A stretch of 60,652 bases of DNA. It comes from Nitrospirota bacterium (lineage in GTDB: Bacteria; Nitrospirota; Thermodesulfovibrionia; Thermodesulfovibrionales; UBA1546). A model generated the notes under the pieces. That model saw only the letters and a list, made by a program, of their open reading frames with translations, had not been told where the DNA came from and ran no database searches. Where the stretch lies: NCBI GenBank assembly GCA_026387575.1, contig JAPLLK010000092.1, positions 1-60,652 of the forward strand. The letters are read 5' to 3'. The first letter of the stretch is position 1. The number at the start of each line of letters is the position of its first letter. The translations under genes were made by a program, and so were the position numbers. Below are positions 1 through 60,652 of the stretch, piece after piece.

Positions 1-797
1 TCCGGCAGCCCGCGCACTTCTTTATATGAAAATACAGGGCCGTCCTTGCACACAAATAAACCTGAATGCTGGCAGTGCCCGCACTGGGCAATGCCGCACT
101 TCATCCTTCTTTCAAGCGATACATAAAGCGATGACTGTGACATGCCATGCATGATAAGCCCCCTGCATACAAAATGCATCATTATCTCAGGCCCGCAGAC
201 AAAAGCAATTGCCCTTTCAGGTTTTATCTTAACCCTGTCAATCAAATCAGTAACAAGGCCTATATGATTTTCCCATCTCTGAGGTTGAACAGCTTCGTCA
301 ATTGTCAGATAAATCGCTACCTCTTTTGACCATCCATCAAACTCATCCATAAAAAGCATATTCTTTTCATTTCTTGCCCCGTAGATGAGGCTCACATCTC
401 GGAATGATTCTCTTTGATTTAAAACTATCTGAATAACAGGTCTCAACGGCGCAAGCCCCACGCCTCCTGCAACGATGAGAATATCTTTATTCTCTGCCTT
501 CTTAACAGGCCAGCCCCTGCCATAGGGACCCCTGAAAAAAAGCTCGTCACCTTTTTTAAAATCCTTCAAAAAATCCGTCACTCTTCCTGCGGACTTTATC
601 GTGTGCTTAAAAGAGCCGTCCTGCATAATTGCGCTCAGGGATATAGGCGCTTCGCCGACACCAGGGTAACCTATCATATTAAACTGTCCCGGTCCTGCTA
701 AAAAAGAAAACTCTGTTGAGAGTGTGTATGTCCTAACTCCCTCTGTCTCTGTTTTTACATCATCTACCTTTGCCCTTAATGGTTTAAGCGGATTCAT
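1..797 (-). CDS. FAD/NAD(P)-binding oxidoreductase with C-terminal [2Fe-2S]-type Cys cluster (sulfhydrogenase gamma / AsrB / PyrK-like); 3' end runs off the window
   Basis: Not in the ORF track because it is open to the window edge. My minus-strand translation from ATG 797 reads MNPLKPLRAKVDDVKTETEGVRTYTL...GPYGRGWP...ILIVAGGVGLAPLRP...CGPEIMMHF...RMKCGIAQCGHCQ. Its start overlaps the stop of the upstream 4Fe-4S gene by 14 nt. Confidence 0.7.
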   Translation of the reverse strand, partial: MNPLKPLRAKVDDVKTETEGVRTYTLSTEFSFLAGPGQFNMIGYPGVGEAPISLSAIMQDGSFKHTIKSAGRVTDFLKDFKKGDELFFRGPYGRGWPVKKAENKDILIVAGGVGLAPLRPVIQIVLNQRESFRDVSLIYGARNEKNMLFMDEFDGWSKEVAIYLTIDEAVQPQRWENHIGLVTDLIDRVKIKPERAIAFVCGPEIMMHFVCRGLIMHGMSQSSLYVSLERRMKCGIAQCGHCQHSGLFVCKDGPVFSYKEVRGLP

Positions 798-1854
798 ATC
801 TCTGTATCTCTTTTGTTATCTCTGTAAGGTCAATTCCTGTCGGACACCATGTTATGCACCTGCCGCATCCGACAGTTCCGAAAACTCCGTACTGATTTGT
901 CTGATCCAATTTGTGCGTAACAAACTGTCTGAGCCTTGCAGCCCTCCTCTGCCTGAAATTGCCTCCGTGGACTTCTGCAAACCTTATGTCCTGACATGCA
1001 TCAAAACACCTGTATCTTGTTACTGTCTTAAGATCCATGCTCATCTCATCTCTCAGGTCATAACAAAAACATGTCGGGCATACCATGACACAGTTTGCGC
1101 ATGAAAGACATCTATCTTCCGCTGTCTGCTGCCAGACAGGGTGTTCCATGTTTTCTGCAAAAATATTGTCAAGCCCTGAAACATTTATAGTTTTTCTAAA
1201 TTTACCCTTCATTGTTTTTTCCTTCTCTGCTTTAAGCCTCATCTCCTCCCTGCCGGCGCCCCTGCCTTCAAACCCGAATAATTCCTCTGCCTCTCTGCTT
1301 TTTATCTCTGCGAGATATTCGTTTTCAAAGTCTGTGAGGAGCATATCATAGCCTGATGCTGCGTGAAGAAAAGGTCCGGCACCAACTGATGAGCAGAAGC
1401 AGTTCTCTAAGACGCGTGTGCAGTTCAACGCGATGATTATAGTGTTTTTTCGCCTTGCTTCATAGTGCGGGTCTTTAAACGTACGAAGAAATGTCCTGTC
1501 AAGGTAGAGTATCGCATTCACATCGCAGGGATGCACTCCGACAATTACCTGCTTTTCTGCAATCGGAGCAATTTCATCTATTGTTATCTTCCCATTCATA
1601 GCAAATCTGAAAAGCTCTTCATTCGGTTTATAGAGAAAAAGTTTTCCCGGAGAGAGCATAGTGATTTCATACTCCATAAAAAGCTCTTCTGAAGAATTCA
1701 CCTCCTTAAAAACAGCATGATTGCCTGTTTTGACAGGGCCTATAAGCTTGTAATCTTTCTTCAAAGAATCAAGCCACAGGAGAAAAGCCTTTTTAGGAAT
1801 CAGACGTTTAAATTTTTGGAAAGTGCGTTCCCCAGTCATACCATTTCCAGACAT
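784..1854 (-). CDS. 4Fe-4S dicluster protein, sulfhydrogenase beta / anaerobic sulfite reductase AsrA-like
   Basis: 356-aa ORF with ferredoxin-type motifs CLSCANCVMVCPTCFC and CGRCITWCPTG. It is translationally coupled to the downstream FAD/2Fe-2S subunit. Confidence 0.75.
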   Translation of the reverse strand: MSGNGMTGERTFQKFKRLIPKKAFLLWLDSLKKDYKLIGPVKTGNHAVFKEVNSSEELFMEYEITMLSPGKLFLYKPNEELFRFAMNGKITIDEIAPIAEKQVIVGVHPCDVNAILYLDRTFLRTFKDPHYEARRKNTIIIALNCTRVLENCFCSSVGAGPFLHAASGYDMLLTDFENEYLAEIKSREAEELFGFEGRGAGREEMRLKAEKEKTMKGKFRKTINVSGLDNIFAENMEHPVWQQTAEDRCLSCANCVMVCPTCFCYDLRDEMSMDLKTVTRYRCFDACQDIRFAEVHGGNFRQRRAARLRQFVTHKLDQTNQYGVFGTVGCGRCITWCPTGIDLTEITKEIQRYESA

Positions 1855-2863
1855 CCCTTGTCAGGTCTTTATATTCGGTTTTTATATGCTCAAACAGGCG
1901 TGCATTTTCTATTGCGATAGCGCCCTGACATGCAAGGGCAGAAAGAAAATCTATCTCTGACTCGCTGAAGGTATAGGGTACAGACGTGTATAACCTGAGA
2001 ACTCCTATTGCTTTCCCCCTGACAGTAAGGGGCAGAGAAAGAAGCGACATTATGCCTTCCCTTATTATCTCATCTGGATATTGAAGCCTTTTGTCCTTCC
2101 TGATGTCAGGCGCTGATACAACCTTACATTTGAGACACTCTCTGTCTATGGGGCTCTTCGCAACTTCAATAGGTCCTTTTTCCAGATACGCCCTGCTCAG
2201 GCCGTAAGCTGCCTTGACCTCAAGCGTTCCTTTTTCCTCGTCAAGAAGCCTGATTGATGAAGCCCTCATCCCCAGTGTCTTTGCTGCATTTTCTACTATC
2301 ATCTGAAGAACTTTCTCAAGTGAAAGGGTTGAACTTATTGACTGGGATATTTTTATCAAGGCGCGCATTTCGTCCCATATCCTTGCCCTGTCTGCAAGTA
2401 TGCCTCCCAGAAATGCAAGTGCCCTGAGTCTGTCTATCTCTCCGGCAGTAAAATCATGAGGCGCTGCTGTATAGACCCTGACAACGCCTATAGCCCTCTT
2501 ATCCGCCATAAGCGGAACGCTGAGCACTGATTTTATGCCTTCTTTTTTAGCCTCTTCAAGATAAAGGACATGCGGCTCCTTTAATATGTTTTTGGTCTTT
2601 ACAGCCTTTCCTTTAAGAACCTTCTGATCAACAGGATGTTTCTTCAGGATAACAGGGCCTTTTTTCAGATATTTCTTGCTCAGGCCATATGCAGCCGCTA
2701 TCTCAAGAGTCTGATTCTTTTCATCAAGCAGCCTGATCGTTGAGCCTTTAACATCCATAATCTCTGTGATATTTTTTGCGAGAATGTTCAGTGTGGTATC
2801 GAGGCCGCGCGCCCTAGCCAGTTCACCGCAGAGAGCGCACATATCGTCTTGTTGTCTCTTCAT
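1808..2863 (-). CDS. tandem GAF-domain protein with no recognisable output domain
   Basis: 351-aa ORF with two internally similar halves (...IRLLDEKNQTLEIAAAYGLSKKYLKKGPV... and ...IRLLDEEKGTLEVKAAYGLSRAYLEKGPI...), which is the typical GAF pattern. Confidence 0.75.
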   Translation of the reverse strand: MKRQQDDMCALCGELARARGLDTTLNILAKNITEIMDVKGSTIRLLDEKNQTLEIAAAYGLSKKYLKKGPVILKKHPVDQKVLKGKAVKTKNILKEPHVLYLEEAKKEGIKSVLSVPLMADKRAIGVVRVYTAAPHDFTAGEIDRLRALAFLGGILADRARIWDEMRALIKISQSISSTLSLEKVLQMIVENAAKTLGMRASSIRLLDEEKGTLEVKAAYGLSRAYLEKGPIEVAKSPIDRECLKCKVVSAPDIRKDKRLQYPDEIIREGIMSLLSLPLTVRGKAIGVLRLYTSVPYTFSESEIDFLSALACQGAIAIENARLFEHIKTEYKDLTRDVWKWYDWGTHFPKI

Positions 2864-2894
2864 AAGACAACCCTATCAAACAGAAGAAGGGTTG

Positions 2895-3120
2895 TCAATA
2901 TTTTGTATAAGTTCCATACAAATGCGACATACCCCTTTTCTGGATAAGGTAGCCGATTGGAGTCATCTTACCAAGAGACTTGTGAATTCTCTTGGTATTG
3001 TAGAAAAGCAGGTATTCTGCGAGATGCGAGTGAAAAAGAGACTTGTCATGTATAACATCCAAACCGAGCACGCTCGTGCTTAATGGCCCATTACTGCCTA
3101 ACGTCGCATATGTATCGTAA
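2895..3120 (-). pseudogene. C-terminal remnant of a DDE (rve / integrase-core) transposase
   Basis: My minus-strand translation reads ...VLGLDVIHDKSLFHSHLAEYLLFYNTKRIHKSLGKMTPIGYLIQK...*. The YNxxRxHxSLGxxTP block is the conserved C-terminus of IS3/IS481-type transposases. The frame is closed by TGA about 75 codons upstream, so no catalytic core remains. Confidence 0.6.
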
Positions 3121-3146
3121 CTTTTTCAGGATTATCATCAGTGCTG

Positions 3147-4478
3147 CTATGAAACGCGTTTTGCATTTGAAGCCTTTTCAGCCTCTTTCCTTTTCGCCTC
3201 GTATCCTTTTTTTCCCATCATGCCATAAGTGAAGTTCTTGCCCTCCTCAACACCGGGCTGGTTAAACGGATTCACGCCATATAAAAAACCTGTGAACGCT
3301 GTCGCCACCTCAAAAAAATGGAATAACTGTCCCATATGATAAGCATCTATCTTCGGAATGCTTATTGTCATATTCGGCCTTTTAATCTTTGACAAGGCAA
3401 GCTCTGTTGATTCCTGTTCTGCCTTAATAAGCCCTGATAGCGTGTGCCCTCCGAGATAGCTCGTTCCTTCCACATCCTTAAAAACCCTTGGTATTTCAAA
3501 GTCAACCCCATAATCATCAACTTTTATAAATACGACAACTTTATCCTCCGGCCCTTCCATCCACAACTGAAGCTGGGAATGCTGGTCTGTTGTGCCGAGT
3601 GACGGATAAGGCGTAAGTCCTAATCCCGATTTCCCGAGGCTCTCTGCCCATAACTGGCAGAACCATTCTGCCGTTGGTTTCAGTCCGTCTGCATAAGGAA
3701 TCAAAACATTTATGTTTCTCTTCTCCTCCCTTTCCATGAGATAAAGAAGAGTTCCGAAAAGATATGCAGGGTTTTTCCATATCTCTGCATCCGAGCATTT
3801 ACTGTGAATATCCCCTGCGCCTTTAAGCATTTCACCTGAATCAATGCCTATGACCTCAGCAAGAAGCAAACCAACAGGGCTAAGGACAGAATATCTTCCT
3901 ACAACACCCTGCGGAATTGAGAGTGTCCTGAATCCCTTTTCATTCGCAATCTTTCTCAGGCTGCCTTTTTCAGGGTCAGTTATCGCAATAAAATTCTTTG
4001 TTGGATCAGAAACAGCGCTGTTCATCTTATCCCAGAGGATCATGAAAGAGGCTATTGTCTCGGCAGTGCTTCCTGACTTTGTAATGACATTAACCGCTGT
4101 CTTTTTAAGGTCTGCCAGCGATAAAATCCGATGAAGTGTCCTCGGATCAACATTATCATAAACAAACACCTTTGGCTTTTTGTCAAGGTTGTGGAAAGGG
4201 CTCAACGCCTCAAGTATTGCCCTCGGGCCAAGCGCAGAGCCGCCGATACCGAGTATTAAGAAGTTCTCAGATTTTTCCCTGACATCTGATGCGATTTTTT
4301 TTATCTCTGCTGTGTCCTGTTCAAGAAGGTCTATAAAGGCGAGTTCAGGTCTTTCTTTGGCTTTTATCCTTTTATCAATCTCATGCACCACTGCCTTTAT
4401 GCCTTCTATCTGTCTCTCGGAGACGCCCTTCTCGCCTATCACCTCTCCCATCATATTTGAAAAATTTAGCTCAAGCAT
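3147..4478 (-). CDS. pgi: glucose-6-phosphate isomerase (short type)
   Basis: 443 aa with PGI/SIS signatures LILGIGGSALGP and ITKSGSTAET and a conserved C-terminal catalytic region. Confidence 0.9.
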   Translation of the reverse strand: MLELNFSNMMGEVIGEKGVSERQIEGIKAVVHEIDKRIKAKERPELAFIDLLEQDTAEIKKIASDVREKSENFLILGIGGSALGPRAILEALSPFHNLDKKPKVFVYDNVDPRTLHRILSLADLKKTAVNVITKSGSTAETIASFMILWDKMNSAVSDPTKNFIAITDPEKGSLRKIANEKGFRTLSIPQGVVGRYSVLSPVGLLLAEVIGIDSGEMLKGAGDIHSKCSDAEIWKNPAYLFGTLLYLMEREEKRNINVLIPYADGLKPTAEWFCQLWAESLGKSGLGLTPYPSLGTTDQHSQLQLWMEGPEDKVVVFIKVDDYGVDFEIPRVFKDVEGTSYLGGHTLSGLIKAEQESTELALSKIKRPNMTISIPKIDAYHMGQLFHFFEVATAFTGFLYGVNPFNQPGVEEGKNFTYGMMGKKGYEAKRKEAEKASNAKRVS

Positions 4479-4495
4479 AATATTCCTCCATAGAT

Positions 4496-4858
4496 TCAGG
4501 CCTCTTTCGCTGCCTTGAATCCCTCTTTAAGAAGCACAATTAAAACTGTTGTAATTCCCACAAAAATCCCAGCTATATTTATGACCTTAAGCCACATAAG
4601 TATAAGCAGAATTACAAAAAGAATAAAAAGCCTTATAAGGCTGAAGAAGACAAGCTTTCCGCTTACCTGCTCTGCTGCGCCGACTAGTCCTCCGATACCC
4701 CATGCAAGCCCCTTGAGATTAGCAAGAGCGAGTATCCCGCCAATCAGGATGCTCAGTGGAAGCCTCTTCCACTCAATTACAGCCGAAACTATCGCAAAAG
4801 GTATCAGTACAAAAACAGACTGCCTATATACCCTTTTTATTATTTCCGTCATCTCCAT
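4496..4858 (-). CDS. ATP synthase protein I-like (AtpI family) membrane protein
   Basis: 120 aa with about 4 hydrophobic helices. It directly follows and overlaps the AtpZ-like gene. Confidence 0.55.
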   Translation of the reverse strand: MEMTEIIKRVYRQSVFVLIPFAIVSAVIEWKRLPLSILIGGILALANLKGLAWGIGGLVGAAEQVSGKLVFFSLIRLFILFVILLILMWLKVINIAGIFVGITTVLIVLLKEGFKAAKEA

Positions 4859-5063
4859 CGTATGTCTTCCTCGCCATTCTTATAAGTTCGCGAAAACCTG
4901 CGATTATCCCGAGCATCAAGAAGATTATAGTAAACCACGGAGAAGTATTGAAGAGCTTATCAAGTCCGTATCCCATAGCAAGGCCGACAAATGTTGCAAG
5001 CACAAGGTTAAGCCCTATTGTGCTTGCCTCAAGAAGCTGCCTGAATAATGGTTTATCTGCCAT
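4824..5063 (-). CDS. AtpZ/AtpI-family small membrane protein
   Basis: 79 aa with 2 TM helices. The pattern ...LGLNLVLATFVGLAMGYGLDKLFNTSPWFTIIFLMLGIIAGFRELIRMA resembles AtpZ (putative F0F1-ATPase subunit family). No obvious Shine-Dalgarno sequence precedes it. Confidence 0.55.
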   Translation of the reverse strand: MADKPLFRQLLEASTIGLNLVLATFVGLAMGYGLDKLFNTSPWFTIIFLMLGIIAGFRELIRMARKTYDGDDGNNKKGI

Positions 5064-5068
5064 AAAAG

Positions 5069-5141
5069 TTAAGAGAAAGTTAAAAGTTAAAAATGAAAAG
5101 TTAAAATAAGGACGGATTTACAACTCTTAACTTTCTCTTAA
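5069..5141. repeat. 15-bp perfect inverted repeat (TTAAGAGAAAGTTAA / TTAACTTTCTCTTAA) enclosing AAGTTAAA-type short tandem repeats
   Basis: Arms at 5069-5083 and 5127-5141 with a 43-nt loop. The right arm includes the hemL stop codon and the left arm lies 6 nt from the AtpZ-like start. Confidence 0.7.
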
Positions 5142-6440
5142 AGACTCGTAAGCTGCTTTTACTGTTTTCTCTATGTCTTTTTCCGTATGCGCAAGCGACA
5201 TAAAACCTGCTTCAAACTGGGAAGGCGCAATATTAACACCCCTCTTAAGCATCCCTCTAAAGAATCTTGCAAACTTTGCAGTATCCGAAGTCTTTGCACT
5301 GCTGTAATCAAAAATATCCTTATCCGTAAAATATGTGCAGAACATAGCGCCTGCCCTGTAAAATCTGGTCTTGACACCAGCCTTCCTTGCTGCATCAACC
5401 AGCCCTTCTTCAAGCATTGCACAGAGTTTTTCAAGCTTTTTATATGTCCCTTTGCCTGATAGAATCTTGAGGGTTTCAATCCCTGCTGTCATTGCAAGCG
5501 GATTCCCTGAAAGCGTGCCTGCCTGATAAACAGGGCCCTCCGGCGACACCATTGACATAATCTCTTTTTTGCCTCCGTATGCGCCAACAGGAAGCCCGCC
5601 TCCTATCACCTTGCCAAGACATGTCATGTCAGGCTTTATCTTAAAATATTCCTGAGCGCCTCCATACGCAACCCTGAAACCTGTCATAACCTCATCAAAT
5701 ATCAGGACGATTCCGCATTCCTCTGTTATCTCTCTCAGCGCCTCAAGGAATCCCGGACGCGGAAGAACGCATCCGATATTGCCAACAACAGGCTCAACTA
5801 TCACACATGCTATTGATTTCCTCTCTCTGTCAATCACCCTCCTCAATGCGTTTGGATCATTAAACGGAAGAGTTATAGTGTTCTGAGCATAGGATTTCGG
5901 AACTCCGGGGCTGTCAGGGACTCCAAAGGTCATTGCTCCTGAACCCGCCTTAACAAGCAGGCCGTCCGCATGTCCGTGATAACAGCCCTCAAATTTTATT
6001 ATCTTATCCCTCTTTGTAAATCCCCTCGCAACCCTTATTGCGCTCATCGTTGCCTCGGTCCCTGAATTTACCATCCTTACCTTATCCATGGACGGATATG
6101 CCTTAATAACAAGGGTTGCAAGTTCGATTTCAAGAGGGGTTGGAGCGCCGTAGCTTGTTCCTCGTTCTATCGCTGATTTCAGAGCCTTAACTACTTTTGG
6201 ATGGCTATGCCCGAGTATGAGAGGCCCCCACGAAAGCACATAATCAATGTATGAATTGCCGTCTACATCGTATATCTTAGAGCCCTTCGCCCTTTTGATA
6301 AAAATAGGGTTCCCGCCTACAGCCTTAAAAGCCCTCACAGGGCTGTTCACTCCTCCCGGAATCACAGCCTTTGCCTGATTAAAATATTTCTGAGATTTCT
6401 GATAGGTTTTCATCTTCTGAAAGTGCTCAAAGTCTATCAC
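5127..6440 (-). CDS. hemL: glutamate-1-semialdehyde 2,1-aminomutase
   Basis: 437 aa with the [10 protein letters not shown] signature and class-III aminotransferase layout. Confidence 0.95.
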
Positions 6441-6527
6441 GAAAATATTTTATATGTCAAACATCTTCTGAATTATCACAGAGAGACGATTATTTGACTT
6501 TACGCATTTTTTTGGTTATTCTTCATC

Positions 6528-6782
6528 ATGGATTGGCTCATAAAATCTGCCATTGTTATAGGTCTTTTTTCCCTCACATTCATGCTTAACATGCCCTTTG
6601 GTTACCTGCGGGGAAAAACAAAAAAGTTTTCATTCAAATGGTTTCTTTATATACACCTGCCAATACCGTTTGTCATGCTTGCAAGAATATTATCCAATAT
6701 TGATATGACATATATCCCCTTGTTCTTGTTAGCCGCAGTAATAGGCCAGGTCTGGGGCGGAAAGCTGGAGTTTAAATCTTGA
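6528..6782 (+). CDS. small membrane protein (hypothetical)
   Basis: 84 aa with 3 hydrophobic segments. Its stop overlaps the TTG start of the next gene. Confidence 0.5.
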   Translation: MDWLIKSAIVIGLFSLTFMLNMPFGYLRGKTKKFSFKWFLYIHLPIPFVMLARILSNIDMTYIPLFLLAAVIGQVWGGKLEFKS

Positions 6783-7795
6783 AAGCTAATATCCTCCTAA
6801 GCCCGCGTAAGATAGAGATTCGCGAGTTGAAAGTTCCAGAACCTTCCCGTGGAGAAATCCTTGTAAAGATTAAGGCAGCGCTTACCTGCGGAACAGACCT
6901 TAAGGCTTTCAGCAGAGGCCACCATGTAATTCCAATGCCTGGAGTCTTTGGACACGAATTCTCCGGAATAATTGAGGCAACAGGCAAAGGAGTAAAAAAA
7001 TTCAGAAAAGGCAACGAGATAATGGCAGTCCACAGCGCTCCCTGCCTTAAGTGCAGCTACTGTAAAAAGGGTCTTTTTAATATCTGCAAAAATATAATGG
7101 AGACCAAAGTGCTCGGAGCATTTGCAGAGTATATCCTGCTACCGGAGCATATCGTGAAACAGAATGTATTTCGCAAACCTAAAAATCTGACATTTGAAGA
7201 GGCTGCATTCCTTGAGCCGCTGTCATGTGTTATACATGGCATGCATGGATTGCAGATAAAAAAAGGTGGCAGGGCATTGATAATAGGCGCGGGGCCAATC
7301 GGGCTTCTCCATCTTCTTTTACTGAAAAATAAAGGCGCTGATGTAATAATTTCAGGCTTTGAGAAAAAGCGCCTTGCGCTTGCAAAAAAACTCGGCGCTA
7401 TATCAGCAGTAACGCCTGATAGCATTGAATCTGAGGTAGAAAATTTTACCGGAGGGTTAGGCGTTGACTATGTATTTGAGTGCACAGGCCAACCTGCCGT
7501 ATGGCAGTCAGCGGTATATTATGTCAGAAGAGGCGGGACAGTTATTCTATTCGGAGGATGCAAGACAGGCACAACAGTAACTTATGATACGAGCAGGCTT
7601 CACTATGATGAGATAACATTAAAGGGAGTATTCCATTTCACACCTGCTGATGTTAAAGAGGCATATAGCCTGCTGAAAAAACGGGAGATACCTGTATCAA
7701 AGCTAATCTCAGGGAAATATCTCCTGACCGATACTGAAAAGGCGTTTCTAAAGCTCATGGAAGGCGAAGGGATAAAATATGCGATTATTCCCTGA
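6779..7795 (+). CDS. Zn-dependent alcohol/polyol dehydrogenase (MDR family)
   Basis: 338 aa with the GHEFSG catalytic-Zn motif, the structural-Zn Cys cluster CLKCSYCKKGLFNIC and the GAGPIGL Rossmann motif. Confidence 0.85.
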   Translation: MKANILLSPRKIEIRELKVPEPSRGEILVKIKAALTCGTDLKAFSRGHHVIPMPGVFGHEFSGIIEATGKGVKKFRKGNEIMAVHSAPCLKCSYCKKGLFNICKNIMETKVLGAFAEYILLPEHIVKQNVFRKPKNLTFEEAAFLEPLSCVIHGMHGLQIKKGGRALIIGAGPIGLLHLLLLKNKGADVIISGFEKKRLALAKKLGAISAVTPDSIESEVENFTGGLGVDYVFECTGQPAVWQSAVYYVRRGGTVILFGGCKTGTTVTYDTSRLHYDEITLKGVFHFTPADVKEAYSLLKKREIPVSKLISGKYLLTDTEKAFLKLMEGEGIKYAIIP

Positions 7796-7831
7796 ATACG
7801 CGTTTCTCCGGAATTGGAAAACTGTTTCCAT

Positions 7832-8857
7832 ATGAAAGCCGCTAAACTCTACAGTTTTAATGATATCAGGATTGAGGATATTCCAATTCCCAAAATTGGT
7901 CGGGGAGACGCCCTCATAAAGACACATGCCTGCGGCATATGTTCAGGAGATGTTATGCCGTGGTATATAGAGAAAAAAGCTCCGGTTGTCATCGGGCATG
8001 AGCCCACAGGCGAGATAGTAGAAGTCGGCAAAGACGTTACTTCATTTAAATCCAATAACAGGGTTTTTACGCATCATCATGCGCCGTGCTTTACGTGCAG
8101 ATTATGCAGGCGCGGGGATTATGTTCAGTGCGAGACATGGAAAAACACAAAGATAATTCCCGGAGGGATTTCAGAATACATTCTCATACCTCAGATTAAT
8201 CTTGAAAACGATACCCTGAGCCTTCCTGATACGCTCAGCTACGAAGACGGCACATTGATAGAGCCAACTGCATGTGTTGTTAAAGCTCTGAAAAGAGTCG
8301 GCATAAGAAGAGGAGACACAGTCCTTATTATAGGGCTGGGCATCATGGGACAGCTAAATATCCTTCTTGCAAAAAGATACGGCGCAGGCATGGTAATCGG
8401 AGCTGACATGATTGCATTCAGATTAAATAAGGCGAAAGAACTGGGCGCAGATGAGGTGATTGATGTTTCAAAAGATAATCTCATTGATGAGCTTAAAAAC
8501 CTGACAGACGGCATAATGGCGGATGTGGTTGTGGTCGGGCCAAACAGCGCTGATGCAATGAAGCAGGGCATAGAGTGCACAGGCGCCGGAGGAAAAGTCT
8601 TGTTTTTTACTCCTGCAAAGCCCGGCGAACGCCTCACAATTGAACCGAATGATTTGTATTTCAAAGATATTGACATAGTCACGAGCTATTCATGCGGCCC
8701 TACTGATACAGCGGATGCGCTTGAAATAATAGAAAGCGGAATTGTAAGCGCTGAAAAGCTTGTTACGCACAGATTCCCGATAGAAAAAACTGCAGAGGCA
8801 TTCAGGTTGACGGCAGAGGCAAAAGACTCACTGAAGAGCGTGATTGTGTTTGAGTAG
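7832..8857 (+). CDS. Zn-dependent alcohol/polyol dehydrogenase (MDR family)
   Basis: Motifs CGICSGD, GHEPTGE, CFTCRLCRRGDYVQC and GLGIMG. I moved the start to ATG 7832 (MKAAKLY...) from the track's TTG at 7814. It is a paralog of 33663-34688. Confidence 0.85.
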   Translation: MKAAKLYSFNDIRIEDIPIPKIGRGDALIKTHACGICSGDVMPWYIEKKAPVVIGHEPTGEIVEVGKDVTSFKSNNRVFTHHHAPCFTCRLCRRGDYVQCETWKNTKIIPGGISEYILIPQINLENDTLSLPDTLSYEDGTLIEPTACVVKALKRVGIRRGDTVLIIGLGIMGQLNILLAKRYGAGMVIGADMIAFRLNKAKELGADEVIDVSKDNLIDELKNLTDGIMADVVVVGPNSADAMKQGIECTGAGGKVLFFTPAKPGERLTIEPNDLYFKDIDIVTSYSCGPTDTADALEIIESGIVSAEKLVTHRFPIEKTAEAFRLTAEAKDSLKSVIVFE

Positions 8858-8918
8858 AAGGATTTAAACAGGCGCTGACCTTATTTTTGTTTTGTATTTG
8901 AGGAAGTACTATTGTTTA

Positions 8919-9311
8919 TTAATACCTGTACGTTAGGCTTTTCAAATCAGATTCTATGTTTGAAAGGTCGGTTTTCAGTTCTGACATATCATATTCCATG
9001 CTCGAAATATCAGATTCCAATCTTGAAATGTGAGACACCGACTTAATAGAGAGAAAAGCCACCGTTGTAATTAGTAAAAAGAGTAATATATTAGCTTTGT
9101 TGCTTCCGCTCTCTATATTTAGAAGCGGTCGAATTTTCCTAATGTATAACCAGATAGACAGCGTTATGAAAATATTTAAAAAGAGCCATGTTTCATCATC
9201 CCGCCTACCATAAATTCCGCCCAGTTTGCTTACAAGATAAGTGAACGGTGCGGTCATAAGATACAAATATGCATACGTCTTAAGTTCTTCCTTTGTAAAT
9301 AGTTTTCTCAT
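8919..9311 (-). CDS. hypothetical membrane protein with C-terminal repetitive coiled-coil
   Basis: 130 aa with TM segments followed by SHISRLESDISSMEYDMSELKTDLSNIESDLKSL. The repeat is also visible in the DNA (tcagattc...ttgaaa twice). Confidence 0.5.
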   Translation of the reverse strand: MRKLFTKEELKTYAYLYLMTAPFTYLVSKLGGIYGRRDDETWLFLNIFITLSIWLYIRKIRPLLNIESGSNKANILLFLLITTVAFLSIKSVSHISRLESDISSMEYDMSELKTDLSNIESDLKSLTYRY

Positions 9312-9411
9312 AAGTCCCCCTCTGAATGGAATAAGCTTCTTTATTTGCTTTTGCAGTTCTTGTTCACATTGCCTGCAATTTCCTTTCTATCGCGCATTCC
9401 TTATATATTCC

Positions 9412-9624
9412 TTATCCAGCAGTCTTCCTCTCAGCGTCTTCTTTTAATCGTTCATAATTTTTTATATGGAACCGAATAAATATATCCTTTATATCAATTC
9501 TGCCGAGTAAATAAGCATCCATTGCCTCAATATATTCTTCTGGTGATATGTGCTTTCTTATCGCCATGAGTGCTTCAACATATTTCTTTCTCTCTTTTTT
9601 TGATATCTTTCTCTGCTTTAACAA
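9412..9624 (-). CDS. hypothetical small protein
   Basis: 70-aa basic/helical ORF that overlaps the upstream ORF by 50 nt. Its true start may be the internal Met. Confidence 0.35.
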   Translation of the reverse strand: MLKQRKISKKERKKYVEALMAIRKHISPEEYIEAMDAYLLGRIDIKDIFIRFHIKNYERLKEDAERKTAG

Positions 9625-9877
9625 AATACCACCAAAAAAATAATATTGTCCATGCGCTTGTAAGTACGCCCAACATGAACTCTTTACTTAAATCATCGTC
9701 ATTTGATTTTGGCATTATTAATGCAAGAAGGAATATCGGCCCGACCCAAACAGCAAAAAAGAAGATAATGCTTTTTATTTCTTCGTATATGTCCCTGAAA
9801 TTTACTTTTCTAAAATAGCTGAACCTAAACCTTTCGCTCATAATCTCCCCTTGTGTGTTATTCCTTCTGGCGTACAA
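9575..9877 (-). CDS. hypothetical small membrane protein
   Basis: 100 aa with 2 hydrophobic helices, part of a chain of overlapping minus-strand ORFs. Confidence 0.4.
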   Translation of the reverse strand: MYARRNNTQGEIMSERFRFSYFRKVNFRDIYEEIKSIIFFFAVWVGPIFLLALIMPKSNDDDLSKEFMLGVLTSAWTILFFWWYFVKAEKDIKKREKEIC

Positions 9878-10169
9878 AGAAAATTGAAACTACTATCAGT
9901 ATCCCTGAAACAAAATCTATAGAGGCCCATATATCACGGTCGAGATGAAATGGTATCACTGGATTAAATATCAGAGCAATGATCCCCAAAATCCACGCCC
10001 AAGTATTCTTGCCGTTTTTATAGGCGATATATGTGTAGTACGCTCCGATACCACAAGTGATCCATCTTAGGAATGTGTAATAGCCGTAGTTATGGCGGTC
10101 GAGAGCCCAGAATAAGAGTGATGCGACTAAGAGTCTGCTCCAAACTGAAAAATGCAGTAGTTTTTTCAT
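9858..10169 (-). CDS. hypothetical small membrane protein (3 TM)
   Basis: 103 aa, Trp/Tyr-rich TM protein (...YGYYTFLRWITCGIGAYYTYIAY...LIFNPVIPFHL...). Confidence 0.5.
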   Translation of the reverse strand: MKKLLHFSVWSRLLVASLLFWALDRHNYGYYTFLRWITCGIGAYYTYIAYKNGKNTWAWILGIIALIFNPVIPFHLDRDIWASIDFVSGILIVVSIFFVRQKE

Positions 10170-10238
10170 AAGCCTCCCTTTTTAGGCGATATTCTACCGT
10201 TTACGCTTTATAGCATATTTCAAATTAAAATGGAAATC

Positions 10239-10264
10239 CCCAGCCGCCGGATCGCAGCGCTGGG
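10239..10264 (-). terminator. GC-rich hairpin downstream of higA (candidate intrinsic terminator)
   Basis: CCCAGCCGC-cggatcgca-GCG(-)CTGGG, a 9-bp stem with one bulge. On the minus strand it is followed by the T-rich tract ATTTCCATTTTAATTT. Confidence 0.4.
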
Positions 10265-10294
10265 AAAATTAGGAAAATTAGGGAAAATTAGGGA
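10262..10294. repeat. short tandem repeat, 3.4 copies of GGGAAAATTA / GGAAAATTA
   Basis: gggaaaatta ggaaaatta gggaaaatta ggga, read directly, located between the higA stop and the hairpin. Confidence 0.8.
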
Positions 10295-10321
10295 CACTTC
10301 CCGGTTTTCTTCCCCAAACCC

Positions 10322-10636
10322 TTACGCTGCTTTCAGCGGCCTTATCCTGCCAAGTGTCGTCTTGTTTTCCCTCTGTGCAAGCCAGAGATCAACTGACCGC
10401 TGGGCATTGAGCCAGAATTCGGGCGTATTCCCAAACAGACGGGAGAACCGCAGTGCCATGGAAGGACTGACAGAGCGTCTCTCACGAAGTATCTCATTCA
10501 CTGTCTGACGCGAAACCCCTAGTTTCTCAGCAAGGGTAGTCGCAGTAAGACCGAAGTCGGGCATGAAATCCTCCATCAGCATCTCGCCCGGATGGGTCGG
10601 CTTAATCTGTCTTGTTTCAATATTCTTTATGCTCAT
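10322..10636 (-). CDS. higA: HigA-family antitoxin (XRE-type HTH)
   Basis: 104 aa with HPGEMLMEDF...LAEKLGVSRQTVNEILRERRSVSPSMALRFSRLFGNTPEFWLNAQ, the canonical HigA signature. It lies downstream of the toxin gene. Confidence 0.9.
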   Translation of the reverse strand: MSIKNIETRQIKPTHPGEMLMEDFMPDFGLTATTLAEKLGVSRQTVNEILRERRSVSPSMALRFSRLFGNTPEFWLNAQRSVDLWLAQRENKTTLGRIRPLKAA

Positions 10637-10646
10637 GACACACCTC

Positions 10647-10934
10647 TCAGTGATAATCTGTTATTTCAACATCATATGCGTCTCCGTCAATAAAACGGAA
10701 GCATATTCTCCATTGTTCGTTTATTGATATGGAATACTGTCCTTCCCTGTTGCCTCTCAGAATGTGCAACCGGTTACTTGGCGGAACTCTCAGGTCGTCA
10801 ACGCACACGGCATGATCAATGTATTCCATACGGCGCAAAGCCCTCCTTAAAATATCTGCCGGCAACCGCTTTGATTTGCCAGTTGTATATAGTTCATGCG
10901 TGTGCTTGTCGGCAAATGTTTTAATCACTTGCAT
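10647..10934 (-). CDS. higB: HigB-family toxin (RelE/ParE superfamily, plasmid maintenance system killer)
   Basis: 95 aa with the ...LPADILRRALRRMEYIDHA...LRVPPSNRLHILRGNREGQYSISINEQWRICF pattern. Toxin-first order is typical of higBA. Confidence 0.9.
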   Translation of the reverse strand: MQVIKTFADKHTHELYTTGKSKRLPADILRRALRRMEYIDHAVCVDDLRVPPSNRLHILRGNREGQYSISINEQWRICFRFIDGDAYDVEITDYH

Positions 10935-11070
10935 GAATTATAACGTGTCACGTGACAGTTGTCAATATCTTGCCTCTTGCCAAAATAAAGGAATAATTAG
11001 GTTACCGACCGGTTTTAGATAAGCCCATAGCGCCAGCCCGCCAAAATCAAACTTTAAAACATGTTAAACT

Positions 11071-11580
11071 ATGCTTACTATGCCGAACAAAAAAACTCCC
11101 CTATCCTGCGACTGGGCTGCACTCGGGCGGATTCGCCGCGGCAAAAAACCCGGGCAGGCTTTGAAAGGCGCAAAAACACATTCAGAAAACAAAAGCGCTC
11201 TTTACAAACACAAGGGCAAATTCAGATGGCAGGGGATTAAGATTGAGAAATATAAGCAGAGCAACGGAGACTGGGCTGATATTGTAAGGCAGACATTAAT
11301 CGGAAATCAGGGAGAGACATCAAAGTTTCATGTCAGGTATTTTGAAATCGCACCCAGAGGATGCAGCAGTTTTGAGATGCACAGACATGAACATGTTGTG
11401 ACATGCATAAGGGGAAAGGGGAAAGTTATGGCAGGCAAAAGGCTTTATGAAATGAACTTTATGGATACGCTATATATATCTCCAAACACACCACACCAAT
11501 TAAGGAATCCGTTTAAATCGCCGTTTGGATTTCTCTGCATAGTAAACGCAAAAAGAGACAAGCCGATAATCCTCGCCTGA
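11071..11580 (+). CDS. cupin-domain protein
   Basis: The C-terminal part FHVRYFEIAPRGCSSFEMHRHEHVVTCIRGKG...LYISPNTPHQLRN matches the cupin_2 two-His motifs. The start codon is uncertain. Confidence 0.65.
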   Translation: MLTMPNKKTPLSCDWAALGRIRRGKKPGQALKGAKTHSENKSALYKHKGKFRWQGIKIEKYKQSNGDWADIVRQTLIGNQGETSKFHVRYFEIAPRGCSSFEMHRHEHVVTCIRGKGKVMAGKRLYEMNFMDTLYISPNTPHQLRNPFKSPFGFLCIVNAKRDKPIILA

Positions 11581-11684
11581 TTAGAAATTAACCGGCGAGT
11601 CCTTGATTTTTTAAGAGAAAAAATTTTATGGTATAGGAGTCAAAATTTTAGCCAACGGCTTGGCTTTTAGAGGAGAATATTGAA

Positions 11685-13262
11685 GTGGAAGAAAACAAAA
11701 ATCAAACGCTTATAGACAAAATATGGAATCTCTTTTCATCAGTAACATTTGCTGTCGTGATTTTCACCCTTATCGCCCTTACCTCAATAATAGGGACAAT
11801 CATAGAGCAGAATGCAGCGTCTGAAAAGAATATTAAACTCATCGGCAAACTCTTTGGAGATTCAATTGCCCCGGCACTGCATAACGCATTTGAAGTTATG
11901 GGCTTTATGGATATGTACCACTCATGGTGGTTTGTTTCGCTGCTTATGCTCTTTGTTGCAAATCTTACGGTTTGTTCTATTGACAGGCTTCCACGGATAT
12001 GGAAACTCGTCAAAGAGCCTGTTAAGCCGTTGACTGATGAACAGCTCAAAAATCTCGGCAAAAAGGAAATAGTCCTTAAAGGCACGCCTGAAAAGATAAA
12101 GGAGGCGGCCGGCGCTGCCATAAAAAAAGCAGGCTTTAGGCCCCTTGAAACAAAAGAAGCTGACGGCTATCAGTTATACTCAGAAAAAGGCAATTACACA
12201 CGGCTCGGCGTTTACATAACACATTTCAGCATTATTCTGGTATTAATTGGCGCAATCATAGGCATATTCTTCGGGTTTAAGGGCTCTCTAAACCTGCCTG
12301 AGGGCAAAACATACTCCGTTGCTTTTGCTCAGACAGGGCATTTAACTCCTACGCAAGAATCGGAAATGGAAATGATTATAGCAGCATTACAGTCAGTGGA
12401 AGGCAGCACTTTAAAGGCTTCCCAGAAATTAGGCATGGAGGAACAATCACTAAAGTTAAAGATGAAGAGATACGGTATCTGGCCCCTCGGGTTCAGCATC
12501 AGATGCAATGATTTCAATGTGGACTTTTATAGTAACAGTGATATGCCAAAGACTTATAAAAGCTGGCTTACAATCACAGAGAATGGTACCCCGGTTAAAA
12601 TAGACGGGAAAGAAATACAGGAGATAGAGGTAAATACACCATTGAAATACAAAGGGGTAACATTTTATCAGTCAAGTTATGGACTTGTTCCTGGAGGCGG
12701 GGGAAACAGCAAGTTCAGGTTCAGGGTAACGCCTAAGGACGGCAAAACAGAAGAGATTGAATCCGGGTTTGAAGGTTCATTCAGCGTCCCGGGCACAAAT
12801 CTCACAGGGAAGATTGAGGACTTTTCGCCTGCCCTTGGCTTTGACCAATCCACCGGCAAACCCTTTACCTACGCAGAACAGATGAATAACCCCGCTGTCT
12901 TAGTCAGCTTCTACGAAAACAATAAGAAGAAATACAACGGATGGGTACTCAAAAGATACCCTGAGACATGGAAACTGCCTGAAGGACATGTCGTGGAGTT
13001 CGTTGATCTCTGGGGAATCCAGTACACAGGCCTGCAAGTCAGAAATGACCCCGGAGTATGGGTCGTTTACATTGGATTTATAGTAATGAGCATAGGCCTC
13101 TATATCGCCTTCTTCATGAGTCATAAAAAAATATGGCTCAGAGTTATTGAAGAAAAAAATAACACACGGATAATCGTTGCTATGACCGCAAATAAAAACA
13201 GAGAAGCTTTTCAAAGGAAAATTATTACCCTTATGAGCAAATCAATAGAAGGAGGAAAATAA
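11685..13262 (+). CDS. resB: cytochrome c biogenesis protein ResB/Ccs1 (system II)
   Basis: 525 aa with N-terminal TM helices, the conserved block VNTPLKYKGVTFYQSSYG and a C-terminal TM helix. It is immediately followed by ccsA. Confidence 0.85.
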   Translation: MEENKNQTLIDKIWNLFSSVTFAVVIFTLIALTSIIGTIIEQNAASEKNIKLIGKLFGDSIAPALHNAFEVMGFMDMYHSWWFVSLLMLFVANLTVCSIDRLPRIWKLVKEPVKPLTDEQLKNLGKKEIVLKGTPEKIKEAAGAAIKKAGFRPLETKEADGYQLYSEKGNYTRLGVYITHFSIILVLIGAIIGIFFGFKGSLNLPEGKTYSVAFAQTGHLTPTQESEMEMIIAALQSVEGSTLKASQKLGMEEQSLKLKMKRYGIWPLGFSIRCNDFNVDFYSNSDMPKTYKSWLTITENGTPVKIDGKEIQEIEVNTPLKYKGVTFYQSSYGLVPGGGGNSKFRFRVTPKDGKTEEIESGFEGSFSVPGTNLTGKIEDFSPALGFDQSTGKPFTYAEQMNNPAVLVSFYENNKKKYNGWVLKRYPETWKLPEGHVVEFVDLWGIQYTGLQVRNDPGVWVVYIGFIVMSIGLYIAFFMSHKKIWLRVIEEKNNTRIIVAMTANKNREAFQRKIITLMSKSIEGGK

Positions 13263-14786
13263 ATGGGCAGTTCTACCTTATTCGGCATATCCACAATGGC
13301 TTACATACTGGCAATGATAACCTACATCACATATCTTGCCTTCAGAAATTCGCAGACAGGCACAGTTGCAACAGCGCTTACGATAACAGGATTTATCTCC
13401 CAGACATTAGCATTTACAGTAAGATGGTCTGAGTCTTATATGCAGTGGACAACGCTTATGCCTGAGAGTTCATCTGTAATGTCTCTTCTGCGAAGCGCTC
13501 CCTTAAGGAATCTCTACGAATCTCTGGTATTCTTTGTCTGGTGTCTTATACTTGGGTATTTGATAATAGAGTTCAAATACAAAAACCGCTCCTTCGGAGC
13601 ATTCATAACCCCTGTGGCAGGCATTGCGCTTGCGTTTATCGGACTGTCAGGCATGTCACAAGATATACAGCCCTTGGTCCCTGCACTCCAGAGCAACTGG
13701 CTTCTTGCCCATGTAATGATGAGTTTTATTGCTTACGCAGCATTTGCAATCGCATTCAGTACAGGATTGATGTATCTCATAGCCACATCAGAAAGACAGG
13801 AAAAAAGACATATCTTTTGGATTGTATTTTCGGTCTTTGCAATACTGCTTGCGCTCATCTCCCAGAGTCCTCAGACAATAATGCTGTGGATAATCAGCTT
13901 TGCCTTTGTCATAGCAGTGGACATAAAACAGAACATAGACATTGCCAAGCGCATATCCTCAAAGAAAGAGGGCAATTCCTCAGGCGCCTTAAAGAGACTG
14001 ATGACTGTAATCGGCCTTTCGCTTGTCAGCATAGCGGCAATATTAATATTCATACAGCTTGTCAAGCTCCAGATTATCAAGGCAGACGATGCGGCAAAGC
14101 TAAGACATCTTGACACTGGGGCGCGGGCATCTTCATTCGCAGGGAACATTATGGGAATTGTCGGTTTTATATTCTTCCTCTGCGTTGTATTGATAAAATA
14201 TCTGATTCTGAAAAAAGAATACTATCTCTTCTGGACTTTAACCTCAGGAATATTCGTATTCGTACTTCTGGCAATGGGCATTGACTTTCTGATGTTCAGG
14301 GTTATGGGAGTAATGCCTGCTCAGGATGGCAGCATCGGGCTGAGGGCTACACTCCTCAGTCATTCTCCTGTTATTGCAGTGCTCAGTTATGCAGCGCTCA
14401 TAGTCTTTCTGTATGTGATATGGCGTTACGGCCCTATCTTAAAAAAGATAATTTCCGGCATTAACATTTCCACGGACTTTCTTGGTGAGATTACATACAA
14501 GAGCATATCTATCGGCTTTCCTGTCTTCACACTCGGAGGACTGATATTCGGCGCCATCTGGGCTGACCAGTCATGGGGAACATACTGGAGCTGGGACCCA
14601 AAAGAAACATGGTCGCTGATAACATGGTTCGTTTATGCCTTTTTCCTTCACAGCCGCCTGCTCAGAGGATGGAGGGGCAAAAAAGTTGCAATCGTCGCAG
14701 TGCTGGGTTTCGTCGTTGTAATCTTTACTTATATCGGAGTAAACCTGCTTCTTTCAGGCCTCCATTCATACGGAAGCATGGAATAG
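13263..14786 (+). CDS. ccsA: cytochrome c biogenesis protein CcsA/ResC (system II heme handling), unusually long
   Basis: Trp-rich [18 protein letters not shown] motif with flanking conserved His residues (LAHV..., LHSR). The protein is 507 aa and has extra central TM helices. Confidence 0.85.
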
Positions 14787-14794
14787 CACAGCGC

Positions 14795-14824
14795 TTGAAG
14801 CTCTATTTTTGGTTGCGATATAAT
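14795..14824 (+). promoter_or_regulatory. candidate sigma70-type promoter for htpX
   Basis: TTGAAG (14795-14800), 18-nt spacer, TATAAT (14819-14824), about 35 nt upstream of the htpX ATG, whose RBS is GGAGGAG. Confidence 0.4.
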
Positions 14825-14859
14825 AAGTTAAGGTGAGATTTGCACAACGGAGGAGTTAA

Positions 14860-15699
14860 ATGAATAACATAAAGACAATGTTTTTGCTTGTAGCCTTAAC
14901 ACTGATACTTGTATGGGCAGGCGGTGCATTCGGCGGAAAGCAGGGGATGACCATAGCCCTTATCTTTGCGTTGGGGATGAACCTCTTTGCCTATTGGTTC
15001 AGTGACAAACTCGTGCTAAAGATGTACGGTGCACGGGAAGTAACAGAATCAGAAGCCCCTGAACTCTACGGCATCGTAAGCAGGCTTGCACAGAAGGCAC
15101 AGATACCGATGCCAAAGGTTTACATGATGGAAAAAGACCAGCCAAATGCCTTTGCAACAGGCAGAAATCCAAAACACGCTGCTGTTGCCGTAACCGCGGG
15201 AATTATGCGTCTCCTGAGCCGTGACGAACTCACAGGAGTAATCGGACACGAACTCGCACACATCAGGCATAGAGACATACTGATAAGCACAATCGCTGCT
15301 ACTATTGCAGGCGCTATAAGTTACCTTGCGCAGATGGCGCAATGGGCAGCTATCTTCGGAGGCAGAAGTGATGATGAAAAAGGAGGCAGCCCTGTTGCGG
15401 CGCTTGTGATGATGATAGTGGGCCCTATAGCCGCGCTTATCATCCAGATGGCAATATCACGCTCAAGGGAATATTCTGCGGATGAAGGCGGCGCACAGCT
15501 TGCAGGCAATCCAAGATACCTTTCAAGCGCCCTGAGAAAACTTCACATGGCATCGCAGCAGATACCCATGGACGCCAACCCTGCAACATCTCACATGTTC
15601 ATAGTCAACCCTCTAAGCGGCGGCGGACTGTTAAAACTCTTCAGCACCCATCCTCCGATAGAGGAACGAATAGCAAGACTGGAATCCCTGAGCCTGTAA
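14860..15699 (+). CDS. htpX: zinc metalloprotease HtpX
   Basis: 279 aa with the HELAH zinc motif, TM helices and the C-terminal [11 protein letters not shown] motif. Confidence 0.9.
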
Positions 15700-15862
15700 G
15701 GAGAGCTGACAGGTTTAATATTGCCGCAAGACAGCCACAGCCTCCTGAGCAAAATCCCGCTGCCTCATAAAGATTTTGAGACGTATATGCCTGACTAACA
15801 TCTTGTTAAATGCATTTTCGGGTTGACTCTTAACGCTGTGATTGCTCACAATATTGCTAACC

Positions 15863-16828
15863 ATGAAGACCCTTGTAACAGGAGCTACCGGCTTCATCGG
15901 AAGCCACCTCGTTGAAAAACTTTTAAGAAAAGGTCACAGCGTCACCTGTCTTGTAAGAAAAACCTCTAACCTTCAATGGATAGATGGGCTCAATGTCAGC
16001 TTAATATACGGAGACTGCGCAATAAAAGAATCCCTCCTCAATGCAGTCGCTGATTTTGATTATATCTTTCACCTCGCGGGACTCACAAAGGCGGCAAATG
16101 AAAGAGACTTCTTTTCTGCCAACGCGCTCGGCACAGAAAATCTTGTGAACGCAGTAACAGAAAAAAATCCTGCTATCAAACGATTTGTTTACCTGAGCAG
16201 TTTGGCAGCAGCAGGGCCAAGCTGCGATGGCACACCGTCTAAAGAAACAGGCGAACCAAAGCCTGTCTCAGCTTATGGCAGGAGCAAGCTTGAAGGTGAA
16301 CGGATAGTCATGCGGCACAAAAACACCATCCCTGTGACTATCATCAGGCCGCCTGCTGTATACGGCCCAAGGGACAAAGACTTTTATATCCTCTTCAAAC
16401 TCCTGAAAAAAGGCATTTCTCTCTTCTGGGGGAAATGCTACTATTCAATGTTATATGTGGACGACCTTGTCAAAGGGACAATTCTTTCCGCAGAAAGCAA
16501 AACAGCAGAAGGTGAAATCTTTTATCTGTCCGACGGCAGAATATATTCAAACGAAGAAATAACAGAGGTTATATCTTCTGCTGTGGGATCAAAGCCAATA
16601 CGGCTAAGAATACCGAGAATTATAATGCCAATGCTTGCAAGCATTGGACAAAAACTTGGCAATCAGGGTAATATTATAAACAAAGACAAGATAAGAGAAT
16701 TGCAGCATTCTTACTGGACGTGCGATCCAGCAAAATCAAGAAATGAGCTTGGGTTTATCCCCAATATAGGAATAAAGGAAGGAGTAAAATGGACAGCGGA
16801 TTGGTACAGGATACATCAGTGGCTGTAA
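15863..16828 (+). CDS. NAD-dependent epimerase/dehydratase-family SDR (possible 3-keto-amine lipid reductase, CerR/CapC-like)
   Basis: [16 protein letters not shown] Rossmann motif and the YGRSK catalytic Tyr-x3-Lys. I moved the start to ATG 15863. Confidence 0.8.
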
Positions 16829-17969
16829 ACAAATCACCCGATATCTTTGAAAAATGCCTTAAGTTTACAAAGGCAAAGGAATTGATATCTTGCGGACTTT
16901 ATCCATTTTTCAGAGTCATAGAGAGCGCCCAGGACCCTGAAGTTACAATGAACGGCAGAAGAATGATTATGGTGGGCTCAAACAACTACCTTGGACTGAC
17001 AAATCATCCAAAGGTAAAAGAAGCCGCCATAGAGGCTGTAAAAAAATACGGCTCAGGATGCGCAGGCTCACGTTTCTTAAACGGTACTCTTGATATTCAT
17101 GTCGCGCTTGAAGCTAAACTCGCACGATTTATGCGCAAGGATGCCGCGCTTATTTTCTCAACAGGGTTTCAGGTCAATCTTGGAGTCATCTCTGCCCTCA
17201 CAGGGAAAGATGATGTTGTAATCATAGATAAGATGGACCATGCAAGTATAATTGACGGCTGCAGGCTCTCTTACGGCGAGGTAAAGAAATTCAGGCATAA
17301 TGACATGGCTGACCTGAAAAGGGTGCTGAAAGAAAATAAAGATAAATCCAAATTAATCGTCGTTGACGGCGTATTCAGCATGGAGTGAGACATTGCAAAG
17401 CTTCCGATGCGCACGGCATCGGAGTCCTCGGAAAAACAGGCAGAGGCACAGCAGAACACTTCGGGCTTGAAAGGGAAGTTGATCTCATCATGGGGACCTA
17501 CAGCAAATCTCTTGCCGCTATCGGAGGCTTCATAGTAGGCGATGAAAACATTGTTCATTACATAAAACATTTTGCACGGCCCCTGATATTCAGCGCAAGC
17601 CCTCCGCCTGCATCAATAGCCGCGGTAAGCGCAGCAGTTGATATTATCGAGAATGAGCCTGAAAGAAGAGAAAGGCTCTGGAAAAATACAAACAAAATGC
17701 TCAAGGGATTCAAGGCGCTCGGATTTGAGACAGGCCCGAGCGAAACACCGATAATACCAATCCTCGTAGGAGAAAGTGAAATAGCATTCAAGTTCGCAAT
17801 GATGCTTCAGGAAGAAGGAGTATTTGCAAATGTTGCGGTAAGCCCTGCGGTGCCAAACGGAAAGGCGCTCATAAGAACAAGTTATATGGCAACCCATACA
17901 GACAAGCACCTTGATATAGTCCTCAGCGCTTTTGAAAAAGTCGGCAGGGCACTAGGGCTGATAAAGTAA
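16789..17969 (+). pseudogene. disrupted alpha-oxoamine synthase (serine palmitoyltransferase / 8-amino-7-oxononanoate synthase / KBL family)
   Basis: Track ORFs 16789-17388 and 17385-17969 are the N- and C-halves of one PLP enzyme (...GSNNYLGL...HASIIDG...VVDGVFSME | ...DAHGIGVLGKTGRGTAEHFG...GTYSKSL...). In-frame TGA at 17386-17388 sits where Gly of the SM(D/E)GD motif is expected. A frame change and about 15-17 missing residues follow DIAKLP. Confidence 0.75.
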
Positions 17970-17983
17970 CTTGAAGACGAATC

Positions 17984-19096
17984 TTGGGCTCTATAAAGGT
18001 CATAGAGGTCAAAACCGATAAGCGCCTTGATGCATTTATAAAATTTCCATTTTCTTTATATTCTGAAAATCCTTTTTATGTCCCGCCTCTGACAAAGGAA
18101 CTCAAGGAACAATTTTCAGATAAAAATCCTTTCTTCAATCACGCAAAGGTCAAATATTTCATCGCTGAGAAAGACGGGAAATGTGCCGGCAGGATAATCT
18201 CAATAGTGAACCAGAGACATGTCCGGTTTCATAACGAAAAGGCAGGATTCTTCGGCTTTTTTGAATGCGTCAATGACGCCGGAGTTTCATCAGCGCTGCT
18301 GGATAAGACAGCAGAAGAACTTAAAAGAGAAGGCATGGAGATAATCAGGGGGCCGATGAATTTTTCAACCAACGAAGAATGCGGATTTCTCATCAAGAAT
18401 TTTGAGGAACATCCGATGCTGATGACCCCGTACAACATGCCCTACTATTCCGATTTAATGGAAAGCTATGGCATGGGTAAGGCAAAAGACCTTTATGCAT
18501 ACATCTATGATGTAAAAGATATTCTTCCTGAAAAAGTTCTCAGGGTTGCTGCAATAGCAGAGAAACGCGGCATCACTGTGCGGCCCGTGGACAAGAAAAG
18601 ATTTTCAGACGAGATGAAGACATTCAAAGAGATTTACAATTCATCATGGGAAAATAACTGGGGTTTTATACCGTTTACAGACGATGAGATTGACTGCCTC
18701 GGCAACAGGCTCAGACAGATAGTTGTTCCGGAACTTACACTGATTGCGGAAGACAACGGCAATCCGGTCGGTTTTCTGGGCCTCCTTCCCGATTTTAACC
18801 GTGTCCTGAAGCATATGAACGGCAAACTCAACCCTATAACAATAATTAAGGCTTTGTATTACTCAAAAAAGATAAGAGACCTCAGGCTGCTGCTGCTTGG
18901 AATAAAAAAAGATTGCAGGAATAAAGGCGTGGATGCAATCCTCTTCAGAGAGGGATTCAAAGGCATAAAAAAAGGCAGCTATAAAAGGGTTGAGTTTTCA
19001 TGGATACTTGAGGATAATATTCCTGTGCAAAGGATTGTGGAAATGGTAGGCGGAAAGCTATACAAGCAATACCGCATATATGAAAAAAAATTATAG
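17984..19096 (+). CDS. GNAT-like acyltransferase-fold protein (possible N-acyltransferase of the adjacent lipid cluster)
   Basis: 370 aa with a TTG start. The ...FFGFFECVND...IIRGPMNFSTNEECGFL...YNMPYY... family pattern is usually annotated as GNAT N-acetyltransferase. Function is inferred only from context. Confidence 0.55.
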   Translation: MGSIKVIEVKTDKRLDAFIKFPFSLYSENPFYVPPLTKELKEQFSDKNPFFNHAKVKYFIAEKDGKCAGRIISIVNQRHVRFHNEKAGFFGFFECVNDAGVSSALLDKTAEELKREGMEIIRGPMNFSTNEECGFLIKNFEEHPMLMTPYNMPYYSDLMESYGMGKAKDLYAYIYDVKDILPEKVLRVAAIAEKRGITVRPVDKKRFSDEMKTFKEIYNSSWENNWGFIPFTDDEIDCLGNRLRQIVVPELTLIAEDNGNPVGFLGLLPDFNRVLKHMNGKLNPITIIKALYYSKKIRDLRLLLLGIKKDCRNKGVDAILFREGFKGIKKGSYKRVEFSWILEDNIPVQRIVEMVGGKLYKQYRIYEKKL

Positions 19097-19115
19097 TCTA
19101 AAGTGAATTACTTTC

Positions 19116-19144
19116 TTGACAAATAGGAAAACCATATGATAATT
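19116..19144 (+). promoter_or_regulatory. candidate sigma70-type promoter for gcvH-lpdA
   Basis: TTGACA (19116-19121), 16-17-nt spacer, GATAAT/ATAATT (19138-19144). The RBS GAGGAGGAG lies just upstream of ATG 19183. Confidence 0.45.
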
Positions 19145-19182
19145 AATTCAGCAGCAGTCAAAAACTGAAAGAGGAGGAGAAA

Positions 19183-19569
19183 ATGTATCCGGAAGATCTT
19201 AAATACCACAAAGAACACACATGGGTCAGAGTATCAGGGAAAAAAGCAACCATCGGCATAACAGACTATGCGCAGGATGCTCTGGGAGATATTGTATATA
19301 TCGACCTGCCAGAAACTGATACTACTATTGAAGCAAACAGCGAACTCGCAGAAATTGAGTCTACAAAGGCAACCTCATCTGTCATCAGCCCTGTAAGCGG
19401 TGCTGTCACTGAAGTTAATGACGACCTGTCAGAATCTCCAGAGGTAATCAATGAGGAGCCATACGGAAAAGGCTGGATAGCCATCATTGAGATTGATAAT
19501 GCTTCAGAAGTTGACGACCTCATGGACGCGGCTGACTATGCAAAATACGTTGAAGAGGAAGCAAAATGA
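19183..19569 (+). CDS. gcvH: glycine cleavage system H protein (lipoyl carrier)
   Basis: 128 aa with the lipoyl-lysine motif EIESTKATSSVISPVSG. Confidence 0.9.
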   Translation: MYPEDLKYHKEHTWVRVSGKKATIGITDYAQDALGDIVYIDLPETDTTIEANSELAEIESTKATSSVISPVSGAVTEVNDDLSESPEVINEEPYGKGWIAIIEIDNASEVDDLMDAADYAKYVEEEAK

Positions 19570-20954
19570 GAGTTGCTATACTTGGCGCAGGGCCTGGCGG
19601 ATATGTAGCAGCGCTCAAGGCTGCACAACTGGGAGCACAGGTTACCGTCATAGAAGACATAGAGGTGGGAGGAACATGCCTTAACAGAGGATGCATCCCT
19701 ACAAAAGCGCTTGTCGCATCAGCAGAGGCATATTCCAAAGCAAAAGACCTGAAAGAATTCGGCATAGAACTCAGGGGTGAACTTATCCCCAATCTCCAGA
19801 AAATCAACGAGAGAAAAAACAAGATAGTAAGCGTTCAGGTAAAAGGCATCAGAGGGTTATTTAAAAGCTGGGGAGTAACTTTAAAAGAGGGCAGAGGCGC
19901 CCTGCTTTCACCGAAAGAGATTGAAGTAAGAGGCAAGGACGGCTCAACTGAAAAGATTGAGGCTGAAAAAATAATAATAGCAACAGGCTCAAGGCCTGCA
20001 CAGATACCTTCTTTCGTTTTTGACGGGAAAAACATACTCTCAAGCGATGACGCGCTTAATCTCACAGAGATGCCAAAATCCATGCTTATCATAGGCGCAG
20101 GGGTTATAGGCTGCGAATTTGCCTGCATCTATAAAGAACTCGGAGCTGATGTGACAATGGTGGAGATGATGCCGCGCGCAGTTGTCACCGAAGATATGGA
20201 AATATCCGGACTTCTGGAAAAGGAACTGAAAAAGAAAAAGATAAAACTTCATACGAACGTTAAGGTAGAAAAGGTTGAGGTAAAGGAAGACGGTGTTCAC
20301 GCCTTTCTGTCAGACGGCAAGGAGATTATTGCTGAAAAAGTTCTCGTATCAATAGGAAGGGCCCTTAACAGCGATGGCATCGGCGTTGAAAACACCGGAA
20401 TTCAAAAGGGCAAAAGAGGAGAGATAACAGTAAATGAAAAAATGGAGACAAACATTCCTGACATTTATGCTATAGGTGATGTCACAGGAACGTGGCTTCT
20501 TGCGCATACCGCATCAACGCAGGGAATCATTGCAGCAAAAAATATAATGGGGCATAGCGAGAATATCGATTACAGCAGTGTGCCGGCAGCCATATTCACA
20601 TCTCCTGAGATTGCATCAGTAGGATTGAGAGAGCACCAGGCAGAAGAAAAAGGCATCAATATAAGAACAGGCCATTTCCAGTTCAGAGGCCTCGGCAAGG
20701 CTCATGCAATGGGAGAGATAGCAGGTTTCGTAAAGGTAATTGCAGATGAAGCCACAGACAAACTTCTTGGGATGCACATCATAGGGCCGCATGCATCCGA
20801 CCTTATTCATGAGGGAGCAGTTGCAATAAAGTCCGGCTTAAAGGTCAGAGACATTGCAAATACAATACATGCACACCCTACATTATCAGAAGGAATCATG
20901 GAAGCCTCGGAAGACGTTCACAACGAGGCAATCCATGTACCGCCCAAGAAATAA
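19566..20954 (+). CDS. lpdA: dihydrolipoyl dehydrogenase
   Basis: 462 aa with GAGPGGY, the redox-active [13 protein letters not shown] and C-terminal HAHPTLSE. Confidence 0.9.
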
Positions 20955-21024
20955 ACGTGGCGAAAAAAAAGAATCAAAGGAAACAAGAGAAAACAATTAT
21001 TTAACTTTTATCTGGGAGGCATTT

Positions 21025-22302
21025 ATGGGACTAATTACAGATGTACATGCGCGTGAAATAATTGATTCAAGAGGAAATCCGACAGTTGAGGTTGAGGTGT
21101 TTCTCGGCAGCGGGGTATCCGGCAGTGCAGCAGTGCCGTCAGGCGCATCAACAGGCGCAAGAGAAGCGCTTGAGCTCAGAGACGGCGGCAAAAGATTCCA
21201 CGGCAAAGGCGTTACGAATGCTGTCAGAAATGTTCTCAAGGAAATTGCGCCTCAGCTTAGAGGTATAGATTCCTGCGACCAGACTTACATAGATAATCTG
21301 ATGATAGAGATTGACGGAACCAAAAACAAAAGCAGGCTTGGCGCAAATGCAACACTCGGGGTCTCGCTTGCCGTATGCAAGGCATCAGCGGAAGAGACAG
21401 GGATGCCGCTTTACAGATATATCGGTGGATGCAACGCAAAAGAACTTCCTGTTCCGATGATGAATATCCTTAACGGAGGCGCGCATGCTGACAACAATCT
21501 TGACATTCAGGAGTTCATGATAATGCCTGCCGGATTTAAGGATTTCGCTTCTGCGCTGAGGGCAGGCGTTGAGGTATTCCATAATCTTAAAAGTATTCTC
21601 AAGAAAAAAAGGCTGAACACCTCTGTCGGAGATGAAGGCGGATTCGCTCCTGACCTCAAAGGCAATGAAGAGGCAATCATGCTCGTAATGGACGCAATAA
21701 AAATGTCAGGCTATAAGCCCGGCAAAGATATATATATAGCGCTTGATGTGGCGGCATCAGAGTTCTATTCAGGCAAGGGATATAATTTTGAAGGCAGAAA
21801 TGTATCTTCAGACAGAATGGTTTCATACTATGAAAACCTCATAGGTAAATATCCGATACTTTCCATTGAGGATGGTTTATCGGAAAACGACTGGGCAGGA
21901 TGGAAAATCCTCACTAAGAAACTCGGCAAAAAAGTGCAGCTTGTAGGAGATGATGTGTTTGTCACAAATACGGAAATCCTTAAAAAAGGGATTAAGGATG
22001 GAATAGCCAATTCCATCCTAATCAAGCTTAACCAGATAGGCACACTGACCGAGACCCTTGACGCCATAGAAATGGCAAAGAGGGCCGGTTACACAGCTGT
22101 CGTCTCTCACAGGTCAGGCGAAACCGAGGATACCACAATAGCAGACCTCACAGTTGCATGCAACACAGGGTTTATCAAGACAGGCTCGCTTGCACGAAGC
22201 GAGAGAGTGGCAAAATACAACAGGCTGCTCAGGATTGAAGAAGAACTTGCTGATTCTGCTATATACAAAGGCATTGAAACATTCTATAATCTAAGAAAAT
22301 GA
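21025..22302 (+). CDS. eno: enolase
   Basis: [25 protein letters not shown]..., [10 protein letters not shown] moved the start to ATG 21025, preceded by GGGAGG. The track's 57-codon N-terminal extension overlaps lpdA and is not enolase-like. Confidence 0.95.
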
Positions 22303-22622
22303 GTTCGGATAACCTTTTAAGAAAACAGGTTGTATCTGAGATTAAAAAAAAGAAGCTTATCATATTTATCCTCATAATACTGAGTTTCATCTATCTTGCA
22401 ACAAATCTTCTTCTGGGAGATGCCGGACTGTTGAAATACAGAGAACTTTCGAACAAAAAGCTGAGCCTTAAAAAAGAAATAACGGAACTTGAAAAAGAAA
22501 ATACCCTCATTAAAACCCAGATAAAATCCCTGAAAGAAAACCCGTTCTATGCAGAAAAATACGCGCGGGAAGAGTTCGGCTTAGCAAGACCTGACGAATA
22601 CATATTTCAGTATGACAGGTAA
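22299..22622 (+). CDS. ftsB: septum formation initiator family protein (FtsB/DivIC-like)
   Basis: 107 aa with one TM helix, a coiled coil and a C-terminal [13 protein letters not shown] motif. Confidence 0.65.
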
Positions 22623-24786
22623 TCCGCTTTACATTGCCTTCCTATGGCACATGCATCAGCCTTATTACAAAGACCCTTTTACAGGGATATACAGGCTTCC
22701 TTGGGTGAGGCTTCACGGCACAAAAGATTATCTTGACATGGTTGAAATACTTGAGGATTTTCCGGAAATAAAACAGACATTTAACCTTGTGCCGTCTCTG
22801 CTTGAACAGCTAAGGGATTATACTGAGAACAATGCAACTGACATCTATCTCAACCTCACTATGAAAAATCCTCAGGACCTGACAGATGCCGACAAAATAT
22901 TCATGCTTGAGAACTTCTTCCTCGCAAACTGGGACAACATGATAAGGCCATTCCCGAGATATTACGAACTGCTTGTCAAAAGGGGGGTGCGCTTTTTAAA
23001 GACAGAATTAGCAAGGACAATAAAATATTTTACCGTACATGACTTTCTTGACCTTCAGGTGCTGTTTAACCTCAGCTGGATAGACCCAATGTACAGGCGG
23101 AAAGATCCTTTCCTGAGCGAACTCGTAAGAAAAGGCAAGGGATACACCGAGGATGAAAAAAAACTTCTGATAGAGAAACAGTTTGAAATCCTGAAACGAA
23201 TAATTCCAAAGTATAAAGAACTCAATGCGAAAGGACAGATAGAATTATCAGCTTCTCCTTTCTACCACCCTATCCTGCCGCTCTTATGGGATACGGATTT
23301 ATCAAAAATCGCCATGCCTCATGTCAGACTGCCGCAGAAAAGATTCTCAAACCCTGAAGATGCAATAAAGCAGATAAAAGATGCTGTAGGGTATTTTGAG
23401 AAAACATTCGGGTACAAACCAGCAGGCATGTGGCCGTCGGAAGGCTCTGTAAGCGAAGATGTAATAAGGGCTGTTCATTCTGAAGGTATAAAATGGGTTG
23501 CCACAGACGAAGGCATACTGGCAAATTCCCTTGATATAAGGCTGAGAGATTATTCAGGCAGCATAACAGATCCGTCACGCTTTTACAGGCCTTACAGTTT
23601 TTCTGATGTCTCGATAGTATTCAGGGATCATAAGCTATCAGACATGATAGGGTTTGTCTATTCTGAATGGGACCCTAAAAATGCCGCTGATGACCTTATA
23701 AACAGGCTGTTGAATATCCGTTCCTCGCTTCCTCACGACAGGCCATACATTGTTCCAATAATCTTAGACGGTGAAAACGCATGGGAACATTACAGGAATG
23801 ACGGGCAGGATTTTCTGCGCTACCTTTACGATCGGCTTTCAAATGAAAAGGGATTAAAGGCTGTAACAGTATCAGAATTTCTCAAACACGACTCCGGCGA
23901 GCAACTCGGCAAGCTTCATGCCGGTTCATGGATAAATGCAAATTACAGCATCTGGATAGGCCACGAGGAAGACAATATCGCATGGGATTATCTGAATGAT
24001 ACAAGAACTGACCTTGAAGCATTTACAAAACTTAATCATGACAAACCGGTTGATGAGGCATGGCAGGCTATATATGTTGCTGAGGGCAGCGACTGGAACT
24101 GGTGGTATGGAGATGAACATCAGACAGAGACTCAGGAAGAATTTGATGAACTTTTCAGATTAAACCTTATGAAGGTATACAAGGTAATTGGACAAGAGAC
24201 GCCGCCAAGTCTCTTTGTCCCTGTGCTCAGAGAAAATCGGGCAATCTCCCCTGAAGTAATAATAAGAGGATTCATAAACCCTAAAATAGACGGTATGGTT
24301 ACGAGCTATTATGAATGGTATCAGGGCGCACACATTGCAGTCGGAAAATCAGGCGGCAGTATGCATAAAGCAGAAAGCCTTGTATCATACATCTATTACG
24401 GTTTTAACCAGAGCACATTGTTCTTGAGGATAGACCCCAAGACATCATTTAATGACTTTCCGGCTGATACAACATTTTCCATAAATATTGCGAAGCCGTT
24501 TGCTTTCAGAGTCAATGTGGCATACAGAGATGGATTAGTACAACCCGAACTTTTTGAAAAGAAAAATGGAGAATGGGAAAAGATAAAAAACATAACCGAA
24601 GCGGCAATGCAGGACATACTGGAAATAGCCATACCATTCAAAGACATAAAAGCCAAAGCGGAGGATGAACTCAACCTCTTTATCACTGTTTACAGGGGCG
24701 ATGAAGAGATTGAGCGCTGTCCATGGAGGGGGAATATAAGCGTGACAGTCCCTACGCCTGATTTTGAGGCGATTATGTGGTATTAA
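22612..24786 (+). CDS. glycoside hydrolase family 57 alpha-glucan enzyme (amylase / branching / glucanotransferase type)
   Basis: 724 aa with the N-terminal FLWHMHQPYY GH57 signature and GSVSE / ILDGENAWE-type blocks. Confidence 0.85.
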   Translation: MTGNPLYIAFLWHMHQPYYKDPFTGIYRLPWVRLHGTKDYLDMVEILEDFPEIKQTFNLVPSLLEQLRDYTENNATDIYLNLTMKNPQDLTDADKIFMLENFFLANWDNMIRPFPRYYELLVKRGVRFLKTELARTIKYFTVHDFLDLQVLFNLSWIDPMYRRKDPFLSELVRKGKGYTEDEKKLLIEKQFEILKRIIPKYKELNAKGQIELSASPFYHPILPLLWDTDLSKIAMPHVRLPQKRFSNPEDAIKQIKDAVGYFEKTFGYKPAGMWPSEGSVSEDVIRAVHSEGIKWVATDEGILANSLDIRLRDYSGSITDPSRFYRPYSFSDVSIVFRDHKLSDMIGFVYSEWDPKNAADDLINRLLNIRSSLPHDRPYIVPIILDGENAWEHYRNDGQDFLRYLYDRLSNEKGLKAVTVSEFLKHDSGEQLGKLHAGSWINANYSIWIGHEEDNIAWDYLNDTRTDLEAFTKLNHDKPVDEAWQAIYVAEGSDWNWWYGDEHQTETQEEFDELFRLNLMKVYKVIGQETPPSLFVPVLRENRAISPEVIIRGFINPKIDGMVTSYYEWYQGAHIAVGKSGGSMHKAESLVSYIYYGFNQSTLFLRIDPKTSFNDFPADTTFSINIAKPFAFRVNVAYRDGLVQPELFEKKNGEWEKIKNITEAAMQDILEIAIPFKDIKAKAEDELNLFITVYRGDEEIERCPWRGNISVTVPTPDFEAIMWY

Positions 24787-24947
24787 AAAATATGAATAGG
24801 GAATGCGATATAAAATTTGTTGTTAAGGCATTTTTCTTTTTTCTTGCTATTGGCATACTTGGACTTGTGTTGCTTTTTGCCTTTAGCACCTCCTATTAAT
24901 CATTCTTTTCTCATATATTTTTATTCCTTCTTACGTCAAACTTTTTA

Positions 24948-24976
24948 TTGACCGTATCGCATAATACATATAAAAT
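24948..24976 (+). promoter_or_regulatory. candidate sigma70-type promoter for the restriction-modification gene
   Basis: TTGACC (24948-24953), 17-nt spacer, TAAAAT (24971-24976). This argues against the track's TTG start at 24948. Confidence 0.35.
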
Positions 24977-25001
24977 AATTCCATATGTTTTTAAACGACA
25001 A

Positions 25002-28000
25002 ATGCATCTTATGCTAAAAGCATATTTCAAGAGAATATTTGAAGTCGCAAAAAGAGGAGACGCAAGGGAGGAAAGTTATTATTCCTCGCTCGAAGAACTC
25101 CTTAAAAACTACGCTGAGTCTATCAATAAAAAACAAGTTCACATTACCACTCTGCCTAAAAAGACTGATGCGGGAAATCCTGACTTCAGGATATGGGATG
25201 GAAAGCAGCAGATTATCGGCTACATCGAAGCCAAAGCGCCGGCCACTGAGTATTTAGACCAGATTGAAACATCAGGCCAGTTAAAACGGTATTTACATAT
25301 CTTCCCGAATTTATTATTAACCAATTTCTTTGAATTCAGGCTTTACCGTAACGGCATTTTAATTGATAAAGTTCTTACAGGCAGGCCATACGTTATTCAC
25401 AAACTCAAAACTGTACCTCCTGTTGAAAAAGAAACTGAATTTCTTAAGCTCTTAGAAAAATTCTTTTCATTCTCTTTGCCAAAAGTCTATGACGCCAAAA
25501 ACCTTGCCGTTGAGCTTGCAAAGCGAACGCGGTTCTTGAAGGACGAAGTAATCGCTCAGGAACTGGAAGAAGAGGAGAAAAGGGGCAAGGGGAATATTCT
25601 CGGCTTTTACGAGGCATTTCAGAGATTTCTTATACACGGACTAACTAAGGAAGACTTTGCAGACCTTTATTCGCAGACCATCACATACGGATTATTCGCT
25701 GCCAGAACAAGAACAGAAAACGGCTTCAACAGAAAACTTGCTTATGACAAAATTCCAAAGACAATCGGCATTTTAAGGGATGTCTTCAGATTTATTTCGC
25801 TTGGCGACCTTCCTAAACCGATGGAGTGGATTATTGACGATATCTCGGATGTTCTGGCTACGACCAATGTTTATAAGCTGCTTGACGAATATTTTAATAA
25901 GCATAAAGGCAAAGACCCTGTCGTCCATTTCTATGAAACCTTTCTTGCTGAATATGACCCGAAAATGCGAGAGAAAAGGGGCGTATATTACACACCTGAG
26001 CCTGTTGTTTCTTATATTGTCCGCTCTTTACATCATATCCTCAAAGAATATTTTGATAAGAAGGATGGTTTTGCGAGCCAGTCCGTAACAGTCCTTGACC
26101 CTGCGGCAGGAACTCTCACCTTTTTAGCAGAAGCCGCAAAACTTGCAGCCGAGGAATTCACATCAAAATACGGCGAGGGTAAAAAAGCAGGTTTTATCAA
26201 AGAACACATTCTCAAAAACTTCTATGCCTTTGAACTAATGATGGCGCCTTATGCAGTCGGCCATCTGAAAATGTCGTTCCTGTTGGAAGAACTCGGCTAT
26301 AAACTTCAGTCAGACGACAGATTTAAACTTTACCTCACTAATACTTTGGAAATGGAAGAGCTTGCACAGACAGAACTTCCGGGCATGATTTCTCTTTCAG
26401 AAGAATCGCATCTTGCAGGTAAGGTTAAAAAAGAGCAGCCTATTCTCGTCGTCCTCGGCAATCCGCCGTATTCCGTTAGTTCTGCCAATAAATCAGAGTT
26501 CATAGAAAAGGAAATGGACATATATAAAGAAAATGTGCGTGACGAAAAAAATATTCAGCCGTTGTCTGATGATTACATAAAGTTCATTCGGTTTGCACAT
26601 TGGAAGATAGACGGTGCAGGCAAGGGAGTTATTGGAATGATTACAAATAACTCCTATCTTTCAGGTTTAATTCATCGCGGGATGAGGAAGAGTCTTCTTG
26701 AAAGTTTTAATGAGATTTATATCCTCAATCTTCATGGAAACAGTCGCATCGGTGAAAAATGCCCGGATGGAAGTAAAGACGAAAATGTCTTTGACATCCA
26801 GCAGGGCGTATCAATCGCAATATTCGTCAAGGATAAAAAACAAAAAGGATTGGGGAAAGTTTTTTATCGTGATGTTTATGGCATTCAAGAGAAAAAATAT
26901 GCATACCTTAAGAAATACGACACTGGTTCTACAAAATGGACGACACTGCAACCATCCGAGCCGTATTATTTCTTTGTGGAAAAAGATTTTTCGGAGCAGG
27001 CAAGACACGATAAATTTATGCCCATTCAAGATATATTCGTCCATTCTTCAAGTGGTGTTAAAACACATCGTGACCATTTTGTAGTTGGTTTTACGAAAGA
27101 AGAGATAAAGCAGAGGATGAGGACATTTACAAGTAACTGGCCTGATGAATTAGTAAGGCAGTCATTGGATTTGAAGGATACCCATGATTTCAAATTAAAA
27201 GAAACTAGAGCTAAACTGAAAAAAGAGGAGTGGGAAGAATCAATCCTGCCATTTTCATATCGCCCCTTTGATGATAGATTCATCTGCTATAGACCAGAAC
27301 TGATTGATAGAGACCGTTCAGAAATAATGTCTCACATGCTGCAAGAAAATCTTGGACTTATGACTTCAAGGCAAGTTTTAACTGATTTTCATCACGCATT
27401 TGTTCTGAACACAGTGGCTAATTATAACTTTATTGATCTTGCCGGAAAGTTTGGGACAGGATACATCTTTCCGCTCTATCTCTACAAAGCAAAAACAAAC
27501 CCTAAGAAAAAATCTTTAGGCAGCGTCATGATGCTCTTTGAGCCTGAGGCGGAATATGGTATAAAGAAGCCGAACCTTTCTCCTGAATTAATTGAAAAGC
27601 TGACAAGAGAGTTCAAAAAAATGCCCTCACCCGAAGAAATCTTCTATTACATCTATGCAGTGCTATATTCAAATATCTACAGAACAAAATATGCCGAGTT
27701 CCTAAAAATAGATTTTCCGAGAGTGCCTTTCACAAAAGATTATAAGCTCTTCAAAAAGATGGGCGGTTATGGCGAAAAGCTTGTTGAACTGCATCTTCTG
27801 AAATCCTCAGAACTTGACGCGCCCGTTGCCAAATTTCAGGGCAAAGGAAATGATAAAGTTGAAAAACCGAGATATGAAAAAGGGAAACTTTATATAAACA
27901 ATGGACAGTATTTTGAAGGCATTCCTCAAGAGGTCTGGGAATATCAGATTGGCGGTTATCAGGTCTGCGACAAGTGGCTTAAGGACAGAAAAGGCAGAGC

Positions 28001-28127
28001 GTTATCGCTTGAAGATATTACGCATTACTGCAAAGTTGTTACTGCTCTAAAAAAGACAATAGAGGTTCAGTCAAAAATTGACAGCGCATACCCTGACATT
28101 GAGAAGGAAATAATTGAATTCTCATGA
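25002..28127 (+). CDS. single-polypeptide Type IIG/IIL restriction-modification enzyme (PD-(D/E)xK nuclease + gamma-class N6-adenine methyltransferase + specificity region)
   Basis: N-terminal NPDFRIWDG...IGYIEAK is a D...ExK nuclease motif. A central SAM-binding [11 protein letters not shown] and the catalytic LGNPPY motif follow, then a long C-terminal target-recognition region. The start is ATG 25002 or 25011. Confidence 0.75.
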
Positions 28128-28573
28128 AGGCATTAATACAGAGAGTGTCAAAGGCAAGTGTTGAGATTGATGGCAGAACCATCAGCGCAATAGAGAGAGG
28201 AATCCTTATCTTCCTTGGCATTGAAAAAGGCGATACAACAAGAGAACTTGAATACCTTGTTAAAAAGATATCACCTCTCAGGATTTTTGAAGATTCCAAA
28301 GGAAAGATGAACCTCTCCGTTCAGGACATAAACGGAGAGGCACTTATTGTATCTCAATTCACGCTTGCAGCAGACTGCAGAAAGGGCAGCCGCCCCTCGT
28401 TTGATAATGCCGAAGAGCCGGCAAGGGCAAAGGAGATGTATCTGAGATTCATTGAAGAACTAAAAAGAACCGGCATAAAAACAGCATCAGGCGATTTCGC
28501 GGCTTATATGCAGGTGCATATCACCAATGACGGGCCGGTAACTATAATGTTAGAGACAAGAAAGACTGAATGA
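28124..28573 (+). CDS. dtd: D-aminoacyl-tRNA deacylase
   Basis: 149 aa with MKALIQRV..., SQFTL and NDGPVT motifs. Its ATG overlaps the RM gene stop (ATGA). Confidence 0.9.
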
Positions 28574-29763
28574 AATACATCATCATCGGCAATGGCGTTG
28601 CAGGGACAACTGCTGCAGCTAACATAAGAAAGATTGACCATGAAGGAGAGATAACCATACTCTCTGACGAGGCTTATCCTTTTTACAGCCGCATAAGGCT
28701 TATGGAATACATAAGCGGAGATGCGGATGAAAGCGGTCTTGTCATCTATAAAGACGCATGGTATGAAAAGAACAACATAAAGCTGCTTCTTAACACACCT
28801 GTCTCTGAAATAGATAAAAACAAGAAAGAAGTTATCACATCTTCAGAGCATATACTGAAATATGACAGGCTTCTTATTGCAACAGGAGGTCTTTCATTCG
28901 TCCCTCAAATCCCGGGCTCTGACAAAAAAGGGGGGTTTACGCTAAGAACACTTAATGATGCCATTGAAATCAAAAAATATTCCGAACAATCAAAGAGAGT
29001 CGTTATTATAGGAGGAGGAGTCCTCGGTCTTGAGGTTGGAAACAGCCTGAGGGAAACAGGGCATTCAGTATTTGTGGTTGAGTTCTTTCCAAGACTGCTT
29101 CCAAGGCAGATGGATAAGGAAGGCGCTGAGATCCTTAAAACACAGATGGAAAAGATGGGATTTACATTTTTCCTTGGCGCAAAGACACGGGAGATAACAG
29201 GTGATGAAAAGGGTAAGAGCGTCATTCTCGATGACGGAACAATTATTGACTGCGATATGGTTATAATATCTGCCGGCGTCAAACCCAATGCAGAACTCGC
29301 TGATAAACTCGGAATCAAATGCAATAAAGGGATTCCTGTAAATGACCGGCTTGAAACAGAGATTAATGACATATACGCTGCCGGCGACATCGCAGAACAC
29401 AGATGGATATGCTACGGGATATGGCCTGCTGCAGAGGAACAGGGCAAGATTGCAGGAATCAATATGGCAGGAGGCAGCGCAATCTATACAGGCACACTGC
29501 CTTCAAACATTCTGAAGATAGCGGGAATAAATCTCATTTCAGCCGGAGATATAGACCCTGACAAAAACCTTGAATCAATCGTGCAAAAAGACAGCGAAAG
29601 TTTTATATACAAAAAACTCGTTATAAAAGACAATAGTATTGCAGGCTGCATACTTTATGGTAATATTGACAACTGGAAAAAGGTTAAAAAGGCAATGGAC
29701 GAAAAGAAAGATATAAGCCGTATAAAAACAGACCTTGAAAAGTGGGATATGGAGGCATTGTAG
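28570..29763 (+). CDS. FAD-dependent pyridine nucleotide-disulfide oxidoreductase (rubredoxin reductase / NirB N-terminal-like)
   Basis: 397 aa with [12 protein letters not shown] and [11 protein letters not shown] dinucleotide motifs and AAGDIAE. Confidence 0.8.
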
Positions 29764-30659
29764 TGGACCCGATAACTCACAGCCTTGCGGGAGCAGCAAT
29801 CGCACAGCTTGGATTCAAAAGAAAAGGAGCCTTCTGTGTGCTGCTGATTTCATCGATTGCGCCTGATCTTGACTACATAACAAGATTCTGGGGAGTGGAC
29901 GTATTTCTCAGATACCACCGCGGAATAACGCACGGAATTCTTGCCCTGTTTTTGGTGCCGCTGATTATAGCCGTTATAGCCGGTTTCAGGAAAGGTTTTT
30001 TTTATTACTATTTCCTGTCTTTCTTGGCCTATGGTATTCATATATTTATGGATCTCACAAACCAGTACGGCACGCGTGTTCTTTCGCCTTTTGACTGGAA
30101 TGCATATTCGCTGGATATCAGTTTTATAATAGACCCGTATATATCCATCGGACTATTTTTATGCGTGGTCCTCGGCATATTCAACAGAAAAAAAGCAGCG
30201 CTTATCTCTGCCATTACAATTATTTTTTTACTCTCATATTTCGGCGGCAGATATTATCTGCGTAATGCGACAAAGGATTTTCTCAAGGGAAAACTTGAGG
30301 CTAACACCTACAAGATGTGTCCTCTGCCGAATGATTTTCTGAGGTGGTGGTTTATCGCAAAATCAGGCGATGAGATAAAAATCGGCTTTGCCGACCTTTT
30401 CACAAAGAGGATATGCATTCAGGATAGATTTACCTTTAACGATAAAGACCCTCTGATTGAGCGTTCGAAAGAGACAAAGTTCGTGAAAAACTTTCTTTAC
30501 TTTGCAAAATACCCCTACCCTGAGATAAAAAAAGAAGGCAACAGGACAATAGTGCTGTGGAAGGAACTTGCATATTCATTCATGTCCGGAGAGCATTTTA
30601 CGGCAAGGGTAACATTTGACGAAAATAACAAACTAATCAAATCAGAGTTCAAATTTTAG
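29742..30659 (+). CDS. membrane-bound metal-dependent hydrolase (YdjM/DUF457-like) with C-terminal extension
   Basis: DPITHSLAGAAIA N-terminus, multiple TM helices and a conserved HRGITH motif. The start may be GTG 29763. Confidence 0.65.
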   Translation: MGYGGIVVDPITHSLAGAAIAQLGFKRKGAFCVLLISSIAPDLDYITRFWGVDVFLRYHRGITHGILALFLVPLIIAVIAGFRKGFFYYYFLSFLAYGIHIFMDLTNQYGTRVLSPFDWNAYSLDISFIIDPYISIGLFLCVVLGIFNRKKAALISAITIIFLLSYFGGRYYLRNATKDFLKGKLEANTYKMCPLPNDFLRWWFIAKSGDEIKIGFADLFTKRICIQDRFTFNDKDPLIERSKETKFVKNFLYFAKYPYPEIKKEGNRTIVLWKELAYSFMSGEHFTARVTFDENNKLIKSEFKF

Positions 30660-30661
30660 CT

Positions 30662-31810
30662 TTATTTCTGCTTCTTCATCAGAGCCTGTCCTATGACATT
30701 CCTCTGAATCTGGTTTGTCCCCTCGTATATCTGAAGTATCTTTGCATCCCTCATCATCTTCTCAACAGGATACTCCTTCATATATCCTGAGCCGCCCATC
30801 ACCTGCACAGCATTTGTTGTAACTCTCATGCCAACATCCGTAGCAAAGACCTTTGCCATGGCAGACTCTTTTGTTACGTCCTTTGCACCGCTGTCTATGA
30901 ATCTGGCAACAGCATAAACAAGCGCCCTTGCAGCCTCTATGTCTGTCGCCATGTCTGCAAGCATATGCTGCACTGCCTGAAAGCTTATAATCGGATGCCC
31001 GAACTGAACCCTCTGCCTTGCAAATTTCACAGCCTCATCAAACGCGCCCTGCGCAACTCCTACCCCCTGAGCTCCAACACCGCCCCTTGAGTTATCCAGC
31101 GTCTTCATCGCAACTATGAATCCCACCCCTTCTTTTGAGATAATATTCTCCTTCGGGATTCTGCAATTCTCGAATATCAGCTCGGTTGTGGAGGATGCCC
31201 TGATTCCCATCTTCTCTTCCTTTTTGCCGAAAGTAAACCCTGGAGTTCCTTTTTCTACAATGAAAGCTGATGCGCCTCTTGGCCCCTTTGTCTTGTCAGT
31301 CAGGGCAATTATTGTATATACCTCTGCCTCGCCTCCGTTCGTTATCCACTGCTTTGTGCCGTTAAGCACATATTCATTTCCTGCAAGTTTTGCGGTTGTC
31401 TGGATGCCTGCTGCATCGCTTCCCGCATTCGCCTCAGTAAGACCGAATGCAACAAGCCTTTTGCCTGAAGCTATGTCAGGCAGATATTTCTTTTTCTGCT
31501 CATCAGAGCCGAAAAGAAGGATTGGATATGCTCCAAGCGCATTTGCAGCATAAGTTGTTGAGACGCCAAGACATGCCCTTGAGAGTTCCTCAACAGCAAT
31601 GCACAGTTCAAAACTGCCCTTGCCGAGTCCTCCGTATTCTTCAGGTATAAAAAGCCCGAACAGGTCTGCCTGTGCAATCACCTTCATTATATCCCACGGG
31701 AATTCCTCTTTCTCATCAAGCTCTCTCCTTACAGGCACAATCTTCTCTTCAGCGATCTGCCTTGCAAGGTCTCTTATCATCACCTGTTCTTCAGTTAAAA
31801 AATAATCCAT
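30662..31810 (-). CDS. acyl-CoA dehydrogenase (short-chain/butyryl-CoA type)
   Basis: 382 aa with GLTEANAGSD, QWITNGG and ILQIYEGTNQIQRNVIG motifs. Confidence 0.9.
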   Translation of the reverse strand: MDYFLTEEQVMIRDLARQIAEEKIVPVRRELDEKEEFPWDIMKVIAQADLFGLFIPEEYGGLGKGSFELCIAVEELSRACLGVSTTYAANALGAYPILLFGSDEQKKKYLPDIASGKRLVAFGLTEANAGSDAAGIQTTAKLAGNEYVLNGTKQWITNGGEAEVYTIIALTDKTKGPRGASAFIVEKGTPGFTFGKKEEKMGIRASSTTELIFENCRIPKENIISKEGVGFIVAMKTLDNSRGGVGAQGVGVAQGAFDEAVKFARQRVQFGHPIISFQAVQHMLADMATDIEAARALVYAVARFIDSGAKDVTKESAMAKVFATDVGMRVTTNAVQVMGGSGYMKEYPVEKMMRDAKILQIYEGTNQIQRNVIGQALMKKQK

Positions 31811-31911
31811 TATAAACCTCCACTGTCTTGTAACTTATACTGCGAGTTAATTTTAGCAGAAATCACTGGATATTTGAAAGCTAAAAAATAGAAAAAGAGT
31901 TAAAATATACT

Positions 31912-32088
31912 ATGAAAATTAAATGCCCTATGTGTAAAAAGACAACAACATGGGAAGAAAATCCAAATAGGCCGTTCTGTTCTGAAAGATGCAAGCTCCT
32001 TGACCTCGGCAAATGGGTGTTTGAGGAATATAAGATTCCGGGAGAAAAAGCTGAAGAAGAAAAAGAAGAGGAGAAAGATTCAGATTGA
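31912..32088 (+). CDS. yacG: DNA gyrase inhibitor YacG (zinc-finger protein)
   Basis: 58 aa, below the ORF-track cutoff. My translation is MKIKCPMCKKTTTWEENPNRPFCSERCKLLDLGKWVFEEYKIPGEKAEEEKEEEKDSD. The CPxC...PFCSxRCxxxDLGxW pattern is the YacG signature. Confidence 0.75.
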   Translation: MKIKCPMCKKTTTWEENPNRPFCSERCKLLDLGKWVFEEYKIPGEKAEEEKEEEKDSD

Positions 32089-33635
32089 GACGAATACTTT
32101 TCTTTCACGTTCTCTTAGCCTTTCTGCTTGCATGCTCACCACAGACCCGCCTTTCCGGCTACATCTATTACCGGCTTAATACAAATCCGACAACACTTGA
32201 CCCTGCGCTTATTGTGGATGTCACAGGAGGCTCTCTCTCAGCCAAGCTTTTTAACGGGCTGGTCAAAATGGATAAGGACTTAAACATCATTTCTGACATA
32301 GCATCAAAGTGGAAAATATCAGAAAACGGGCTGGTATACAGATTTGAACTAAAAAAAGGCGTGATGTTCTCCAACAGCAGAGAAGCAACAGCCAAAGACT
32401 TCAAATATTCATTTGAAAGGGTTCTTGATCCGAAGACAAGATCCCCCAACACATGGGTCTTTGACAAGATAAAAGGCGCAAGAGAGTTTATGAATGGCAA
32501 AGCAAAAGAAGTTTCAGGCATAAAGACTGTAAACAATTACATGCTTGAGATAACCCTTGATAAACCTTTTTCTCCATTTCTGAATCTCCTTGCGATGACT
32601 GCTGCATATGTAGTTCCAAAAGAAGAAATAGAAAAATGGGAAGTGGATTTTTCATCCCATCCTGTTGGCACAGGGCCGTTTACCCTTAAACACTGGCTTC
32701 CAAGCAGGGAACTTCTGCTTGAGGCAAGAAGTGATTATTTTGACAGCCTTCCAAAAATCAAGGGTATCGCCTATAAGATAATCCCCGAAGACCTGACAAC
32801 AATAACGGAATTTGAAATTGGCAATCTTGATGTGATAACCATTCCCGCATCATCCTTTTCAAGGTTTAAAAAAGATAAAAACCTTTCTGATTTCATGTCA
32901 TCCATAAACGGGATAAACACATATTACCTCGGGCTTAACTGTTCAAAAAAGCCTTTTGACAACCCTGTTCTCAGAAAGGCAATGAACTATGCAATTGACA
33001 GGGAAAAGATGTTAAGGACTGTTTACGAAGGAAGGGGAAGGATTGCATCAGGGCCCGTGCCTGAAATGCTGAGAAAATGGAAAGCGCCTGTATCTTATGA
33101 ATATAATCCGTCAAAAGCCAGAGAGTTAATAAAGGCTGCTGGTTATCCGAACGGGCTTGAAGTAAATTTTTATATAACAGCGGACAATGAGGTTGTGGAT
33201 ACTGCCGAGGTAATACAATCCTATTTAAAAGAAGTTGGGATTAAGGCAAATATCAAACAGCTTGAATGGAGCGCATATAAAGATGCAATCAATAAAGGCG
33301 AGCCTGACATGTTCTGGCTTGGATGGTTTGCTGACTACCCTGACCCTGAAAATTTTTTGTTCCCTTTGTTCCACTCGGCAAACCTTGGCCCGGCAGGGAA
33401 CAGGTCAAGATATAAGAATCCTGCAGTAGATTCTCTTATTGAAAAAGGCCAGCACACACAAACAGCAAAAGAAAGAGACATGTATTATGAAAAGGCTGAG
33501 AATATGATTGTTGACGAAGCTCCATGGGTATTCTTCTGGCACAAAACCGATTACACATTAAGACAACCGTGGGTAAAAAATTATCAGATATATCTTATCT
33601 ACAGCCTTGATAAGGGAACAGAGATTAGCTTTTGA
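32085..33635 (+). CDS. ABC transporter substrate-binding protein, family 5 (peptide/nickel, OppA/DppA-like); solitary
   Basis: 516 aa with a lipoprotein-like N-terminus (LLACS) and family-5 SBP blocks (TLDPA..., GTGPF..., YP.G). Confidence 0.85.
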   Translation: MRRILFFHVLLAFLLACSPQTRLSGYIYYRLNTNPTTLDPALIVDVTGGSLSAKLFNGLVKMDKDLNIISDIASKWKISENGLVYRFELKKGVMFSNSREATAKDFKYSFERVLDPKTRSPNTWVFDKIKGAREFMNGKAKEVSGIKTVNNYMLEITLDKPFSPFLNLLAMTAAYVVPKEEIEKWEVDFSSHPVGTGPFTLKHWLPSRELLLEARSDYFDSLPKIKGIAYKIIPEDLTTITEFEIGNLDVITIPASSFSRFKKDKNLSDFMSSINGINTYYLGLNCSKKPFDNPVLRKAMNYAIDREKMLRTVYEGRGRIASGPVPEMLRKWKAPVSYEYNPSKARELIKAAGYPNGLEVNFYITADNEVVDTAEVIQSYLKEVGIKANIKQLEWSAYKDAINKGEPDMFWLGWFADYPDPENFLFPLFHSANLGPAGNRSRYKNPAVDSLIEKGQHTQTAKERDMYYEKAENMIVDEAPWVFFWHKTDYTLRQPWVKNYQIYLIYSLDKGTEISF

Positions 33636-33662
33636 TTAACTACAGAGAGAAGAATGTAGAAA

Positions 33663-34688
33663 CTATCTCCACGGCTCAATAATCACCTTTATGGAATCCT
33701 TCGCCTCAGCAACAAGCTTAAAGCCAAGCTGTGCCTCAGACATGCCCAAGCGATGCGTAATCATATCCTTTACATTCACCCTCCGGGCGCTGATAAACTC
33801 CATTGCCAAAGCAAGGTCAGAAGGCGCAGCTCCGTAGGACGTCACCATCTTTATCTCATTACGCCAGAAATCATTGATCGGAACGGAGATATTAATTCCG
33901 GGTTCTGGCACTGCAAAGAACAGAATCGTGCCTCCTTTATCAACAGACTGAAGCGCCTGTTCAATGGCAGGCATTGCGCCTGTGCACACTATCACACAGT
34001 CAGCCAGTCTTCCGTCATTCAGTTTACGCACACGCTCCGGCACATTCTCTTTAGCATTGATAATGCTGTCTGCTCCGAACTTCAATGCTGCATTAAGGCG
34101 GTATTCATTGACATCAGTTGCAATAATCCTTTCTGCGCCTGTATCCTTTGCCAGATTTATATGCAGAAGCCCTGAAATCCCGCTTCCAATCACGAGAACG
34201 CTTTGTCCTGCTTTCAGGTTTGCAACTCTCTGCCCTCTCAGAATACACGCCAGCGGCTCTATGAATGTTCCTTCTTCATAAGTCATATTCTCAGGAAGGA
34301 TATAAATTCCACTCCTAACATTTATCTCAGGCACCCTTAGATACTCTGCAAAACCTCCGGGGTCATAATTCGTCCTGTGCAAAGTCTCACAGGCAGTATG
34401 ATAGCCGCTCAGGCAATAACGGCAGGTGTTGCACGGAACATGATGGGACACAAATACCCTGTCACCGATTTTATAATTCTTAACGCCTTCGCCTGTCTCT
34501 ACAATCTCTCCTGCAATCTCATGTCCCAAAACCCTCGGAGCTTTTTTAATTCTGTACCATTCCATTACATCGCTTCCGCATATTCCGCTTGCCATGACCT
34601 TAACAAGAAGCTCGCCATTCCCTATCTTTGGAATAGGCATTTCCTCAATACGAACGTCATTATTCCTGTAATACATCGCAACGCGCAT
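33663..34688 (-). CDS. Zn-dependent alcohol/polyol dehydrogenase (MDR family)
   Basis: GICGSD, GHEIAGE, CNTCRYCLSGYHTAC and GSGISGL motifs. I moved the start to ATG 34688 (RBS GGAG), because the longer track ORF would run through the upstream terminator. Confidence 0.85.
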   Translation of the reverse strand: MRVAMYYRNNDVRIEEMPIPKIGNGELLVKVMASGICGSDVMEWYRIKKAPRVLGHEIAGEIVETGEGVKNYKIGDRVFVSHHVPCNTCRYCLSGYHTACETLHRTNYDPGGFAEYLRVPEINVRSGIYILPENMTYEEGTFIEPLACILRGQRVANLKAGQSVLVIGSGISGLLHINLAKDTGAERIIATDVNEYRLNAALKFGADSIINAKENVPERVRKLNDGRLADCVIVCTGAMPAIEQALQSVDKGGTILFFAVPEPGINISVPINDFWRNEIKMVTSYGAAPSDLALAMEFISARRVNVKDMITHRLGMSEAQLGFKLVAEAKDSIKVIIEPWR

Positions 34689-34759
34689 AACAGCTCCTGA
34701 AAATAGATTTTCAATAATATACCATAGAGGAGAGATTTTGTTTGAAGCTCCCAAAATAA

Positions 34760-34784
34760 AAGAAGGGGCTGAAAGCCCCTTCTT
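34760..34784 (-). terminator. intrinsic terminator after the aldolase gene
   Basis: Perfect 10-bp stem AAGAAGGGGC-tgaaa-GCCCCTTCTT. On the minus strand it is followed by TTTATTTTGG. Confidence 0.8.
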
Positions 34785-34810
34785 AATCTTTGCAATCAGA
34801 CTTTAAATTC

Positions 34811-35659
34811 TTAATGCTTGCTCAATTCTGTCTTACTTGCAGTAATACCATTTACCTTCTTTGGTAATTTCTTTGCCTTTGCTTTCAGAGCCTTATAGAT
34901 TTCGTATGCCCTTTTTGGCGTTGCGTTATCATGGACAATCGCCCTTACAGCCTGAATCATCGCAACAGGAGCTTCAGACTGGAAAATATTCCTTCCCATA
35001 TCAACGCCTGCTGCGCCGCGGGAGATTGCATTATAGGTTAGTTCGAGCGCTTCATATTCGGGAAGTTTTTTTCCGCCTGCCATAACAAGCGGCACAGGGC
35101 ACGTCTTTACAAGTTTCTCAAAACCATCGCAGTAATATGTCTTTACAAAATGCGCTCCGAGTTCAGCGGCTATCCTGCAGCTCAAGGCAAGATACCTTAC
35201 ATCCCGCACCATATTCTTTCCAACTGCCGTGACAGCAAGCACAGGCATCCCATAGCGATGCCCCTTATCTATAAGTTTTGCGAGATTAAGAAGCGTCTCT
35301 TTCTGATTTGGAGAGCCGACATATATTGAGAGAGCAACTGCCGATGCGTTTAATCTTACTGCATCTTCCACTGAAACGGTCAGCCCTTCATTGGACAGGT
35401 CTTCGTCAAGAATGCTGTTTCCTCCTGAGACTCTTAAAACTATCGGCGTCTCTGATTGAGGGTCAATGCATGTGCGGACAATGCCTCGCGTTGGCATCAA
35501 GGCATCAGCATAGGGCAGCAATGGCTTGATTGTTTTTTCTGCATCTTCAAGCCCTGTTGTAGGCCCGAGGAAATATCCGTGGTCAACTGCAAGCATAACA
35601 GTTCTGCCGTCACGCTTGATTATTCTTGAAAGACGATTCTTTAATCCCCAATCGTACAT
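34811..35659 (-). CDS. class I aldolase, DhnA/FbaB/LsrF/AroA'-type
   Basis: 282 aa with MLAVDHG..., the Schiff-base lysine context FVKTYY, and [11 protein letters not shown]. Confidence 0.8.
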
Positions 35660-35689
35660 AAAAAGCCTCCCTGAATAAATTGTTGTTTA

Positions 35690-36154
35690 CTACTTACTGC
35701 CTTTCTGCTCAAACAATGTCTTTACTTCGTTCATAAGCTCGCTTATATCCTTAAACTGCCTGTAAACAGACGCAAACCTCACGTATGCAACCTTATCAAG
35801 CTCTCTTAATGAAGACATTACCTCTTCTCCGACCCATGTGCTCGGTATCTCTTTCACGCCAAGGTTTATGAGCTTCTTTTCTATTGAATCAACAATCCCT
35901 TCAAGCGCCTCCACGCTGACAGGTCTTTTTTCACATGCCTTTTCAAGTCCTCTCAGTATCTTCGGCCTGTCAAACGGCTCGCGCCTTCCATCCTTTTTCA
36001 CTACCATCGGGACTACATCTTCAACACGCTCGTAAGAGGTGAAACGCTTTCCGCACTTCAGGCATTCACGCCTTCTGCGTATCGCATCGCCTTCCTTGCT
36101 CGTCCGCGAGTCAATAACCTTGTCTTCTAAATTTCCACAAAATGGGCACTTCAT
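35690..36154 (-). CDS. nrdR: transcriptional repressor NrdR
   Basis: 154 aa with the MKCPFCG...VIDSR zinc ribbon and an ATP-cone domain. Confidence 0.95.
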
Positions 36155-36341
36155 AATTTAATTAATAACAATGCAAATGTTGTGAGTCCCGATATAAATC
36201 GGGATCGATACCTTGTGCGTGATGCAAGATACACGAAGCACGATGCATAACAGAAAACTTATGATCATGAATCCTGAATCAAGCAGGATTAAATAATCAG
36301 CGAGTTAAATAAATTTTGGGGCAATATCTGCATTGAGAGTT

Positions 36342-37580
36342 TCAGTATATCGGAAATCTCTTGCATATCTCCCCTGCCCTCTGCCTGAGCCTTCCAATCT
36401 TTGCCTCATCAGAGTTGTTCTTCAATACCTCATCTATTATCTCTGCTATATCTGTCATTTCCGTTTCACCCATCCCCCTTGTAGTAACACACGGCGTGCC
36501 AAGCCTAATCCCGCTTGTTATTGCAGGAGGCCATTCGTCATAGGGAATTGAATTTTTATTGACTGTTATGCCTGCCTTGTCCAATGCTTCTTCTGCTTCC
36601 TTTCCTGTTATCCTTTTATTTGCGAGGTCAACAAGCATGAGGTGGTTATCAGTTCCGCCTGATATTATCCTGAATCCCCTTTTTATAAGTTCTTCAGCAA
36701 GTTTTTTTGCATTTTCTATAACCTTTCTTTGATACTCTTTGAACCCATCATTCAGAGCCTCCTTAAATGCAACTGCCTTTGCAGCAATCACATGAACCAG
36801 AGGGCCTCCCTGAATTCCTGGGAATATCATCTTATCTATAGCCTTCGCGTATTTTGCCCTGCACATTATCATTCCGCCTCTTGGCCCGCGCAGCGTTTTA
36901 TGGGTCGTTGTTGTAACAAAATCCGCATAAGGCACAGGAGACGGATGAAGGCCTGTTGCTACAAGCCCTGCTATATGCGCTATATCTGCCATCAGATAAG
37001 CGCCAACCTCTCTTGCAATCTCCGAGAATACCTTAAAATCAAGAGTCCTTGAATAAGCGCTTGCGCCTACAAGAATCATCTTTGGTTTGTTTTTTACCGC
37101 GAGCCTGCGCACCTCATCATAATCAATGTATCCTGTCTCTTTATTAACTCCGTAAGAACTGTTTTTATAAAGTATTCCTGAAAAGTTTACAGATGCGCCG
37201 TGCGAGAGATGCCCTCCATGTCTGAGGTCCATTCCGATAATTGTATCTCCGGGTTTAAGAAACGCAAAATACACAGCCATGTTTGCCTGGCTTCCGGAAT
37301 GAGGCTGGACATTTACATGCTCGGCTCCGAAGAGTTCCTTTGCCCTGCCTATTGCAAGGGTTTCAATAACATCTGCATATTCGCATCCGCCATAGTATCG
37401 CTTATTCGGGTATCCTTCGGCATATTTATTGGTAAATACAGAACCCTGCGCTTCAAGAACAGCAGAACTCGCATAGTTTTCCGATGCGATAAGGACAATC
37501 TTCTCCCTTTCTCTTTCTATCTCTCCCTGAATCGCCCTGTAAATATCCGGGTCTGAGAGTTTAAGCCTTTCAAAGTCCAT
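36342..37580 (-). CDS. glyA: serine hydroxymethyltransferase
   Basis: 412 aa with the PLP-lysine motif [13 protein letters not shown]. Confidence 0.95.
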
Positions 37581-38028
37581 GTTTTATAAATCTTTCCTCT
37601 ATCAGTTTTATCTTTGCAAGGCGATTTGAATGCCTGCCACCTTCAAATTCTGTGCTGAACCATACTCTGACAATCTCTTTCGCAAGGTCTTTGCCTACAA
37701 TCCTGCCGCCTATTACAAGGACGTTTGCGTCATTGTGCATCCTGCTCATCCTTGCGGTGAAGAGGTCATTGCAGAGAGATGCCCTTATATTGGGAATCTT
37801 ATTCGCAACAATTGACATGCCGATGCCTGTTCCGCATATCAGTATGCCCCTGTCTGCCTTGCCTTCTGAAACTTCTCTGGCCACCCTCTCTCCGAAATCA
37901 GGATAGTCCACGGATTGAGGGCCGTTTGTGCCTAAATCAAGACATTCCATCTTCATCTCGCTGAGGATAGAGATTAGCTCCTTTTTAAGCTCTACACCAG
38001 CATGGTCACTGCCGATTGCAACTTTCAT
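37570..38028 (-). CDS. rpiB: ribose-5-phosphate isomerase B
   Basis: 152 aa with [11 protein letters not shown] and CGTGIGMSI motifs. Confidence 0.9.
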
Positions 38029-38161
38029 TTTTACCTCGGATACGTATCTTATCTAAGAGTTAAAGTGTAAGTCAAGGTTCTATCCCTTTAACTCCATTAG
38101 GAGATTTTGTGACACGCTCTCAGGAATTTGACTTTCGATATTCCCTTAAGTATATTACGTT

Positions 38162-38560
38162 ATGCACAGAAAGAAAGCACATTTTATTAAGAAAGAGCGG
38201 TCCTCTCCAGGTCTTCGCGGCCGTATCTGGATTGACGGAAGCGAGGGCACCTTCCTGGGATACGGAAGAATCATCCTCCTCGAACTGATACGCGAACACG
38301 GCTCGATCACAAAAGCGGCGAAATCCATGGAAATTTCATACCGTCATGCATGGGAACTCGTTGATTCGATGAACAGACAGTCGCCTAAGCTCCTTGTTGA
38401 GGCAACAACCGGCGGCAGGAATGGCGGCGGAGCGCGTCTTACCGAAGAGGGAGAGAAGGCGGTTAATCTCTTCTGGAAGTTCTATGAAGATTTTCAGGAC
38501 TTTCTCAAGCATGAAGAAAAGAAACTGAGCAGTTTATTGCATAAAAGGAGGGTAAGATGA
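38162..38560 (+). CDS. ModE N-terminal-domain-like winged-HTH regulator without TOBE domains
   Basis: 132 aa. GSITKAAKSMEISYRHAWELVDSMN...TGGRNGGGARLTEEG matches the ModE/LysR-type molybdate-regulator HTH. Confidence 0.75.
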   Translation: MHRKKAHFIKKERSSPGLRGRIWIDGSEGTFLGYGRIILLELIREHGSITKAAKSMEISYRHAWELVDSMNRQSPKLLVEATTGGRNGGGARLTEEGEKAVNLFWKFYEDFQDFLKHEEKKLSSLLHKRRVR

Positions 38561-39414
38561 AATTAAGAAGAATTTGCTTTTTCGCTGCCAGTTTACTGTT
38601 TATGATAGCATCTCTATCCTTTGCAGAAGATAAATGCGATGGTGTGTATGGAAACGGGCCGAACAAATTTTCTCTTGCAACAGGAAGCCCGGGAGAACTG
38701 GGCATTCTTAAGGTTCTTGGAGAATCCTTCGGCAAGGAGGCGAAAGCGACGCTCTGTTGGATAAAGGCAGGTTCGGGAGATTCTCTCAAGCTCCTCAGGG
38801 AGAAGAAGGTCGATATGATCATGGTGCATGCGCCGTCTGCCGAAAAGAAGGCGATTGCTGAGGGATGGGCTGTCCTTCGCAGACTTATCGGCTCAAACGA
38901 GTTTTATATTGTCGGCCCTTCGGCTGACCCAGCAAAGATTTCCGAAACAATAAGCGTAGTTGCTGCGTACAAGCGGATTGCATCAGCAAAAGCCAAGTTC
39001 TTTTCAAGAGGCGATAATTCCGGAACCCATAAGAAGGAGATGGAGGTTTGGGCCAAGGTTGGAATCACTCCTACGGGGGAATGGTATATCGTCACCAAGG
39101 ATTTTATGACCGCCACATTAAAGAGGGCTGACGCCGAAAAGGGATATTTCATGACTGACAGTAGCACCTGGGTCGCTGAGCAAAAGAATCTGCCCAACCT
39201 GAAAATACTCTTCAGGGGCGATAAGTTTCTCATAAACACCTACCATACGCTTGTGCAACCGAAAGGGGCAACACCGGGAGCGTCAACGGCTGAAAAGTTC
39301 GTTGAGTTTGTGACCTCGGAAAGGGGTCAGACAATACTGAGAGATTTCGCCAAGGACCAATATGGAGAAGGACTTTACAATGATGCTGCTTATGCAAGGC
39401 AGTACGACGAATAA
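38557..39414 (+). CDS. divergent TupA-like periplasmic oxyanion-binding protein
   Basis: 285 aa with a signal peptide. It is a paralog of the next gene and shares FSRGDNSGTHKKE, but has ATGSPGELG where canonical TupA has the TTTSTxxSG anion-binding motif. Confidence 0.7.
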   Translation: MKLRRICFFAASLLFMIASLSFAEDKCDGVYGNGPNKFSLATGSPGELGILKVLGESFGKEAKATLCWIKAGSGDSLKLLREKKVDMIMVHAPSAEKKAIAEGWAVLRRLIGSNEFYIVGPSADPAKISETISVVAAYKRIASAKAKFFSRGDNSGTHKKEMEVWAKVGITPTGEWYIVTKDFMTATLKRADAEKGYFMTDSSTWVAEQKNLPNLKILFRGDKFLINTYHTLVQPKGATPGASTAEKFVEFVTSERGQTILRDFAKDQYGEGLYNDAAYARQYDE

Positions 39415-39423
39415 GGAGAGGAC

Positions 39424-40245
39424 ATGAGCAGGGTAGTGAAACAGTTTTTGTTGATGGCATTGTGCGCAGTTTTTTTCACTACTGTGAGCGCTTCGGCGGC
39501 GACAGAGATTATCTGTTCATCCACAACAAGCACCGAGAACTCCGGTTTGTTCAGCTTCATTCTGCCTCAGTTTGAAAAGAAGACAGGCATAAAGGTGAAG
39601 GTGGTCGCCCGTGGCACCGGGGCCGCTATTGAAATGGGGAAAAGGGGCGATGCTGACGTGGCTTTTGTCCATGCGAAGGAGCAGGAGTTAAAGGCTGTTG
39701 AAGAGGGCTTCTTTGTCAACCGGCATGATGTCATGTACAATGATTTTGTCGTCATCGGGCCTGCCGAAGACCCGGCGAAGATAAAGGGGATGAAGTCGGC
39801 TGCGGAGGCTCTCAAGAAAATCGCCGGTATCTCATCGTTTGTTTCAAGGGGAGATAACTCAGGGACTCATGCAAAGGAATTATCCCTATGGAAAAAGGTC
39901 GGCATAGAGCCGAAGGGCGAGAGATGGTATCTTGAAGTCGGTCAGGGAATGGAGAAGACGCAGAGGATTGCGAATGAAAAACGCGCATACACTCTTACGG
40001 ACAGAGGCACATGGCTTGCAACAAAAGATAATGACAAGCTCGAGATGGTAATTGTTCTCGAAAGTGATCCCGTATTGTTTAATCAGTACGGCGTCATGGC
40101 GGTAAATCCCGAAAAGCATAAACATGTAAAATACAAAGAGGCTATGGAGTTTATAAACTGGATTATATCAAAGGAAGGGCAGCATGCTATTGCGTCATTC
40201 AGGGATAAACACGGCAATCAGTTGTTTATGCCTAATGCAAAGTAA
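39424..40245 (+). CDS. tupA: tungstate ABC transporter substrate-binding protein
   Basis: 273 aa with a signal peptide, SSTTSTENSGL (TTTS motif) and SRGDNSGTHAKE. Confidence 0.8.
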   Translation: MSRVVKQFLLMALCAVFFTTVSASAATEIICSSTTSTENSGLFSFILPQFEKKTGIKVKVVARGTGAAIEMGKRGDADVAFVHAKEQELKAVEEGFFVNRHDVMYNDFVVIGPAEDPAKIKGMKSAAEALKKIAGISSFVSRGDNSGTHAKELSLWKKVGIEPKGERWYLEVGQGMEKTQRIANEKRAYTLTDRGTWLATKDNDKLEMVIVLESDPVLFNQYGVMAVNPEKHKHVKYKEAMEFINWIISKEGQHAIASFRDKHGNQLFMPNAK

Positions 40246-40248
40246 AAT

Positions 40249-40956
40249 ATGGATTCGATAATAGAGGGATTTAACAGGGCGTTTTTACTCATATTTAATC
40301 TTGATGCGGAATTATTAAGCATAATATTCCTATCACTCAGGGTATCGGGAACAGCGCTTTTAATTGTATCCATCATGGGCATTCCCATATCAGCGCTCAT
40401 CAGCTTAAAGAAATTCCCGGCAAAGGGATTATTTATAAGTGTTATGAACACGCTTATGGGGCTTCCTCCTGTTGTGGTTGGCCTTTTTGTTTATATAATG
40501 CTGTCAAGGAGCGGTCCCATTGGTTTTATGGGACTTCTTTATACGCCGTCAGCAATGATTATCGCTCAGACAATCCTTGCTTTTCCCATTGTGGTATCAC
40601 TCTGTCATTCGGCGATTGTCAGCGTTAACCCTATCATAAAGCAGGCTTCAATGACATTGGGAGCGACACCACTTCAAACCTCTGTTACCATAATAAAAGA
40701 AGCGCGGTATGGAATAATGTCAGGGATGATTGCAGCATTTGGGAGGGTAATGGCAGAGGTTGGCGCAATACTTATTGTCGGCGGAAATATTGCAGGATAT
40801 ACCCGCGTTATGACAACAACCATTGCCCTGGAAACAGACAAGGGGAATTTTGAACTTGCCATAGCTCTTGGAATAATTCTCTTAACCATCTCGCTGGCCA
40901 TAAACTCGGCCCTGCACTTTGTCCAGAGAAAAGGAGCGCGTCCTGTAAACAGATGA
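40249..40956 (+). CDS. tupB: tungstate ABC transporter permease
   Basis: 235 aa with about 5-6 TM helices and ABC permease layout, positioned between tupA and the ATPase. Confidence 0.8.
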   Translation: MDSIIEGFNRAFLLIFNLDAELLSIIFLSLRVSGTALLIVSIMGIPISALISLKKFPAKGLFISVMNTLMGLPPVVVGLFVYIMLSRSGPIGFMGLLYTPSAMIIAQTILAFPIVVSLCHSAIVSVNPIIKQASMTLGATPLQTSVTIIKEARYGIMSGMIAAFGRVMAEVGAILIVGGNIAGYTRVMTTTIALETDKGNFELAIALGIILLTISLAINSALHFVQRKGARPVNR

Positions 40957-41606
40957 GCCTTAGACTTAATATATCCGATGTCTGGAAAAGCTATGATGGA
41001 AAACCTGTCCTGAATGCCTGCTCCTTTTCTTTTGACAGGAATGGCGTCTATGTATTAACGGGATCTAATGGCAGCGGTAAATCCACGCTGCTCAGGATAT
41101 GCGCCCTTATTGAAAGTCCTGACAAGGGAGAGGTCAATTATTTCTCAGGAAATAATATAATTAGCAAGGATACTGGATTAAGGCGCAGGATTACCCTTGT
41201 TTTGCCCGGGATTGGTTTGTTTAACGCTACGGTTTTTAATAATACAGCTTACGGCCTGAAAATAAGGGGAAACAAAAGCAATGAGATAGAAAGAAATGTC
41301 AATGAGGCATTAAAATTTGTAGGACTCCTTCATAAAAAGAATCACAATGCCCTTACGCTTTCAAGCGGTGAAACCCAGAGGCTCGGCATTGCAAGGGCAA
41401 TGGTCATAGGGCCTGAGATGCTTTTTCTTGATGAGCCCACAGCATCCATTGATAATGAGAATACACAAATCGTGGAGGATATAATCTTGAATATGAAAAA
41501 AGAAGACAAATCCAAAATCATTATTGCCACCCACGATATGATGCAGGCGGAAAGGCTTGCGGATTTCCTGCTGGTGATGAAAGAGGGGAAAATCAGCAAG
41601 GTCTAA
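40953..41606 (+). CDS. tupC: tungstate ABC transporter ATP-binding protein
   Basis: 217 aa with Walker A GSNGSGKST, signature LSSGETQRL and Walker B LFLDEP. Confidence 0.8.
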   Translation: MSLRLNISDVWKSYDGKPVLNACSFSFDRNGVYVLTGSNGSGKSTLLRICALIESPDKGEVNYFSGNNIISKDTGLRRRITLVLPGIGLFNATVFNNTAYGLKIRGNKSNEIERNVNEALKFVGLLHKKNHNALTLSSGETQRLGIARAMVIGPEMLFLDEPTASIDNENTQIVEDIILNMKKEDKSKIIIATHDMMQAERLADFLLVMKEGKISKV

Positions 41607-41741
41607 GTTGCACTCTCATGCACTTTTTTAGTATCTTATCTACAGTGGTTATTAGTCATCGGTCATTGGTTATCGGCAGGAATCAATATAAAAAGCAGAT
41701 TTTTTACTCTTGCTGACCAGGGCTAATAGTTTTTTAATTTT

Positions 41742-41828
41742 GCCGGAGTGGCGGAATTGGTAGACGCAAGGGACTTAAAATCCCTCGTCGGCAACGGCGT
41801 GCCGGTTCAAATCCGGCCTCCGGCACCA
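41742..41828 (+). tRNA. tRNA-Leu (anticodon UAA), CCA encoded
   Basis: Cloverleaf read by eye: acceptor GCCGGAG/CTCCGGC, anticodon stem AGGGA/TCCCT with loop CTTAAAA, a long variable arm, and T-arm GCCGG-TTCAAAT-CCGGC. Confidence 0.9.
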
Positions 41829-41834
41829 TATAAA

Positions 41835-42071
41835 TCAATGGGTTACGGGATTCCATGTCCTTCTCTCTTTCTCCTTAAAATGGCCAATTGTAACCTTTTT
41901 GTAACCATTTGAGATCATTTCAAGTTTTTCCTTCGTCTCTTTGTGCATCATTGTAACTTTTTCAGAAGCCCTTCTTAAGTCTGCCTCATTCACAATGTTA
42001 TACCTGTCAAAGACTGAGCGCGTCTTATGTCCTGAAATCTTCATAGCAACCTTTTCTGGGACTCCAGCCAC
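41835..42071 (-). pseudogene. tyrosine recombinase (phage integrase) C-terminal fragment
   Basis: The 78-codon ORF contains only the terminal catalytic block ...[26 protein letters not shown] (His...Tyr). The upstream frame closes at a TGA within about 30 nt, so no N-terminal or core domains remain. Confidence 0.75.
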
Positions 42072-42190
42072 AAAGTCACATCTCTGAATGGGCAGAATGA
42101 TTCACGATTTCGGGGTTAGGACGATATTCTTAAAAATCTATCTTCTACAGAGTGTGCGCGCCATTTAGCACGGCCGCTCCATCAGCTTTA

Positions 42191-42571
42191 TTAGGCAGCG
42201 TTTATATAACTTTTTATAGAAAGCTTAAATTTTTCTATTTCTTTTTTTAATCTACTTGGAGCTACTTTCCTGCCATTTTTTCCCAAAAGCGGAAAATAAA
42301 AATATTCATCTATCCATTTTTTCTCTTTTGCGTATTTCAAGATAGTTATGTAACTGCTTTCCTTATCTGACTTTGCTTTTTTACTATTATCACGTTTTTC
42401 CCAAATAAATAAAATTTTTTTATATTTTCTGGGAGCCAGCATTAATTTGAATAAATCTTTTTCTATCATGTCAATATTACATTTAAATTCAATTATAATT
42501 TCATTCCTATTTGATTTGATGAATAAATCAGCATCTTTTTTGATTATATTTTTTGCACCATTTATTTTCAT
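42191..42571 (-). CDS. hypothetical protein with possible PD-(D/E)xK-like motif
   Basis: 126 aa in a very AT-rich segment. DADLFIKSNRNEIIIEFKCN resembles D...ExK. Its start overlaps the upstream stop (ATGA). Confidence 0.45.
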   Translation of the reverse strand: MKINGAKNIIKKDADLFIKSNRNEIIIEFKCNIDMIEKDLFKLMLAPRKYKKILFIWEKRDNSKKAKSDKESSYITILKYAKEKKWIDEYFYFPLLGKNGRKVAPSRLKKEIEKFKLSIKSYINAA

Positions 42572-42819
42572 TTTTTTTGAGGGAATATTTCTTCTATTTT
42601 TTCATTGTTTTTAATAAATTCATTATAAATCCACATTGAAAACACTCTTTCGCTAAACTTAGCCCCACCACCTTCTCCATCATGACTGCTTTTATCCCAA
42701 TAACATTTTGCAAATCTTTTAAAACTGTTCACAGTAAATACCTTATTTGAATTTTTTGATAGAAATTCTACTGCGGGTCTATATTCTTTAATATGATCCA
42801 ATAAATGCTTATCGTTCAT
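42568..42819 (-). CDS. hypothetical protein
   Basis: 83 aa from ATG 42819, preceded by AAGGAGAG. The longer track ORF would overlap the WG-repeat gene. Confidence 0.4.
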   Translation of the reverse strand: MNDKHLLDHIKEYRPAVEFLSKNSNKVFTVNSFKRFAKCYWDKSSHDGEGGGAKFSERVFSMWIYNEFIKNNEKIEEIFPQKK

Positions 42820-42863
42820 TTTTACTCTCCTTAACATTTTATTTTGGCATAAATTACAGCATT

Positions 42864-43937
42864 TTATGCGGTAGGCTCCCAAATATATTTACCGGTCTTA
42901 TCAATATACCCCATATAAGCAATCTCTGCTATGTCATCTGAACGTCGTTTATTTCTCTGATATTGATTTTCGAAGCCAACCCATGCCAATCCATTCTCAA
43001 AGCTCCATGCTGTATCATACTTTGGTTCAATAACTATTTTACCTTGCCGGTTAATAAATCCGTCTTTGCGGTCAATTTTAACAGAAGCCATACCGTGAGA
43101 AAAGCCAAAAGCATTTTCATATTTCGGCTCTATTACTATTTCTCCGGTTTTATTAATAAACCCCCACTTGCCCTCAAGCTTTACTGCTGCCAAGCCATCA
43201 TTGAATGCTTTAACTTCCTGAAACCGCTTGTTACCGATAATTATCCTGCCTGTTCTGTCAATATACGTATCAGGATACCATCGTTTACCTACACGTGCTA
43301 ACCCTTCGTTAAAATTGAAGGCTGATTTATATTGCGGCTTGATAACAAACTTGCCACCCTTGACTATGTAGCCCCATTTTTTGCCTAATAACACCTCAGC
43401 TAATCCCTCTGAAAAAACAACAGGCATGCGACTCTGCGGTTTAATGACAATTCTACCCTCTTTGTCTACACACCCCCATTTCTTATTAACCATCACAGAG
43501 ACTAAACCCTCAGAAAAATAGTATGCCTCTTCAAATTGAGGCTCTATAACCATTGCGCCTGTTTTATTGATAAAGCCCCATTTCCCATTTGGCCCTTTCA
43601 CTGGCGCAAGACCTTCAGAAAAAATGGTGAACGATTCAAACTGCGGCTTTAATACCATTCTGCCGGTCTTATCAATAAATCCGTATTTGTTTTTTACTTT
43701 GACGGTTGCCAACCCATCGGAAAAATTACATGCTGAGTCAAACTGCGGATTTATGACAACAGTGCCTTTTGAATTAATATACCCTCTTTTGCCATCAACA
43801 GTGACGGGGAATAACGGGGCTTCTATTGAATCTTTCTTAATTGCGGCTAAAGCAAAATCGCTATAGGTTAAAGCAACTCCTGTTATAGCCAACCCTCTTA
43901 AAAAATCTCTTCTGCTAAGCATAATTCCTCCTTGCAA
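42864..43937 (-). CDS. WG-repeat (KWG-type) protein with twin-arginine signal peptide
   Basis: 357 aa with the SRRDFLRGLAITG Tat motif, followed by about 9 repeats of the pattern GxINxxGxxVIxPQFxxAxxFSEGLAxV...KWGF. Confidence 0.8.
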   Translation of the reverse strand: MQGGIMLSRRDFLRGLAITGVALTYSDFALAAIKKDSIEAPLFPVTVDGKRGYINSKGTVVINPQFDSACNFSDGLATVKVKNKYGFIDKTGRMVLKPQFESFTIFSEGLAPVKGPNGKWGFINKTGAMVIEPQFEEAYYFSEGLVSVMVNKKWGCVDKEGRIVIKPQSRMPVVFSEGLAEVLLGKKWGYIVKGGKFVIKPQYKSAFNFNEGLARVGKRWYPDTYIDRTGRIIIGNKRFQEVKAFNDGLAAVKLEGKWGFINKTGEIVIEPKYENAFGFSHGMASVKIDRKDGFINRQGKIVIEPKYDTAWSFENGLAWVGFENQYQRNKRRSDDIAEIAYMGYIDKTGKYIWEPTA

Positions 43938-43977
43938 TTGTCCGATTTAAAATTTAATTAGCCTTATTCTAATATTG

Positions 43978-44004
43978 CACCTCCCCCATGGAGTGTCCGG
44001 GGTT
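43978..44004 (-). promoter_or_regulatory. island motif copy a (CACCTCCCCCATGGAGTGTCCGGGGTT, plus-strand reading)
   Basis: One of four copies of a 27-bp motif, 40 nt upstream of the WG-repeat gene start. Confidence 0.6.
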
Positions 44005-44035
44005 TTCCTATAGCCTGATACACTTAACCCTCTCC

Positions 44036-44611
44036 TCAGCCTTTCCCTAAAGCAGACCTGTCCGCTGCTGTTAATGCCTTTTCTGCCCTAACCTCAAAAA
44101 CAACCGGCTTTACCGCAACCCTGTTCTCTGCCTTCCATCCCGGGCGTAAGACCTCTATCTCAAAGCCTTCTATAGTTTCATCCCCGAGGGATTCAGGATA
44201 GTCCTCGAACTCATAGTCTTTTGCGGAATCCCTGCTTACTCTTAATCTCTCCCCTTTGGCCTTAAAAGGCTCTATCCCGAGTGTATTTGAAAGGGTGTCA
44301 TATACTCCGAGCAGGACAGCGTTCTGCTCTATATTTCCGTCATCTTTCCCTGATTCGACCCTGTTTTTATGCTCAATAAGGGCATGGAGGATGTCTCCGT
44401 TAACAGAGCGGCACAATCTGTTTATGATCTCCTTTTTTACCTCGAAAGAGGTCATCTCCCTCAGGTCGCGCAGTGACGCCATGAATCCATTTGCCTGTAT
44501 GTCAGCCTTTCTAATGTACCCTTCGAGTTTTCTCAGGGTATTCCATACGTCCTTCGGCCTCTTCCTGATTGTTGTCGAGCGAGATTTTTTCTTTGTCTTA
44601 TTCTTTTTCAC
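44036..44611 (-). CDS. hypothetical protein, possibly a GrpE-like nucleotide-exchange factor
   Basis: 191 aa from GTG 44611, preceded by GGGAGGAGGAG. It has a basic/helical N-terminus and a C-terminus ...LGIEPFKAKGERL...IEVLRPGWKAENRVAVKPVVFEV that resembles the GrpE pattern G.e.i...G..f....h.A...v..GY....r..r.A.V.V. This is a by-eye match only. Confidence 0.5.
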   Translation of the reverse strand: MKKNKTKKKSRSTTIRKRPKDVWNTLRKLEGYIRKADIQANGFMASLRDLREMTSFEVKKEIINRLCRSVNGDILHALIEHKNRVESGKDDGNIEQNAVLLGVYDTLSNTLGIEPFKAKGERLRVSRDSAKDYEFEDYPESLGDETIEGFEIEVLRPGWKAENRVAVKPVVFEVRAEKALTAADRSALGKG

Positions 44612-46979
44612 GCAGACTCTCCTCCTCCCATATCCCTGATTCAGGCCCGGCAATGAGCCTATCAGGGCTTACGTTAAGTACCTTGGAGTTTTTTAAATCC
44701 CTGAGCTTTTTACCTGCTATCTGAGCATCTTCATAATCACCGAGCGCCCTGTTTGCGCCTTCAAGGAAATCAAGATACCTCTCAGTCTGTGGATACTGGG
44801 AGCACAGCCTCCTTAATATCTGCCTCGCCATCTTGTATTCCTTAATAGCCTGCGCCTCATTTCCTGATTTCCTGTAAGCTTGGCCGAGCCAATAATAGGC
44901 GGCATAGTGCTCTGAATCAATATCAAGTGCCTGCCTTAATCTTGAAATGCCCTCATCAATCTTTCCGCAGTCAGCAAGCTGGCAGCCATAATTTGTTGCA
45001 TATATGACATTGTCTGGTGCCATCTCAAAAGCCTTCCTGAAATATTCGAGGGCCTTTTCTTCTTCCCCCCTATCTTCATAGCAGAGCGCAACAATATTAT
45101 TAAGGCCTGCTGTATTTATGCCCTTATCCTGAAGCCTCTCGATTATCTCCACGGCTGCGCCTGTATTTCCTCTGAGCCTTTCCCTGTTTGAAAGCTCTAT
45201 CATCAACTCAGGGTCAGCCTTCTGACGCCCTTTCTTCATTTCAGCCGCCTTCTTCCATAACTCGCCTGCGGCGATGTCCTCAGGGGTATTAATGTTATGA
45301 GTCCACGGATGGCTTAGCTCAGCATCTATCTTTATATCAGGCTTATACACAAGGCCTGCGGTAAACTTCATAACCTTGTTCCTGTCTATATGCAGTCCTA
45401 TGCTCACAGGCTCACCCTTTTTAATGCCTTCAGGCAGCGAAAGCTTCAGGTTGCTTATCACCTTTCCGTTTCCCGAGTATATGGATATCCCGACGCTTTC
45501 AAGATTGTCCTTTGGGATGCAGAAATTATCGTTAACAGAAAAGTCTCCGTTGCCGGGAAAGGGAAGCTCAGTCCCAGCAGCCAGAAGTTTCTCCCTTTTC
45601 AGTCCCAGGGTGAAGATTCCTATCTCGTCATTTACTATGGGGATGACAACAGGCCTTTCATTTTTATGCAGATAGTAGCACTGAATTGCAGCACCCTTTG
45701 AAACAGAAAGGTCAAGGTCAGGCGCATCAAAGAACCTCGCATTCCTGAAGCTATCGAATGTCTCAAAGGCCCTTCTTATGATTGGGTTATGGCAGCTCCC
45801 TCCGTTAAAGATAAACGCGTCAATAGCTTCCGGCGATAGGTTCGCCTTATCAAGTGCATTAAATACAGGGCCGAAGAATGAGTATATGAAATAATCATCA
45901 GCAATCCTGCAGGAACCATCAAAATTATACGAGACAAACGGCTTCATAAGTTCCAGAAACCTCTCTGCGCTTGTAGTGCCGGATATCTTCCTGGTCTTTA
46001 TATCAAGGGCTGAGATATGAAAAGCATCGACTGACCATTGCTGCTTGCAGGTCCTGCCCCTGCCTCCTGAAATCATCATGCATATGCTTTCCTTAAGACT
46101 TTTTGCCGTAATTTTAAGCCTGAACCTGAGCTCCCTTTTAACTTTTTCTGGGAGGGAACCGAAATCAATGGAATTTTTTTCGCAGTATAAAGGAAGAATC
46201 TCCGCTTCAACGATATGAAGATCTATGTTATCCCCGCCAAGCTTCTCGTAATTGCTTATCGACCTGTTTTTGATGTTAAGGCCTATGCCGTTACTGACCG
46301 CATCTGCATCATATGATGCTTCAAAAACAGAGATATCGCATGTGCCTGCCCCAAGGTCGAACATAACGGTCTTTCTTGGTCTCTTCATATCAAGATTCGA
46401 GTCGAGCTTTTGGTGGCAGGCAGTATGTATGAATGCTGCAACAGGCTCATCAAGGAGGCCACCGTCATCAAGCGTCAGGCCTGCCAGCCTTGCAGCCTTT
46501 ATTGTGTCCTCGCGCTGGTTGTGGGCAAAGGAGGCGGGCACTGTTATCACAACATGGGATTTCTTTGGAGATATGCCTGTCTCTTTTTCTGCTACCCTTA
46601 TAAGCTTTTTTATTATCTCTGCGGAAACCTCAACAGGAGAGATTATCTCAGGATGGACTGAATCCTCGTATATCTTCAGAGTTCCCATGTCAGACTTGAC
46701 AGACACAAACAGGTTTTCGAAAGGTTTAGCCCTTTTGCCAGCGGCTTCCTCCAATGCCTCAAACCCTGTTATGACCTTCTTAGAGTTCTGCCTATGCTCT
46801 ATGTAGACAACAGAAGGCAGCCTCTGCCAGTTATGAAAGAGTGTTGCTCCTGCATGCGGATTGAACTTTATCGTTACCGGCTCTATATAAGTGCGATGAC
46901 TGCTGTTCCTGCCTTCAACAAGGTAACTTATGGATGAACTGCTTGTTCCAAGATCAATTCCGAAATAGACCTTGCTCAT
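44598..46979 (-). CDS. Hsp70-family ATPase (NBD + SBD-beta-like) fused to C-terminal TPR repeats
   Basis: 793 aa from ATG 46979 (RBS AAGGAGG). Hsp70 motifs are GIDLGTSSS, VVITVPASFAHNQREDTIKAARLAGL, LLDEPVAAF, VMFDLGAGTCDISVFE, GGDNID and FNGGSCHNPIIRRAFE. An SBD-beta-like stretch and about 5 TPR units (...ALEYFRKAFEMAPDN..., ...YYWLGQAYRKSGNEAQAIKEY...) follow. Confidence 0.85.
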   Translation of the reverse strand: MSKVYFGIDLGTSSSSISYLVEGRNSSHRTYIEPVTIKFNPHAGATLFHNWQRLPSVVYIEHRQNSKKVITGFEALEEAAGKRAKPFENLFVSVKSDMGTLKIYEDSVHPEIISPVEVSAEIIKKLIRVAEKETGISPKKSHVVITVPASFAHNQREDTIKAARLAGLTLDDGGLLDEPVAAFIHTACHQKLDSNLDMKRPRKTVMFDLGAGTCDISVFEASYDADAVSNGIGLNIKNRSISNYEKLGGDNIDLHIVEAEILPLYCEKNSIDFGSLPEKVKRELRFRLKITAKSLKESICMMISGGRGRTCKQQWSVDAFHISALDIKTRKISGTTSAERFLELMKPFVSYNFDGSCRIADDYFIYSFFGPVFNALDKANLSPEAIDAFIFNGGSCHNPIIRRAFETFDSFRNARFFDAPDLDLSVSKGAAIQCYYLHKNERPVVIPIVNDEIGIFTLGLKREKLLAAGTELPFPGNGDFSVNDNFCIPKDNLESVGISIYSGNGKVISNLKLSLPEGIKKGEPVSIGLHIDRNKVMKFTAGLVYKPDIKIDAELSHPWTHNINTPEDIAAGELWKKAAEMKKGRQKADPELMIELSNRERLRGNTGAAVEIIERLQDKGINTAGLNNIVALCYEDRGEEEKALEYFRKAFEMAPDNVIYATNYGCQLADCGKIDEGISRLRQALDIDSEHYAAYYWLGQAYRKSGNEAQAIKEYKMARQILRRLCSQYPQTERYLDFLEGANRALGDYEDAQIAGKKLRDLKNSKVLNVSPDRLIAGPESGIWEEESLREKE

Positions 46980-46998
46980 ATTGCCTCCTTTGTTGCAA

Positions 46999-47349
46999 TC
47001 ACCATGCCGCGATTGCTGGATTTTCAAACGGAGCTGCCATGAAATTCCTGCGCGGCATGTATCTTTTGAGTTTCTTTTTTATCTGCCTGAGCCCTTTTTT
47101 ATTCCTGTAGGCTGTGATCAGGCATTTCCCGTCATTAGAGACAACAAGGGTTGTGCCCTCAAGTTTTGCGTACCTGTCATCCCTGAGATACCCTGATGGG
47201 ATGTCGTGCCTTCCTAGAAACACAAAAAGAGCGCCTGCCCTGTGTATCTTCTGCCCGAATCTAAGCAAGAATTCTATGTTCTCTCCTCTGATGTTACGCT
47301 GTGAGGCCCTCTCGAAAGCATGTTTGCTGAATCTTTCGAACATCTCCAT
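46999..47349 (-). CDS. DUF4258-like (BECR-fold RNase toxin-type) domain protein
   Basis: 116 aa. FSKHAFERASQRNIRGENIEFLL...GTTLVVSNDGKCLITAYRNK matches my recollection of the DUF4258 pattern (S.HA.eR...R.I......ViTvYr). The RBS is AAGGAGGG. Confidence 0.55.
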   Translation of the reverse strand: MEMFERFSKHAFERASQRNIRGENIEFLLRFGQKIHRAGALFVFLGRHDIPSGYLRDDRYAKLEGTTLVVSNDGKCLITAYRNKKGLRQIKKKLKRYMPRRNFMAAPFENPAIAAW

Positions 47350-47358
47350 GCCCTCCTT

Positions 47359-47520
47359 TTAAACTTTTCTTTTTTCGATTATCTTCCTGAGTTCATTAGC
47401 AGTTACATGAGCTTTAATCTCATAAAAGCGTACGGTTCTGTGCCACCTTACAACGCTGACAAACATGAAGACGCTGGATATAACAAATAGAATCACTATG
47501 ATGCTTAGAATTGCTGTCAT
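47359..47520 (-). CDS. small single-pass membrane protein (53 aa), first gene of the Hsp70-TPR operon
   Basis: Below the ORF-track cutoff. My translation is MTAILSIIVILFVISSVFMFVSVVRWHRTVRFYEIKAHVTANELRKIIEKRKV. A strong RBS AAGGAGGA precedes it, and it ends 9 nt before the next start. Confidence 0.45.
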   Translation of the reverse strand: MTAILSIIVILFVISSVFMFVSVVRWHRTVRFYEIKAHVTANELRKIIEKRKV

Positions 47521-47573
47521 TTTGTCCTCCTTTTTTGGTTAAAAATTAATTTCATGTTTTAAGTATAAAGGGG

Positions 47574-47600
47574 CACCTCCCCCAAGGGATGTCTGAGGTT
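47574..47600 (-). promoter_or_regulatory. island motif copy b (CACCTCCCCCAAGGGATGTCTGAGGTT)
   Basis: 53 nt upstream of the small-TM gene start. It lies within a 45-nt stretch identical to copy d. Confidence 0.6.
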
Positions 47601-47723
47601 AAAAAAAATATTTTGCTGTTAATGCAAGCTGCAGTATTGAGGTCTTTTAAGGACACTAGATGTGGGGATTAGAATTTTTGCTGCCTTCGGGATACAGATG
47701 CCAGTGAACAGATGATTCAAAAC

Positions 47724-48797
47724 TCAGTGTTTTTCTGCCATTCTCTGTTTTACCGCTTGCTGCAACTCTTTCAATGGCTCATTTTCGGGCTCCAAAGCAA
47801 GCCCTTTTTTGATAACTTCATCTGCTTCATCAAGTCTCCCTAAATCTATTGCTGTTTCCGCAAGATTTTCATACAGCCCAACAACGTCAGGAATCTTTTC
47901 AACTCCTTCTTTGGCTATCATATACGCCTCATGGCGCAAATCGGCATCCATATATGAACAGCAGAGGCCTCCGTAAACGTTGTCTGATTCAAGTCCCATT
48001 TCTTTTGCTGTCCTGTAATAGCAAATCGCTGCCCACGGTTCTTTCCTCTCCAGATTGCAATATCCCATTTCAATAAGATACCGAGGGTCATCAGGGACTA
48101 TTTCAAGCAGTTCTGTCAGCACTTTGAATGCCTCTTCATGGTATCCAAGAAGATTAAGAGATAGCGCCTTGTTATACAACAAAGGCGTAATATCATTTAC
48201 ATCGCTTGCAAGTGCTTGGTCAAAGTATCTCAATGCCTCATACAGATCATCCATCCTGTAAAACAATAAACCCATTAAATTGAGCAATGCTGAAGATTCA
48301 GGATATTTTTCAAGGGCCTCCTCAAGTAGTTCACTTGCCTTTTTATACTCTTCTCTCTCGATAAGCTCTCTCGTGATTCCATAATAGCGTTGCTCGCCAT
48401 GAGATTTCCATGGAAGCGAATTATATATGCTCATTGCCTTTTCATATTCCTCTTGGTCGAGATGCAATTCTCCGATTTGGATTAAAAGATCGTTAAGTTT
48501 GCTCTTGAGTGTTTTCTTTTTTTTGGGCTCAGTTGTTTCTTCCAGTTTTTCCCTGAGCTTCTCAACCCTTGCGTTCAACTTTCTGACTTCCCTCTCTGCC
48601 TTTGCCGTATTCTTGTCCATTATCAATCCTCCTTTATTTCTCATTTTACTTTCTAAATATTTTTGACGTGCTTGCCTAACAGCTTCTTTTGATACTGGCT
48701 CGTCTCCACCAAGAGACTCTATATAAGAGTCCAATGCCTCACCATACTGTTCGTCTGTTAAATGTCTAACTGGCGGGTGTTTTCTGTTGGTTATCAT
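47724..48797 (-). CDS. coiled-coil + TPR repeat protein (paralog 1)
   Basis: 357 aa with a charged helical N-terminus followed by TPR units. It is clearly paralogous to 52844-53839 (for example LLYNKALSLNLLGYHEEA vs ALYNKALSLNNLGYYEDA, and PDDPRYLIEMGY vs PDDPEYLVEMGY). Confidence 0.8.
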   Translation of the reverse strand: MITNRKHPPVRHLTDEQYGEALDSYIESLGGDEPVSKEAVRQARQKYLESKMRNKGGLIMDKNTAKAEREVRKLNARVEKLREKLEETTEPKKKKTLKSKLNDLLIQIGELHLDQEEYEKAMSIYNSLPWKSHGEQRYYGITRELIEREEYKKASELLEEALEKYPESSALLNLMGLLFYRMDDLYEALRYFDQALASDVNDITPLLYNKALSLNLLGYHEEAFKVLTELLEIVPDDPRYLIEMGYCNLERKEPWAAICYYRTAKEMGLESDNVYGGLCCSYMDADLRHEAYMIAKEGVEKIPDVVGLYENLAETAIDLGRLDEADEVIKKGLALEPENEPLKELQQAVKQRMAEKH

Positions 48798-48842
48798 AAT
48801 TACCCCCTGAAATAAAATGATTATATTTTTATTGTAACGTCA

Positions 48843-48869
48843 GACATCCCCCATAGAGTGTCCGAGGTT
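48843..48869 (-). promoter_or_regulatory. island motif copy c (GACATCCCCCATAGAGTGTCCGAGGTT)
   Basis: 45 nt upstream of the TPR paralog 1 start. Confidence 0.6.
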
Positions 48870-49116
48870 TTAAAAAAGGGGATTTAAGCAGATTTTAGGA
48901 GGCGATGATACTTAAGCACTATTTCGGGGCGGATGGGAAAGGTGAGAGAATTTAGCGGGAAATTCAGAAAGCGCCCCTCTCGGCATCACTACTTACCTAG
49001 AGCAATCTGATTCGCCATATACCGCTCCAATCCTCATCTGCTTCAAACCAGTACCCCTCAAGAATTTTGCTTTTTTCAAACATATGCAATGCGGCTTTAC
49101 CGTTCACACTCGGTGC

Positions 49117-49362
49117 TCAAAGCTCATAGTGACCTTTTCCTTTTTCAGTCCCCTGATATACAACATAGCCACCATCTTCTAAAGGATACGATACAACGAT
49201 TCGAGAATCATCAAATTTTATTTCACCCTCAATTTTCACCTCAGCACCTTCGTCAAAATAGGAAAAATCAATTGAATATTTATTGACGATTGGGAGATGC
49301 TCCTTGCTGGGAATAGAGCATTTTCTCTTTAAGGTTGTTTTTAAATTTGATCTTTTTGCCAT
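49117..49362 (-). CDS. hypothetical protein (possibly truncated by an in-frame TGA)
   Basis: 81 aa. The same frame stays open for 39 more codons after the TGA (to 48997). Confidence 0.4.
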   Translation of the reverse strand: MAKRSNLKTTLKRKCSIPSKEHLPIVNKYSIDFSYFDEGAEVKIEGEIKFDDSRIVVSYPLEDGGYVVYQGTEKGKGHYEL

Positions 49363-49466
49363 CTAAATCCTCCTCGTGAACTCACTTATGGCTTAAATAA
49401 AAGCCCTGCTACTGCTACCTAATGCAGCTATTGCCTTTCAGCTATTCTGTAGTTTCTTGAGTCAAT

Positions 49467-51146
49467 TTACTGTTTCTTTGACAAAGGAGGACCTGGCCAA
49501 ATCTTCATGGCTACTCTAAGAAGCCTTTCCCCTCTCTTTTCGATTTCTGTCTTTGTCCATGTATCGTATTTCGCAATAATCTTTGTCAGCCAGTAAGGAC
49601 TTTTTTTGTAGCCTTTCTTTTTTTCTTTAAAACCGTGATTCCCCAATGTGGGATTATATGCGGTGAGACTTAGGTTTCCCATAACATGCAGGCTCTTCTT
49701 CAAATCAGATAAGGAGTTAGAATCCCAATCGTTCATTTTTGCCTGCTGTGGAAACACGTGCTCAATCTGGATAGATTTGCCCAACTGCAATTCTTTATCA
49801 GCAGACTTGTAACGTTCTATACTTTCTAAAGCAAATCTGGCAGTTGCAGGTGCGGTTGTATAAATAGAGGATGAGACAAAGCATGTTCTGAACTGATCAT
49901 CATCTGGCCACTTTTCATCTTTCAGGATTTTAGATAGGTTCTTACCCTTCTTATCAATTAGTTTCTTGGCAATTCGAGCAAAGACTTGGTTTAGATCACG
50001 TGACACTTTGCTATTAAACGCTCGCCGAACAACGAACGACTCAATGTATTGCAAAGCCCGTTCTAAATCCTTGATAGTTATTTCTTCATTTGCCAGAGAA
50101 CGATATAACACCAGCAAAACGGGATAGTAAGTTGTCATCTTTAAGTCTACAAGTCTTTGCAGTTGCGAACGCAGCTTTTTTCTTTGCTCAAGTTCAGGAT
50201 TGAGAAATTTGCAATATTGCCCGGCTTCATTGAGAAGCATTTTTAATTTATCCTCAACGTGACCATCATGGAAAAAAGACCGTAACTCCCTGAATAAATC
50301 AGTTGTGCTGATATATTTTTCTTTTTGAACGACTAGAACAGCCCGAAGAAAGTCTCTCAATATTTTTTGGAATTCAGCTTTTTTAGCCTTCCCATTACCG
50401 TCAGATATACTTTCCTCTATCTTATCCTCTATCCCTCGCCAGTAAGTATTATTTAGCCTTTCTTGTTCCTTCCCATTTCTTACAAGGCTTAAAATAAAAT
50501 TACGGGCAAGATCAGACTGGGTCAACGGAACGCCAGCATAGTTAATTGATTCAAATATGGCGTGAGCATCATCATTATCAGTCAGAACAATTTCCACAAA
50601 TACCATGCCCGACAATACGGTTTTCAGAAAGTTGTTGAAGTGGCTCGGTTTTTTCCCTTTTGTATTCTCAATATGGTTCTGAATTCCTTCATGGAAAAAA
50701 TCATAACCTGCTCTGACTTGTTTATGCCGAACTTTCTGAAGTCCGTCTGGATTACCTAAAAGACGATTAAATGCATCCTGATCATGGAGCGATGGTTTAA
50801 ATCTTGGATTTCCTTTTATTGTAAGATGTCTTTCTATTTCTCTTGTTTTAGCAGTGGCATATTTATGGGACAACGACCTCAACACTGTCAAAATAATTGT
50901 GAATGTTGCCAAACGTTGCTGGCCGTCAATTATTATAAAATGACGGTTTCTGGAATCGGGTTTAAAAACCAATGTACCCATAAAATGCCGTTTGCCGGTT
51001 CCATCCATAATCTTCGTAATGTCATCCAGCAACTGTACGAAATTCTTTTGCTTCCACGCATACCGTCTTTGAAATGGTGGAACGATAAATACATTCTTAT
51101 TCTTATGGCCTATCAGCTTTTCTATAGTGCGCTCTTCAACCTTCAT
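49467..51146 (-). CDS. DUF262/DUF1524 protein (GmrSD-type, putative modification-dependent Type IV restriction nuclease)
   Basis: 559 aa. N-terminal DUF262 motifs are FIVPPFQRRYAWKQKNFVQLLDDI and IIIDGQQRL. The C-terminal His-Me/HNH-like DUF1524 motifs are IEHVFPQ...GNLSLTAYNPTLGNHGF. Confidence 0.85.
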   Translation of the reverse strand: MKVEERTIEKLIGHKNKNVFIVPPFQRRYAWKQKNFVQLLDDITKIMDGTGKRHFMGTLVFKPDSRNRHFIIIDGQQRLATFTIILTVLRSLSHKYATAKTREIERHLTIKGNPRFKPSLHDQDAFNRLLGNPDGLQKVRHKQVRAGYDFFHEGIQNHIENTKGKKPSHFNNFLKTVLSGMVFVEIVLTDNDDAHAIFESINYAGVPLTQSDLARNFILSLVRNGKEQERLNNTYWRGIEDKIEESISDGNGKAKKAEFQKILRDFLRAVLVVQKEKYISTTDLFRELRSFFHDGHVEDKLKMLLNEAGQYCKFLNPELEQRKKLRSQLQRLVDLKMTTYYPVLLVLYRSLANEEITIKDLERALQYIESFVVRRAFNSKVSRDLNQVFARIAKKLIDKKGKNLSKILKDEKWPDDDQFRTCFVSSSIYTTAPATARFALESIERYKSADKELQLGKSIQIEHVFPQQAKMNDWDSNSLSDLKKSLHVMGNLSLTAYNPTLGNHGFKEKKKGYKKSPYWLTKIIAKYDTWTKTEIEKRGERLLRVAMKIWPGPPLSKKQ

Positions 51147-51261
51147 TGTTTATCACCCACAAAATATACTATCCGCATCACCAAAAATCTTCATTATGGT
51201 CTTAGCTCCAGGGTTAAGAATACCAGTTAAATCTTCAGGCATAAAATGCTCCTTCTTTCAA

Positions 51262-51486
51262 CTATCTTTTTTCAACTCGTGGCGCCTTGTCTTCCATCAA
51301 CTTACCAAACTTATCCCAACCCATCTTGTACCCATAAGAAGTCTTCTTTGGAAACCAGACAAGAGAGCCGTTTGATACAGCAAGGGTACCCAACAAGACT
51401 ACACCATTGCGTTTTATAAGAAATTCTACATCTGCTTTGCCCAAAGAACGCTGAGGAATGTTGAATAAGACATCATGTTTTGCCAT
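51262..51486 (-). CDS. hypothetical small protein
   Basis: 74-aa ORF between the HD and GmrSD genes on the same strand. I recognise no motif. Confidence 0.4.
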   Translation of the reverse strand: MAKHDVLFNIPQRSLGKADVEFLIKRNGVVLLGTLAVSNGSLVWFPKKTSYGYKMGWDKFGKLMEDKAPRVEKR

Positions 51487-51542
51487 TATAACCCTCCTTC
51501 ATTTTTAATGATTCAACGTATATCATACCGCGACTTTCAGTT

Positions 51543-52730
51543 TCACTCAAAATCTGCGTAGATCTCGCCAAAATTTATCCCTGCGATATTGGCCCTGCCG
51601 TAGCTGTTCCTGAATGACAGTTTTGCCTCCTGAAACTCCTGATTCGGGCTTCCGTTTCTTATTGCAGCAGAGGCCTCAATGAAAGCTGAAAGGCTGTCGG
51701 CAGCCTTGACAATATCTCCATCTCTTGGATTGAATTTGCTTTCGTTATATTTATCACTTATTCCCCTGCTTTTCATCTTCTCAGTTTTATTATCTATCGT
51801 TATAATGTTGTCGAATTCATTCTCCGTGAACATTCTTATCTCAGGATGCCAGTCTTCCGGAATAAGGCCGTAAACCTCTTTTTCCATCTGTTCTTTTTCA
51901 TATTGCTTTATCAGCTCGCTCAAGCCGTCAATAGACCTTTTGACAGGGGAGATTATGTCCCTTGTGAGCACCTCCGGAAGGTCATGGAATAAGCCTGTGA
52001 AATAGTTATTTGCGCATCTTCTCTCGCAGGCATTTATCTCAAGCGAAAACAAATAAGATAAGATGGCAACATAAAGCGAATGACCTATTACGGAAGTCTT
52101 TGGAATCCTGTGGAGTTTTGCCCATCGTGCCTGAAATCTTAGCTGACCGCACAGGTTAATGAAGTTCCTGTACCTGACATGCTCTTTTAATTGAGCCATG
52201 CCCTTCAGGTCTGAGTATTTCTTCTGCGCTTCTGCCAATGACTGTTTAATTGCCGCTATCTCATATCCTTCAGGATTTGTACGCTCTATGATGTTAAATT
52301 CCCATTTGGTTGCATACAAATGCGCTGCGCTCAGAATTCTTTTATTTAATGTATCCTCTGTATTCAGGAAATAATCCTGAAATCTTTTGCAGAAGCCTTC
52401 TCCCAGCGGAGAGATTAATGGTTTTATTTCATTGTACGCCCATTCGTTCAACTGTCTGTATTTATCAGTATCCTGCTTTATCTTATAAAATATCGGGGGC
52501 TTCAAATCTGTAATGACAAGCCTCTGTAGAAGCTCAAAGATTCCACCTTCAATAATCTCTATCCAGTTGAAACCTTTTGTGTTTTCCTCGAACTTGCCAA
52601 GGAAATATGCAATTATCATTTTATGAGCCTGCTTGTCGAGTTCAATCATCTCCACAGGCCGGACTTTATCGTTCCACCTCTGCATATAGGCAGCGTCAAA
52701 GATTTTGAGAAGCAGTGCCTTTCGTATCAT
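51543..52730 (-). CDS. HD-domain phosphohydrolase
   Basis: 395 aa with ...VIGHSLYVAILSYLF... and ...GLFHDLPEVLTRDI..., the H...HD metal-binding signature. Confidence 0.8.
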   Translation of the reverse strand: MIRKALLLKIFDAAYMQRWNDKVRPVEMIELDKQAHKMIIAYFLGKFEENTKGFNWIEIIEGGIFELLQRLVITDLKPPIFYKIKQDTDKYRQLNEWAYNEIKPLISPLGEGFCKRFQDYFLNTEDTLNKRILSAAHLYATKWEFNIIERTNPEGYEIAAIKQSLAEAQKKYSDLKGMAQLKEHVRYRNFINLCGQLRFQARWAKLHRIPKTSVIGHSLYVAILSYLFSLEINACERRCANNYFTGLFHDLPEVLTRDIISPVKRSIDGLSELIKQYEKEQMEKEVYGLIPEDWHPEIRMFTENEFDNIITIDNKTEKMKSRGISDKYNESKFNPRDGDIVKAADSLSAFIEASAAIRNGSPNQEFQEAKLSFRNSYGRANIAGINFGEIYADFE

Positions 52731-52767
52731 GCGAATATCTTCATCCCTTCCGGCAAATTATGCTGCT

Positions 52768-52796
52768 ATTATACTTCCACAGCATCATAAAAACAA
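52768..52796 (-). promoter_or_regulatory. candidate internal promoter for the HD gene
   Basis: Read on the minus strand: TTGTTT, 17-nt spacer, perfect TATAAT, about 38 nt upstream of ATG 52730. A 6-bp inverted repeat ATGCTG/CAGCAT flanks it. Confidence 0.35.
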
Positions 52797-52843
52797 TTGT
52801 ACTTTTTTTAACGCATCTCAATGTTATAAAACACTTCACATGC

Positions 52844-53839
52844 TCATTTTTTAGGTCTAAATATCCTCATATTGCGTAACTTTTTAATTAGAGCGGCTAC
52901 GATTAAAATCTCTTTAATCGGTGGTTTTTTGCCATTATCAGGATTATTCTCTTCATCCTCAATTTCCTTGAGCAATTCCATCAAGTCATTGTCCTCGGGA
53001 AATACTTCAAGTCCTTTTTTAAGGATATCTTTTGCTTCATCAATCCAGCCCATTTCCTTATAAATGCTGCTAAGGTCTCCATACAAACGGGAATGGCTGT
53101 CAGGCAATTCTTTGATTCCTTCAATTGCTATTTCTAAGGCATCATTTTTTAAACCCATATTATAATATGACCAGAAGAGCCCATCATAAACTGACCAGTT
53201 CAAGTATCCGGCGTCCTTTGCTTTTTTATAAAAAGGTATCGCTTCTTCAGGATATCCTCTGCAAATATCGATATATCCCATTTCAACAAGATATTCCGGG
53301 TCATCAGGATATTTTTCAATAAGGTCTTTAATGATAGGTTCCGCATCTTCATAGTAGCCGAGGTTGTTCAAACTCAGTGCCTTGTTATAAAGCGCATTCC
53401 TGCCATCCGGCGTAAATTTTACGGCTTGCTCGAAATATTTTAATGCCTCAAAATCATTATCCAGCCGCTGGTGCAGACATCCCATTGCAATAAGAAGCGG
53501 GACTGATTCAGGAAAACGACTCAATCCCTTTCCCAGCAATTTTCTGGCTTCATTATAATATTCCATTTCTATAAGTGCCCTTGCCATTCCGGTAAACTTC
53601 ATTTCTGCGTGAGTTCTCCATGAGAGCGTCTGATACATTGCAAGCCCATTTTCATTTTCTCCTGCATCAAGAAGCGCCCATGCAAGCTGATTCTTTAGTT
53701 CGGCAATACAATTCTTATATTCTCTGCCGGCACAATTGCCGGTATTCTCGCCTAAGCCCTTTTGCGCGCGGGAAAGCCTTCTTTTTAGTTTTTTTATTTC
53801 TTGATAAATGACTTTCAGTCTCGGGTCTTTTTTGTTCAT
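52844..53839 (-). CDS. coiled-coil + TPR repeat protein (paralog 2)
   Basis: 331 aa, paralogous to 47724-48797 over most of its length. Confidence 0.8.
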   Translation of the reverse strand: MNKKDPRLKVIYQEIKKLKRRLSRAQKGLGENTGNCAGREYKNCIAELKNQLAWALLDAGENENGLAMYQTLSWRTHAEMKFTGMARALIEMEYYNEARKLLGKGLSRFPESVPLLIAMGCLHQRLDNDFEALKYFEQAVKFTPDGRNALYNKALSLNNLGYYEDAEPIIKDLIEKYPDDPEYLVEMGYIDICRGYPEEAIPFYKKAKDAGYLNWSVYDGLFWSYYNMGLKNDALEIAIEGIKELPDSHSRLYGDLSSIYKEMGWIDEAKDILKKGLEVFPEDNDLMELLKEIEDEENNPDNGKKPPIKEILIVAALIKKLRNMRIFRPKK

Positions 53840-53857
53840 GCTTATATTTTAAAGACA

Positions 53858-53884
53858 GACCTCCCCCAAGGGATGTCTGAGGTT
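53858..53884 (-). promoter_or_regulatory. island motif copy d (GACCTCCCCCAAGGGATGTCTGAGGTT)
   Basis: 18 nt upstream of the TPR paralog 2 start, between the WYL gene stop and TPR2. Confidence 0.6.
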
Positions 53885-53985
53885 AAAAAAAATATTTTGC
53901 TGTCAGGAAGGAGAATTTTTGAGTTAAATGCAAGCTGTAGCGCCTCTAAAGATTAAGGATACTAATGGTAGGGATTCAGGAATTA

Positions 53986-54996
53986 TCAGTAAATTTTTGC
54001 TATCTTTTCAGCCTCTGTCTTAATCAATTCCCTCAGTGCCTCCGGCTTCACAACCTCCACCCCTGCGCCGTGCTTAAGTATCTCCCTTTCAATCTCTGTA
54101 AAATCAGAAACAGGGAAGCTGAGTTCAAGGGAGCCGTCATCGAGAATTTTCGTTTTCTGGTCTTTGTGCCATATCTGGTCATATATCCATTTTGCCTTCT
54201 CCGGCGTAAATCTCAGAATAACCTGTTTAGCAGATCCACCTTTATAAAGCCCAAATGAGGACTGGAAGTAGTCTTTGAAGTTAAAGTTATTTTTTATTGC
54301 AAAATATCTGTCAGCTATCTTTATTTCAGAAATCCTGTTAAGTCTGAAATCCCGTATCTCGCTCCTCATATAGCAGTACCCGATTAGATGCCATGTGCCC
54401 ATATAATTAAAAAGATGATACGGATCAACTGTCCTCTCTGTCTTATCTTTCCTCGCGGGAGAGCTGTACTTGAATGTCAGCGACATTTTTTTCATGCATG
54501 CCTCAAGCACAGTCTTGAATGTATCTTCAGGAGCAGGTGTGTACTCTATAAGGTGGAACGATAGGCATTCATCCATCTTATCAGGGCCTGAGGTATGTTT
54601 TTTAATAAAAGACGTTATCTTGTCAACTGCTGATGTAATCTCTTTTTCGATTCCGCTTCCGCTCATGTCCTGAAGTAGCCGCCTTGCAACAAGCAGAGAT
54701 GTGAGCTCGGATGAAGACAGGTATGTTGAAGGAATGGAGAATGTGTCATTCTCGTAATAATATCCTTTTTTAGACTGGTCATAAAGAAGTGGGGCCTTGA
54801 GTCTCTCCCTCATGAACTCGGTGGTGCGCTGGGCTGTCTTTACTGATATCTCAAACTTTCTGGCAAGGCTTGTGGTGTTGGGAAATTTCTTCCCCTTGAC
54901 CTGACGGTCGAACCATAAAAAACGCTCATATGAGAGTATATCGCCCATATCATGCTCGGACAAAGACATTTTAAGGAATTTACTATAATCTTTCAA
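53986..54996 (-). CDS. HTH-WYL-WCX transcriptional regulator (BrxR/CapW/PafBC-like)
   Basis: The N-terminal HTH is FPNTTSLARKFEISVKTAQRTTEFM. The WYL domain is ERTVDPYHLFNYMGTWHLIGYCYMRSEIRDFRLNRI. The C-terminus is GAGVEVVKPEALRELI. The start is TTG 54996 or ATG 54969. Confidence 0.85.
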   Translation of the reverse strand: MKDYSKFLKMSLSEHDMGDILSYERFLWFDRQVKGKKFPNTTSLARKFEISVKTAQRTTEFMRERLKAPLLYDQSKKGYYYENDTFSIPSTYLSSSELTSLLVARRLLQDMSGSGIEKEITSAVDKITSFIKKHTSGPDKMDECLSFHLIEYTPAPEDTFKTVLEACMKKMSLTFKYSSPARKDKTERTVDPYHLFNYMGTWHLIGYCYMRSEIRDFRLNRISEIKIADRYFAIKNNFNFKDYFQSSFGLYKGGSAKQVILRFTPEKAKWIYDQIWHKDQKTKILDDGSLELSFPVSDFTEIEREILKHGAGVEVVKPEALRELIKTEAEKIAKIY

Positions 54997-55148
54997 TCAA
55001 AATCTGCGTAGGTCTCGCCGAAATTTATCCCTGCGATATTTGCCCTGCCGTAGCTGTTCCTGAATGAGAGCTTTGTGTCATGGAATTCCTGGTTAGGGCT
55101 TCCGTTCCTTATTGCTTCAGAGGCTTCAATGAAAGCGGCAAGACAGGC
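54997..55148 (-). pseudogene. 3'-terminal remnant of a second HD-domain gene
   Basis: About 150 nt roughly 85% identical by eye to the 3' end of the HD gene (51543-51695). It encodes ...FIEASEAIRNGSPNQEFHDTKLSFRNSYGRANIAGINFGETYADFD* versus ...FIEASAAIRNGSPNQEFQEAKLSFRNSYGRANIAGINFGEIYADFE*. Similarity ends abruptly near 55148. Confidence 0.75.
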
Positions 55149-55538
55149 GTTTATTTCGATATGTACTCAGCAAGTTTTACGTAACACGAGATATGTTGGT
55201 AGGTGTGAGAAACATATATTCCTCAAAGTGTCAGCTTCACCCCACAAAACGTGAATTTGAACTGCCCATTAAATTTCCCTATGGCAGACTAACTTAACTC
55301 AGTGTCCGTTAAATCGGGGGAAAATCACTGATATTAAACAATCCAATGCTTTATGGAAAAACTATTGGGATACTATAGACCCATCAGTTAAGGCAGCCGC
55401 TTCTTCTGCGGTTAAGGGCTTGGAATCTGATATAACTCCGACTTTAACTTTTCCACCATCAACCCAAACTCCATCTTTGAAAAGCAAGGGAACCTTGCCC
55501 GAATCCAGTGGTCTTAAATCTATTACTGAACCCTTAAA

Positions 55539-55563
55539 CGTTCTCCGCATGTGCGGGGAACAT
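55539..55563 (-). repeat. degenerate type I-E-like CRISPR repeat copy
   Basis: The minus strand reads ATGTTCCCCGCACATGCGGAGAACG. It shares the palindromic core with the copy at 55938-55966 but has a degenerate 3' handle. Confidence 0.45.
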
Positions 55564-55937
55564 GCGTGAAGCCATGGGCTGATGCCTATCGGTTGCTTTT
55601 TTAGTGAAGTTTGTAACCTCTCCATCCAGGGCTTAATGCCTGTTACAGCACCTGAAGCGTCAATATCTTGACTTCGCTCTGTCCCATTGCTATGCTTCAG
55701 TTATGAAAGCTTTAAAAGATTTCCTCAACGCAATAATCCTCGTTATCGGCGGTATAGCCTTCATCGCTGCACTCGGGCCTATAGGTTTTTTCATCGTTCT
55801 CCTTTTAATCAAACACAAAAAAACTACTGCTGCTTGTTAGGATTCTTCTCGCATTTGCTGCATACCCCTTCACAAAACTACCCAAATTCCAATTTGCATC
55901 TCTCTTTTTGTTTTTCATCGCAAATATCTTCTTTCTC

Positions 55938-55966
55938 CGGTTCATCCCCGCATGTGCGAGGAACAT
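55938..55966 (-). repeat. type I-E-like CRISPR repeat copy (29 nt)
   Basis: The minus strand reads ATGTTCCTCGCACATGCGGGGATGAACCG. It has the same architecture as canonical I-E repeats (GTTCCCCGC-loop-GCGGGGAT-AACCG). Confidence 0.5.
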
Positions 55967-56084
55967 AAGCTGCCAATTTAATCCAACTCCTTCCAACAAT
56001 GAAGAAAAAGAAAAGCCTTTGAAGTCAAAGAATAAATCTCTGAAATCAAAGGCTTTCTGAAATTTTATGAAAGGTTATTTTTCG

Positions 56085-56141
56085 GACTGTAAATCCCTCG
56101 TCCCCAAAGGGCGTGCCGGTTCAAATCCAGCCTCCGGCACA
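56085..56141 (+). repeat. partial tRNA-Leu copy (anticodon arm to acceptor 3' strand): att-type direct repeat marking the distal island end
   Basis: GGACTGTAAATCCCTCGTCCCCAAAGGGCGTGCCGGTTCAAATCCAGCCTCCGGCAC aligns to 41774-41826 of the intact tRNA. There is no 5' half, a T-stem mismatch, and no CCA. Confidence 0.8.
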
Positions 56142-56191
56142 ATATCCGCTCTATACTCTCTACGAGTCGTAGGCTAAGGGTCGCAGACGAG

Positions 56192-56560
56192 TCATTGACT
56201 TATAAAACTGTTGACGAGTTTTATAAGTTCCTGCGTTTGTATCGGTTTCGGAAGATATGCGTTAGCTCCGATTGCAAGCGCCCTTTTCTTATCTTCCTCT
56301 GCGCCTTCTGTTGTTATTATTATAATAGGTATGTCCTTATAAGCGGGATTGCTCCTTACAAGGCTGACAAGCTTTAAGCCGTCCATGACAGGCATGTTTA
56401 TGTCTGCAAGTATGAGGTCTATCTTCTCGGAAGATAATTTTTTCAATGCATCAATTCCGTCTGTTGCTTCTATCACCCTTGAGCTTGCTATTCTTTTCAT
56501 AGCAAAGCCGATGAGCTGTCTCATCGTCGGCGAATCTTCTACCACAAGAATATTTGGCAT
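56192..56560 (-). CDS. cheY: CheY-like single-domain response regulator
   Basis: 122 aa with ILVVEDSPTMRQL, LILADINMPVMDG and a conserved Lys (LPKP). Confidence 0.85.
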   Translation of the reverse strand: MPNILVVEDSPTMRQLIGFAMKRIASSRVIEATDGIDALKKLSSEKIDLILADINMPVMDGLKLVSLVRSNPAYKDIPIIIITTEGAEEDKKRALAIGANAYLPKPIQTQELIKLVNSFISQ

Positions 56561-56568
56561 CTTGTCCG

Positions 56569-57402
56569 CTACCTCCTCGGTTTTTCTTTCAGCATGTCAA
56601 GGAAACTCTGTATGGTAGTCAGCTTCCTCTCGGACTGGGTATACAGTCTTGAAGAAAAAATAGCAGTGGCAGCATGCCCTGCAAGCAGATTAAAAAGCTC
56701 GTAGTCAACATTTGAAAATTTCTCCTTTTGCAGAAGAAGCGAATATATTGCAATAACACCAATCACATGCTCCTTAATCTTTAAGGGGATGCAGACTATG
56801 GGGGTTTCGGTAGAGATACTGCCTCTGTTATGTAGATTATGTATATTCTCAGAAAAATAGCTCTCGCCTTCTTTTGCAGCAGTCCCTATGATACCTTCGC
56901 CAAACCTTACCTTGGGGACATCAGAAATGGATATGCCCTCTGCCCCGACAGGGATAAGCTCGTTTGTTTTCTCTTCTATAAGGAGCACTGAGAATTTCTC
57001 GGCGCCTATGAGGTTTATCACTATTTCAAGGACTATCCTCAGAACTTCATTGAAATCCAGAGTTGAATGCAGCTGGTAACTTGCAACGTAGAGGTTGGCA
57101 AGGTTGTTATTCTCATCTTCAACTTCAACATACTTTGCCGCAAAATCCTTATTTTCTTCCTCAACCTGCCTGAATCTTTCCTTAAGGGAGTTCAGTTCAT
57201 CTTCAGTAAACTTTATCCGCTCTTCATAAAGCCTTATCTTTGCCTCATCGCCTGAACGCTCAATAGCCTCTTCAAGCTGGGCCAGCTTGAACCTCAACCT
57301 CTCATTTTCTTTAAGAATCTCATGGGTAAACTCTTCTCCCTTTCTGAACAGCTGGAGAAACTCATCAGCCTTCTTCCCGATACTTGTTTCTCTTTCCATC
57401 AA
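56569..57402 (-). CDS. coiled-coil + GAF domain protein
   Basis: 277 aa. The N-terminal heptad region is followed by a GAF pattern (...LHSTLDFNEVLRIVLEIVINLIGAEKFSVLLIEE...IGVIAIYS...). Confidence 0.75.
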   Translation of the reverse strand: MMERETSIGKKADEFLQLFRKGEEFTHEILKENERLRFKLAQLEEAIERSGDEAKIRLYEERIKFTEDELNSLKERFRQVEEENKDFAAKYVEVEDENNNLANLYVASYQLHSTLDFNEVLRIVLEIVINLIGAEKFSVLLIEEKTNELIPVGAEGISISDVPKVRFGEGIIGTAAKEGESYFSENIHNLHNRGSISTETPIVCIPLKIKEHVIGVIAIYSLLLQKEKFSNVDYELFNLLAGHAATAIFSSRLYTQSERKLTTIQSFLDMLKEKPRR

Positions 57403-57403
57403 T

Positions 57404-58462
57404 TTACCCTCTGTTAACTATACTTATCAATTCCACCGGTATTTCAGAAAGCGGAAGCACACTGTCTGCTGCTCCTGCGCTTATGACTTCAGCAGGCATT
57501 CCAAAAATCACAGCCGTTTCCTCTGATTCAGCTATAGTATAGCCGCCTTTTGATTTAATTTCCAGCATTCCCTTTTTCCCGTCATTACCCATGCCTGTAA
57601 GAACAACACCCATTGCTCTGTTTCCGTAATATTCTGCGGCAGATGACATCATCACATCAACAGAAGGCACATACTTATCCTCTTTGACAGCATCTTTTAA
57701 CTGCACATGGCATTCGCGCCCTTTTTTCTTAAACATCATATGGTAACCGCCCGGGCATATCAACACCCTCCCATGTTCAATAACATCACCATCTTCCGCT
57801 TCTTTTATTTTAAGCTTAGAGAGCTGGTCCAGCCTTTCAGCAAGAGGCCTTGTAAAACCCTTTGGCATATGCTGACTTATAACTACTGAAGCAGAAAAAT
57901 TCTGAGGAAGCCGTGTAAGGATTATCTGGAGCGCTGCAGGCCCGCCTGTTGACGAGCCTATCGCCACAACTTCTATAGCGCCTATTGCTGAATCAGCTTT
58001 GGCTGGAAGTCCAACAGCGCCGCTCAACAGGCTGAGACTCTTGCTTAACTTATCCATTCTGAGGTTTCTTATGCCCTTTACCTTAGTGAGAAGGTCCTTC
58101 TCTATGCTCTGCAGTTCCACAGATGCCTTCTTTGTCGGTTTTGCAATAAAATCAACAGCGCCCAGTTCAAGCGCCTTGAACACAGTCTTGGTGTCGGAAT
58201 AAGAACTTACCATTATCACAGGGATGGGTTTTTCTTTCATCAGCCATCTCAGGAAACTGAATCCGTCCATGGCAGGCATCTCAAAATCAAGCGTAATAAG
58301 GTCAGGCTTCAGCCTTAATGTCTTTGCCATTGCCTCTATGCCGTCGGACGCTATGCCTATAACCTCAATGCCCTGGTCTGCCTCAAGCATTTTCTTTATC
58401 GTCTGCCTGCTGTAAGCCGAATCATCAACAATAAGAACTTTTATCTTTGGCTCTGCTGTCAT
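57404..58462 (-). CDS. cheB: chemotaxis response regulator protein-glutamate methylesterase
   Basis: 352 aa with a REC domain (VLIVDDS...DFEMPAMDG) and a methylesterase domain (IGSSTGGPAAL, ...GMGNDG...). Confidence 0.9.
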   Translation of the reverse strand: MTAEPKIKVLIVDDSAYSRQTIKKMLEADQGIEVIGIASDGIEAMAKTLRLKPDLITLDFEMPAMDGFSFLRWLMKEKPIPVIMVSSYSDTKTVFKALELGAVDFIAKPTKKASVELQSIEKDLLTKVKGIRNLRMDKLSKSLSLLSGAVGLPAKADSAIGAIEVVAIGSSTGGPAALQIILTRLPQNFSASVVISQHMPKGFTRPLAERLDQLSKLKIKEAEDGDVIEHGRVLICPGGYHMMFKKKGRECHVQLKDAVKEDKYVPSVDVMMSSAAEYYGNRAMGVVLTGMGNDGKKGMLEIKSKGGYTIAESEETAVIFGMPAEVISAGAADSVLPLSEIPVELISIVNRG

Positions 58463-58473
58463 AGTTTTATATT

Positions 58474-59391
58474 TTATTCCCCCCTACGGGTCGTAGACCA
58501 GGCCATTTTCACAAGACTTTCAGATGACATTGATACCGCAAGTTTTGGCGGTTTTTGATAAACCATATCATGTTTGAAGTGCTTAAGCGTAAAGGCTGTA
58601 GAAATATTCATCAACGACTCTGCATGACCAAGCAGCAGATACCTTCCGTCAGTAAGCCTTTCATAAAAACCCTTGATTACCCTCTTTCTCGTCTCCAGAT
58701 CAAAATATATCAGCACATTCCTGCATAATATCACATCTATCTCCCCTGCGAATTTCACTTTGAAAGGGTCAAGAAGGTTAAGGCAGCTGAAATTGACAAG
58801 CCGCCTGACGTTATCGTTTATCTTATACAGGTTATTTTCGCCTGTAAAATATTTTTCTATATAATACTCCTCCGTAGTCCTGAATGAATTCTTTCTGTAT
58901 ATTCCCTTTCTTGCATGCTGCAGCACCCTCTGGTTGATATCGCTGCCGAGTATCTCTATATCCCAGCCTAAAAAAAAACCCTGCTCCAGCACCATCATTG
59001 CAATTGTATAAGGCTCTTCTCCGGTAGAACAGCCTGCAGACCATATCCTTATCTTCTTTGACTCCCTGTTTGTATTCTTAAGTTCAGGCAGTATCTCCTC
59101 GTTCAGCGTTTTCAACTGGCTCATTTCCCTGAAAAAGTAAGTTTCATTTACAGTGAGGACATCTACAATAAAAGAAAGCTCTTCATCTCTTCGCTTATCA
59201 TATAACAGCAGTCTGTAATAATCCCTGAAATCATTCAGATAATGGCTCTTTACTCTCTTGGAGAGTCTTTTCTCCAGAATGTATTTTGAATTATCATCAA
59301 AATACATTCCGCAGTAATCCTTTATCAGGTCTCTTAGAAGCCTGAATACGTCGTCTGACAAGGGAATGCTTTCTTCTGTTTCAAGCATCAA
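58474..59391 (-). CDS. cheR: chemotaxis protein methyltransferase
   Basis: 305 aa with the ETYFFRE and IWSAGCSTGEEPYTIAM SAM-binding motifs. Confidence 0.9.
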   Translation of the reverse strand: MMLETEESIPLSDDVFRLLRDLIKDYCGMYFDDNSKYILEKRLSKRVKSHYLNDFRDYYRLLLYDKRRDEELSFIVDVLTVNETYFFREMSQLKTLNEEILPELKNTNRESKKIRIWSAGCSTGEEPYTIAMMVLEQGFFLGWDIEILGSDINQRVLQHARKGIYRKNSFRTTEEYYIEKYFTGENNLYKINDNVRRLVNFSCLNLLDPFKVKFAGEIDVILCRNVLIYFDLETRKRVIKGFYERLTDGRYLLLGHAESLMNISTAFTLKHFKHDMVYQKPPKLAVSMSSESLVKMAWSTTRRGE

Positions 59392-60616
59392 GGCACTCCT
59401 CCACAGCCTTTCTTACAACAGGGTCTTCTTCTTTATCCAGTAATTTCTCGAGTGCAATCCTCACGCTCCCCGAGCTGCTCGAGCCAAGAACCTCAACGGA
59501 TGCCATTCTTGCAGCCCAATCAGGGTCATTAAGATAGGGCATGATTATGCCTTCAATATTATTGAAGGGAGCAAGCGCTTTTATAGCAGTCCTTTTTATC
59601 TCCTTATCATGAGAAGAAAGCATCTCAACCAATGCGTTCCTTGCCGTTTCACCGCCTATCCTGCTAAGAGCCTCCATAGTGGAAGTCACAACAAATCCAT
59701 TAGGGGCTGAGAGCAAGTTAACAAGCTGCTGCACAGTGGTCTTATCGCCTAACTCACCGAGCGCCTTTACCGCTGCTGCCTTAACCGCATCATCAGGGTC
59801 GGCAAGCAAAAGGAGAAGTGATTCTGATACGCCTTGCCTTTTAATTAAGCCAAGGCTCAATGCCGCAGAAATCCTTATATCTGCATTCTCATCCGTAAGC
59901 GCAAGCTTCAGATATTTTATTGACGCATCTGTTCTTATCATGGACAGCGCCCTGACAACAGCGTGTCTTACCTTGATGTTGTCATCCTTCAGCGCAAAGC
60001 CGATCGAAGGCACAGCCTTAACAGTTCCAATCTCACCAAGCAATAATACAGTATTTTTTCTCAGCACAGGATTCCTGTCGCCAATCATTTTGATTAATTC
60101 ATCTGATGAAATGCCTGCCCTAAGGCGGGATAATGCTGCCACGGCTGCTTCCTGCACATCTTCGTACTCATCGGAGAGCAGTTTTTTTATTTGCTCTACC
60201 GCCCTTAAATCACCTGTCCTTGAGATTCCAAGCGCTGCAAGCGCTCTCACATGCCCGTCGTCGTCTTGCATCAGTCCTTCAAACACATCATAAAAAACAG
60301 GAGAGGCAAGCTCGCCTGCCACATCACATATAAACCTCTGCTGGTAAGGGCTGACCGTATCAAACAAAGACAGAATGACCTCTGGCTTGTTTTTCCCTAT
60401 AAAGACAAGCGCCCTTTTTACGTCCTCCGCCAGATCCTCTTCCAATGAAAGCTCCAGAAGCGGGGCAAGCGCCCTTTCATCTCTCATAATGCCGAGCAGC
60501 AGTATTGCTGAAATTCTCATATCCGCCTTAGCGCTCCATGCATGCGCAACAAGAATATCAATAATGCGGTCACCGAAGAATTTCCTCATTTCTTCCGCAA
60601 TAATTTCTTCTTTCAC
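59381..60616 (-). CDS. HEAT-repeat (PBS-lyase-type) protein
   Basis: At least 411 aa with repeated D..VR.AAV.ALG.IG units. The frame stays open upstream to the window end, so the true start may lie beyond 60652. Confidence 0.8.
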   Translation of the reverse strand: MKEEIIAEEMRKFFGDRIIDILVAHAWSAKADMRISAILLLGIMRDERALAPLLELSLEEDLAEDVKRALVFIGKNKPEVILSLFDTVSPYQQRFICDVAGELASPVFYDVFEGLMQDDDGHVRALAALGISRTGDLRAVEQIKKLLSDEYEDVQEAAVAALSRLRAGISSDELIKMIGDRNPVLRKNTVLLLGEIGTVKAVPSIGFALKDDNIKVRHAVVRALSMIRTDASIKYLKLALTDENADIRISAALSLGLIKRQGVSESLLLLLADPDDAVKAAAVKALGELGDKTTVQQLVNLLSAPNGFVVTSTMEALSRIGGETARNALVEMLSSHDKEIKRTAIKALAPFNNIEGIIMPYLNDPDWAARMASVEVLGSSSSGSVRIALEKLLDKEEDPVVRKAVEECLDA

Positions 60617-60652
60617 CCCATTGTGATAAAAACTTCTTATCGTTCTTACCGC

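Follow-up and report, generated by a model that had tools for sequence, protein, structure and literature searches.

A recurrent 27-bp element in a Nitrospirota tRNA-Leu island as part of a candidate WYL-dependent promoter

What does a 27-bp sequence do that recurs four times within one genomic island, each time ahead of a gene, and which protein might read it? The question arises from a window of 60,652 nucleotides (the whole stretch of DNA analysed) from a Nitrospirota genome, in which an island of 14.3 kb lies between tRNA-Leu(taa) (41742..41828, + strand) and a partial direct repeat of the tRNA-Leu 3' half (56084..56145, +; 81–92% identical to 41771–41831; families D8 and D12).

Four repeat copies and the genes they precede

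Read on the minus (coding) strand, the four copies give AACCYCRGACAYYCYWTGGGGGAKGTS, and a recount by hand agrees with the initial annotation, made from the plus strand, both in their coordinates and in the 19 invariant positions of 27. Copy 1 (AACCCCGGACACTCCATGGGGGAGGTG; 43978..44004, −; PWM score 46.6 bits), at ~−45..−19 of its promoter, precedes the gene of a WG-repeat protein with a TAT-like signal (42864..43922, −; 352 aa from ATG 43922; PF14903, 3e-89). Copy 2 (AACCTCAGACATCCCTTGGGGGAGGTG; 47574..47600, −), likewise scored by the PWM scan, stands at the head of an operon (44036..47520, −; Pfam) that comprises a small TM peptide (47359–47520), DUF4258 (46999–47349), Hsp70-TPR (44598–47027) and a 205-aa ORF (44036–44653), and copy 3 (AACCTCGGACACTCTATGGGGGATGTC; 48843..48869, −; also in the PWM scan) at the head of TPR1 (47724..48797, −; 357 aa), which belongs to a family of ~330-aa TPR proteins (cluster C0). 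Copy 4 (AACCTCAGACATCCCTTGGGGGAGGTC; 53858..53884, −) begins 102 nt past the stop codon of a WYL regulator gene and heads TPR2 (52844–53839, −), followed by an HD/YfbR-like gene (51543–52730), orf74 (51262–51486), GmrSD (49467–51146) and orf81 (49117–49362), all co-directional, with neither the motif nor a convincing terminator between genes; these five probably form one operon under copy 4 (49117..53839, −, an extent that we infer). Pfam upholds the gene identities first proposed, returning WG_beta_rep, HSP70 with TPR, TPR, TPR, and WYL with WCX for the regulator. The gap of 18–53 nt originally given between motif and gene start stands for copies 2, 3 and 4 (53 nt to the small TM gene at 47520, 45 nt to TPR1 at 48797 and 18 nt to TPR2 at 53839) but not for copy 1, where it is 55 nt to ATG 43922 or 40 nt from TTG 43937, depending on the start chosen.

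The repeat is confined to these four positions. When the window was searched for the 19 invariant bases with up to three mismatches, just four sites emerged, all on one strand, against 0.00 expected from 100 dinucleotide shuffles; in the PWM scan the four copies score 41–47 bits and the next best site 9.3 bits, and a family-core search with up to three mismatches found no fifth or weaker copy in the whole 60-kb window, as had been claimed. Copies 2 and 4 are duplicated promoter cassettes, because they have ~100 nt of additional upstream similarity in common; this likeness and the in-register −10 hexamers described below had escaped the initial annotation.

Promoter anatomy and distribution of the element

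Six nucleotides past each copy stands a −10 hexamer: TAGAAT (43966..43971), TATACT (47562..47567), TACAAT (48831..48836) and TAAAAT (53846..53851), all on the minus strand, and this spacing is exactly 6 nt at 76/76 sites analysed in the window and its relatives, so that the motif would occupy ~−45 to −19 of a promoter. Judged by sequence, each repeat is best described as the predicted upstream half of a 39-bp hybrid promoter, in which the 27-bp element, a 6-nt spacer and a housekeeping-type −10 (TAnAAT) are combined without a −35 box: the best −35 match never exceeds 3/6 across 73 unique sites, and a sigma-70 scan requiring a −35 called none of the four motif promoters in the window. A dedicated promoter, originally entered as an alternative, is thus the better description, and the position of the motif ahead of the −10 makes the 5'-UTR RNA element listed beside it unlikely. 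At 11 of 74 sites an ATG stands exactly 6 nt past the −10, versus 1–3 at other offsets, and five of the 11 open ORFs of 252–346 aa, TPR2 among them, as one would expect if leaderless mRNAs began 7 nt past the hexamer; the TPR2 mRNA is probably leaderless, since its ATG (53839) begins 7 nt past TAAAAT.

The strict 39-bp architecture was matched 64 times, at 60 loci in 38 MAG assemblies, where ~1–2 matches were expected by calculation (4^19 x 2^2 = 1.1e12 vs 1.2e12 positions searched); the motif-bearing relatives are all MAGs, mostly of Nitrospirota or Desulfobacterota. Just three bases of the −10 hexamer, T, A and T, were fixed in the scan pattern, and the positions left unfixed are t/A/A in 37, 47 and 50 of 62 scan sites; likewise left free yet conserved are A/T/A at −42/−41/−40 and C at −19. 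The family consensus is rACATAGGACAC-N4-TGGGGGAGGTC-N6-TAtAAT, in which the element itself, ACATAGGACAC-N4-TGGGGGAGGTC, is asymmetric, and the dyad character noted earlier (ACCTC...GAGGT, GACA...TGTC) is peculiar to the window copies. This comparative evidence for a shared cis-regulatory element bears out the proposal that the four units form one regulon.

A non-regulatory repeat, whether a REP/MITE-like element, a recombination site or a transcribed RNA leader, is very improbable on this evidence. Two related loci (L001 and L003) agree exactly downstream of the motif but have unrelated sequence ahead of it, which together with the duplication of copies 2 and 4 suggests that motif copies may act as recombination substrates, and WYL transcripts probably read through motif copies that begin 12–42 nt past the stop codon. 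The sites nevertheless number at most six per genome, at least 68 of 76 are intergenic, nearly all point at a gene start, and every copy keeps the same orientation towards the gene that follows, always with an in-register −10; the element is therefore not REP-like. Terminal inverted repeats and target duplications are lacking, Rfam gives no family match, the motif was absent from the viral contigs searched, and it lies upstream of the inferred TSS.

The WYL regulator and other candidate readers

The candidate binder, a WYL-WCX transcription factor (53986..54948, −; Pfam WYL + WCX), has 320 aa when read from ATG 54948, the length of its homologues; the mechanical ORF starts at TTG 54996. Upstream lies a sigma-70-like match, TTGAAA-17-TAAAAT (54968..54996, −; by consensus only), and the PWM scan found no motif copy upstream of this gene, which therefore has no autoregulatory operator of this kind. 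Across 22 WYL homologues the best conserved part of the protein is the wHTH with its putative recognition helix (KTAQR).

Linkage of motif and WYL gene recurs across genomes. At six of six loci fetched via WYL homologues of 63–90% identity (P0001, P0005, P0009, P0078, P0008 and P0116), a motif copy follows the WYL gene on the same strand, 12–745 bp past its stop codon, and of the 64 pattern-derived sites 19 lie no more than 1.3 kb from a WYL homologue, the least similar (38% identity) in a Geobacterales MAG. Among candidate binders the WYL protein, as first suggested, stands well ahead, and its link to the motif we infer from these counts. At ~70% of scan sites the 8-kb stretch examined is free of a WYL gene, which is expected of a regulon yet proves nothing. 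Downstream of the promoter stand type I-C cas3 operons (12 sites), genes of ~330-aa TPR proteins (11 sites), Hsp70-TPR genes (six sites; homologues follow the motif in L016, L032 and L059) and AddAB-like nucleases (six sites), besides a DnaQ-like exonuclease, a SprT-like gene, ORF6N and DNA methylases, a content resembling the DdaA and PafBC regulons (PMC12392091). The same promoter thus adjoins a WYL-type regulator gene in many uncultured Nitrospirota and Desulfobacterota, where it would drive defence and DNA-repair genes.

The reading that we favour, if by a limited measure, is that the island WYL-WCX regulator binds the conserved 27-bp element at ~−45 to −19 and recruits or adapts housekeeping RNA polymerase at a promoter lacking a −35, so that the WG-repeat gene, the small-TM/DUF4258/Hsp70-TPR operon, TPR1, and TPR2 with its HD and GmrSD neighbours would be switched on together. 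By analogy with DriD, PafBC, SiwR and DdaA, the WYL domain would probably sense ssDNA, or some other nucleic acid that signals damage or phage attack. Against activation by this protein stands the asymmetry of the element, given that only one WYL gene is present: the known homodimeric WYL factors DriD, DdaA, SiwR, BrxR and CapW recognise palindromes, and where the site is asymmetric, as for PafBC, a heterodimer reads it.

The same asymmetry and the length of the element, unlike known sites of homodimeric WYL factors, would suit an altogether different reader, a dedicated alternative sigma or other DNA-binding protein, with the WYL gene a mere frequent neighbour or regulon member; the many WYL-free stretches and the equally frequent TPR and Hsp70-TPR neighbours point the same way. 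This is nonetheless improbable: the −10 is of the housekeeping type TATAAT, not ECF-type, ~20 conserved positions far exceed a sigma region-4 contact, the island showed no sigma-factor gene, and WYL is the sole recurrently adjacent DNA-binding protein, its adjacency by chance being estimated at <0.1% per site for a single-copy gene in a ~3-Mb genome.

Repression is the more serious competitor to WYL-dependent activation, possible though distinctly the less probable of the two. The WYL protein would then block RNA polymerase from an operator at −45..−19, a position that overlaps the polymerase footprint and that a repressor would equally occupy, until ssDNA or another signal released it, as for the defence-island WYL regulators so far described, which repress BREX and CBASS, bind promoter-region repeats and are freed by ssDNA (PMC13622015). 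The island is of defence type, with GmrSD and an HD protein, WYL homologues carry a faint Pfam WHD_BrxR match, and the extended −10 TG, present in just 14/73 unique sites, could make up for the absent −35 and let those promoters fire unaided, which counts against an activator. The BrxR/CapW analogy first drawn nevertheless fits worse than an activator: no −35 match rises above 3/6 in any of 73 promoters, a steric operator does not need an invariant 6-nt spacing to the −10 across two phyla, the family consensus is not an inverted repeat, and the motif lies downstream of the WYL gene, with none upstream in the window. The protein, too, is nearer PafBC and DriD in sequence (PafBC 8e-19, DriD ~6e-10, BrxR 1e-5, CapW 2e-3) and, through a mediocre model (pLDDT 68.6, pTM 0.39), in Foldseek order (DriD, PafBC, CapW, BrxR), a preference that is modest.

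Comparison with known WYL systems

BrxR and CapW, repressors of BREX and CBASS with ssDNA as their likely signal (PMC13622015), are likewise WYL-WCX regulators encoded within defence islands; both, however, repress via inverted repeats that lie in a promoter ahead of their own gene or divergent from it, whereas the site here is asymmetric, downstream of the regulator gene and registered to the −10 of a promoter without −35, and their sequence similarity to the island protein is the weaker. In the Moraxellaceae one WYL activator, DdaA, links DNA-damage genes to the promoters of CRISPR-Cas and restriction-modification systems (PMC12392091), and the downstream gene set here similarly mixes repair and defence, although the DdaA motif is a palindrome, CGWCA-N5-TGWCG, ~50 bp upstream of the TSS, so that phylum, motif and position all differ.

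The 'sigma adaptation' factors of Actinobacteria, PafBC and SiwR, act at hybrid promoters of like build, which lack a −35 and combine a canonical −10 with a factor-specific element directly upstream, at −26 for PafBC (PMC8635444); SiwR requires GGA at −26 (PMC10693628), compared with a conserved GGA at −25..−23 here. PafBC is also the best PDB sequence match of the island protein, but it is a PafB-PafC heterodimer or fusion rather than a single 320-aa gene product, its consensus tGTCgg-N10-TAnnnT does not match, and the element here reaches much further upstream than in either system, to −45.

DriD of Caulobacter crescentus is a WYL activator of the SOS-independent damage response. It shares with the island protein the architecture wHTH – helical bundle – WYL – WCX and is its best Foldseek match, although sequence identity is only ~17–18%. 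DriD binds across a very poor −35, and its site keeps a fixed distance from the −10 (PMC12340889), as the present element stands over a poor or absent −35; the DriD site is a 21-bp palindrome, ATACGAC-N7-GTCGTAT (PMC10853764), whereas the element here is asymmetric, measures 27 bp and carries a G-rich block, TGGGGGAGGTC, that extends to −19. As for DriD, one target promoter adjoins the regulator gene or diverges from it (L007, L048 and L054), and DNA-repair genes belong to both regulons, although most targets here are genes of defence (type I-C cas, GmrSD, methylases) and TPR or Hsp70-TPR genes. By analogy, the best reading of the repeat is a WYL-dependent promoter of the activator type exemplified by DriD, PafBC and SiwR, rather than a dyad operator like those of BrxR and CapW.

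Promoter anatomy of the motif copies in the window

Four copies of a 27-bp motif (43978-44004, 47574-47600, 48843-48869 and 53858-53884) lie on one strand of the window and agree at 19 of 27 positions, and both these values and the Pfam content of the minus-strand genes downstream bear out the initial annotation. Copy 1 precedes a gene for a secreted WG-repeat protein; copy 2 a small transmembrane peptide with, behind it, DUF4258, an 809-aa Hsp70-TPR fusion and a 205-aa ORF; copy 3 the gene TPR1; and copy 4 TPR2 with a co-directional HD/YfbR-like protein, a 74-aa ORF, GmrSD and an 81-aa ORF. Searching the 60-kb window with the 19 invariant bases and up to three mismatches recovered these four copies only, where shuffled sequences lead one to expect 0.00; a second search with the family core found the same four and nothing further, and in a position weight matrix (PWM) scan of the window the copies scored 41-47 bits, the runner-up site 9.3 bits.

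The coding-strand form of the motif is AACCYCRGACAYYCYWTGGGGGAKGTS, followed in four of four copies by exactly six bases and then a hexamer (TAGAAT, TATACT, TACAAT or TAAAAT). If these hexamers are −10 boxes, the motif spans about −45 to −19, with the −35 position occupied by ACTCCA or ATCCCT, unlike TTGACA; a generic sigma-70 scan requiring a −35 called none of the four window promoters. Copies 2 and 4 have ~100 nt more upstream sequence in common, interrupted by one indel, and are therefore read as duplicated cassettes.

Distribution and form of the promoter family

When GTDB representative genomes were scanned for exact agreement with the 19 invariant bases of the window copies, 0 matches resulted; the left arm of these copies (ACCYC) is a minority variant. 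Viral contigs also gave 0 matches to the window consensus, and the motif is therefore not taken for a phage element. Three low-GC metagenome contigs (L001-L003) contain the exact consensus, with N6-TATAAT behind it in every case; three further metagenome matches (L004-L006), at 55-67% GC and with no −10 after the match, were discarded as chance. In L002 the motif comes immediately behind the C-terminal end of a WYL homologue; in L003 it stands after McrBC and before a 331-aa TPR gene. Within positions 1-1900 of L002 the WYL C-terminus occurs twice (6-245 and just before 1899), flanking an AAA-ATPase (DUF4143-like) gene of opposite orientation, and a degenerate motif copy that has lost its −10 lies at 259-285; this arrangement looks like an insertion with duplication. 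The promoters at L001 3501 (minus strand) and L003 7170 do not differ at all past the start of the motif's G-run, the TPR gene included, whereas the upstream sequences are unrelated (DUF262-HNH versus McrBC) and four of five bases differ in the variable core of the motif; promoter copies may be points of recombination at which cassettes are exchanged among defence islands.

A broader pattern, ACNNNRGACAYNNNNTGGGGGAGGTNNNNNNNTANNNT, was built from protein-anchored sites after the exact scan had failed, and identified 64 sites in 60 loci of 38 GTDB assemblies, against ~1-2 chance matches by our arithmetic. The assemblies belong to Nitrospirota and Desulfobacterota (Syntrophaceae, Syntrophorhabdus, Geobacterales), with one contig labelled Chloroflexota (L067) and one labelled Bathyarchaeia (L076); these last two are short contigs carrying bacterial-type promoter copies, Desulfobacterota-like leaders and ORF6N or TPR genes, and are probably mis-binned or recent transfers. 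The family consensus is rACATAGGACAC-N4-TGGGGGAGGTC-N6-TAtAAT, in which positions left free are also conserved (A/T/A at −42..−40, C at −19 and t/A/A inside the −10), and a relaxed PWM scan of all loci added just seven variants, each altered by a single substitution within GGACA or GGGGGAGG. The best −35 match reached at most 3/6 in 73 of 73 sites, and an extended −10 TG was present in 14 of the 73.

Abundance irrespective of gene starts, as expected of a REP- or MITE-like element, was the outcome by which the initial annotation proposed to overturn its own reading; no assembly has more than six strict copies, at least 68 of 76 sites fall between genes and every site points toward the next gene, which leaves that reading standing. 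Its dyad (ACCTC...GAGGT, GACA...TGTC) fared differently, being confined to the variant in the window: the family consensus is asymmetric and keeps just GAC and GTC triplets 17 bp apart, so that a dyad operator as a family feature was rejected. The claim of a shared regulon with the WYL regulator as its likely factor was retained and its dyad-operator mechanism replaced, the element being the core of a promoter that lacks a −35 and probably depends on an activator.

Other readings of the conserved block were also set aside: sigma-54 for lack of GG-N10-GC, an ECF-type sigma promoter, which would show a short −35 (AAC) and a CGT-like −10 spaced by 16-17 bp, because conservation extends over 27 bp and the −10 resembles TATAAT, and a MerR-type promoter because GGACA as a −35 needs a 22-bp spacer. 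A Shine-Dalgarno role for GGGGGAGGT conflicts with start-codon distances ranging from 18 to >55 nt, and Rfam returned no RNA family for motif and leaders, the only matches being tRNA-Leu in the window and a tRNA in L011.

An ATG lies exactly 6 nt past the hexamer in 11 of 74 sites, compared with 1-3 at neighbouring offsets, and five of these 11 open ORFs of 252-346 aa, TPR2 of the window among them; this is what leaderless mRNAs starting 7 nt past a true −10 would look like. The same spacing, observed at 53839 in the window and in L020, L058, L066 and L071, where the target genes are mostly of the TPR family, would imply leaderless mRNAs in these lineages. At the Desulfobacterota sites (L029, L039, L045, L063, L076, L077) the predicted transcripts open, in the first ~30 nt after the −10, with 3-5 tandem GGA(A/U)U units such as gtGGAatgtGGAttgcGGAatgcGGAat, and several of these sites precede AddB/AddA-like genes; Rfam matched no family to these GGA-rich leaders, whose units might form a platform for a CsrA-like or other RNA-binding protein.

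The WYL regulator, its island and the genes driven

The association of motif and regulator was identified independently of the motif itself: in the loci of six different WYL homologues (6/6) a copy of the promoter follows closely behind the WYL gene on the same strand, at 12-42 bp in five and at 745 bp in L082, where two small genes are inserted, and since these loci were not chosen by motif the linkage is considered real. In the pattern scan a WYL homologue, of identity down to 38%, lies within 1.3 kb upstream of 19 of the 64 sites, 12 being on the same strand at ≤320 bp and three divergent at 75-79 bp. A second copy is found 76 bp upstream of the WYL gene in L007-L010, pointing away from it at a SprT-like gene, and another ahead of an Hsp70-TPR gene in L016. 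Both lines of evidence support the proposal that the WYL protein of the island is the likely factor.

This WYL-WCX gene (53986-54948, minus strand) ends 102 nt upstream of copy 4 and encodes 320 aa from ATG 54948, taken as the true start because homologues point to it; an exact-protein look-up of the ORF from a TTG start found no match, the window's own protein being absent from that collection. Homologues number >460, those among the matches listed having mostly 61-73% identity, with three at 85-90% and one at 52%, and the few that are named all come from Nitrospirae or Thermodesulfovibrionales MAGs. As in class-A members, a WYL domain precedes a WCX dimerisation domain (PF13280, 5.8e-21; PF25583, 1.6e-16), and the N-terminus forms a wHTH of three helices and a beta-hairpin (residues 6-65, pLDDT 72-89), for which homologues give a faint match to PF26109. 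The AF2 model continues with three helices (79-128), WYL (141-232) and WCX (241-319); at an overall pLDDT of 68.6 it is reliable for domain order only and too poor for modelling DNA contacts. Full-length Foldseek comparison placed DriD first (2e-16), then PafBC, CapW and BrxR, and phmmer against the PDB gave PafBC 8e-19, DriD about 6e-10, BrxR 1e-5 and CapW 2e-3, so that the protein leans modestly to the activator side. Conservation among 22 homologues is highest in the wHTH, where the putative recognition helix KTAQR lies, in keeping with a DNA element that hardly varies. From the family we infer that the WYL domain would bind ssDNA or another nucleic-acid ligand (PMC9186387, PMC11804915).

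The whole set sits in a 14.3-kb island with tRNA-Leu (41742-41828) at one border and, at the other, an incomplete repeat of the tRNA 3' half (56084-56145). The 3' half of tRNA-Leu(taa) (41742-41831) and its repeat, 14.3 kb away and 81-92% identical, bracket the WYL/TPR/Hsp70/GmrSD island like attL/attR of an integrated element; no integrase gene was seen inside the island. Just upstream of the WYL gene, 159 nt at 54991-55149 (minus strand) duplicate the 3'-terminal part of the HD/YfbR-like gene (51541-51699) with 86% identity; their translation, which ends in RNSYGRANIAGINFGETYADFD and a stop and corresponds to the C-terminal end of the L003 HD protein, shows them to be a pseudogene remnant. 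A conserved ~75-aa ORF (MAKHDV.FNIPQRSLGKADVEF...) beside GmrSD/DUF262-type nucleases, at 51262-51486 in the window and 3197-3424 in L001, may encode a nuclease partner that is still uncharacterised. Where genes are sparse, between the WYL gene and the island border, a 22-nt direct repeat with a palindrome (TCTCCGCATGTGCGGGGAACAT) occurs at 55542-55563 and 55945-55966, 403 nt apart.

Clustering of the ORFs downstream of 76 sites, checked against Pfam, identified type I-C cas operons (Cas3, then Cas5d, Csd1/Cas8c and probable Cas7) at 12 sites, often behind two tandem copies; a ~330-aa TPR family that includes TPR1 and TPR2 at 11; Hsp70-TPR and AddB/AddA-like helicase-nucleases at six each; and ORF6N at five. 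Bro-N, a DnaQ-like exonuclease, DNA methylases, ARPP-1, DUF4258 and SprT-like genes complete the range, and the regulon therefore mixes immunity and DNA repair, its conserved core being WYL, promoter, then a small peptide, TPR or Hsp70-TPR gene.

Significance and comparison with known WYL systems

Through the motif a regulon can be defined by sequence in syntrophic Desulfobacterota and uncultured Thermodesulfovibrionia-like Nitrospirota, organisms without transcriptional regulation data; it predicts co-induction of type I-C CRISPR-Cas, AddAB-like nucleases, GmrSD, methylases and TPR/Hsp70-TPR modules. The 39-bp promoter is a search key for new genes of the response, such as the recurrent ~330-aa TPR family, and the asymmetric 27-bp site with its rigid 6-nt register is a compact test case for WYL activators that substitute for the −35 contact.

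A tentative further reading, which we regard as rather doubtful, is that a one-gene WYL factor reads a long asymmetric element, combining a DriD-like position over the −35 with a PafBC/SiwR-like −26 block, and runs a cross-phylum 'damage/infection' regulon; the single factor would have to read both GGACAC and TGGGGGAGGTC. Were this true, it would be a promoter-recognition mode undescribed for a presumably homodimeric WYL protein, the regulon of these anaerobic Nitrospirota and Desulfobacterota would co-induce the predicted type I-C CRISPR-Cas, AddAB-like nuclease and restriction (GmrSD, methylase) genes together with a conserved, uncharacterised core module of TPR protein, Hsp70-TPR and small peptide, and that module could be a new defence or signalling system.

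Several WYL activators in the literature have sites that overlap the −35 or take its place, at a set distance from the −10. In sigma adaptation of the PafBC type the factor sits between sigma region 4 and DNA. Of the characterised WYL factors, the homodimeric ones recognise palindromes and PafBC, with its asymmetric site, is a heterodimer, whereas the element here is asymmetric with a single WYL gene per locus. At PafBC promoters there is no −35, and a canonical −10 is paired with a −26 element in 'sigma adaptation' (PMC8635444); the present family likewise has a TAtAAT −10, no −35 and an invariant GGGGGAGGT at −28..−20, but neither the heterodimer, the island and all related loci having one WYL gene, nor the tGTCgg-N10-TAnnnT consensus. 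SiwR needs GGA at −26 (PMC10693628), and a GGA lies here at −25..−23. The DriD site has a very poor −35 at its centre and keeps a constant distance to the −10, with one target divergent from driD (PMC12340889), and the present family shares both this position over a weak −35 (motif at −45..−19, match ≤3/6) and the constant distance (6 nt at 76 of 76 sites), but not the homodimer palindrome CGAC-N7-GTCG, since ACATAGGACAC-N4-TGGGGGAGGTC has no dyad. BrxR and CapW repress via inverted repeats in promoters of their own defence operons (PMC13622015); here the dyad is unconserved, the window has no copy ahead of its WYL gene, copies usually stand past the WYL stop codon (with a divergent arrangement in L007, L048 and L054), and a −35 match of ≥4/6, as in a self-competent promoter, occurs in 0 of 73 sites. 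Repression by the WYL factor could still be an alternative mode at the motif; the element fits the activator pattern because the −35 is absent, the 6-nt register is invariant, GGA stands at −25..−23 and the site follows the regulator gene. Our literature search found no paper describing the motif or regulon in these phyla. DdaA activates damage-response and CRISPR/RM promoters alike (PMC12392091), and the emerging rule that WYL factors (DdaA, BrxR, CapW) couple DNA-damage or infection sensing to immunity is extended to two more phyla, the present regulon being placed in the known class of WYL-controlled damage/defence regulons.

Follow-up and report, generated by a model that had tools for sequence, protein, structure and literature searches.

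A Nitrospirota genome carries an Hsp70-like gene packed among genes for a small membrane protein, a DUF4258-like protein, and a GrpE-like protein. The locus raises the question of whether these four genes form one undescribed conflict system, as the first-pass annotation of the window (the whole 60,652-nt stretch of DNA that was analysed) had proposed. The review literature on bacterial Hsp70 proteins recognises only DnaK, HscA, and HscC (PMC8215388). As a single conserved system the four genes do not hold together, for only the Hsp70-TPR and GrpE-like pair is kept among the 23 loci of its clade. We favour reading the cassette as a composite of a conserved two-gene core and local add-ons, a view that, as part of the best explanation, is about evenly poised between right and wrong.

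Gene organization and a shared candidate promoter motif

The cassette consists of four densely packed ORFs on the minus strand, encoding proteins of 53 aa (47359..47520), 114 or 116 aa (DUF4258-like; 46999..47349), 793 aa (Hsp70-TPR; 44598..46979), and 191 aa (GrpE fold; 44036..44611). Each ORF is preceded by a strong Shine-Dalgarno sequence, and the successive intergenic distances are 9–15 nt, 19 nt, and −14 nt. All four close-set genes reported at first pass are thus present, and independent assemblies with an identical Hsp70 call the same set. The protein motifs quoted for them (GIDLGT, VITVPA, DEPVAA, DLGAGTCDIS, GGSCHNP, SKHAFERASQRNI, and LITAYR) were likewise all found in the sequence. 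The cassette is probably expressed as a single transcript. Elsewhere, the window encodes a GmrSD type IV enzyme, an HD protein, and a WYL/WCX regulator, and it also contains a tRNA-Leu and an integrase fragment. The setting is a tRNA-Leu-linked defence island and not a housekeeping dnaK-dnaJ-grpE operon, as had been described. No J-domain protein is encoded near the cassette, and the two-gene core holds no recognisable effector.

The conserved island motif noted earlier is real. Four copies of this 28-nt element (AACCTCAGACATCCCTTGGGGGAGGTGC) occur in the window, where 0.2 would be expected by chance, and all precede minus-strand operons. The element lies approximately 45–70 nt upstream of three operon starts, with a core match approximately 25 nt before the fourth. 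Copy 1 (47573..47600, minus strand) heads the cassette as a candidate promoter/operator. It precedes the 53-aa gene by approximately 55 nt and has a −10-like TATACT behind it. Copy 2 (43977..44004, minus strand) precedes a WG-repeat gene at 43937, with which the next transcription unit begins, and so delimits the cassette at its 3' end. The cassette shares the element with three other island operons. Because the motif sits directly downstream of a gene for a WYL (BrxR/CapW-like) regulator, cassette expression is probably WYL-controlled. In related loci, the motif heads Hsp70-TPR (L004) and DUF4258-led operons (L096 and L097). The WYL proteins of the window and of L096 share 90% identity, and both loci display a WYL gene and the motif followed by different cargo.

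An Hsp70 with TPR repeats in place of the lid

Pfam assigns residues 6–509 of the 793-aa protein to HSP70 (E=1.3e-25) and matches many TPR families to residues ~590–765. The AlphaFold2 model (pLDDT 88.5, pTM 0.87) comprises an NBD (1–440), an SBD-beta (447–553), a helix (566–583), and TPR helices (590–768). The hydrophobic linker and the SBD-beta are modelled with high confidence. Pfam and AlphaFold2 therefore agree on the lid-less Hsp70 suggested by the first-pass annotation, in which approximately 180 aa of about 5–6 TPR repeats stand where DnaK carries its alpha-helical lid (SBD-alpha). Behind the TPR array lies a conserved tail, LIAGPESGIW plus acidic residues, a C-terminal motif kept across the clade.

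The NBD with its catalytic residues, the hydrophobic linker, and the SBD-beta are shared with DnaK. The best structural matches are DnaK and BiP (Foldseek, E down to 3e-28), and residues D9, K95, E178, D208, and T213 are invariant in a comparison of 33 homologues. The ATPase is hence predicted to be catalytically intact. The protein scores ~100 bits against equivalog cutoffs of 650–1000, and its ~800-aa architecture is shared by 324 homologues. The logic of STAND/Avs-type sensors, invoked earlier for this protein, applies at the level of architecture only; the ATPase has the actin/Hsp70 fold and not a P-loop.

A divergent GrpE-like partner

The GTG start of the 191-aa gene overlaps the Hsp70 stop by 14 nt, and the two appear to be translationally coupled. 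Its product begins with a basic tail; a long helix and a helical bundle follow, with a beta domain at the C-terminus. The AlphaFold2 model (pLDDT 82) has GrpE topology, and its top 12 Foldseek matches in the PDB are all GrpE (E 1.4e-3 to 9e-2), with probabilities up to 0.96 but low TM-scores. Profile comparison with GrpE by hhalign is colinear over 92–133 columns, with P=0.001–0.003 at an hhalign probability of 11–21%, and scores 25–30, whereas 31 controls reach at most 15.4. GrpE was not detected in the protein by Pfam, NCBIfam, or PDB sequence profiles. The resemblance claimed at first pass thus stands at the fold level and weakly at the profile level, and fails in those sequence-profile searches. 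The models point to a very divergent GrpE-like fold, a weak assignment as far as sequence is concerned.

Compared with DnaK-GrpE systems, the adjacent GrpE-fold gene is of similar size (191 aa vs 197 aa) and colinear from the long helix to the beta domain. However, the partner is invisible to GrpE sequence models, DnaJ or HrcA context is absent, and the locus is a defence island with a patchy distribution. The partner family is also tiny, with 23 representative clusters in 1.84 billion proteins. We infer that the 191-aa protein is a private, dedicated nucleotide-exchange factor of Hsp70-TPR.

Distribution and neighbourhoods of the pair

The GrpE-like gene lies directly 3' of Hsp70-TPR, usually overlapping it, in 23/23 clade loci. 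The pair is scattered patchily over about five phyla: Nitrospirota, Verrucomicrobiota (including Kiritimatiellia), Planctomycetota, Acidobacteriota, and Bdellovibrionota. The genes around it are of the kinds expected in defence islands, including WYL regulators, SNF2/DISARM/Hma helicases, Lamassu, Cap4, and GmrSD. By locus, WYL genes occur in five, SNF2 HmaA/DrmD-type helicases in five, and DrmMI, LmuB, and type IIG RM in two each, with Cap4 and NERD also represented. B-type relatives are found on plasmids (one IS-flanked). More distant Hsp70-TPR proteins have a UvrD/GajB-like helicase as their partner instead (41 loci), and fusions of related proteins to AAA+ or REC domains also occur. The pair matched none of the PADLOC models, in agreement with the expectation that no catalogued system has this composition. 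Surveyed across neighbourhoods, the two core genes thus keep strict company amid defence-typical genes, and DUF4258 joins them in only 3/23 loci. This guilt by association suggests a role for the pair in defence. Several neighbourhoods also hold ECF sigma factors, trypsin-like proteases, and TPR proteins (TPR-only in 5–6 loci), which could instead indicate envelope or proteostasis roles.

Two additional genes ahead of the core

The 53-aa protein has one transmembrane helix (residues about 3–24) followed by a basic amphipathic tail, and its ORF follows the ribosome-binding site AAGGAGG. Three other assemblies call it as a gene. The strains compared differ by ~12% in DNA across this gene and its flanks. 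Its codons show 10 synonymous and eight conservative non-synonymous differences, with frame and length kept. In strain L092, homology to the window starts ~150 nt upstream of the gene and includes the 28-nt motif. Pfam, PADLOC, and NCBIfam searches returned no family match, and homologues were found only in near-identical strains and not in other related loci. The ORF and the single helix claimed at first pass are therefore present, but general membership of the operon is not, and the distribution marks the protein as a putative lineage-specific add-on.

For the DUF4258-like gene, the first ATG at 47349 gives 116 aa and the second at 47343 gives 114 aa (MFERF...). The latter is more likely the true start because RBS spacing, homologue starts, and independent gene calls fit it. 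The match to PF14076 is marginal (E=2e-5, 25.1 bits vs a cutoff of 25.0), and precomputed matches exist for 5/14 homologue clusters, with one more named DUF4258 by NCBI. The motif S-x-HA-x-x-R-x-SQRNI is conserved across all 14 clusters of this rare subfamily, drawn from 5.8 billion proteins. Published work places the DUF4258 family in the BECR fold but gives it no known activity (PMC11980606; bioRxiv 10.64898/2026.08.28.747851). The proposed toxin domain, of putative BECR/Ntox49-type RNase fold, thus survives just above threshold, but not as a conserved component: the three of 23 loci in which the gene adjoins the pair are divergent from one another. The protein is best read as a predicted lineage-specific BECR toxin add-on.

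Whether the two additional genes have anything to do with the core is a separate matter. The pair may be one module beside which the 53-aa and DUF4258-like genes are unrelated, a partly decayed TA-like element or a generic 'leader' gene between promoter and module, with the toxin outside chaperone control. We regard this as somewhat unlikely. It would explain why 20/23 loci lack DUF4258, why the 53-aa ORF is strain-specific, and why close DUF4258-like homologues adjoin a small partner of 35–80 aa, lead unrelated defence-type operons (e.g., SNF2), or occur in non-defence contexts. In locus L004 the promoter motif even separates DUF4258 from Hsp70-TPR, which argues against obligatory coupling. 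Yet the genes here are tightly packed (9–19 nt gaps) behind a single upstream motif, the 19-nt gap between DUF4258 and Hsp70 belongs to an arrangement that survives in strains as divergent as those above, a rare DUF4258 subfamily adjoins a rare Hsp70 family three independent times, and the conserved H/R/Q-R-N motif displays no signs of decay.

Relation to known systems

Several predicted or established systems share parts of this design. In type III CoCoNuT McrBC-type systems, CnuD/CnuCD proteins combine an Hsp70-like NBD/SBD with HEAT-like repeats, and CnuD has been proposed to serve in targeting or sensing and not as a general chaperone (PMC11090510). CnuD thus shares with Hsp70-TPR an NBD/SBD followed by an alpha-helical repeat array, in predicted anti-phage operons. 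Its ATPase motifs are reported to be degenerate, and it is associated with McrB/McrC homologues, HEPN RNases, and coiled coils (PMC11090510); in contrast, the protein here has invariant catalytic residues, TPR repeats, and a GrpE-like partner, and McrBC genes are absent from its vicinity.

GTPase conflict systems (GAP1-N2, DO-GTPase/tubulin/HSP70) recruit HSP70 and a recognisable GrpE, are built around TRAFAC GTPases with or without tubulin, place TPR on a separate FNIII protein, and are found chiefly in Actinobacteria and Firmicutes (Kaur et al. 2020, PMC7159879). The likeness lies in HSP70 plus GrpE within predicted NTP-dependent conflict systems, in chaperone-based effector thresholding, and in TPR or DnaJ modules on associated proteins. 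Here, however, there is no GTPase, TPR is fused to Hsp70, and GrpE is highly divergent.

The DUF4258-like protein shares a PF14076 match and a conserved His/Arg motif with the DUF4258/Ntox49 BECR toxins of type II TA and polymorphic systems. It differs in that its score lies at threshold, no antitoxin or immunity gene is adjacent in the window, and members of its subfamily repeatedly lead defence-type operons that share a promoter motif. With TAC systems the cassette shares the idea of chaperone and toxin genes in one operon for phage sensing. The TAC chaperone is SecB-like and acts on the ChAD tail of the antitoxin. The TAC analogy drawn at first pass fails on these defining features, as the SecB-like chaperone and the antitoxin are both absent and the toxin gene does not belong to the conserved part.

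A proposed chaperone-based switch and its alternatives

The explanation we favour, though its chances are roughly balanced, is that the two core genes are the Hsp70/exchange-factor switch of a conflict system, regulated by WYL and joined in this lineage by an add-on BECR toxin. The pair would act as an ATP-driven clamp or switch. The protein specifically captured by its TPR array and/or SBD-beta would be a phage product or an associated effector, and ATP hydrolysis would lock the resulting complex. The GrpE-like partner would then reset the clamp, giving a thresholded, reversible response analogous to the chaperone/co-chaperone regulators proposed for MoxR-vWA and GTPase/HSP70 systems. At this locus, the 53-aa and DUF4258-like genes lie, as lineage-specific add-ons, between the shared promoter/operator motif and the core. 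Since the DUF4258-like gene lacks its usual small downstream partner here, its product may be a client or effector restrained by Hsp70, and control of the toxin by the chaperone is possible.

The pair could also be a chaperone specialised in proteostasis or assembly. It would then be a fourth bacterial Hsp70 type, comparable to HscA or HscC, that has an exchange factor to itself, serves a particular class of clients (e.g., TPR, WG-repeat, or secreted proteins) or acts under stress, and travels on mobile islands incidentally. The intact ATPase, linker, and SBD-beta resemble those of true chaperones, an own exchange factor is classic chaperone logic, and the neighbours include a WG-repeat protein with a TAT signal, TPR-only proteins, and ECF sigma factors alongside trypsin-like proteases. 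HscA and HscC are likewise sporadic and horizontally transferred (PMC8215388). Nevertheless, neither a conserved client gene nor a J-protein recurs beside the pair from locus to locus, variable defence-typical genes and WYL regulators dominate the neighbourhoods, GajB-like helicases are partners in sister clades, and other island operons downstream of a WYL regulator carry the same promoter motif. Such a role is unlikely.

Decidedly improbable is a strict TAC-like system, in which all four genes form a functional unit in this lineage, Hsp70-TPR serves as antitoxin or antitoxin-stabiliser of a DUF4258 RNase, and the 53-aa membrane protein provides a second effector. In its favour, the operon is tight, the cognate small partner is missing exactly where Hsp70-TPR follows, and the chaperone-controlled toxins of TAC systems can sense phage (bioRxiv 10.1101/2024.02.24.581848), but no SecB-like chaperone or antitoxin with a chaperone-addiction element is present, most loci have the core pair without any toxin, and the DUF4258-like gene beside an SNF2 helicase in L097 also lacks the small partner, so that a substitute need not be required.

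In gene content and setting, the Hsp70-TPR/GrpE-like pair looks like an undescribed chaperone-based conflict module, in which a bacterial Hsp70 and its own putative exchange factor may serve defence.

Gene organization of the cassette

Four tightly packed minus-strand genes occupy positions 47520-44036, as the first-pass annotation had described, and each open reading frame (ORF) is preceded by a strong Shine-Dalgarno sequence. The series begins with a 53-aa ORF (47520-47359), hydrophobic over residues 3-24, followed by the DUF4258-like ORF (47349-46999). The latter encodes 116 aa from its first ATG; the second ATG, at 47343, is better placed for ribosome-binding-site spacing and agrees with the N-termini of homologues, as well as with independent gene calls of 113-114 aa. 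The Hsp70-TPR ORF (46979-44598) encodes 793 aa, and the 191-aa ORF, running from a GTG at 44611 to 44036, overlaps its stop by 14 nt. Counted in gene order from the 53-aa ORF, the intergenic spacings are 9-15, 19, and -14 nt. The same four genes are called in assemblies that carry an identical Hsp70. The short or negative gaps, together with one upstream motif, make a single transcript probable and suggest co-transcription of the four genes. A scan of the cassette for sigma-70 promoters and terminators returned nothing better than shuffled sequence.

Although the genes were confirmed, their reading as a four-gene conflict system was supported only in part: the observation held, and the four-gene unit did not, as only a two-gene core is conserved. 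The real unit is an Hsp70-TPR plus GrpE-like module, with the toxin-like and membrane genes as local add-ons.

The Hsp70-TPR protein

In textbooks, bacterial Hsp70s figure as housekeeping chaperones. The 793-aa protein retains the actin-fold nucleotide-binding domain (NBD) of this family with its catalytic Asp, Lys, Glu, Asp, and Thr residues, since D9, K95, E178, D208, and T213 show no variation across 33 aligned homologues (24-65% identity). The Pfam HSP70 profile (PF00012) matches residues 6-509 with E=1.3e-25 and covers profile positions 2-444 of 599; because the alignment stops at position 444, the lid is missing. A dozen TPR families match at approximately residues 590-765 instead. In the AlphaFold2 model (pLDDT 88.5, pTM 0.87), residues 1-440 form the NBD, 447-553 a beta-sandwich, and 566-583 a helix; residues 590-768, where the alpha-helical lid (SBD-alpha) would otherwise lie, are TPR helices. 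When searched with Foldseek, this model retrieves full-length DnaK, BiP, and Ssb, with E-values down to 3e-28. The description of an Hsp70 with TPR repeats in place of a lid was therefore correct, with Pfam, AlphaFold2, Foldseek, and the invariant residues in agreement.

A hydrophobic linker and SBD-beta are also present, judging by linker likeness to DnaK and by modelled beta strands at 453-553 (pLDDT about 90). The segment VVIPIV, followed by IGIFTLG...LLAAGTELPFP, looks like the counterpart of the DnaK linker and the start of SBD-beta. The NCBIfam models for DnaK and HscA score the protein at about 100 bits against equivalog cutoffs of 648-1019, which identifies it as neither. No J-domain or isc family occurs among the neighbour families listed.

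Past the TPR array, a C-terminal motif, L[IV]AGP[DE]SG[IF]W with acidic residues behind it, is kept clade-wide (44598-44680 in the window). AlphaFold2 assigns beta-bridge states to residues 771-780 (pLDDT about 88). The model suggests that the conserved tail may dock on its own protein, as a pseudo-substrate or as a TPR ligand. The tail pattern GP..G[IF]W-EDE[IL]F of the clade nearest the window (A clade) recalls the EEVD-type ligands bound by TPR clamp domains.

Homologues of Hsp70-TPR numbered 324 in a protein search, and an architecture of Hsp70 plus TPR of about 800 aa predominates among the best 120 of these. Some homologues carry fused domains, namely an AAA+ ATPase (PF00004) in P0053, P0055, P0066, and P0079, and a response-regulator receiver (REC) in P0092, P0105, and P0106. 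Such fusions suggest that these proteins act in signalling or as switches rather than as general chaperones. In phage genomes, the search found no full-length Hsp70-TPR, only partial DnaK-like matches.

The GrpE-like partner

The proposed resemblance of the 191-aa protein to GrpE stands at the level of fold and, more weakly, in profile-profile alignment, and fails in searches with catalogued sequence profiles. Pfam GrpE (PF01025) matched neither this protein nor 18 relatives at E<=10, and NCBIfam and PDB profile searches returned no GrpE family and no GrpE chain. An exhaustive HMMER search with the family profile against 1.84 billion representatives recovered 23 members only, with zero canonical GrpE among them.

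The structural evidence differs. An AlphaFold2 model (pLDDT 82) consists of a long helix (19-53), three helices (56-111), and a beta domain (113-173), in line with the long N-terminal helix, bundle, and C-terminal beta domain of GrpE; support for this fold is moderate. Each of the top 12 Foldseek matches in the PDB is a GrpE structure; the sources are E. coli, Geobacillus, Thermus, M. tuberculosis, and human mitochondria, and the alignments span almost the whole protein. These matches are weak by E-value (1.4e-3 to 9e-2), with probabilities up to 0.96, and their TM-scores are low, as expected with an elongated monomer model. Alignment of the family with a three-sequence GrpE alignment by hhalign gave P=0.001-0.003, colinear over 92-133 columns, and pairs VEVLRPGWKAENRVAVKPVV with a 21-letter stretch. 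Scores of 25-30 compare with 13.6 in a reversed control and at most 15.4 in 30 column-shuffled controls (31 controls in total).

Taken together, the modelled topology, the Foldseek and hhalign results, and the genomic coupling to Hsp70 make a GrpE-derived fold likely, and we hold this assignment with good confidence. Its gene is strictly adjacent to the Hsp70 gene and translationally coupled to it, and the protein is a putative nucleotide-exchange factor that, like GrpE, would bind the Hsp70 NBD as a dimer and speed up ADP release. What looked like an Hsp70-GrpE-like fusion in locus L017, potential Rosetta-stone evidence, was spurious and arose from an open frame that overlaps in high-GC DNA.

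Conservation of the pair and its sister clade

Scanning one genome per GTDB species for Hsp70-TPR confirmed 504 related stretches. Within the clade closest to the window, 23 loci have the GrpE-like gene directly 3' of the Hsp70 gene and mostly overlapping it: the window, L001, L003, L004, L006 (a metagenome contig), L008-L025 except L022, and L027. The GrpE-like match is weak in L021 (E=2e-4) and L027 (E=3e-7). These loci belong to Nitrospirota, Verrucomicrobiota, Planctomycetota, Acidobacteriota, and Bdellovibrionota. All-against-all clustering of neighbours across the 23 loci revealed no third conserved gene beyond recurrent WYL regulators and SNF2 helicases, each found in 5 loci.

More distant Hsp70-TPR proteins (B type; 25-30% identity) are followed by a UvrD/GajB-like ATPase of about 410 aa in 41 loci (L026-L087). 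No relation between the ~190-aa and ~410-aa partners was detected by hhalign. The B-type pair also occurs on plasmids NZ_CP022543.1 (L098) and NZ_AP025298.1 (L099), in one case flanked by IS6 and IS256, and a third, hypothetical gene often accompanies it. About 35 of the 41 helicase partners end in an acidic-hydrophobic tail (for example, ...DDLRDLF or ...SDLDFL). By analogy with EEVD-type ligands, such tails could serve as ligands of the TPR clamp.

The DUF4258-like and 53-aa genes

The toxin-like component requires a more differentiated assessment, as the domain is present and its conservation in the system is not. The DUF4258-like protein reaches 25.1 bits against a PF14076 cutoff of 25.0, a marginal Pfam match, and an S-x-HA-x-x-R-x-SQRNI motif is kept among its homologues. 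Precomputed PF14076 matches exist in 5 of 14 homologue clusters, and one more bears the NCBI name DUF4258. Profile and catalytic-site motif together place the protein with the DUF4258/Ntox49 BECR toxins, on the profile side only marginally. DUF4258 has been described as a BECR RNase-toxin fold overlapping Ntox49, with putative activity (PMC11980606; bioRxiv 10.64898/2026.08.28.747851). Nevertheless, a DUF4258-like gene adjoins the pair in just 3 of the 23 loci (the window, L001, and L004), and in L004 the promoter motif falls between it and Hsp70-TPR.

Elsewhere, the family has other associations. It heads SNF2-helicase operons behind the island motif in L096 (4001-7427) and L097 (215-3657), and a homologue in L088 lies in yet another context. 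This distribution suggests that the subfamily is not confined to the role of a toxin-antitoxin toxin and serves promiscuously as the first gene in defence-type operons. In L001, L090, and L096, a small partner of 35-80 aa directly follows the DUF4258-like gene. No homologue of this partner was found in the window, and the DUF4258-like gene there has no antitoxin or immunity gene of its own beside it; the 53-aa protein encoded upstream bears no relation to the partner and is a membrane protein.

For the 53-aa ORF, no homologues were found beyond near-identical strains. Strains differ in it by 10 synonymous and 8 conservative non-synonymous codon changes, a pattern that would fit a genuine gene of recent origin. 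Given their distribution across loci and strains, the DUF4258-like and 53-aa genes are lineage-specific additions to the conserved core. Still, two rare families have come to lie side by side three times independently, and the small partner is missing here, so that DUF4258 and Hsp70 may be functionally coupled in this locus.

Island context and a recurrent 28-nt motif

The island begins at a tRNA-Leu(UAA) gene (41742-41828) with an integrase fragment (41835-42071). By eye, this 78-aa fragment directly after the tRNA resembles the C-terminus of a tyrosine recombinase/integrase; Pfam returned no match. A low-GC stretch (31.6% GC, 42001-43000) carries two overlapping ORFs of 126 and 104 aa without a family match. 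The interval 41742-42071 and the low-GC stretch are probably the island boundary and foreign DNA.

From this end, the low-GC ORF pair is followed by a minus-strand gene, itself headed by the island motif, for a WG-repeat protein (42864-43937; 357 aa) that combines a TAT signal with eight WG-containing beta repeats (PF14903, E=3.5e-89). Internal direct repeats in its DNA mirror the protein repeats. Beyond the cassette lie, all on the minus strand, a TPR-only protein (47724-48797), a GmrSD type IV restriction enzyme (49467-51146; PADLOC Orf5/HEC-06-like, E=4e-105), an HD/YfbR-like protein with an N-terminal extension of about 190 aa (51543-52730), a second TPR-only protein (52844-53839), and a WYL/WCX regulator (53986-54996). 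Chemotaxis genes lie beyond the island. The two TPR-only proteins, both preceded by the island motif, are paralogous (40% identity over 282 aa); TPR-only proteins also occur near the pair in L001, L006, and L013.

In other genomes, the neighbours of the pair include WYL regulators, HmaA/DrmD-type SNF2 proteins, DrmMI, LmuB, Cap4 nuclease, NERD, type IIG restriction-modification, and GajB-like helicases, as well as Metallophos proteins, ECF sigma factors, trypsin-like proteases, and TPR-only proteins. From gene content, these neighbourhoods appear to bear a defence-island signature. Metallophos phosphoesterases lie 3' of the pair in Nitrospirota relatives (L001:8994-13476, L003:9598-10320, and L004:8911-9543), and L001 further encodes downstream an SbcC-like AAA_23 protein and a 271-aa protein whose C-terminus looks GIY-YIG-like by eye. 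All three kinds of gene are possible variable effectors.

The motif that recurs in the island is a 28-nt element, AACCTC[A/G]GACA..C..TGGGGGA[G/T]GT, followed by a -10-like hexamer. Its four minus-strand copies (43977-44004, 47573-47600, 48842-48869, and 53862-53879) compare with 0.2 expected by chance. Three minus-strand operons have the element 45-70 nt upstream of their start; a fourth has a core match at a distance of about 25 nt upstream. On other Nitrospirota contigs, it heads Hsp70-TPR in L004 (5931-5946) and the DUF4258-led operons of L096 (3934-3949) and L097 (149-164). The window and L096 share a 90%-identical WYL regulator gene, directly after it the motif, and then differing cargo. 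Strain L092 is homologous to the window from a point about 150 nt upstream of the 53-aa gene, motif included, and the sequence further upstream differs. The motif is thus a candidate promoter/operator of a WYL (BrxR/CapW-like) regulon and may mark cassette boundaries. It is not a known RNA family, since an Rfam scan of the island found only tRNA.

Relation to known systems

A functional parallel is DnaK-GrpE, which the pair would resemble in its working; unlike DnaK, the Hsp70-TPR protein has no lid and falls below the NCBIfam equivalog thresholds. CnuD of the CoCoNuT systems likewise places helical repeats behind an Hsp70 NBD and SBD, in defence operons (PMC11090510). Type III CoCoNuT is defined by association with McrB-like GTPase/McrC-like (DUF2357) proteins and by degenerate ATPase motifs, and Hsp70-TPR shows neither; no McrB or McrC family was found among window or clade neighbours. 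GTPase-centric conflict systems (PMC7159879) contain comparable HSP70 and GrpE components, whereas the present pair lacks the GTPase. Chaperone-dependent toxin-antitoxin (TAC) systems need a SecB-like chaperone and an antitoxin with a chaperone-addiction element, and the cassette contains no SecB or antitoxin family by Pfam and NCBIfam. Membership in the STAND/Avs type, whose logic the first-pass annotation had invoked, is dismissed because that type has a P-loop NTPase core and the ATPase here is of the Hsp70/actin fold; the common layout is only an ATPase plus TPR.

The gene set matches no system catalogued in PADLOC v2.0, whose models fit neither the Hsp70 nor the GrpE-like protein. The best matches of Hsp70-TPR were PDC-M61B (E=0.0056) and PDC-S28 (E=0.064); the other three cassette proteins and one B-clade Hsp70 had none. 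A review of bacterial Hsp70s lists DnaK, HscA, and HscC as the only prokaryotic types (PMC8215388). Searches of the literature on Hsp70 with DUF4258, phage defence, and GrpE returned no description of the Hsp70-TPR/GrpE-like pair. The module appears to group with Hsp70/exchange-factor pairs and chaperone-based conflict modules, as a new variant.

Proposed mechanism and biological meaning

The established elements comprise an apparently active Hsp70, a peptide-binding domain, TPR repeats in the lid position, a GrpE-fold partner, and mobile, defence-type contexts. We infer that the pair may operate as a chaperone-cycle switch. In this cycle, the TPR array, SBD-beta, or both would bind a particular protein, hydrolysis of ATP would close the clamp on it, and the GrpE-like partner would reset the clamp. 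The switch could in this way sequester or remodel a phage protein directly. Alternatively, it could license effectors that vary between loci; these would be the DUF4258 RNase in this cassette, Metallophos or SNF2 proteins in other loci, and, for the sister clade, the UvrD-like helicase.

A broader reading, which we put forward tentatively and with less than even confidence, is that Hsp70-TPR proteins and their private partners (GrpE-like, or a GajB-like UvrD helicase) form an unrecognised, widespread family of immune modules. Its sensor/switch would be a chaperone cycle rather than a P-loop NTPase, under WYL control through a common operator. Within such modules, the ligand of the TPR array would be either an acidic C-terminal tail or a phage protein, and the clamp would sequester a phage factor or license effectors such as the DUF4258 BECR RNase.

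The strictness of the two-gene core makes this hypothesis directly testable in a heterologous host. If it is true, a chaperone-cycle switch would be added beside the STAND, MoxR-vWA, and GTPase switches, with a link to recent reports of phage sensing via the host chaperone network (DnaJ, bNACHT25). The divergent GrpE, moreover, would offer a natural experiment in how little sequence an Hsp70 exchange factor must conserve. A fourth Hsp70 type, lid-less and TPR-fused, with its own cryptic GrpE, horizontal spread, and a home in defence islands, would broaden chaperone biology as well as the list of immune mechanisms.

Follow-up and report, generated by a model that had tools for sequence, protein, structure and literature searches.

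The minus-strand gene row examined here forms the right half of a genomic island at a tRNA-Leu gene in a member of the Thermodesulfovibrionales (Nitrospirota), and it is best explained as a WYL-controlled mosaic defence island in which a lineage-specific frame carries swappable cargo (probability roughly 0.6). The frame would probably comprise an HTH-WYL-WCX regulator, a promoter element (motif d) heading a TPR gene, and a highly conserved YfbR-like HD nucleotidase. Cargo would lie between and after these genes, and probably consists here of orf74, a GmrSD-like enzyme and a nonsense-broken 120-aa gene. The island spans about 14.3 kb of the window (the whole 60,652-nt stretch of DNA analysed) and is decaying; its boundaries and features are listed in Table 1. 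Every gene that the initial annotation had placed in the row was found on the minus strand and within the island, whereas its details for the length of the WYL protein, the status and coordinates of a 29-codon ORF, the extent of an 81-aa ORF and the ends of an HD remnant had to be revised. Intrinsic terminators that might delimit operons were not found in a sequence scan of the window.

Table 1. Features of the island, by position in the window.
Feature	Position	Strand	Description	Evidence
tRNA-Leu(TAA)	41742..41828	+	Left island boundary, integration site	ARAGORN; Rfam tRNA 61.9 bits
Motif d copy 1	43979..43998	-	Upstream of Tat-signal WG-repeat protein gene	
Motif d copy 2	47575..47594	-	Upstream of row of 53-aa ORF, DUF4258, Hsp70-TPR and 205-aa ORF	
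TPR1	47724..48797	-	357-aa paralog of TPR2	40% identical to TPR2 over 282 aa, E 3e-63
Motif d copy 3	48844..48863	-	Upstream of TPR1	
120-codon gene	48997..49362	-	Broken by in-frame TGA at 49119-49117	Read-through translation
GmrSD-like type IV restriction enzyme	49467..51146	-	559 aa, DUF262 + DUF1524	GmrSD_N 6.7e-35; GmrSD_C 3.1e-24
29-codon ORF	51153..51242	-	Fossil RBS and first 27 codons of displaced GmrSD allele	
orf74	51262..51486	-	Conserved 73-74-aa protein with strong RBS	109 homolog clusters
HD phosphohydrolase	51543..52730	-	395 aa; matches limited to residues 189-376	Pfam YfbR-like 1.6e-26; HD_3 5.8e-26
Candidate sigma-70-like promoter	52768..52796	-	TTGTTT-17-TATAAT, in TPR2-HD spacer	Read from sequence
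TPR2	52844..53839	-	331-aa all-TPR protein	Pfam TPR families; TPR-S just under cut-off
Motif d copy 4	53846..53884	-	AACCTCAGACATCCCTTGGGGGAGGT, 7 nt, TAAAAT (-10 box); ends 6 nt ahead of TPR2 ATG	
WYL regulator	53986..54948	-	HTH-WYL-WCX transcription factor, 320 aa	Pfam WYL 5.8e-21, WCX 1.6e-16; PADLOC WYL 7.7e-38
HD 3'-end relic	54991..55149	-	Last ~48 codons and stop; adjoins WYL gene	Repeat D1, 86% DNA identity to 51541-51699
Direct repeat of tRNA-Leu 3' end	56084..56145	+	~62 nt; right island boundary	Repeat families D7 + D10, 81-92% identical to 41771-41831

The comparison set consisted of seven distinct contexts, all on related uncultured Nitrospirota-like contigs, with co-occurrence counts that are small and phylogenetically non-independent. 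In locus L089, the WYL gene is followed by a 72-aa gene, TPR, HD, orf73, a second GmrSD allele (allele B, 26% identical to the window GmrSD) and a PDDEXK_1 nuclease gene. L098 carries WYL, TPR, Nmad3, a 142-aa gene, HD, an RHH/PIN pair with further genes, and a TPR1-like gene; the order in L094 is PDDEXK_1, HD, McrB, McrC and TPR, and that in L001 is HD, an NsnA-like DUF262/HNH protein and a PDDEXK_1 fragment. L099 and L101 contain WYL, TPR and PDDEXK_1, with the motif between WYL and TPR, and no HD. The chromosomal sites of the frame genes vary among tRNA-Leu, proB, purB and tolQRAB neighbourhoods. Conserved flanking genes, variable defence cargo and junction scars of recombinational replacement are shared with the core defence hotspots of Pseudomonas (PMC10250203); unlike the fixed core genes there, WYL, TPR, HD and PDDEXK_1 accompany the cargo as it moves between chromosomal sites.

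Two features of the window are scars of cargo exchange by recombination. The 29-codon ORF, whose position had been given as 51157-51246 (off by 4), is the fossil 5' end of another, displaced GmrSD allele and not a gene: it matched the N-terminus of the L089 GmrSD at 81% over 27 aa (tblastn), and DNA homology of the window to L089 stops at 51163, within the ORF. The HD remnant reported at 54997-55148 does exist, with ends set to 54991-55149 by the repeat match, and is a recombination scar and not a duplicated unit. In L098, a 58-nt copy of the HD 3' end follows the RHH-PIN insert and resembles the window allele more closely than it does the HD gene of L098 itself; in L001, the spacer retains the first 22 codons of orf74. 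The 81-aa ORF was present at 49117-49362 as annotated, but it is not a separate gene, as its frame continues past the TGA to 48997. The best homolog of the resulting 120-codon gene (P0292, 121 aa) has Arg at the TGA codon and closely matches the downstream 38 codons.

The GmrSD gene encodes a full-length HEC-06/"Orf5"-type type IV restriction enzyme, with PADLOC matches over the whole length (Orf5, 4.3e-105; HEC-06, 7e-80), and a DUF262 protein was matched in the PDB (9jfl, 4.8e-14). The DGQQR and IEHVFP (EH..P) motifs are intact in the translation, and the earlier assignment of a defence function to this gene was upheld as bona fide. HEC-06 GmrSD-like proteins confer anti-phage defence that requires the DGQQR and EH motifs (bioRxiv 10.1101/2024.01.29.577857), and the window protein shares the DUF262 + DUF1524 architecture of such single-protein type IV systems (PMC4619093); it would cut modified phage DNA. 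Unlike HEC-06, it lies outside any Hma system and is preceded by orf74 and the fossil start of the other allele. orf74 had no Pfam family, and its AF2 prediction (five strands and a helix) had no PDB match; its homologs precede GmrSD in L089 and a type I R-M system in Meiothermus.

The regulator heading the row is indeed of the HTH-WYL-WCX type, as its Pfam WYL and WCX matches confirm. Although the mechanical ORF (53986-54996) reaches up to TTG at 54996, the start is the ATG at 54948 and the protein has 320 aa: the protein collection contains an exact match to this form, and each of the four homologs (4/4) is also 320 aa long. Sequence matches in the PDB were PafBC (8.4e-19), DriD (6.8e-10), BrxR (1.1e-5) and CapW (2e-3). 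In motif d, a conserved element of ~25 bp is fused to a -10 box, and 13 copies occur across six contexts; four were observed in the window versus 0.00 expected by chance. Motif d is invariably co-oriented with the downstream gene and lies 7 nt from a TATAAT-like hexamer; all TPR-family contexts carry it, and none was found in about 85 other HD loci. Neither motif d nor an inverted-repeat operator was found upstream of the WYL gene itself. Because the conserved promoter motif precedes TPR2, a regulatory link from the WYL protein to TPR2 is plausible. In the proposed scheme, the WYL protein would sense a nucleic-acid signal and control motif-d promoters; at least TPR2 would be under this control, and HD-orf74-GmrSD might be expressed by read-through and from a weak internal promoter. 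The TTGTTT-17-TATAAT candidate that had been proposed for HD is present at 52796-52768; it fell below the threshold of a consensus promoter scan and went unreported there, and it is kept only in L089, as TTGTCT-17-TATAAT.

The best WYL-WCX sequence matches, PafBC and DriD, are ssDNA-activated WYL activators that work by sigma adaptation (PMC8635444, PMC11804915). PafBC-activated promoters have a -10 box and a -26 element without a -35 box (PMC8635444); similarly, motif-d promoters combine a canonical -10 box with a conserved element whose centre is near -25, and they lack a properly spaced -35 box. However, the window WYL protein belongs to a different phylum and is encoded by a single gene, whereas PafBC is a heterodimer or fusion, and motif d is unrelated in sequence to the PafBC motif (tGTCgg-N10-tAnnnT), longer, and extends to about -44. 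A repressor operator would fit motif d equally well. WYL regulators of the BrxR family control defence islands, in most cases ones with BREX and type IV enzymes (PMC9122601). As in the BrxR islands (E. fergusonii pEFER: BrxR, BREX, BrxU; PMC9122601, PMC8565348), a wHTH-WYL-WCX regulator heads a co-directional row with a GmrSD-family type IV enzyme, and defence content is mosaic. In contrast to those islands, the window regulator is much closer to PafBC than to BrxR, the upstream inverted-repeat operator is missing, the conserved cis-element follows the regulator gene and is fused to a -10 box, BREX is absent, and the row also has the TPR and HD frame genes.

The C-terminal half of the HD protein is YfbR-like; the 188 residues at its N-terminus form a helical domain for which no family was detected. 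The AF2 model (pLDDT 78.5) gave YfbR, lin2634 and OxsA as best Foldseek matches, with 6zpa among the fold matches; phrog_30941 was matched over its full length (2e-78), and the phrog matches include DatZ dATPase and dNMP phosphatase. YfbR residues H33, H68-D69, E72, D77 and D137 align to H217, H249-D250, E253, D258 and D345 of the HD protein, which are invariant in 27 homologs. The protein shares with E. coli YfbR 5'-deoxynucleotidase (PDB 2paq/2par), OxsA, DatZ and lin2634 the HD fold, the aligned metal/substrate residues and, above cut-off, the Pfam YfbR-like family. It differs from YfbR (about 200 aa) in its 395-aa length and extra helical domain, in scoring 59 bits against the NCBIfam 5'-deoxynucleotidase equivalog (cut-off, 122 bits), and, within a small clade of Nitrospirota, in being located in a defence island. 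The initial annotation had held that a YfbR-type family with conserved core synteny would speak against a defence module; the family was found, and no conserved core synteny was seen, even among Nitrospirota. HD conservation far exceeds what defence genes usually show.

Under the preferred mosaic-island reading, HD could act as a 5'-deoxynucleotidase that clears or depletes (modified) dNMPs from DNA degradation, or could merely offer conserved sequence for cargo exchange by recombination. An alternative with somewhat less than even odds is that HD is an ordinary nucleotide-metabolism gene without a defence role, captured in or adjoining a defence hotspot, whose conservation makes it a homologous anchor for incoming cargo. 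Homologs number more than 7000, almost all of them exactly 395 aa long, and are 62-79% identical across Nitrospirota, Planctomycetota, Thermodesulfobacteriota, Bacillota, Chloroflexota and Methanofastidiosum. In a neighbourhood census (80 loci kept of 165 found), the immediate neighbours were mostly housekeeping genes across about 52 species loci; among the loci kept, Nitrospirae GWC2_42_7 had one, island-linked, with no second HD copy seen. dN/dS for HD was 0.02-0.08, a sign of strong constraint, while dS between contexts reached 0.4-3, so that near-clones are not being compared. Two loci have a relic of the HD 3' end exactly at a cargo junction. Against an ordinary gene stand the lack of core synteny and the position of HD inside a tRNA-bounded island in the window. 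Moreover, defence-island locations are confined to this small clade, with HD at least 87% identical, where in 4 of 5 contexts HD is directly followed by a different defence nuclease (two GmrSD alleles, McrBC and the NsnA-like DUF262 protein; co-directional, gaps of 31-116 nt); a single hotspot would not easily explain four nuclease systems in the same position amid differing core surroundings (proB, purB, tRNA-Leu).

That same succession of four unrelated nuclease systems suggests, tentatively, that HD serves as a dedicated accessory to nucleases that are modification-dependent or that degrade DNA. Such an accessory would dephosphorylate (modified) dNMPs from GmrSD, McrBC, AddAB-type enzymes or exonucleases, and so block their re-use by phage or mis-incorporation by the host. 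The conserved YfbR residues are consistent with this role, as are same-fold HD enzymes from phages, which edit nucleotide pools (DatZ dATPase, dNMP phosphatase phrogs; 6zpa). An AddA/AddB-like helicase-nuclease pair 21 nt after HD in 6 of 66 other loci was the most recurrent fixed-position neighbour found. However, an RHH-PIN pair takes this position in L098, neighbours elsewhere are mostly housekeeping genes, the equivalog cut-off was missed, and the scars at cargo junctions fit a passive recombination anchor; we regard the accessory role as rather doubtful.

The TPR2 family is small (36 clusters, 325-337 aa), and its constant partners are the WYL regulator, motif d and a Cas4-like PDDEXK_1 nuclease. 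It is conceivable, though unlikely, that the real novel unit is this set, acting in defence or the DNA-damage response as an inducible nuclease system; in the window it would be degenerate, with the nuclease lost and GmrSD and HD as passengers. Compact WYL-motif-TPR-PDDEXK_1 rows in L099 and L101/102 favour such a unit, as do the similarity of the regulator to ssDNA-activated proteins and motif d in all TPR contexts. The ~405-aa nuclease, which matches Cas4 models and Pfam PDDEXK_1 (8.9e-32), recurs in L089 and L094, with a fragment in L001, its copies being 66-99% identical to one another. On the other hand, the nuclease was found neither in the window nor in the visible part of L098, the combination is covered by no PADLOC system model, the few contexts sampled come from related organisms, and the function would be wholly conjectural. 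Because the window lacks the PDDEXK_1 partner found elsewhere, the frame of the mosaic island may be non-functional here.

The initial proposal that TPR2 and HD form an autonomous sensor/effector defence module, duplicated in the island and separate from GmrSD, is very improbable: although the two genes are adjacent and co-directional with a conserved spacer in the window and L089, occur together in 4 of 7 related contexts, have a paralog and a remnant in the island, and include a near-threshold TPR-S (sensor TPR) match, the duplicated unit is largely refuted by co-occurrence data from both sides, with homologs of TPR1/2, WYL or orf74 within 10 kb of HD in 0 of 80 species-level genomes (HD 62-89% identical), TPR without HD in L099 and L101, HD without TPR in L001, adjacency limited to the window and L089, intervening genes in L098 (Nmad3 and the 142-aa gene) and L094 (McrBC), and no PADLOC model match for either protein. 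TPR and HD are not a self-contained two-gene system. Their evolutionary rates also differ greatly (TPR dN/dS 0.17-0.27): two TPR ortholog pairs link the window and L098 (87% and 93% identical), and TPR proteins are otherwise 42-70% divergent between loci, while the accompanying HD proteins are still 87-95% identical. The TPR paralog that had been noted at 47724-48797 is real; TPR1 shares a 90% cluster with the second TPR of L098, to which it is 93% identical, and is an old paralog and not the product of duplication of a TPR + HD unit.

The minus-strand genes named in the initial annotation were all found at 47.7-55.2 kb, within an island of ~14.3 kb between tRNA-Leu(TAA) and a repeat of its 3′ end. 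A tRNA gene marks one end and a directly repeated copy of its 3′ part the other, as in tRNA-integrated islands, and a chemotaxis operon with CheB flanks the region. No intact integrase was found beside tRNA-Leu; the sole candidate was an adjoining 78-aa ORF that by eye was integrase C-terminus-like but had no match in Pfam, and the island therefore looks immobilised. The locus is best read as a mosaic, partly decayed defence island headed by the gene for a WYL regulator, with a predicted type IV restriction enzyme of GmrSD-like kind as the effector that can be identified. This recognisable defence function, a GmrSD headed by a WYL gene, is an ordinary one. A Pfam search with the 74-, 29- and 81-aa ORFs gave no match.

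Features of the island and its surroundings
Feature	Position	Strand	Match or remark
tRNA-Leu(TAA)	41742-41828		left end of island
78-aa ORF	41835-42071		
WG-repeat protein with its motif d copy	42864-43998	-	357 aa
motif d copy	43979-43998		
four-ORF row with its motif d copy	44036-47594	-	
motif d copy	47575-47594	-	
TPR1	47724-48797	-	several Pfam TPR families
GmrSD	49467-51146	-	Pfam GmrSD_N 6.7e-35, GmrSD_C 3.1e-24
29-codon ORF	51153-51242		
HD	51543-52730	-	Pfam YfbR-like 1.6e-26, HD_3 5.8e-26; residues 189-376 only
TTGTTT-17-TATAAT	52796-52768		candidate promoter
TPR2	52844-53839	-	several Pfam TPR families
WYL regulator (ORF)	53986-54996	-	Pfam WYL 5.8e-21, WCX 1.6e-16
TTGAAA-17-TAAAAT	54996-54968		
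HD remnant	54991-55149		
87-aa ORF	55362-55625		
partial copy of 27-nt repeat	55542-55563	-	
27-nt repeat	55938-55964	-	
~62-nt direct repeat of tRNA-Leu 3′ end	56084-56145		right end of island

The proposal that the GmrSD-type gene is of a defence kind was borne out by both domains, both motifs and full-length PADLOC matches. In translation, the DUF262 (GmrSD_N) domain at residues 8-218 keeps the nucleotide-hydrolysis motif DGQQR (as IIDGQQRLATF), and the DUF1524 (GmrSD_C) domain at residues 413-544 keeps the (D/E)H..P motif of His-Me/HNH nucleases (as IEHVFPQ). The protein matched PADLOC models Orf5 (4.3e-105; protein 17-550, model 6-542 of 543) and HEC-06 (7e-80; protein 2-550, model 8-564 of 569). 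The role of the DGQQR motif in GmrSD-like enzymes has been described, and mutagenesis showed that both DGQQR and EH..P are needed in HEC-06 (bioRxiv 10.1101/2024.01.29.577857). As judged from its sequence, the window GmrSD is predicted to be a HEC-06-type type IV restriction enzyme, a kind that is already known.

Gene starts and ends left behind in these loci record how defence cargo gets replaced. The HD remnant reported earlier is real: its DNA agrees with 51541-51699 at 86% of positions, and its translation gives the final ~48 residues of the HD phosphohydrolase (395 aa). Two short ORFs previously listed as genes in their own right were reinterpreted. Over 27 aa, the 29-codon ORF shared 81% of residues with the N-terminus of a different GmrSD allele, that of L089, a locus fetched for comparison, and the DNA homology between the window (53184-51163) and L089, at 84% identity, ends at this ORF; it is thus the start of a gene that was displaced, left as a fossil. 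The 81-aa ORF continues in frame past its TGA (49119-49117) to 48997, and its best homolog, a protein of 121 aa, has Arg at the TGA codon and matches closely over the downstream 38 codons; the ORF is a 120-aa gene interrupted by a nonsense codon. In L001, the spacer between HD and an NsnA-like gene (9189-9303) shows homology to window sequence that extends across the RBS of orf74, the 74-aa ORF, and into its codon 22, and is a relic of a replaced orf74. In L098, 58 nt of the HD 3′ end recur (13357-13414) behind an inserted RHH-PIN toxin-antitoxin pair; this copy is nearer to the window HD allele than to the HD of L098 itself and is a clean scar of recombination inside the HD 3′ end. The loci compared are not near-clones: HD had a dS of 0.4-3 and a dN/dS of 0.02-0.08 between loci, the dN/dS of TPR was 0.17-0.27, and TPR proteins were just 30-58% identical between most loci.

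TPR1 and TPR2, the two TPR proteins of the window, were verified as true paralogs, which share 40% of residues along 282 aa (E 3e-63). It had also been suggested that TPR2 and HD could be a duplicated two-gene sensor/effector module, a proposal that the comparison does not support. When HD was scanned with one genome per species, none of 80 loci (of 165 found; HD 62-89% identical) had a homolog of TPR1/2, WYL, orf74 or orf81 within 10 kb. Seven contexts were compared, five with HD at least 87% identical and two of the TPR family without HD. Across contexts, the constant companions of TPR were the WYL regulator, motif d (a ~25-bp element fused to a -10 box upstream of genes in the island) and a Cas4-like nuclease, the last a ~405-aa protein that matches Cas4 models and Pfam PDDEXK_1; HD was not among them, and TPR belongs with these three. 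The compact WYL-TPR-Cas4-like nuclease row does not appear in the defence-system catalogues searched, no TPR family member or orf74 was found in IMG/VR viral contigs, and a metagenome scan with TPR2 8-mers gave one weak match only.

Gene order in the contexts compared ([motif], motif d)
Context	Order
window	HD relic, WYL, [motif], TPR2, HD, orf74, (fossil), GmrSD-A, 120-aa pseudogene, [motif], TPR1
L089	WYL, (DsbAB opposite strand), [motif], 72-aa gene, [motif], TPR, HD, orf73, GmrSD-B, PDDEXK_1
L098	WYL, [motif], TPR, Nmad3, 142-aa gene, HD, RHH/PIN, HD 3′ relic, DUF7669, two further genes, [motif], TPR
L094-96	purB, PDDEXK_1, HD, McrB, McrC, [motif], TPR
L001-4 / L008	proB, PIN TA pair, HD, (orf74 5′ relic), NsnA-like DUF262/HNH protein, 224-aa gene, PDDEXK_1 fragment
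L099	WYL, [motif], TPR, PDDEXK_1
L101/102	tolQRAB genes, WYL, two [motif] copies, TPR, PDDEXK_1, further genes, type I R-M

GmrSD-B of L089 was 26% identical to GmrSD-A of the window, and the first and second TPR proteins of L098 were 87% identical to TPR2 and 93% identical to TPR1, respectively. Between TPR and HD in L098 (10000-11258) lie Nmad3 (nucleotide-modification-associated domain 3) and the 142-aa gene, a hint that DNA or nucleotide modification is a theme of this island family. The C-terminus of TPR2 (52844-52930) carries a short hydrophobic, lysine-flanked tail that is also present in most TPR family members (consensus KPP..G..LLLSLI.KKL.KK) and could be a membrane-binding helix; TPR1 lacks the tail.

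The consensus of motif d was AAAAC-N3-GGACA-Y-N-C-Y-W-TGGGGGAGGT, then 7 nt and TATAAT. The motif, noted before in the island, has four copies in the window (0.00 expected by chance), and 13 copies across six distinct TPR contexts and the window were each upstream of, and co-oriented with, a gene; the motif was absent from ~85 other HD loci. Relative to the TATAAT-like hexamer, the invariant, G-rich block TGGGGGAGGT lies at ~-29 to -20 in the 13 copies and GGACA at ~-39 to -35, and no -35 box was found at workable spacing in these candidate promoters. Transcription is predicted to start ~7 nt beyond the TATAAT-like box, in which case the TPR2 transcript would be leaderless. ssDNA-bound PafBC activates promoters that have a -10 box and a -26 element without a -35 box (PMC8635444, PMC11804915); the sequence of motif d is not related to that of the PafBC box (PMC8635444). 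The predicted layout is like that of PafBC hybrid promoters. The possibility that motif d acts as an RNA hairpin or riboswitch was examined by folding five copies (z-scores -2.7 to +0.8); given that the hairpin was not conserved and that an Rfam search gave no match, a DNA-level promoter or operator is preferred. An integron cassette or attC site was dropped on a judgement made by eye only: motif d precedes genes and is joined to a -10 box, and the integrase fragment belongs to the tRNA-island type.

The WYL regulator was present as initially annotated, but its length was corrected to 320 aa (start ATG 54948); a database entry with the identical 320-aa sequence exists, and every homolog found had this length too. 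Pfam matched WYL and WCX and gave no HTH match, the PADLOC WYL model aligned with residues 42-320 of the mechanical ORF (336 aa), equivalent to ~26-304 in the 320-aa form, and the homologs in L089 and L101 had weak WHD_BrxR matches only. By sequence, the protein was nearer to PafBC (6sj9, 8.4e-19, residues 77-308), PafC (7p5x, 5.8e-10) and DriD (8tp8, 6.8e-10) than to BrxR (1.1e-5, WYL core only) or CapW (2e-3). A BrxR-like trait is that the WYL gene is upstream of and co-directional with defence genes in the window, L089, L098, L099 and L101. BrxR-family proteins repress defence islands via promoter-adjacent inverted repeats (PMC9122601); no conserved inverted repeat was found upstream of the WYL genes, and motif d was also absent there. 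Motif d fits either mode, PafBC-like activation or BrxR-like repression, and we infer that the WYL protein may bind it in one of the two. This conserved candidate promoter element, linked to a WYL regulator, offers a chance to study in Nitrospirota how WYL proteins may control promoters. In L089 (~880-905), L098 (~7915-7939) and L101 (~7170-7195), the WYL genes are preceded by an extended -10-like TGnTATACT that ends 8-9 nt short of the ATG, so that their transcripts may be leaderless; in the window, the HD relic replaces this region, and a TTGAAA-17-TAAAAT match is present.

HD is a predicted YfbR-like nucleotidase. Its C-terminal half aligned with E. coli YfbR (2paq) such that H217, H249, D250, E253, D258 and D345 correspond to YfbR H33, H68, D69, E72, D77 and D137, the metal and substrate residues of that enzyme, and all six were invariant in 27 homologs. 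HD scored 93.5 bits against Pfam YfbR-like (cut-off 25.9) and 59.1 bits against the NCBIfam equivalog NF003009, under the cut-off of 122; at 395 aa, it differs from the single-domain YfbR type of ~200 aa. An AF2 model (pLDDT 78.5, pTM 0.86) matched YfbR, lin2634 and OxsA best in the PDB. The N-terminal 188 residues are helical and had no family match, even with Pfam hits admitted to E 10. The idea, formed by eye from an 'RW' motif and 'TD' for 'HD', that they are a second, degenerate HD domain gained no support from hhalign of the N against the C half (probability 0.2%). The candidate promoter initially proposed for the gene was found in place.

More than 7000 HD homologs were found, and among the best 120 nearly all were exactly 395 aa and 71-94% identical. 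Hosts of the HD loci were Nitrospirota, Brocadiaceae/Planctomycetota, Thermodesulfobacteriota, Bacillota, Actinomycetota, Dehalococcoidia and the archaeon Methanofastidiosum. No conserved core synteny (proB, purB, hisD, acs and others) was found around HD, and 98 immediate neighbours in ~52 low-GC loci were mostly housekeeping genes (tRNA synthetases, PdxA, CoaBC, RibF, histidine kinases), with a few defence-like ones (KAP/PifA, PDC-S05, UvrD-type). That HD is a highly conserved gene which serves passively as an anchor for recombination, or hitch-hikes, is a tentative explanation, with the odds somewhat against it. The commonest fixed-position neighbour was an AddA-like (UvrD helicase and PDDEXK_1) and AddB-like pair, 21 nt downstream of HD in 6 of 66 loci (e.g., L005 9210-15139), and in the clade with HD at least 87% identical a defence nuclease lies directly downstream in four of five contexts, from four unrelated systems. 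Thus placed, repeatedly before different type IV restriction systems in one clade, this uncharacterised and very conserved family hints at a coupling of restriction to nucleotide-pool clean-up; we regard it as rather doubtful, if possible, that HD is an accessory of DNA-degrading defence nucleases, and a literature search for YfbR-type enzymes in defence returned nothing relevant. An origin as a phage gene was dismissed: phrog_30941 matches the full-length architecture, but only two Helicobacter prophage records in the phage collection matched HD, at 34% identity.

The broadest reading is that WYL, motif d, TPR and (elsewhere) the Cas4-like PDDEXK_1 protein would together make up an inducible system, so far unrecognised, for defence or the response to DNA damage, with PafBC-like 'sigma adaptation' promoters outside Actinobacteria and with HD as a dedicated dNMP-clearing partner of modification-dependent nucleases. 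We give this a probability of about 0.15; if true, it would provide a first function for the extremely conserved HD family. The novelty of the locus lies in the frame of regulator, motif, TPR and Cas4-like nuclease and in the recurring HD-nuclease juxtaposition, as seen in seven contexts from related uncultured bacteria.

Homologs of orf74 form 109 clusters, at ~73 aa, that could not be assigned to any known family (no Pfam). Its gene precedes GmrSD in the window and in L089; the fold is predicted to comprise a helix and five strands (pLDDT 73), and nothing in the PDB matched it at E <0.7. It is a genuine conserved small protein, and one may reasonably guess that it serves restriction systems in an accessory or control role. 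In Meiothermus, a 72% identical homolog lies directly upstream of the type I R-M operon hsdM-hsdS-hsdR (L092 6001-6222 and L093 104-325), and in L090/L091 a homolog stands alone among IS200/IS605-type and rve transposases.

The 27-nt element GTTCCTCGCACATGCGGGGATGAACCG, which resembles a type I-E CRISPR repeat, has a partial copy 403 nt away inside the 87-aa ORF. No array or cas genes were found nearby, and the element has the look of a repeat relic, orphaned or degenerate, at the right end of the island. Elsewhere in the island, one motif d copy heads a row of four ORFs encoding a 53-aa protein (strong RBS), a DUF4258 protein (116 aa), an 809-aa Hsp70-like ATPase with C-terminal TPRs and a 205-aa protein; none had a significant PADLOC match, and the row could be another uncharacterised cargo of the same motif-d regulon. 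A further copy precedes the gene for a Tat-signal protein with eight WG beta-repeats, and such an exported protein would be an odd member of a defence regulon.
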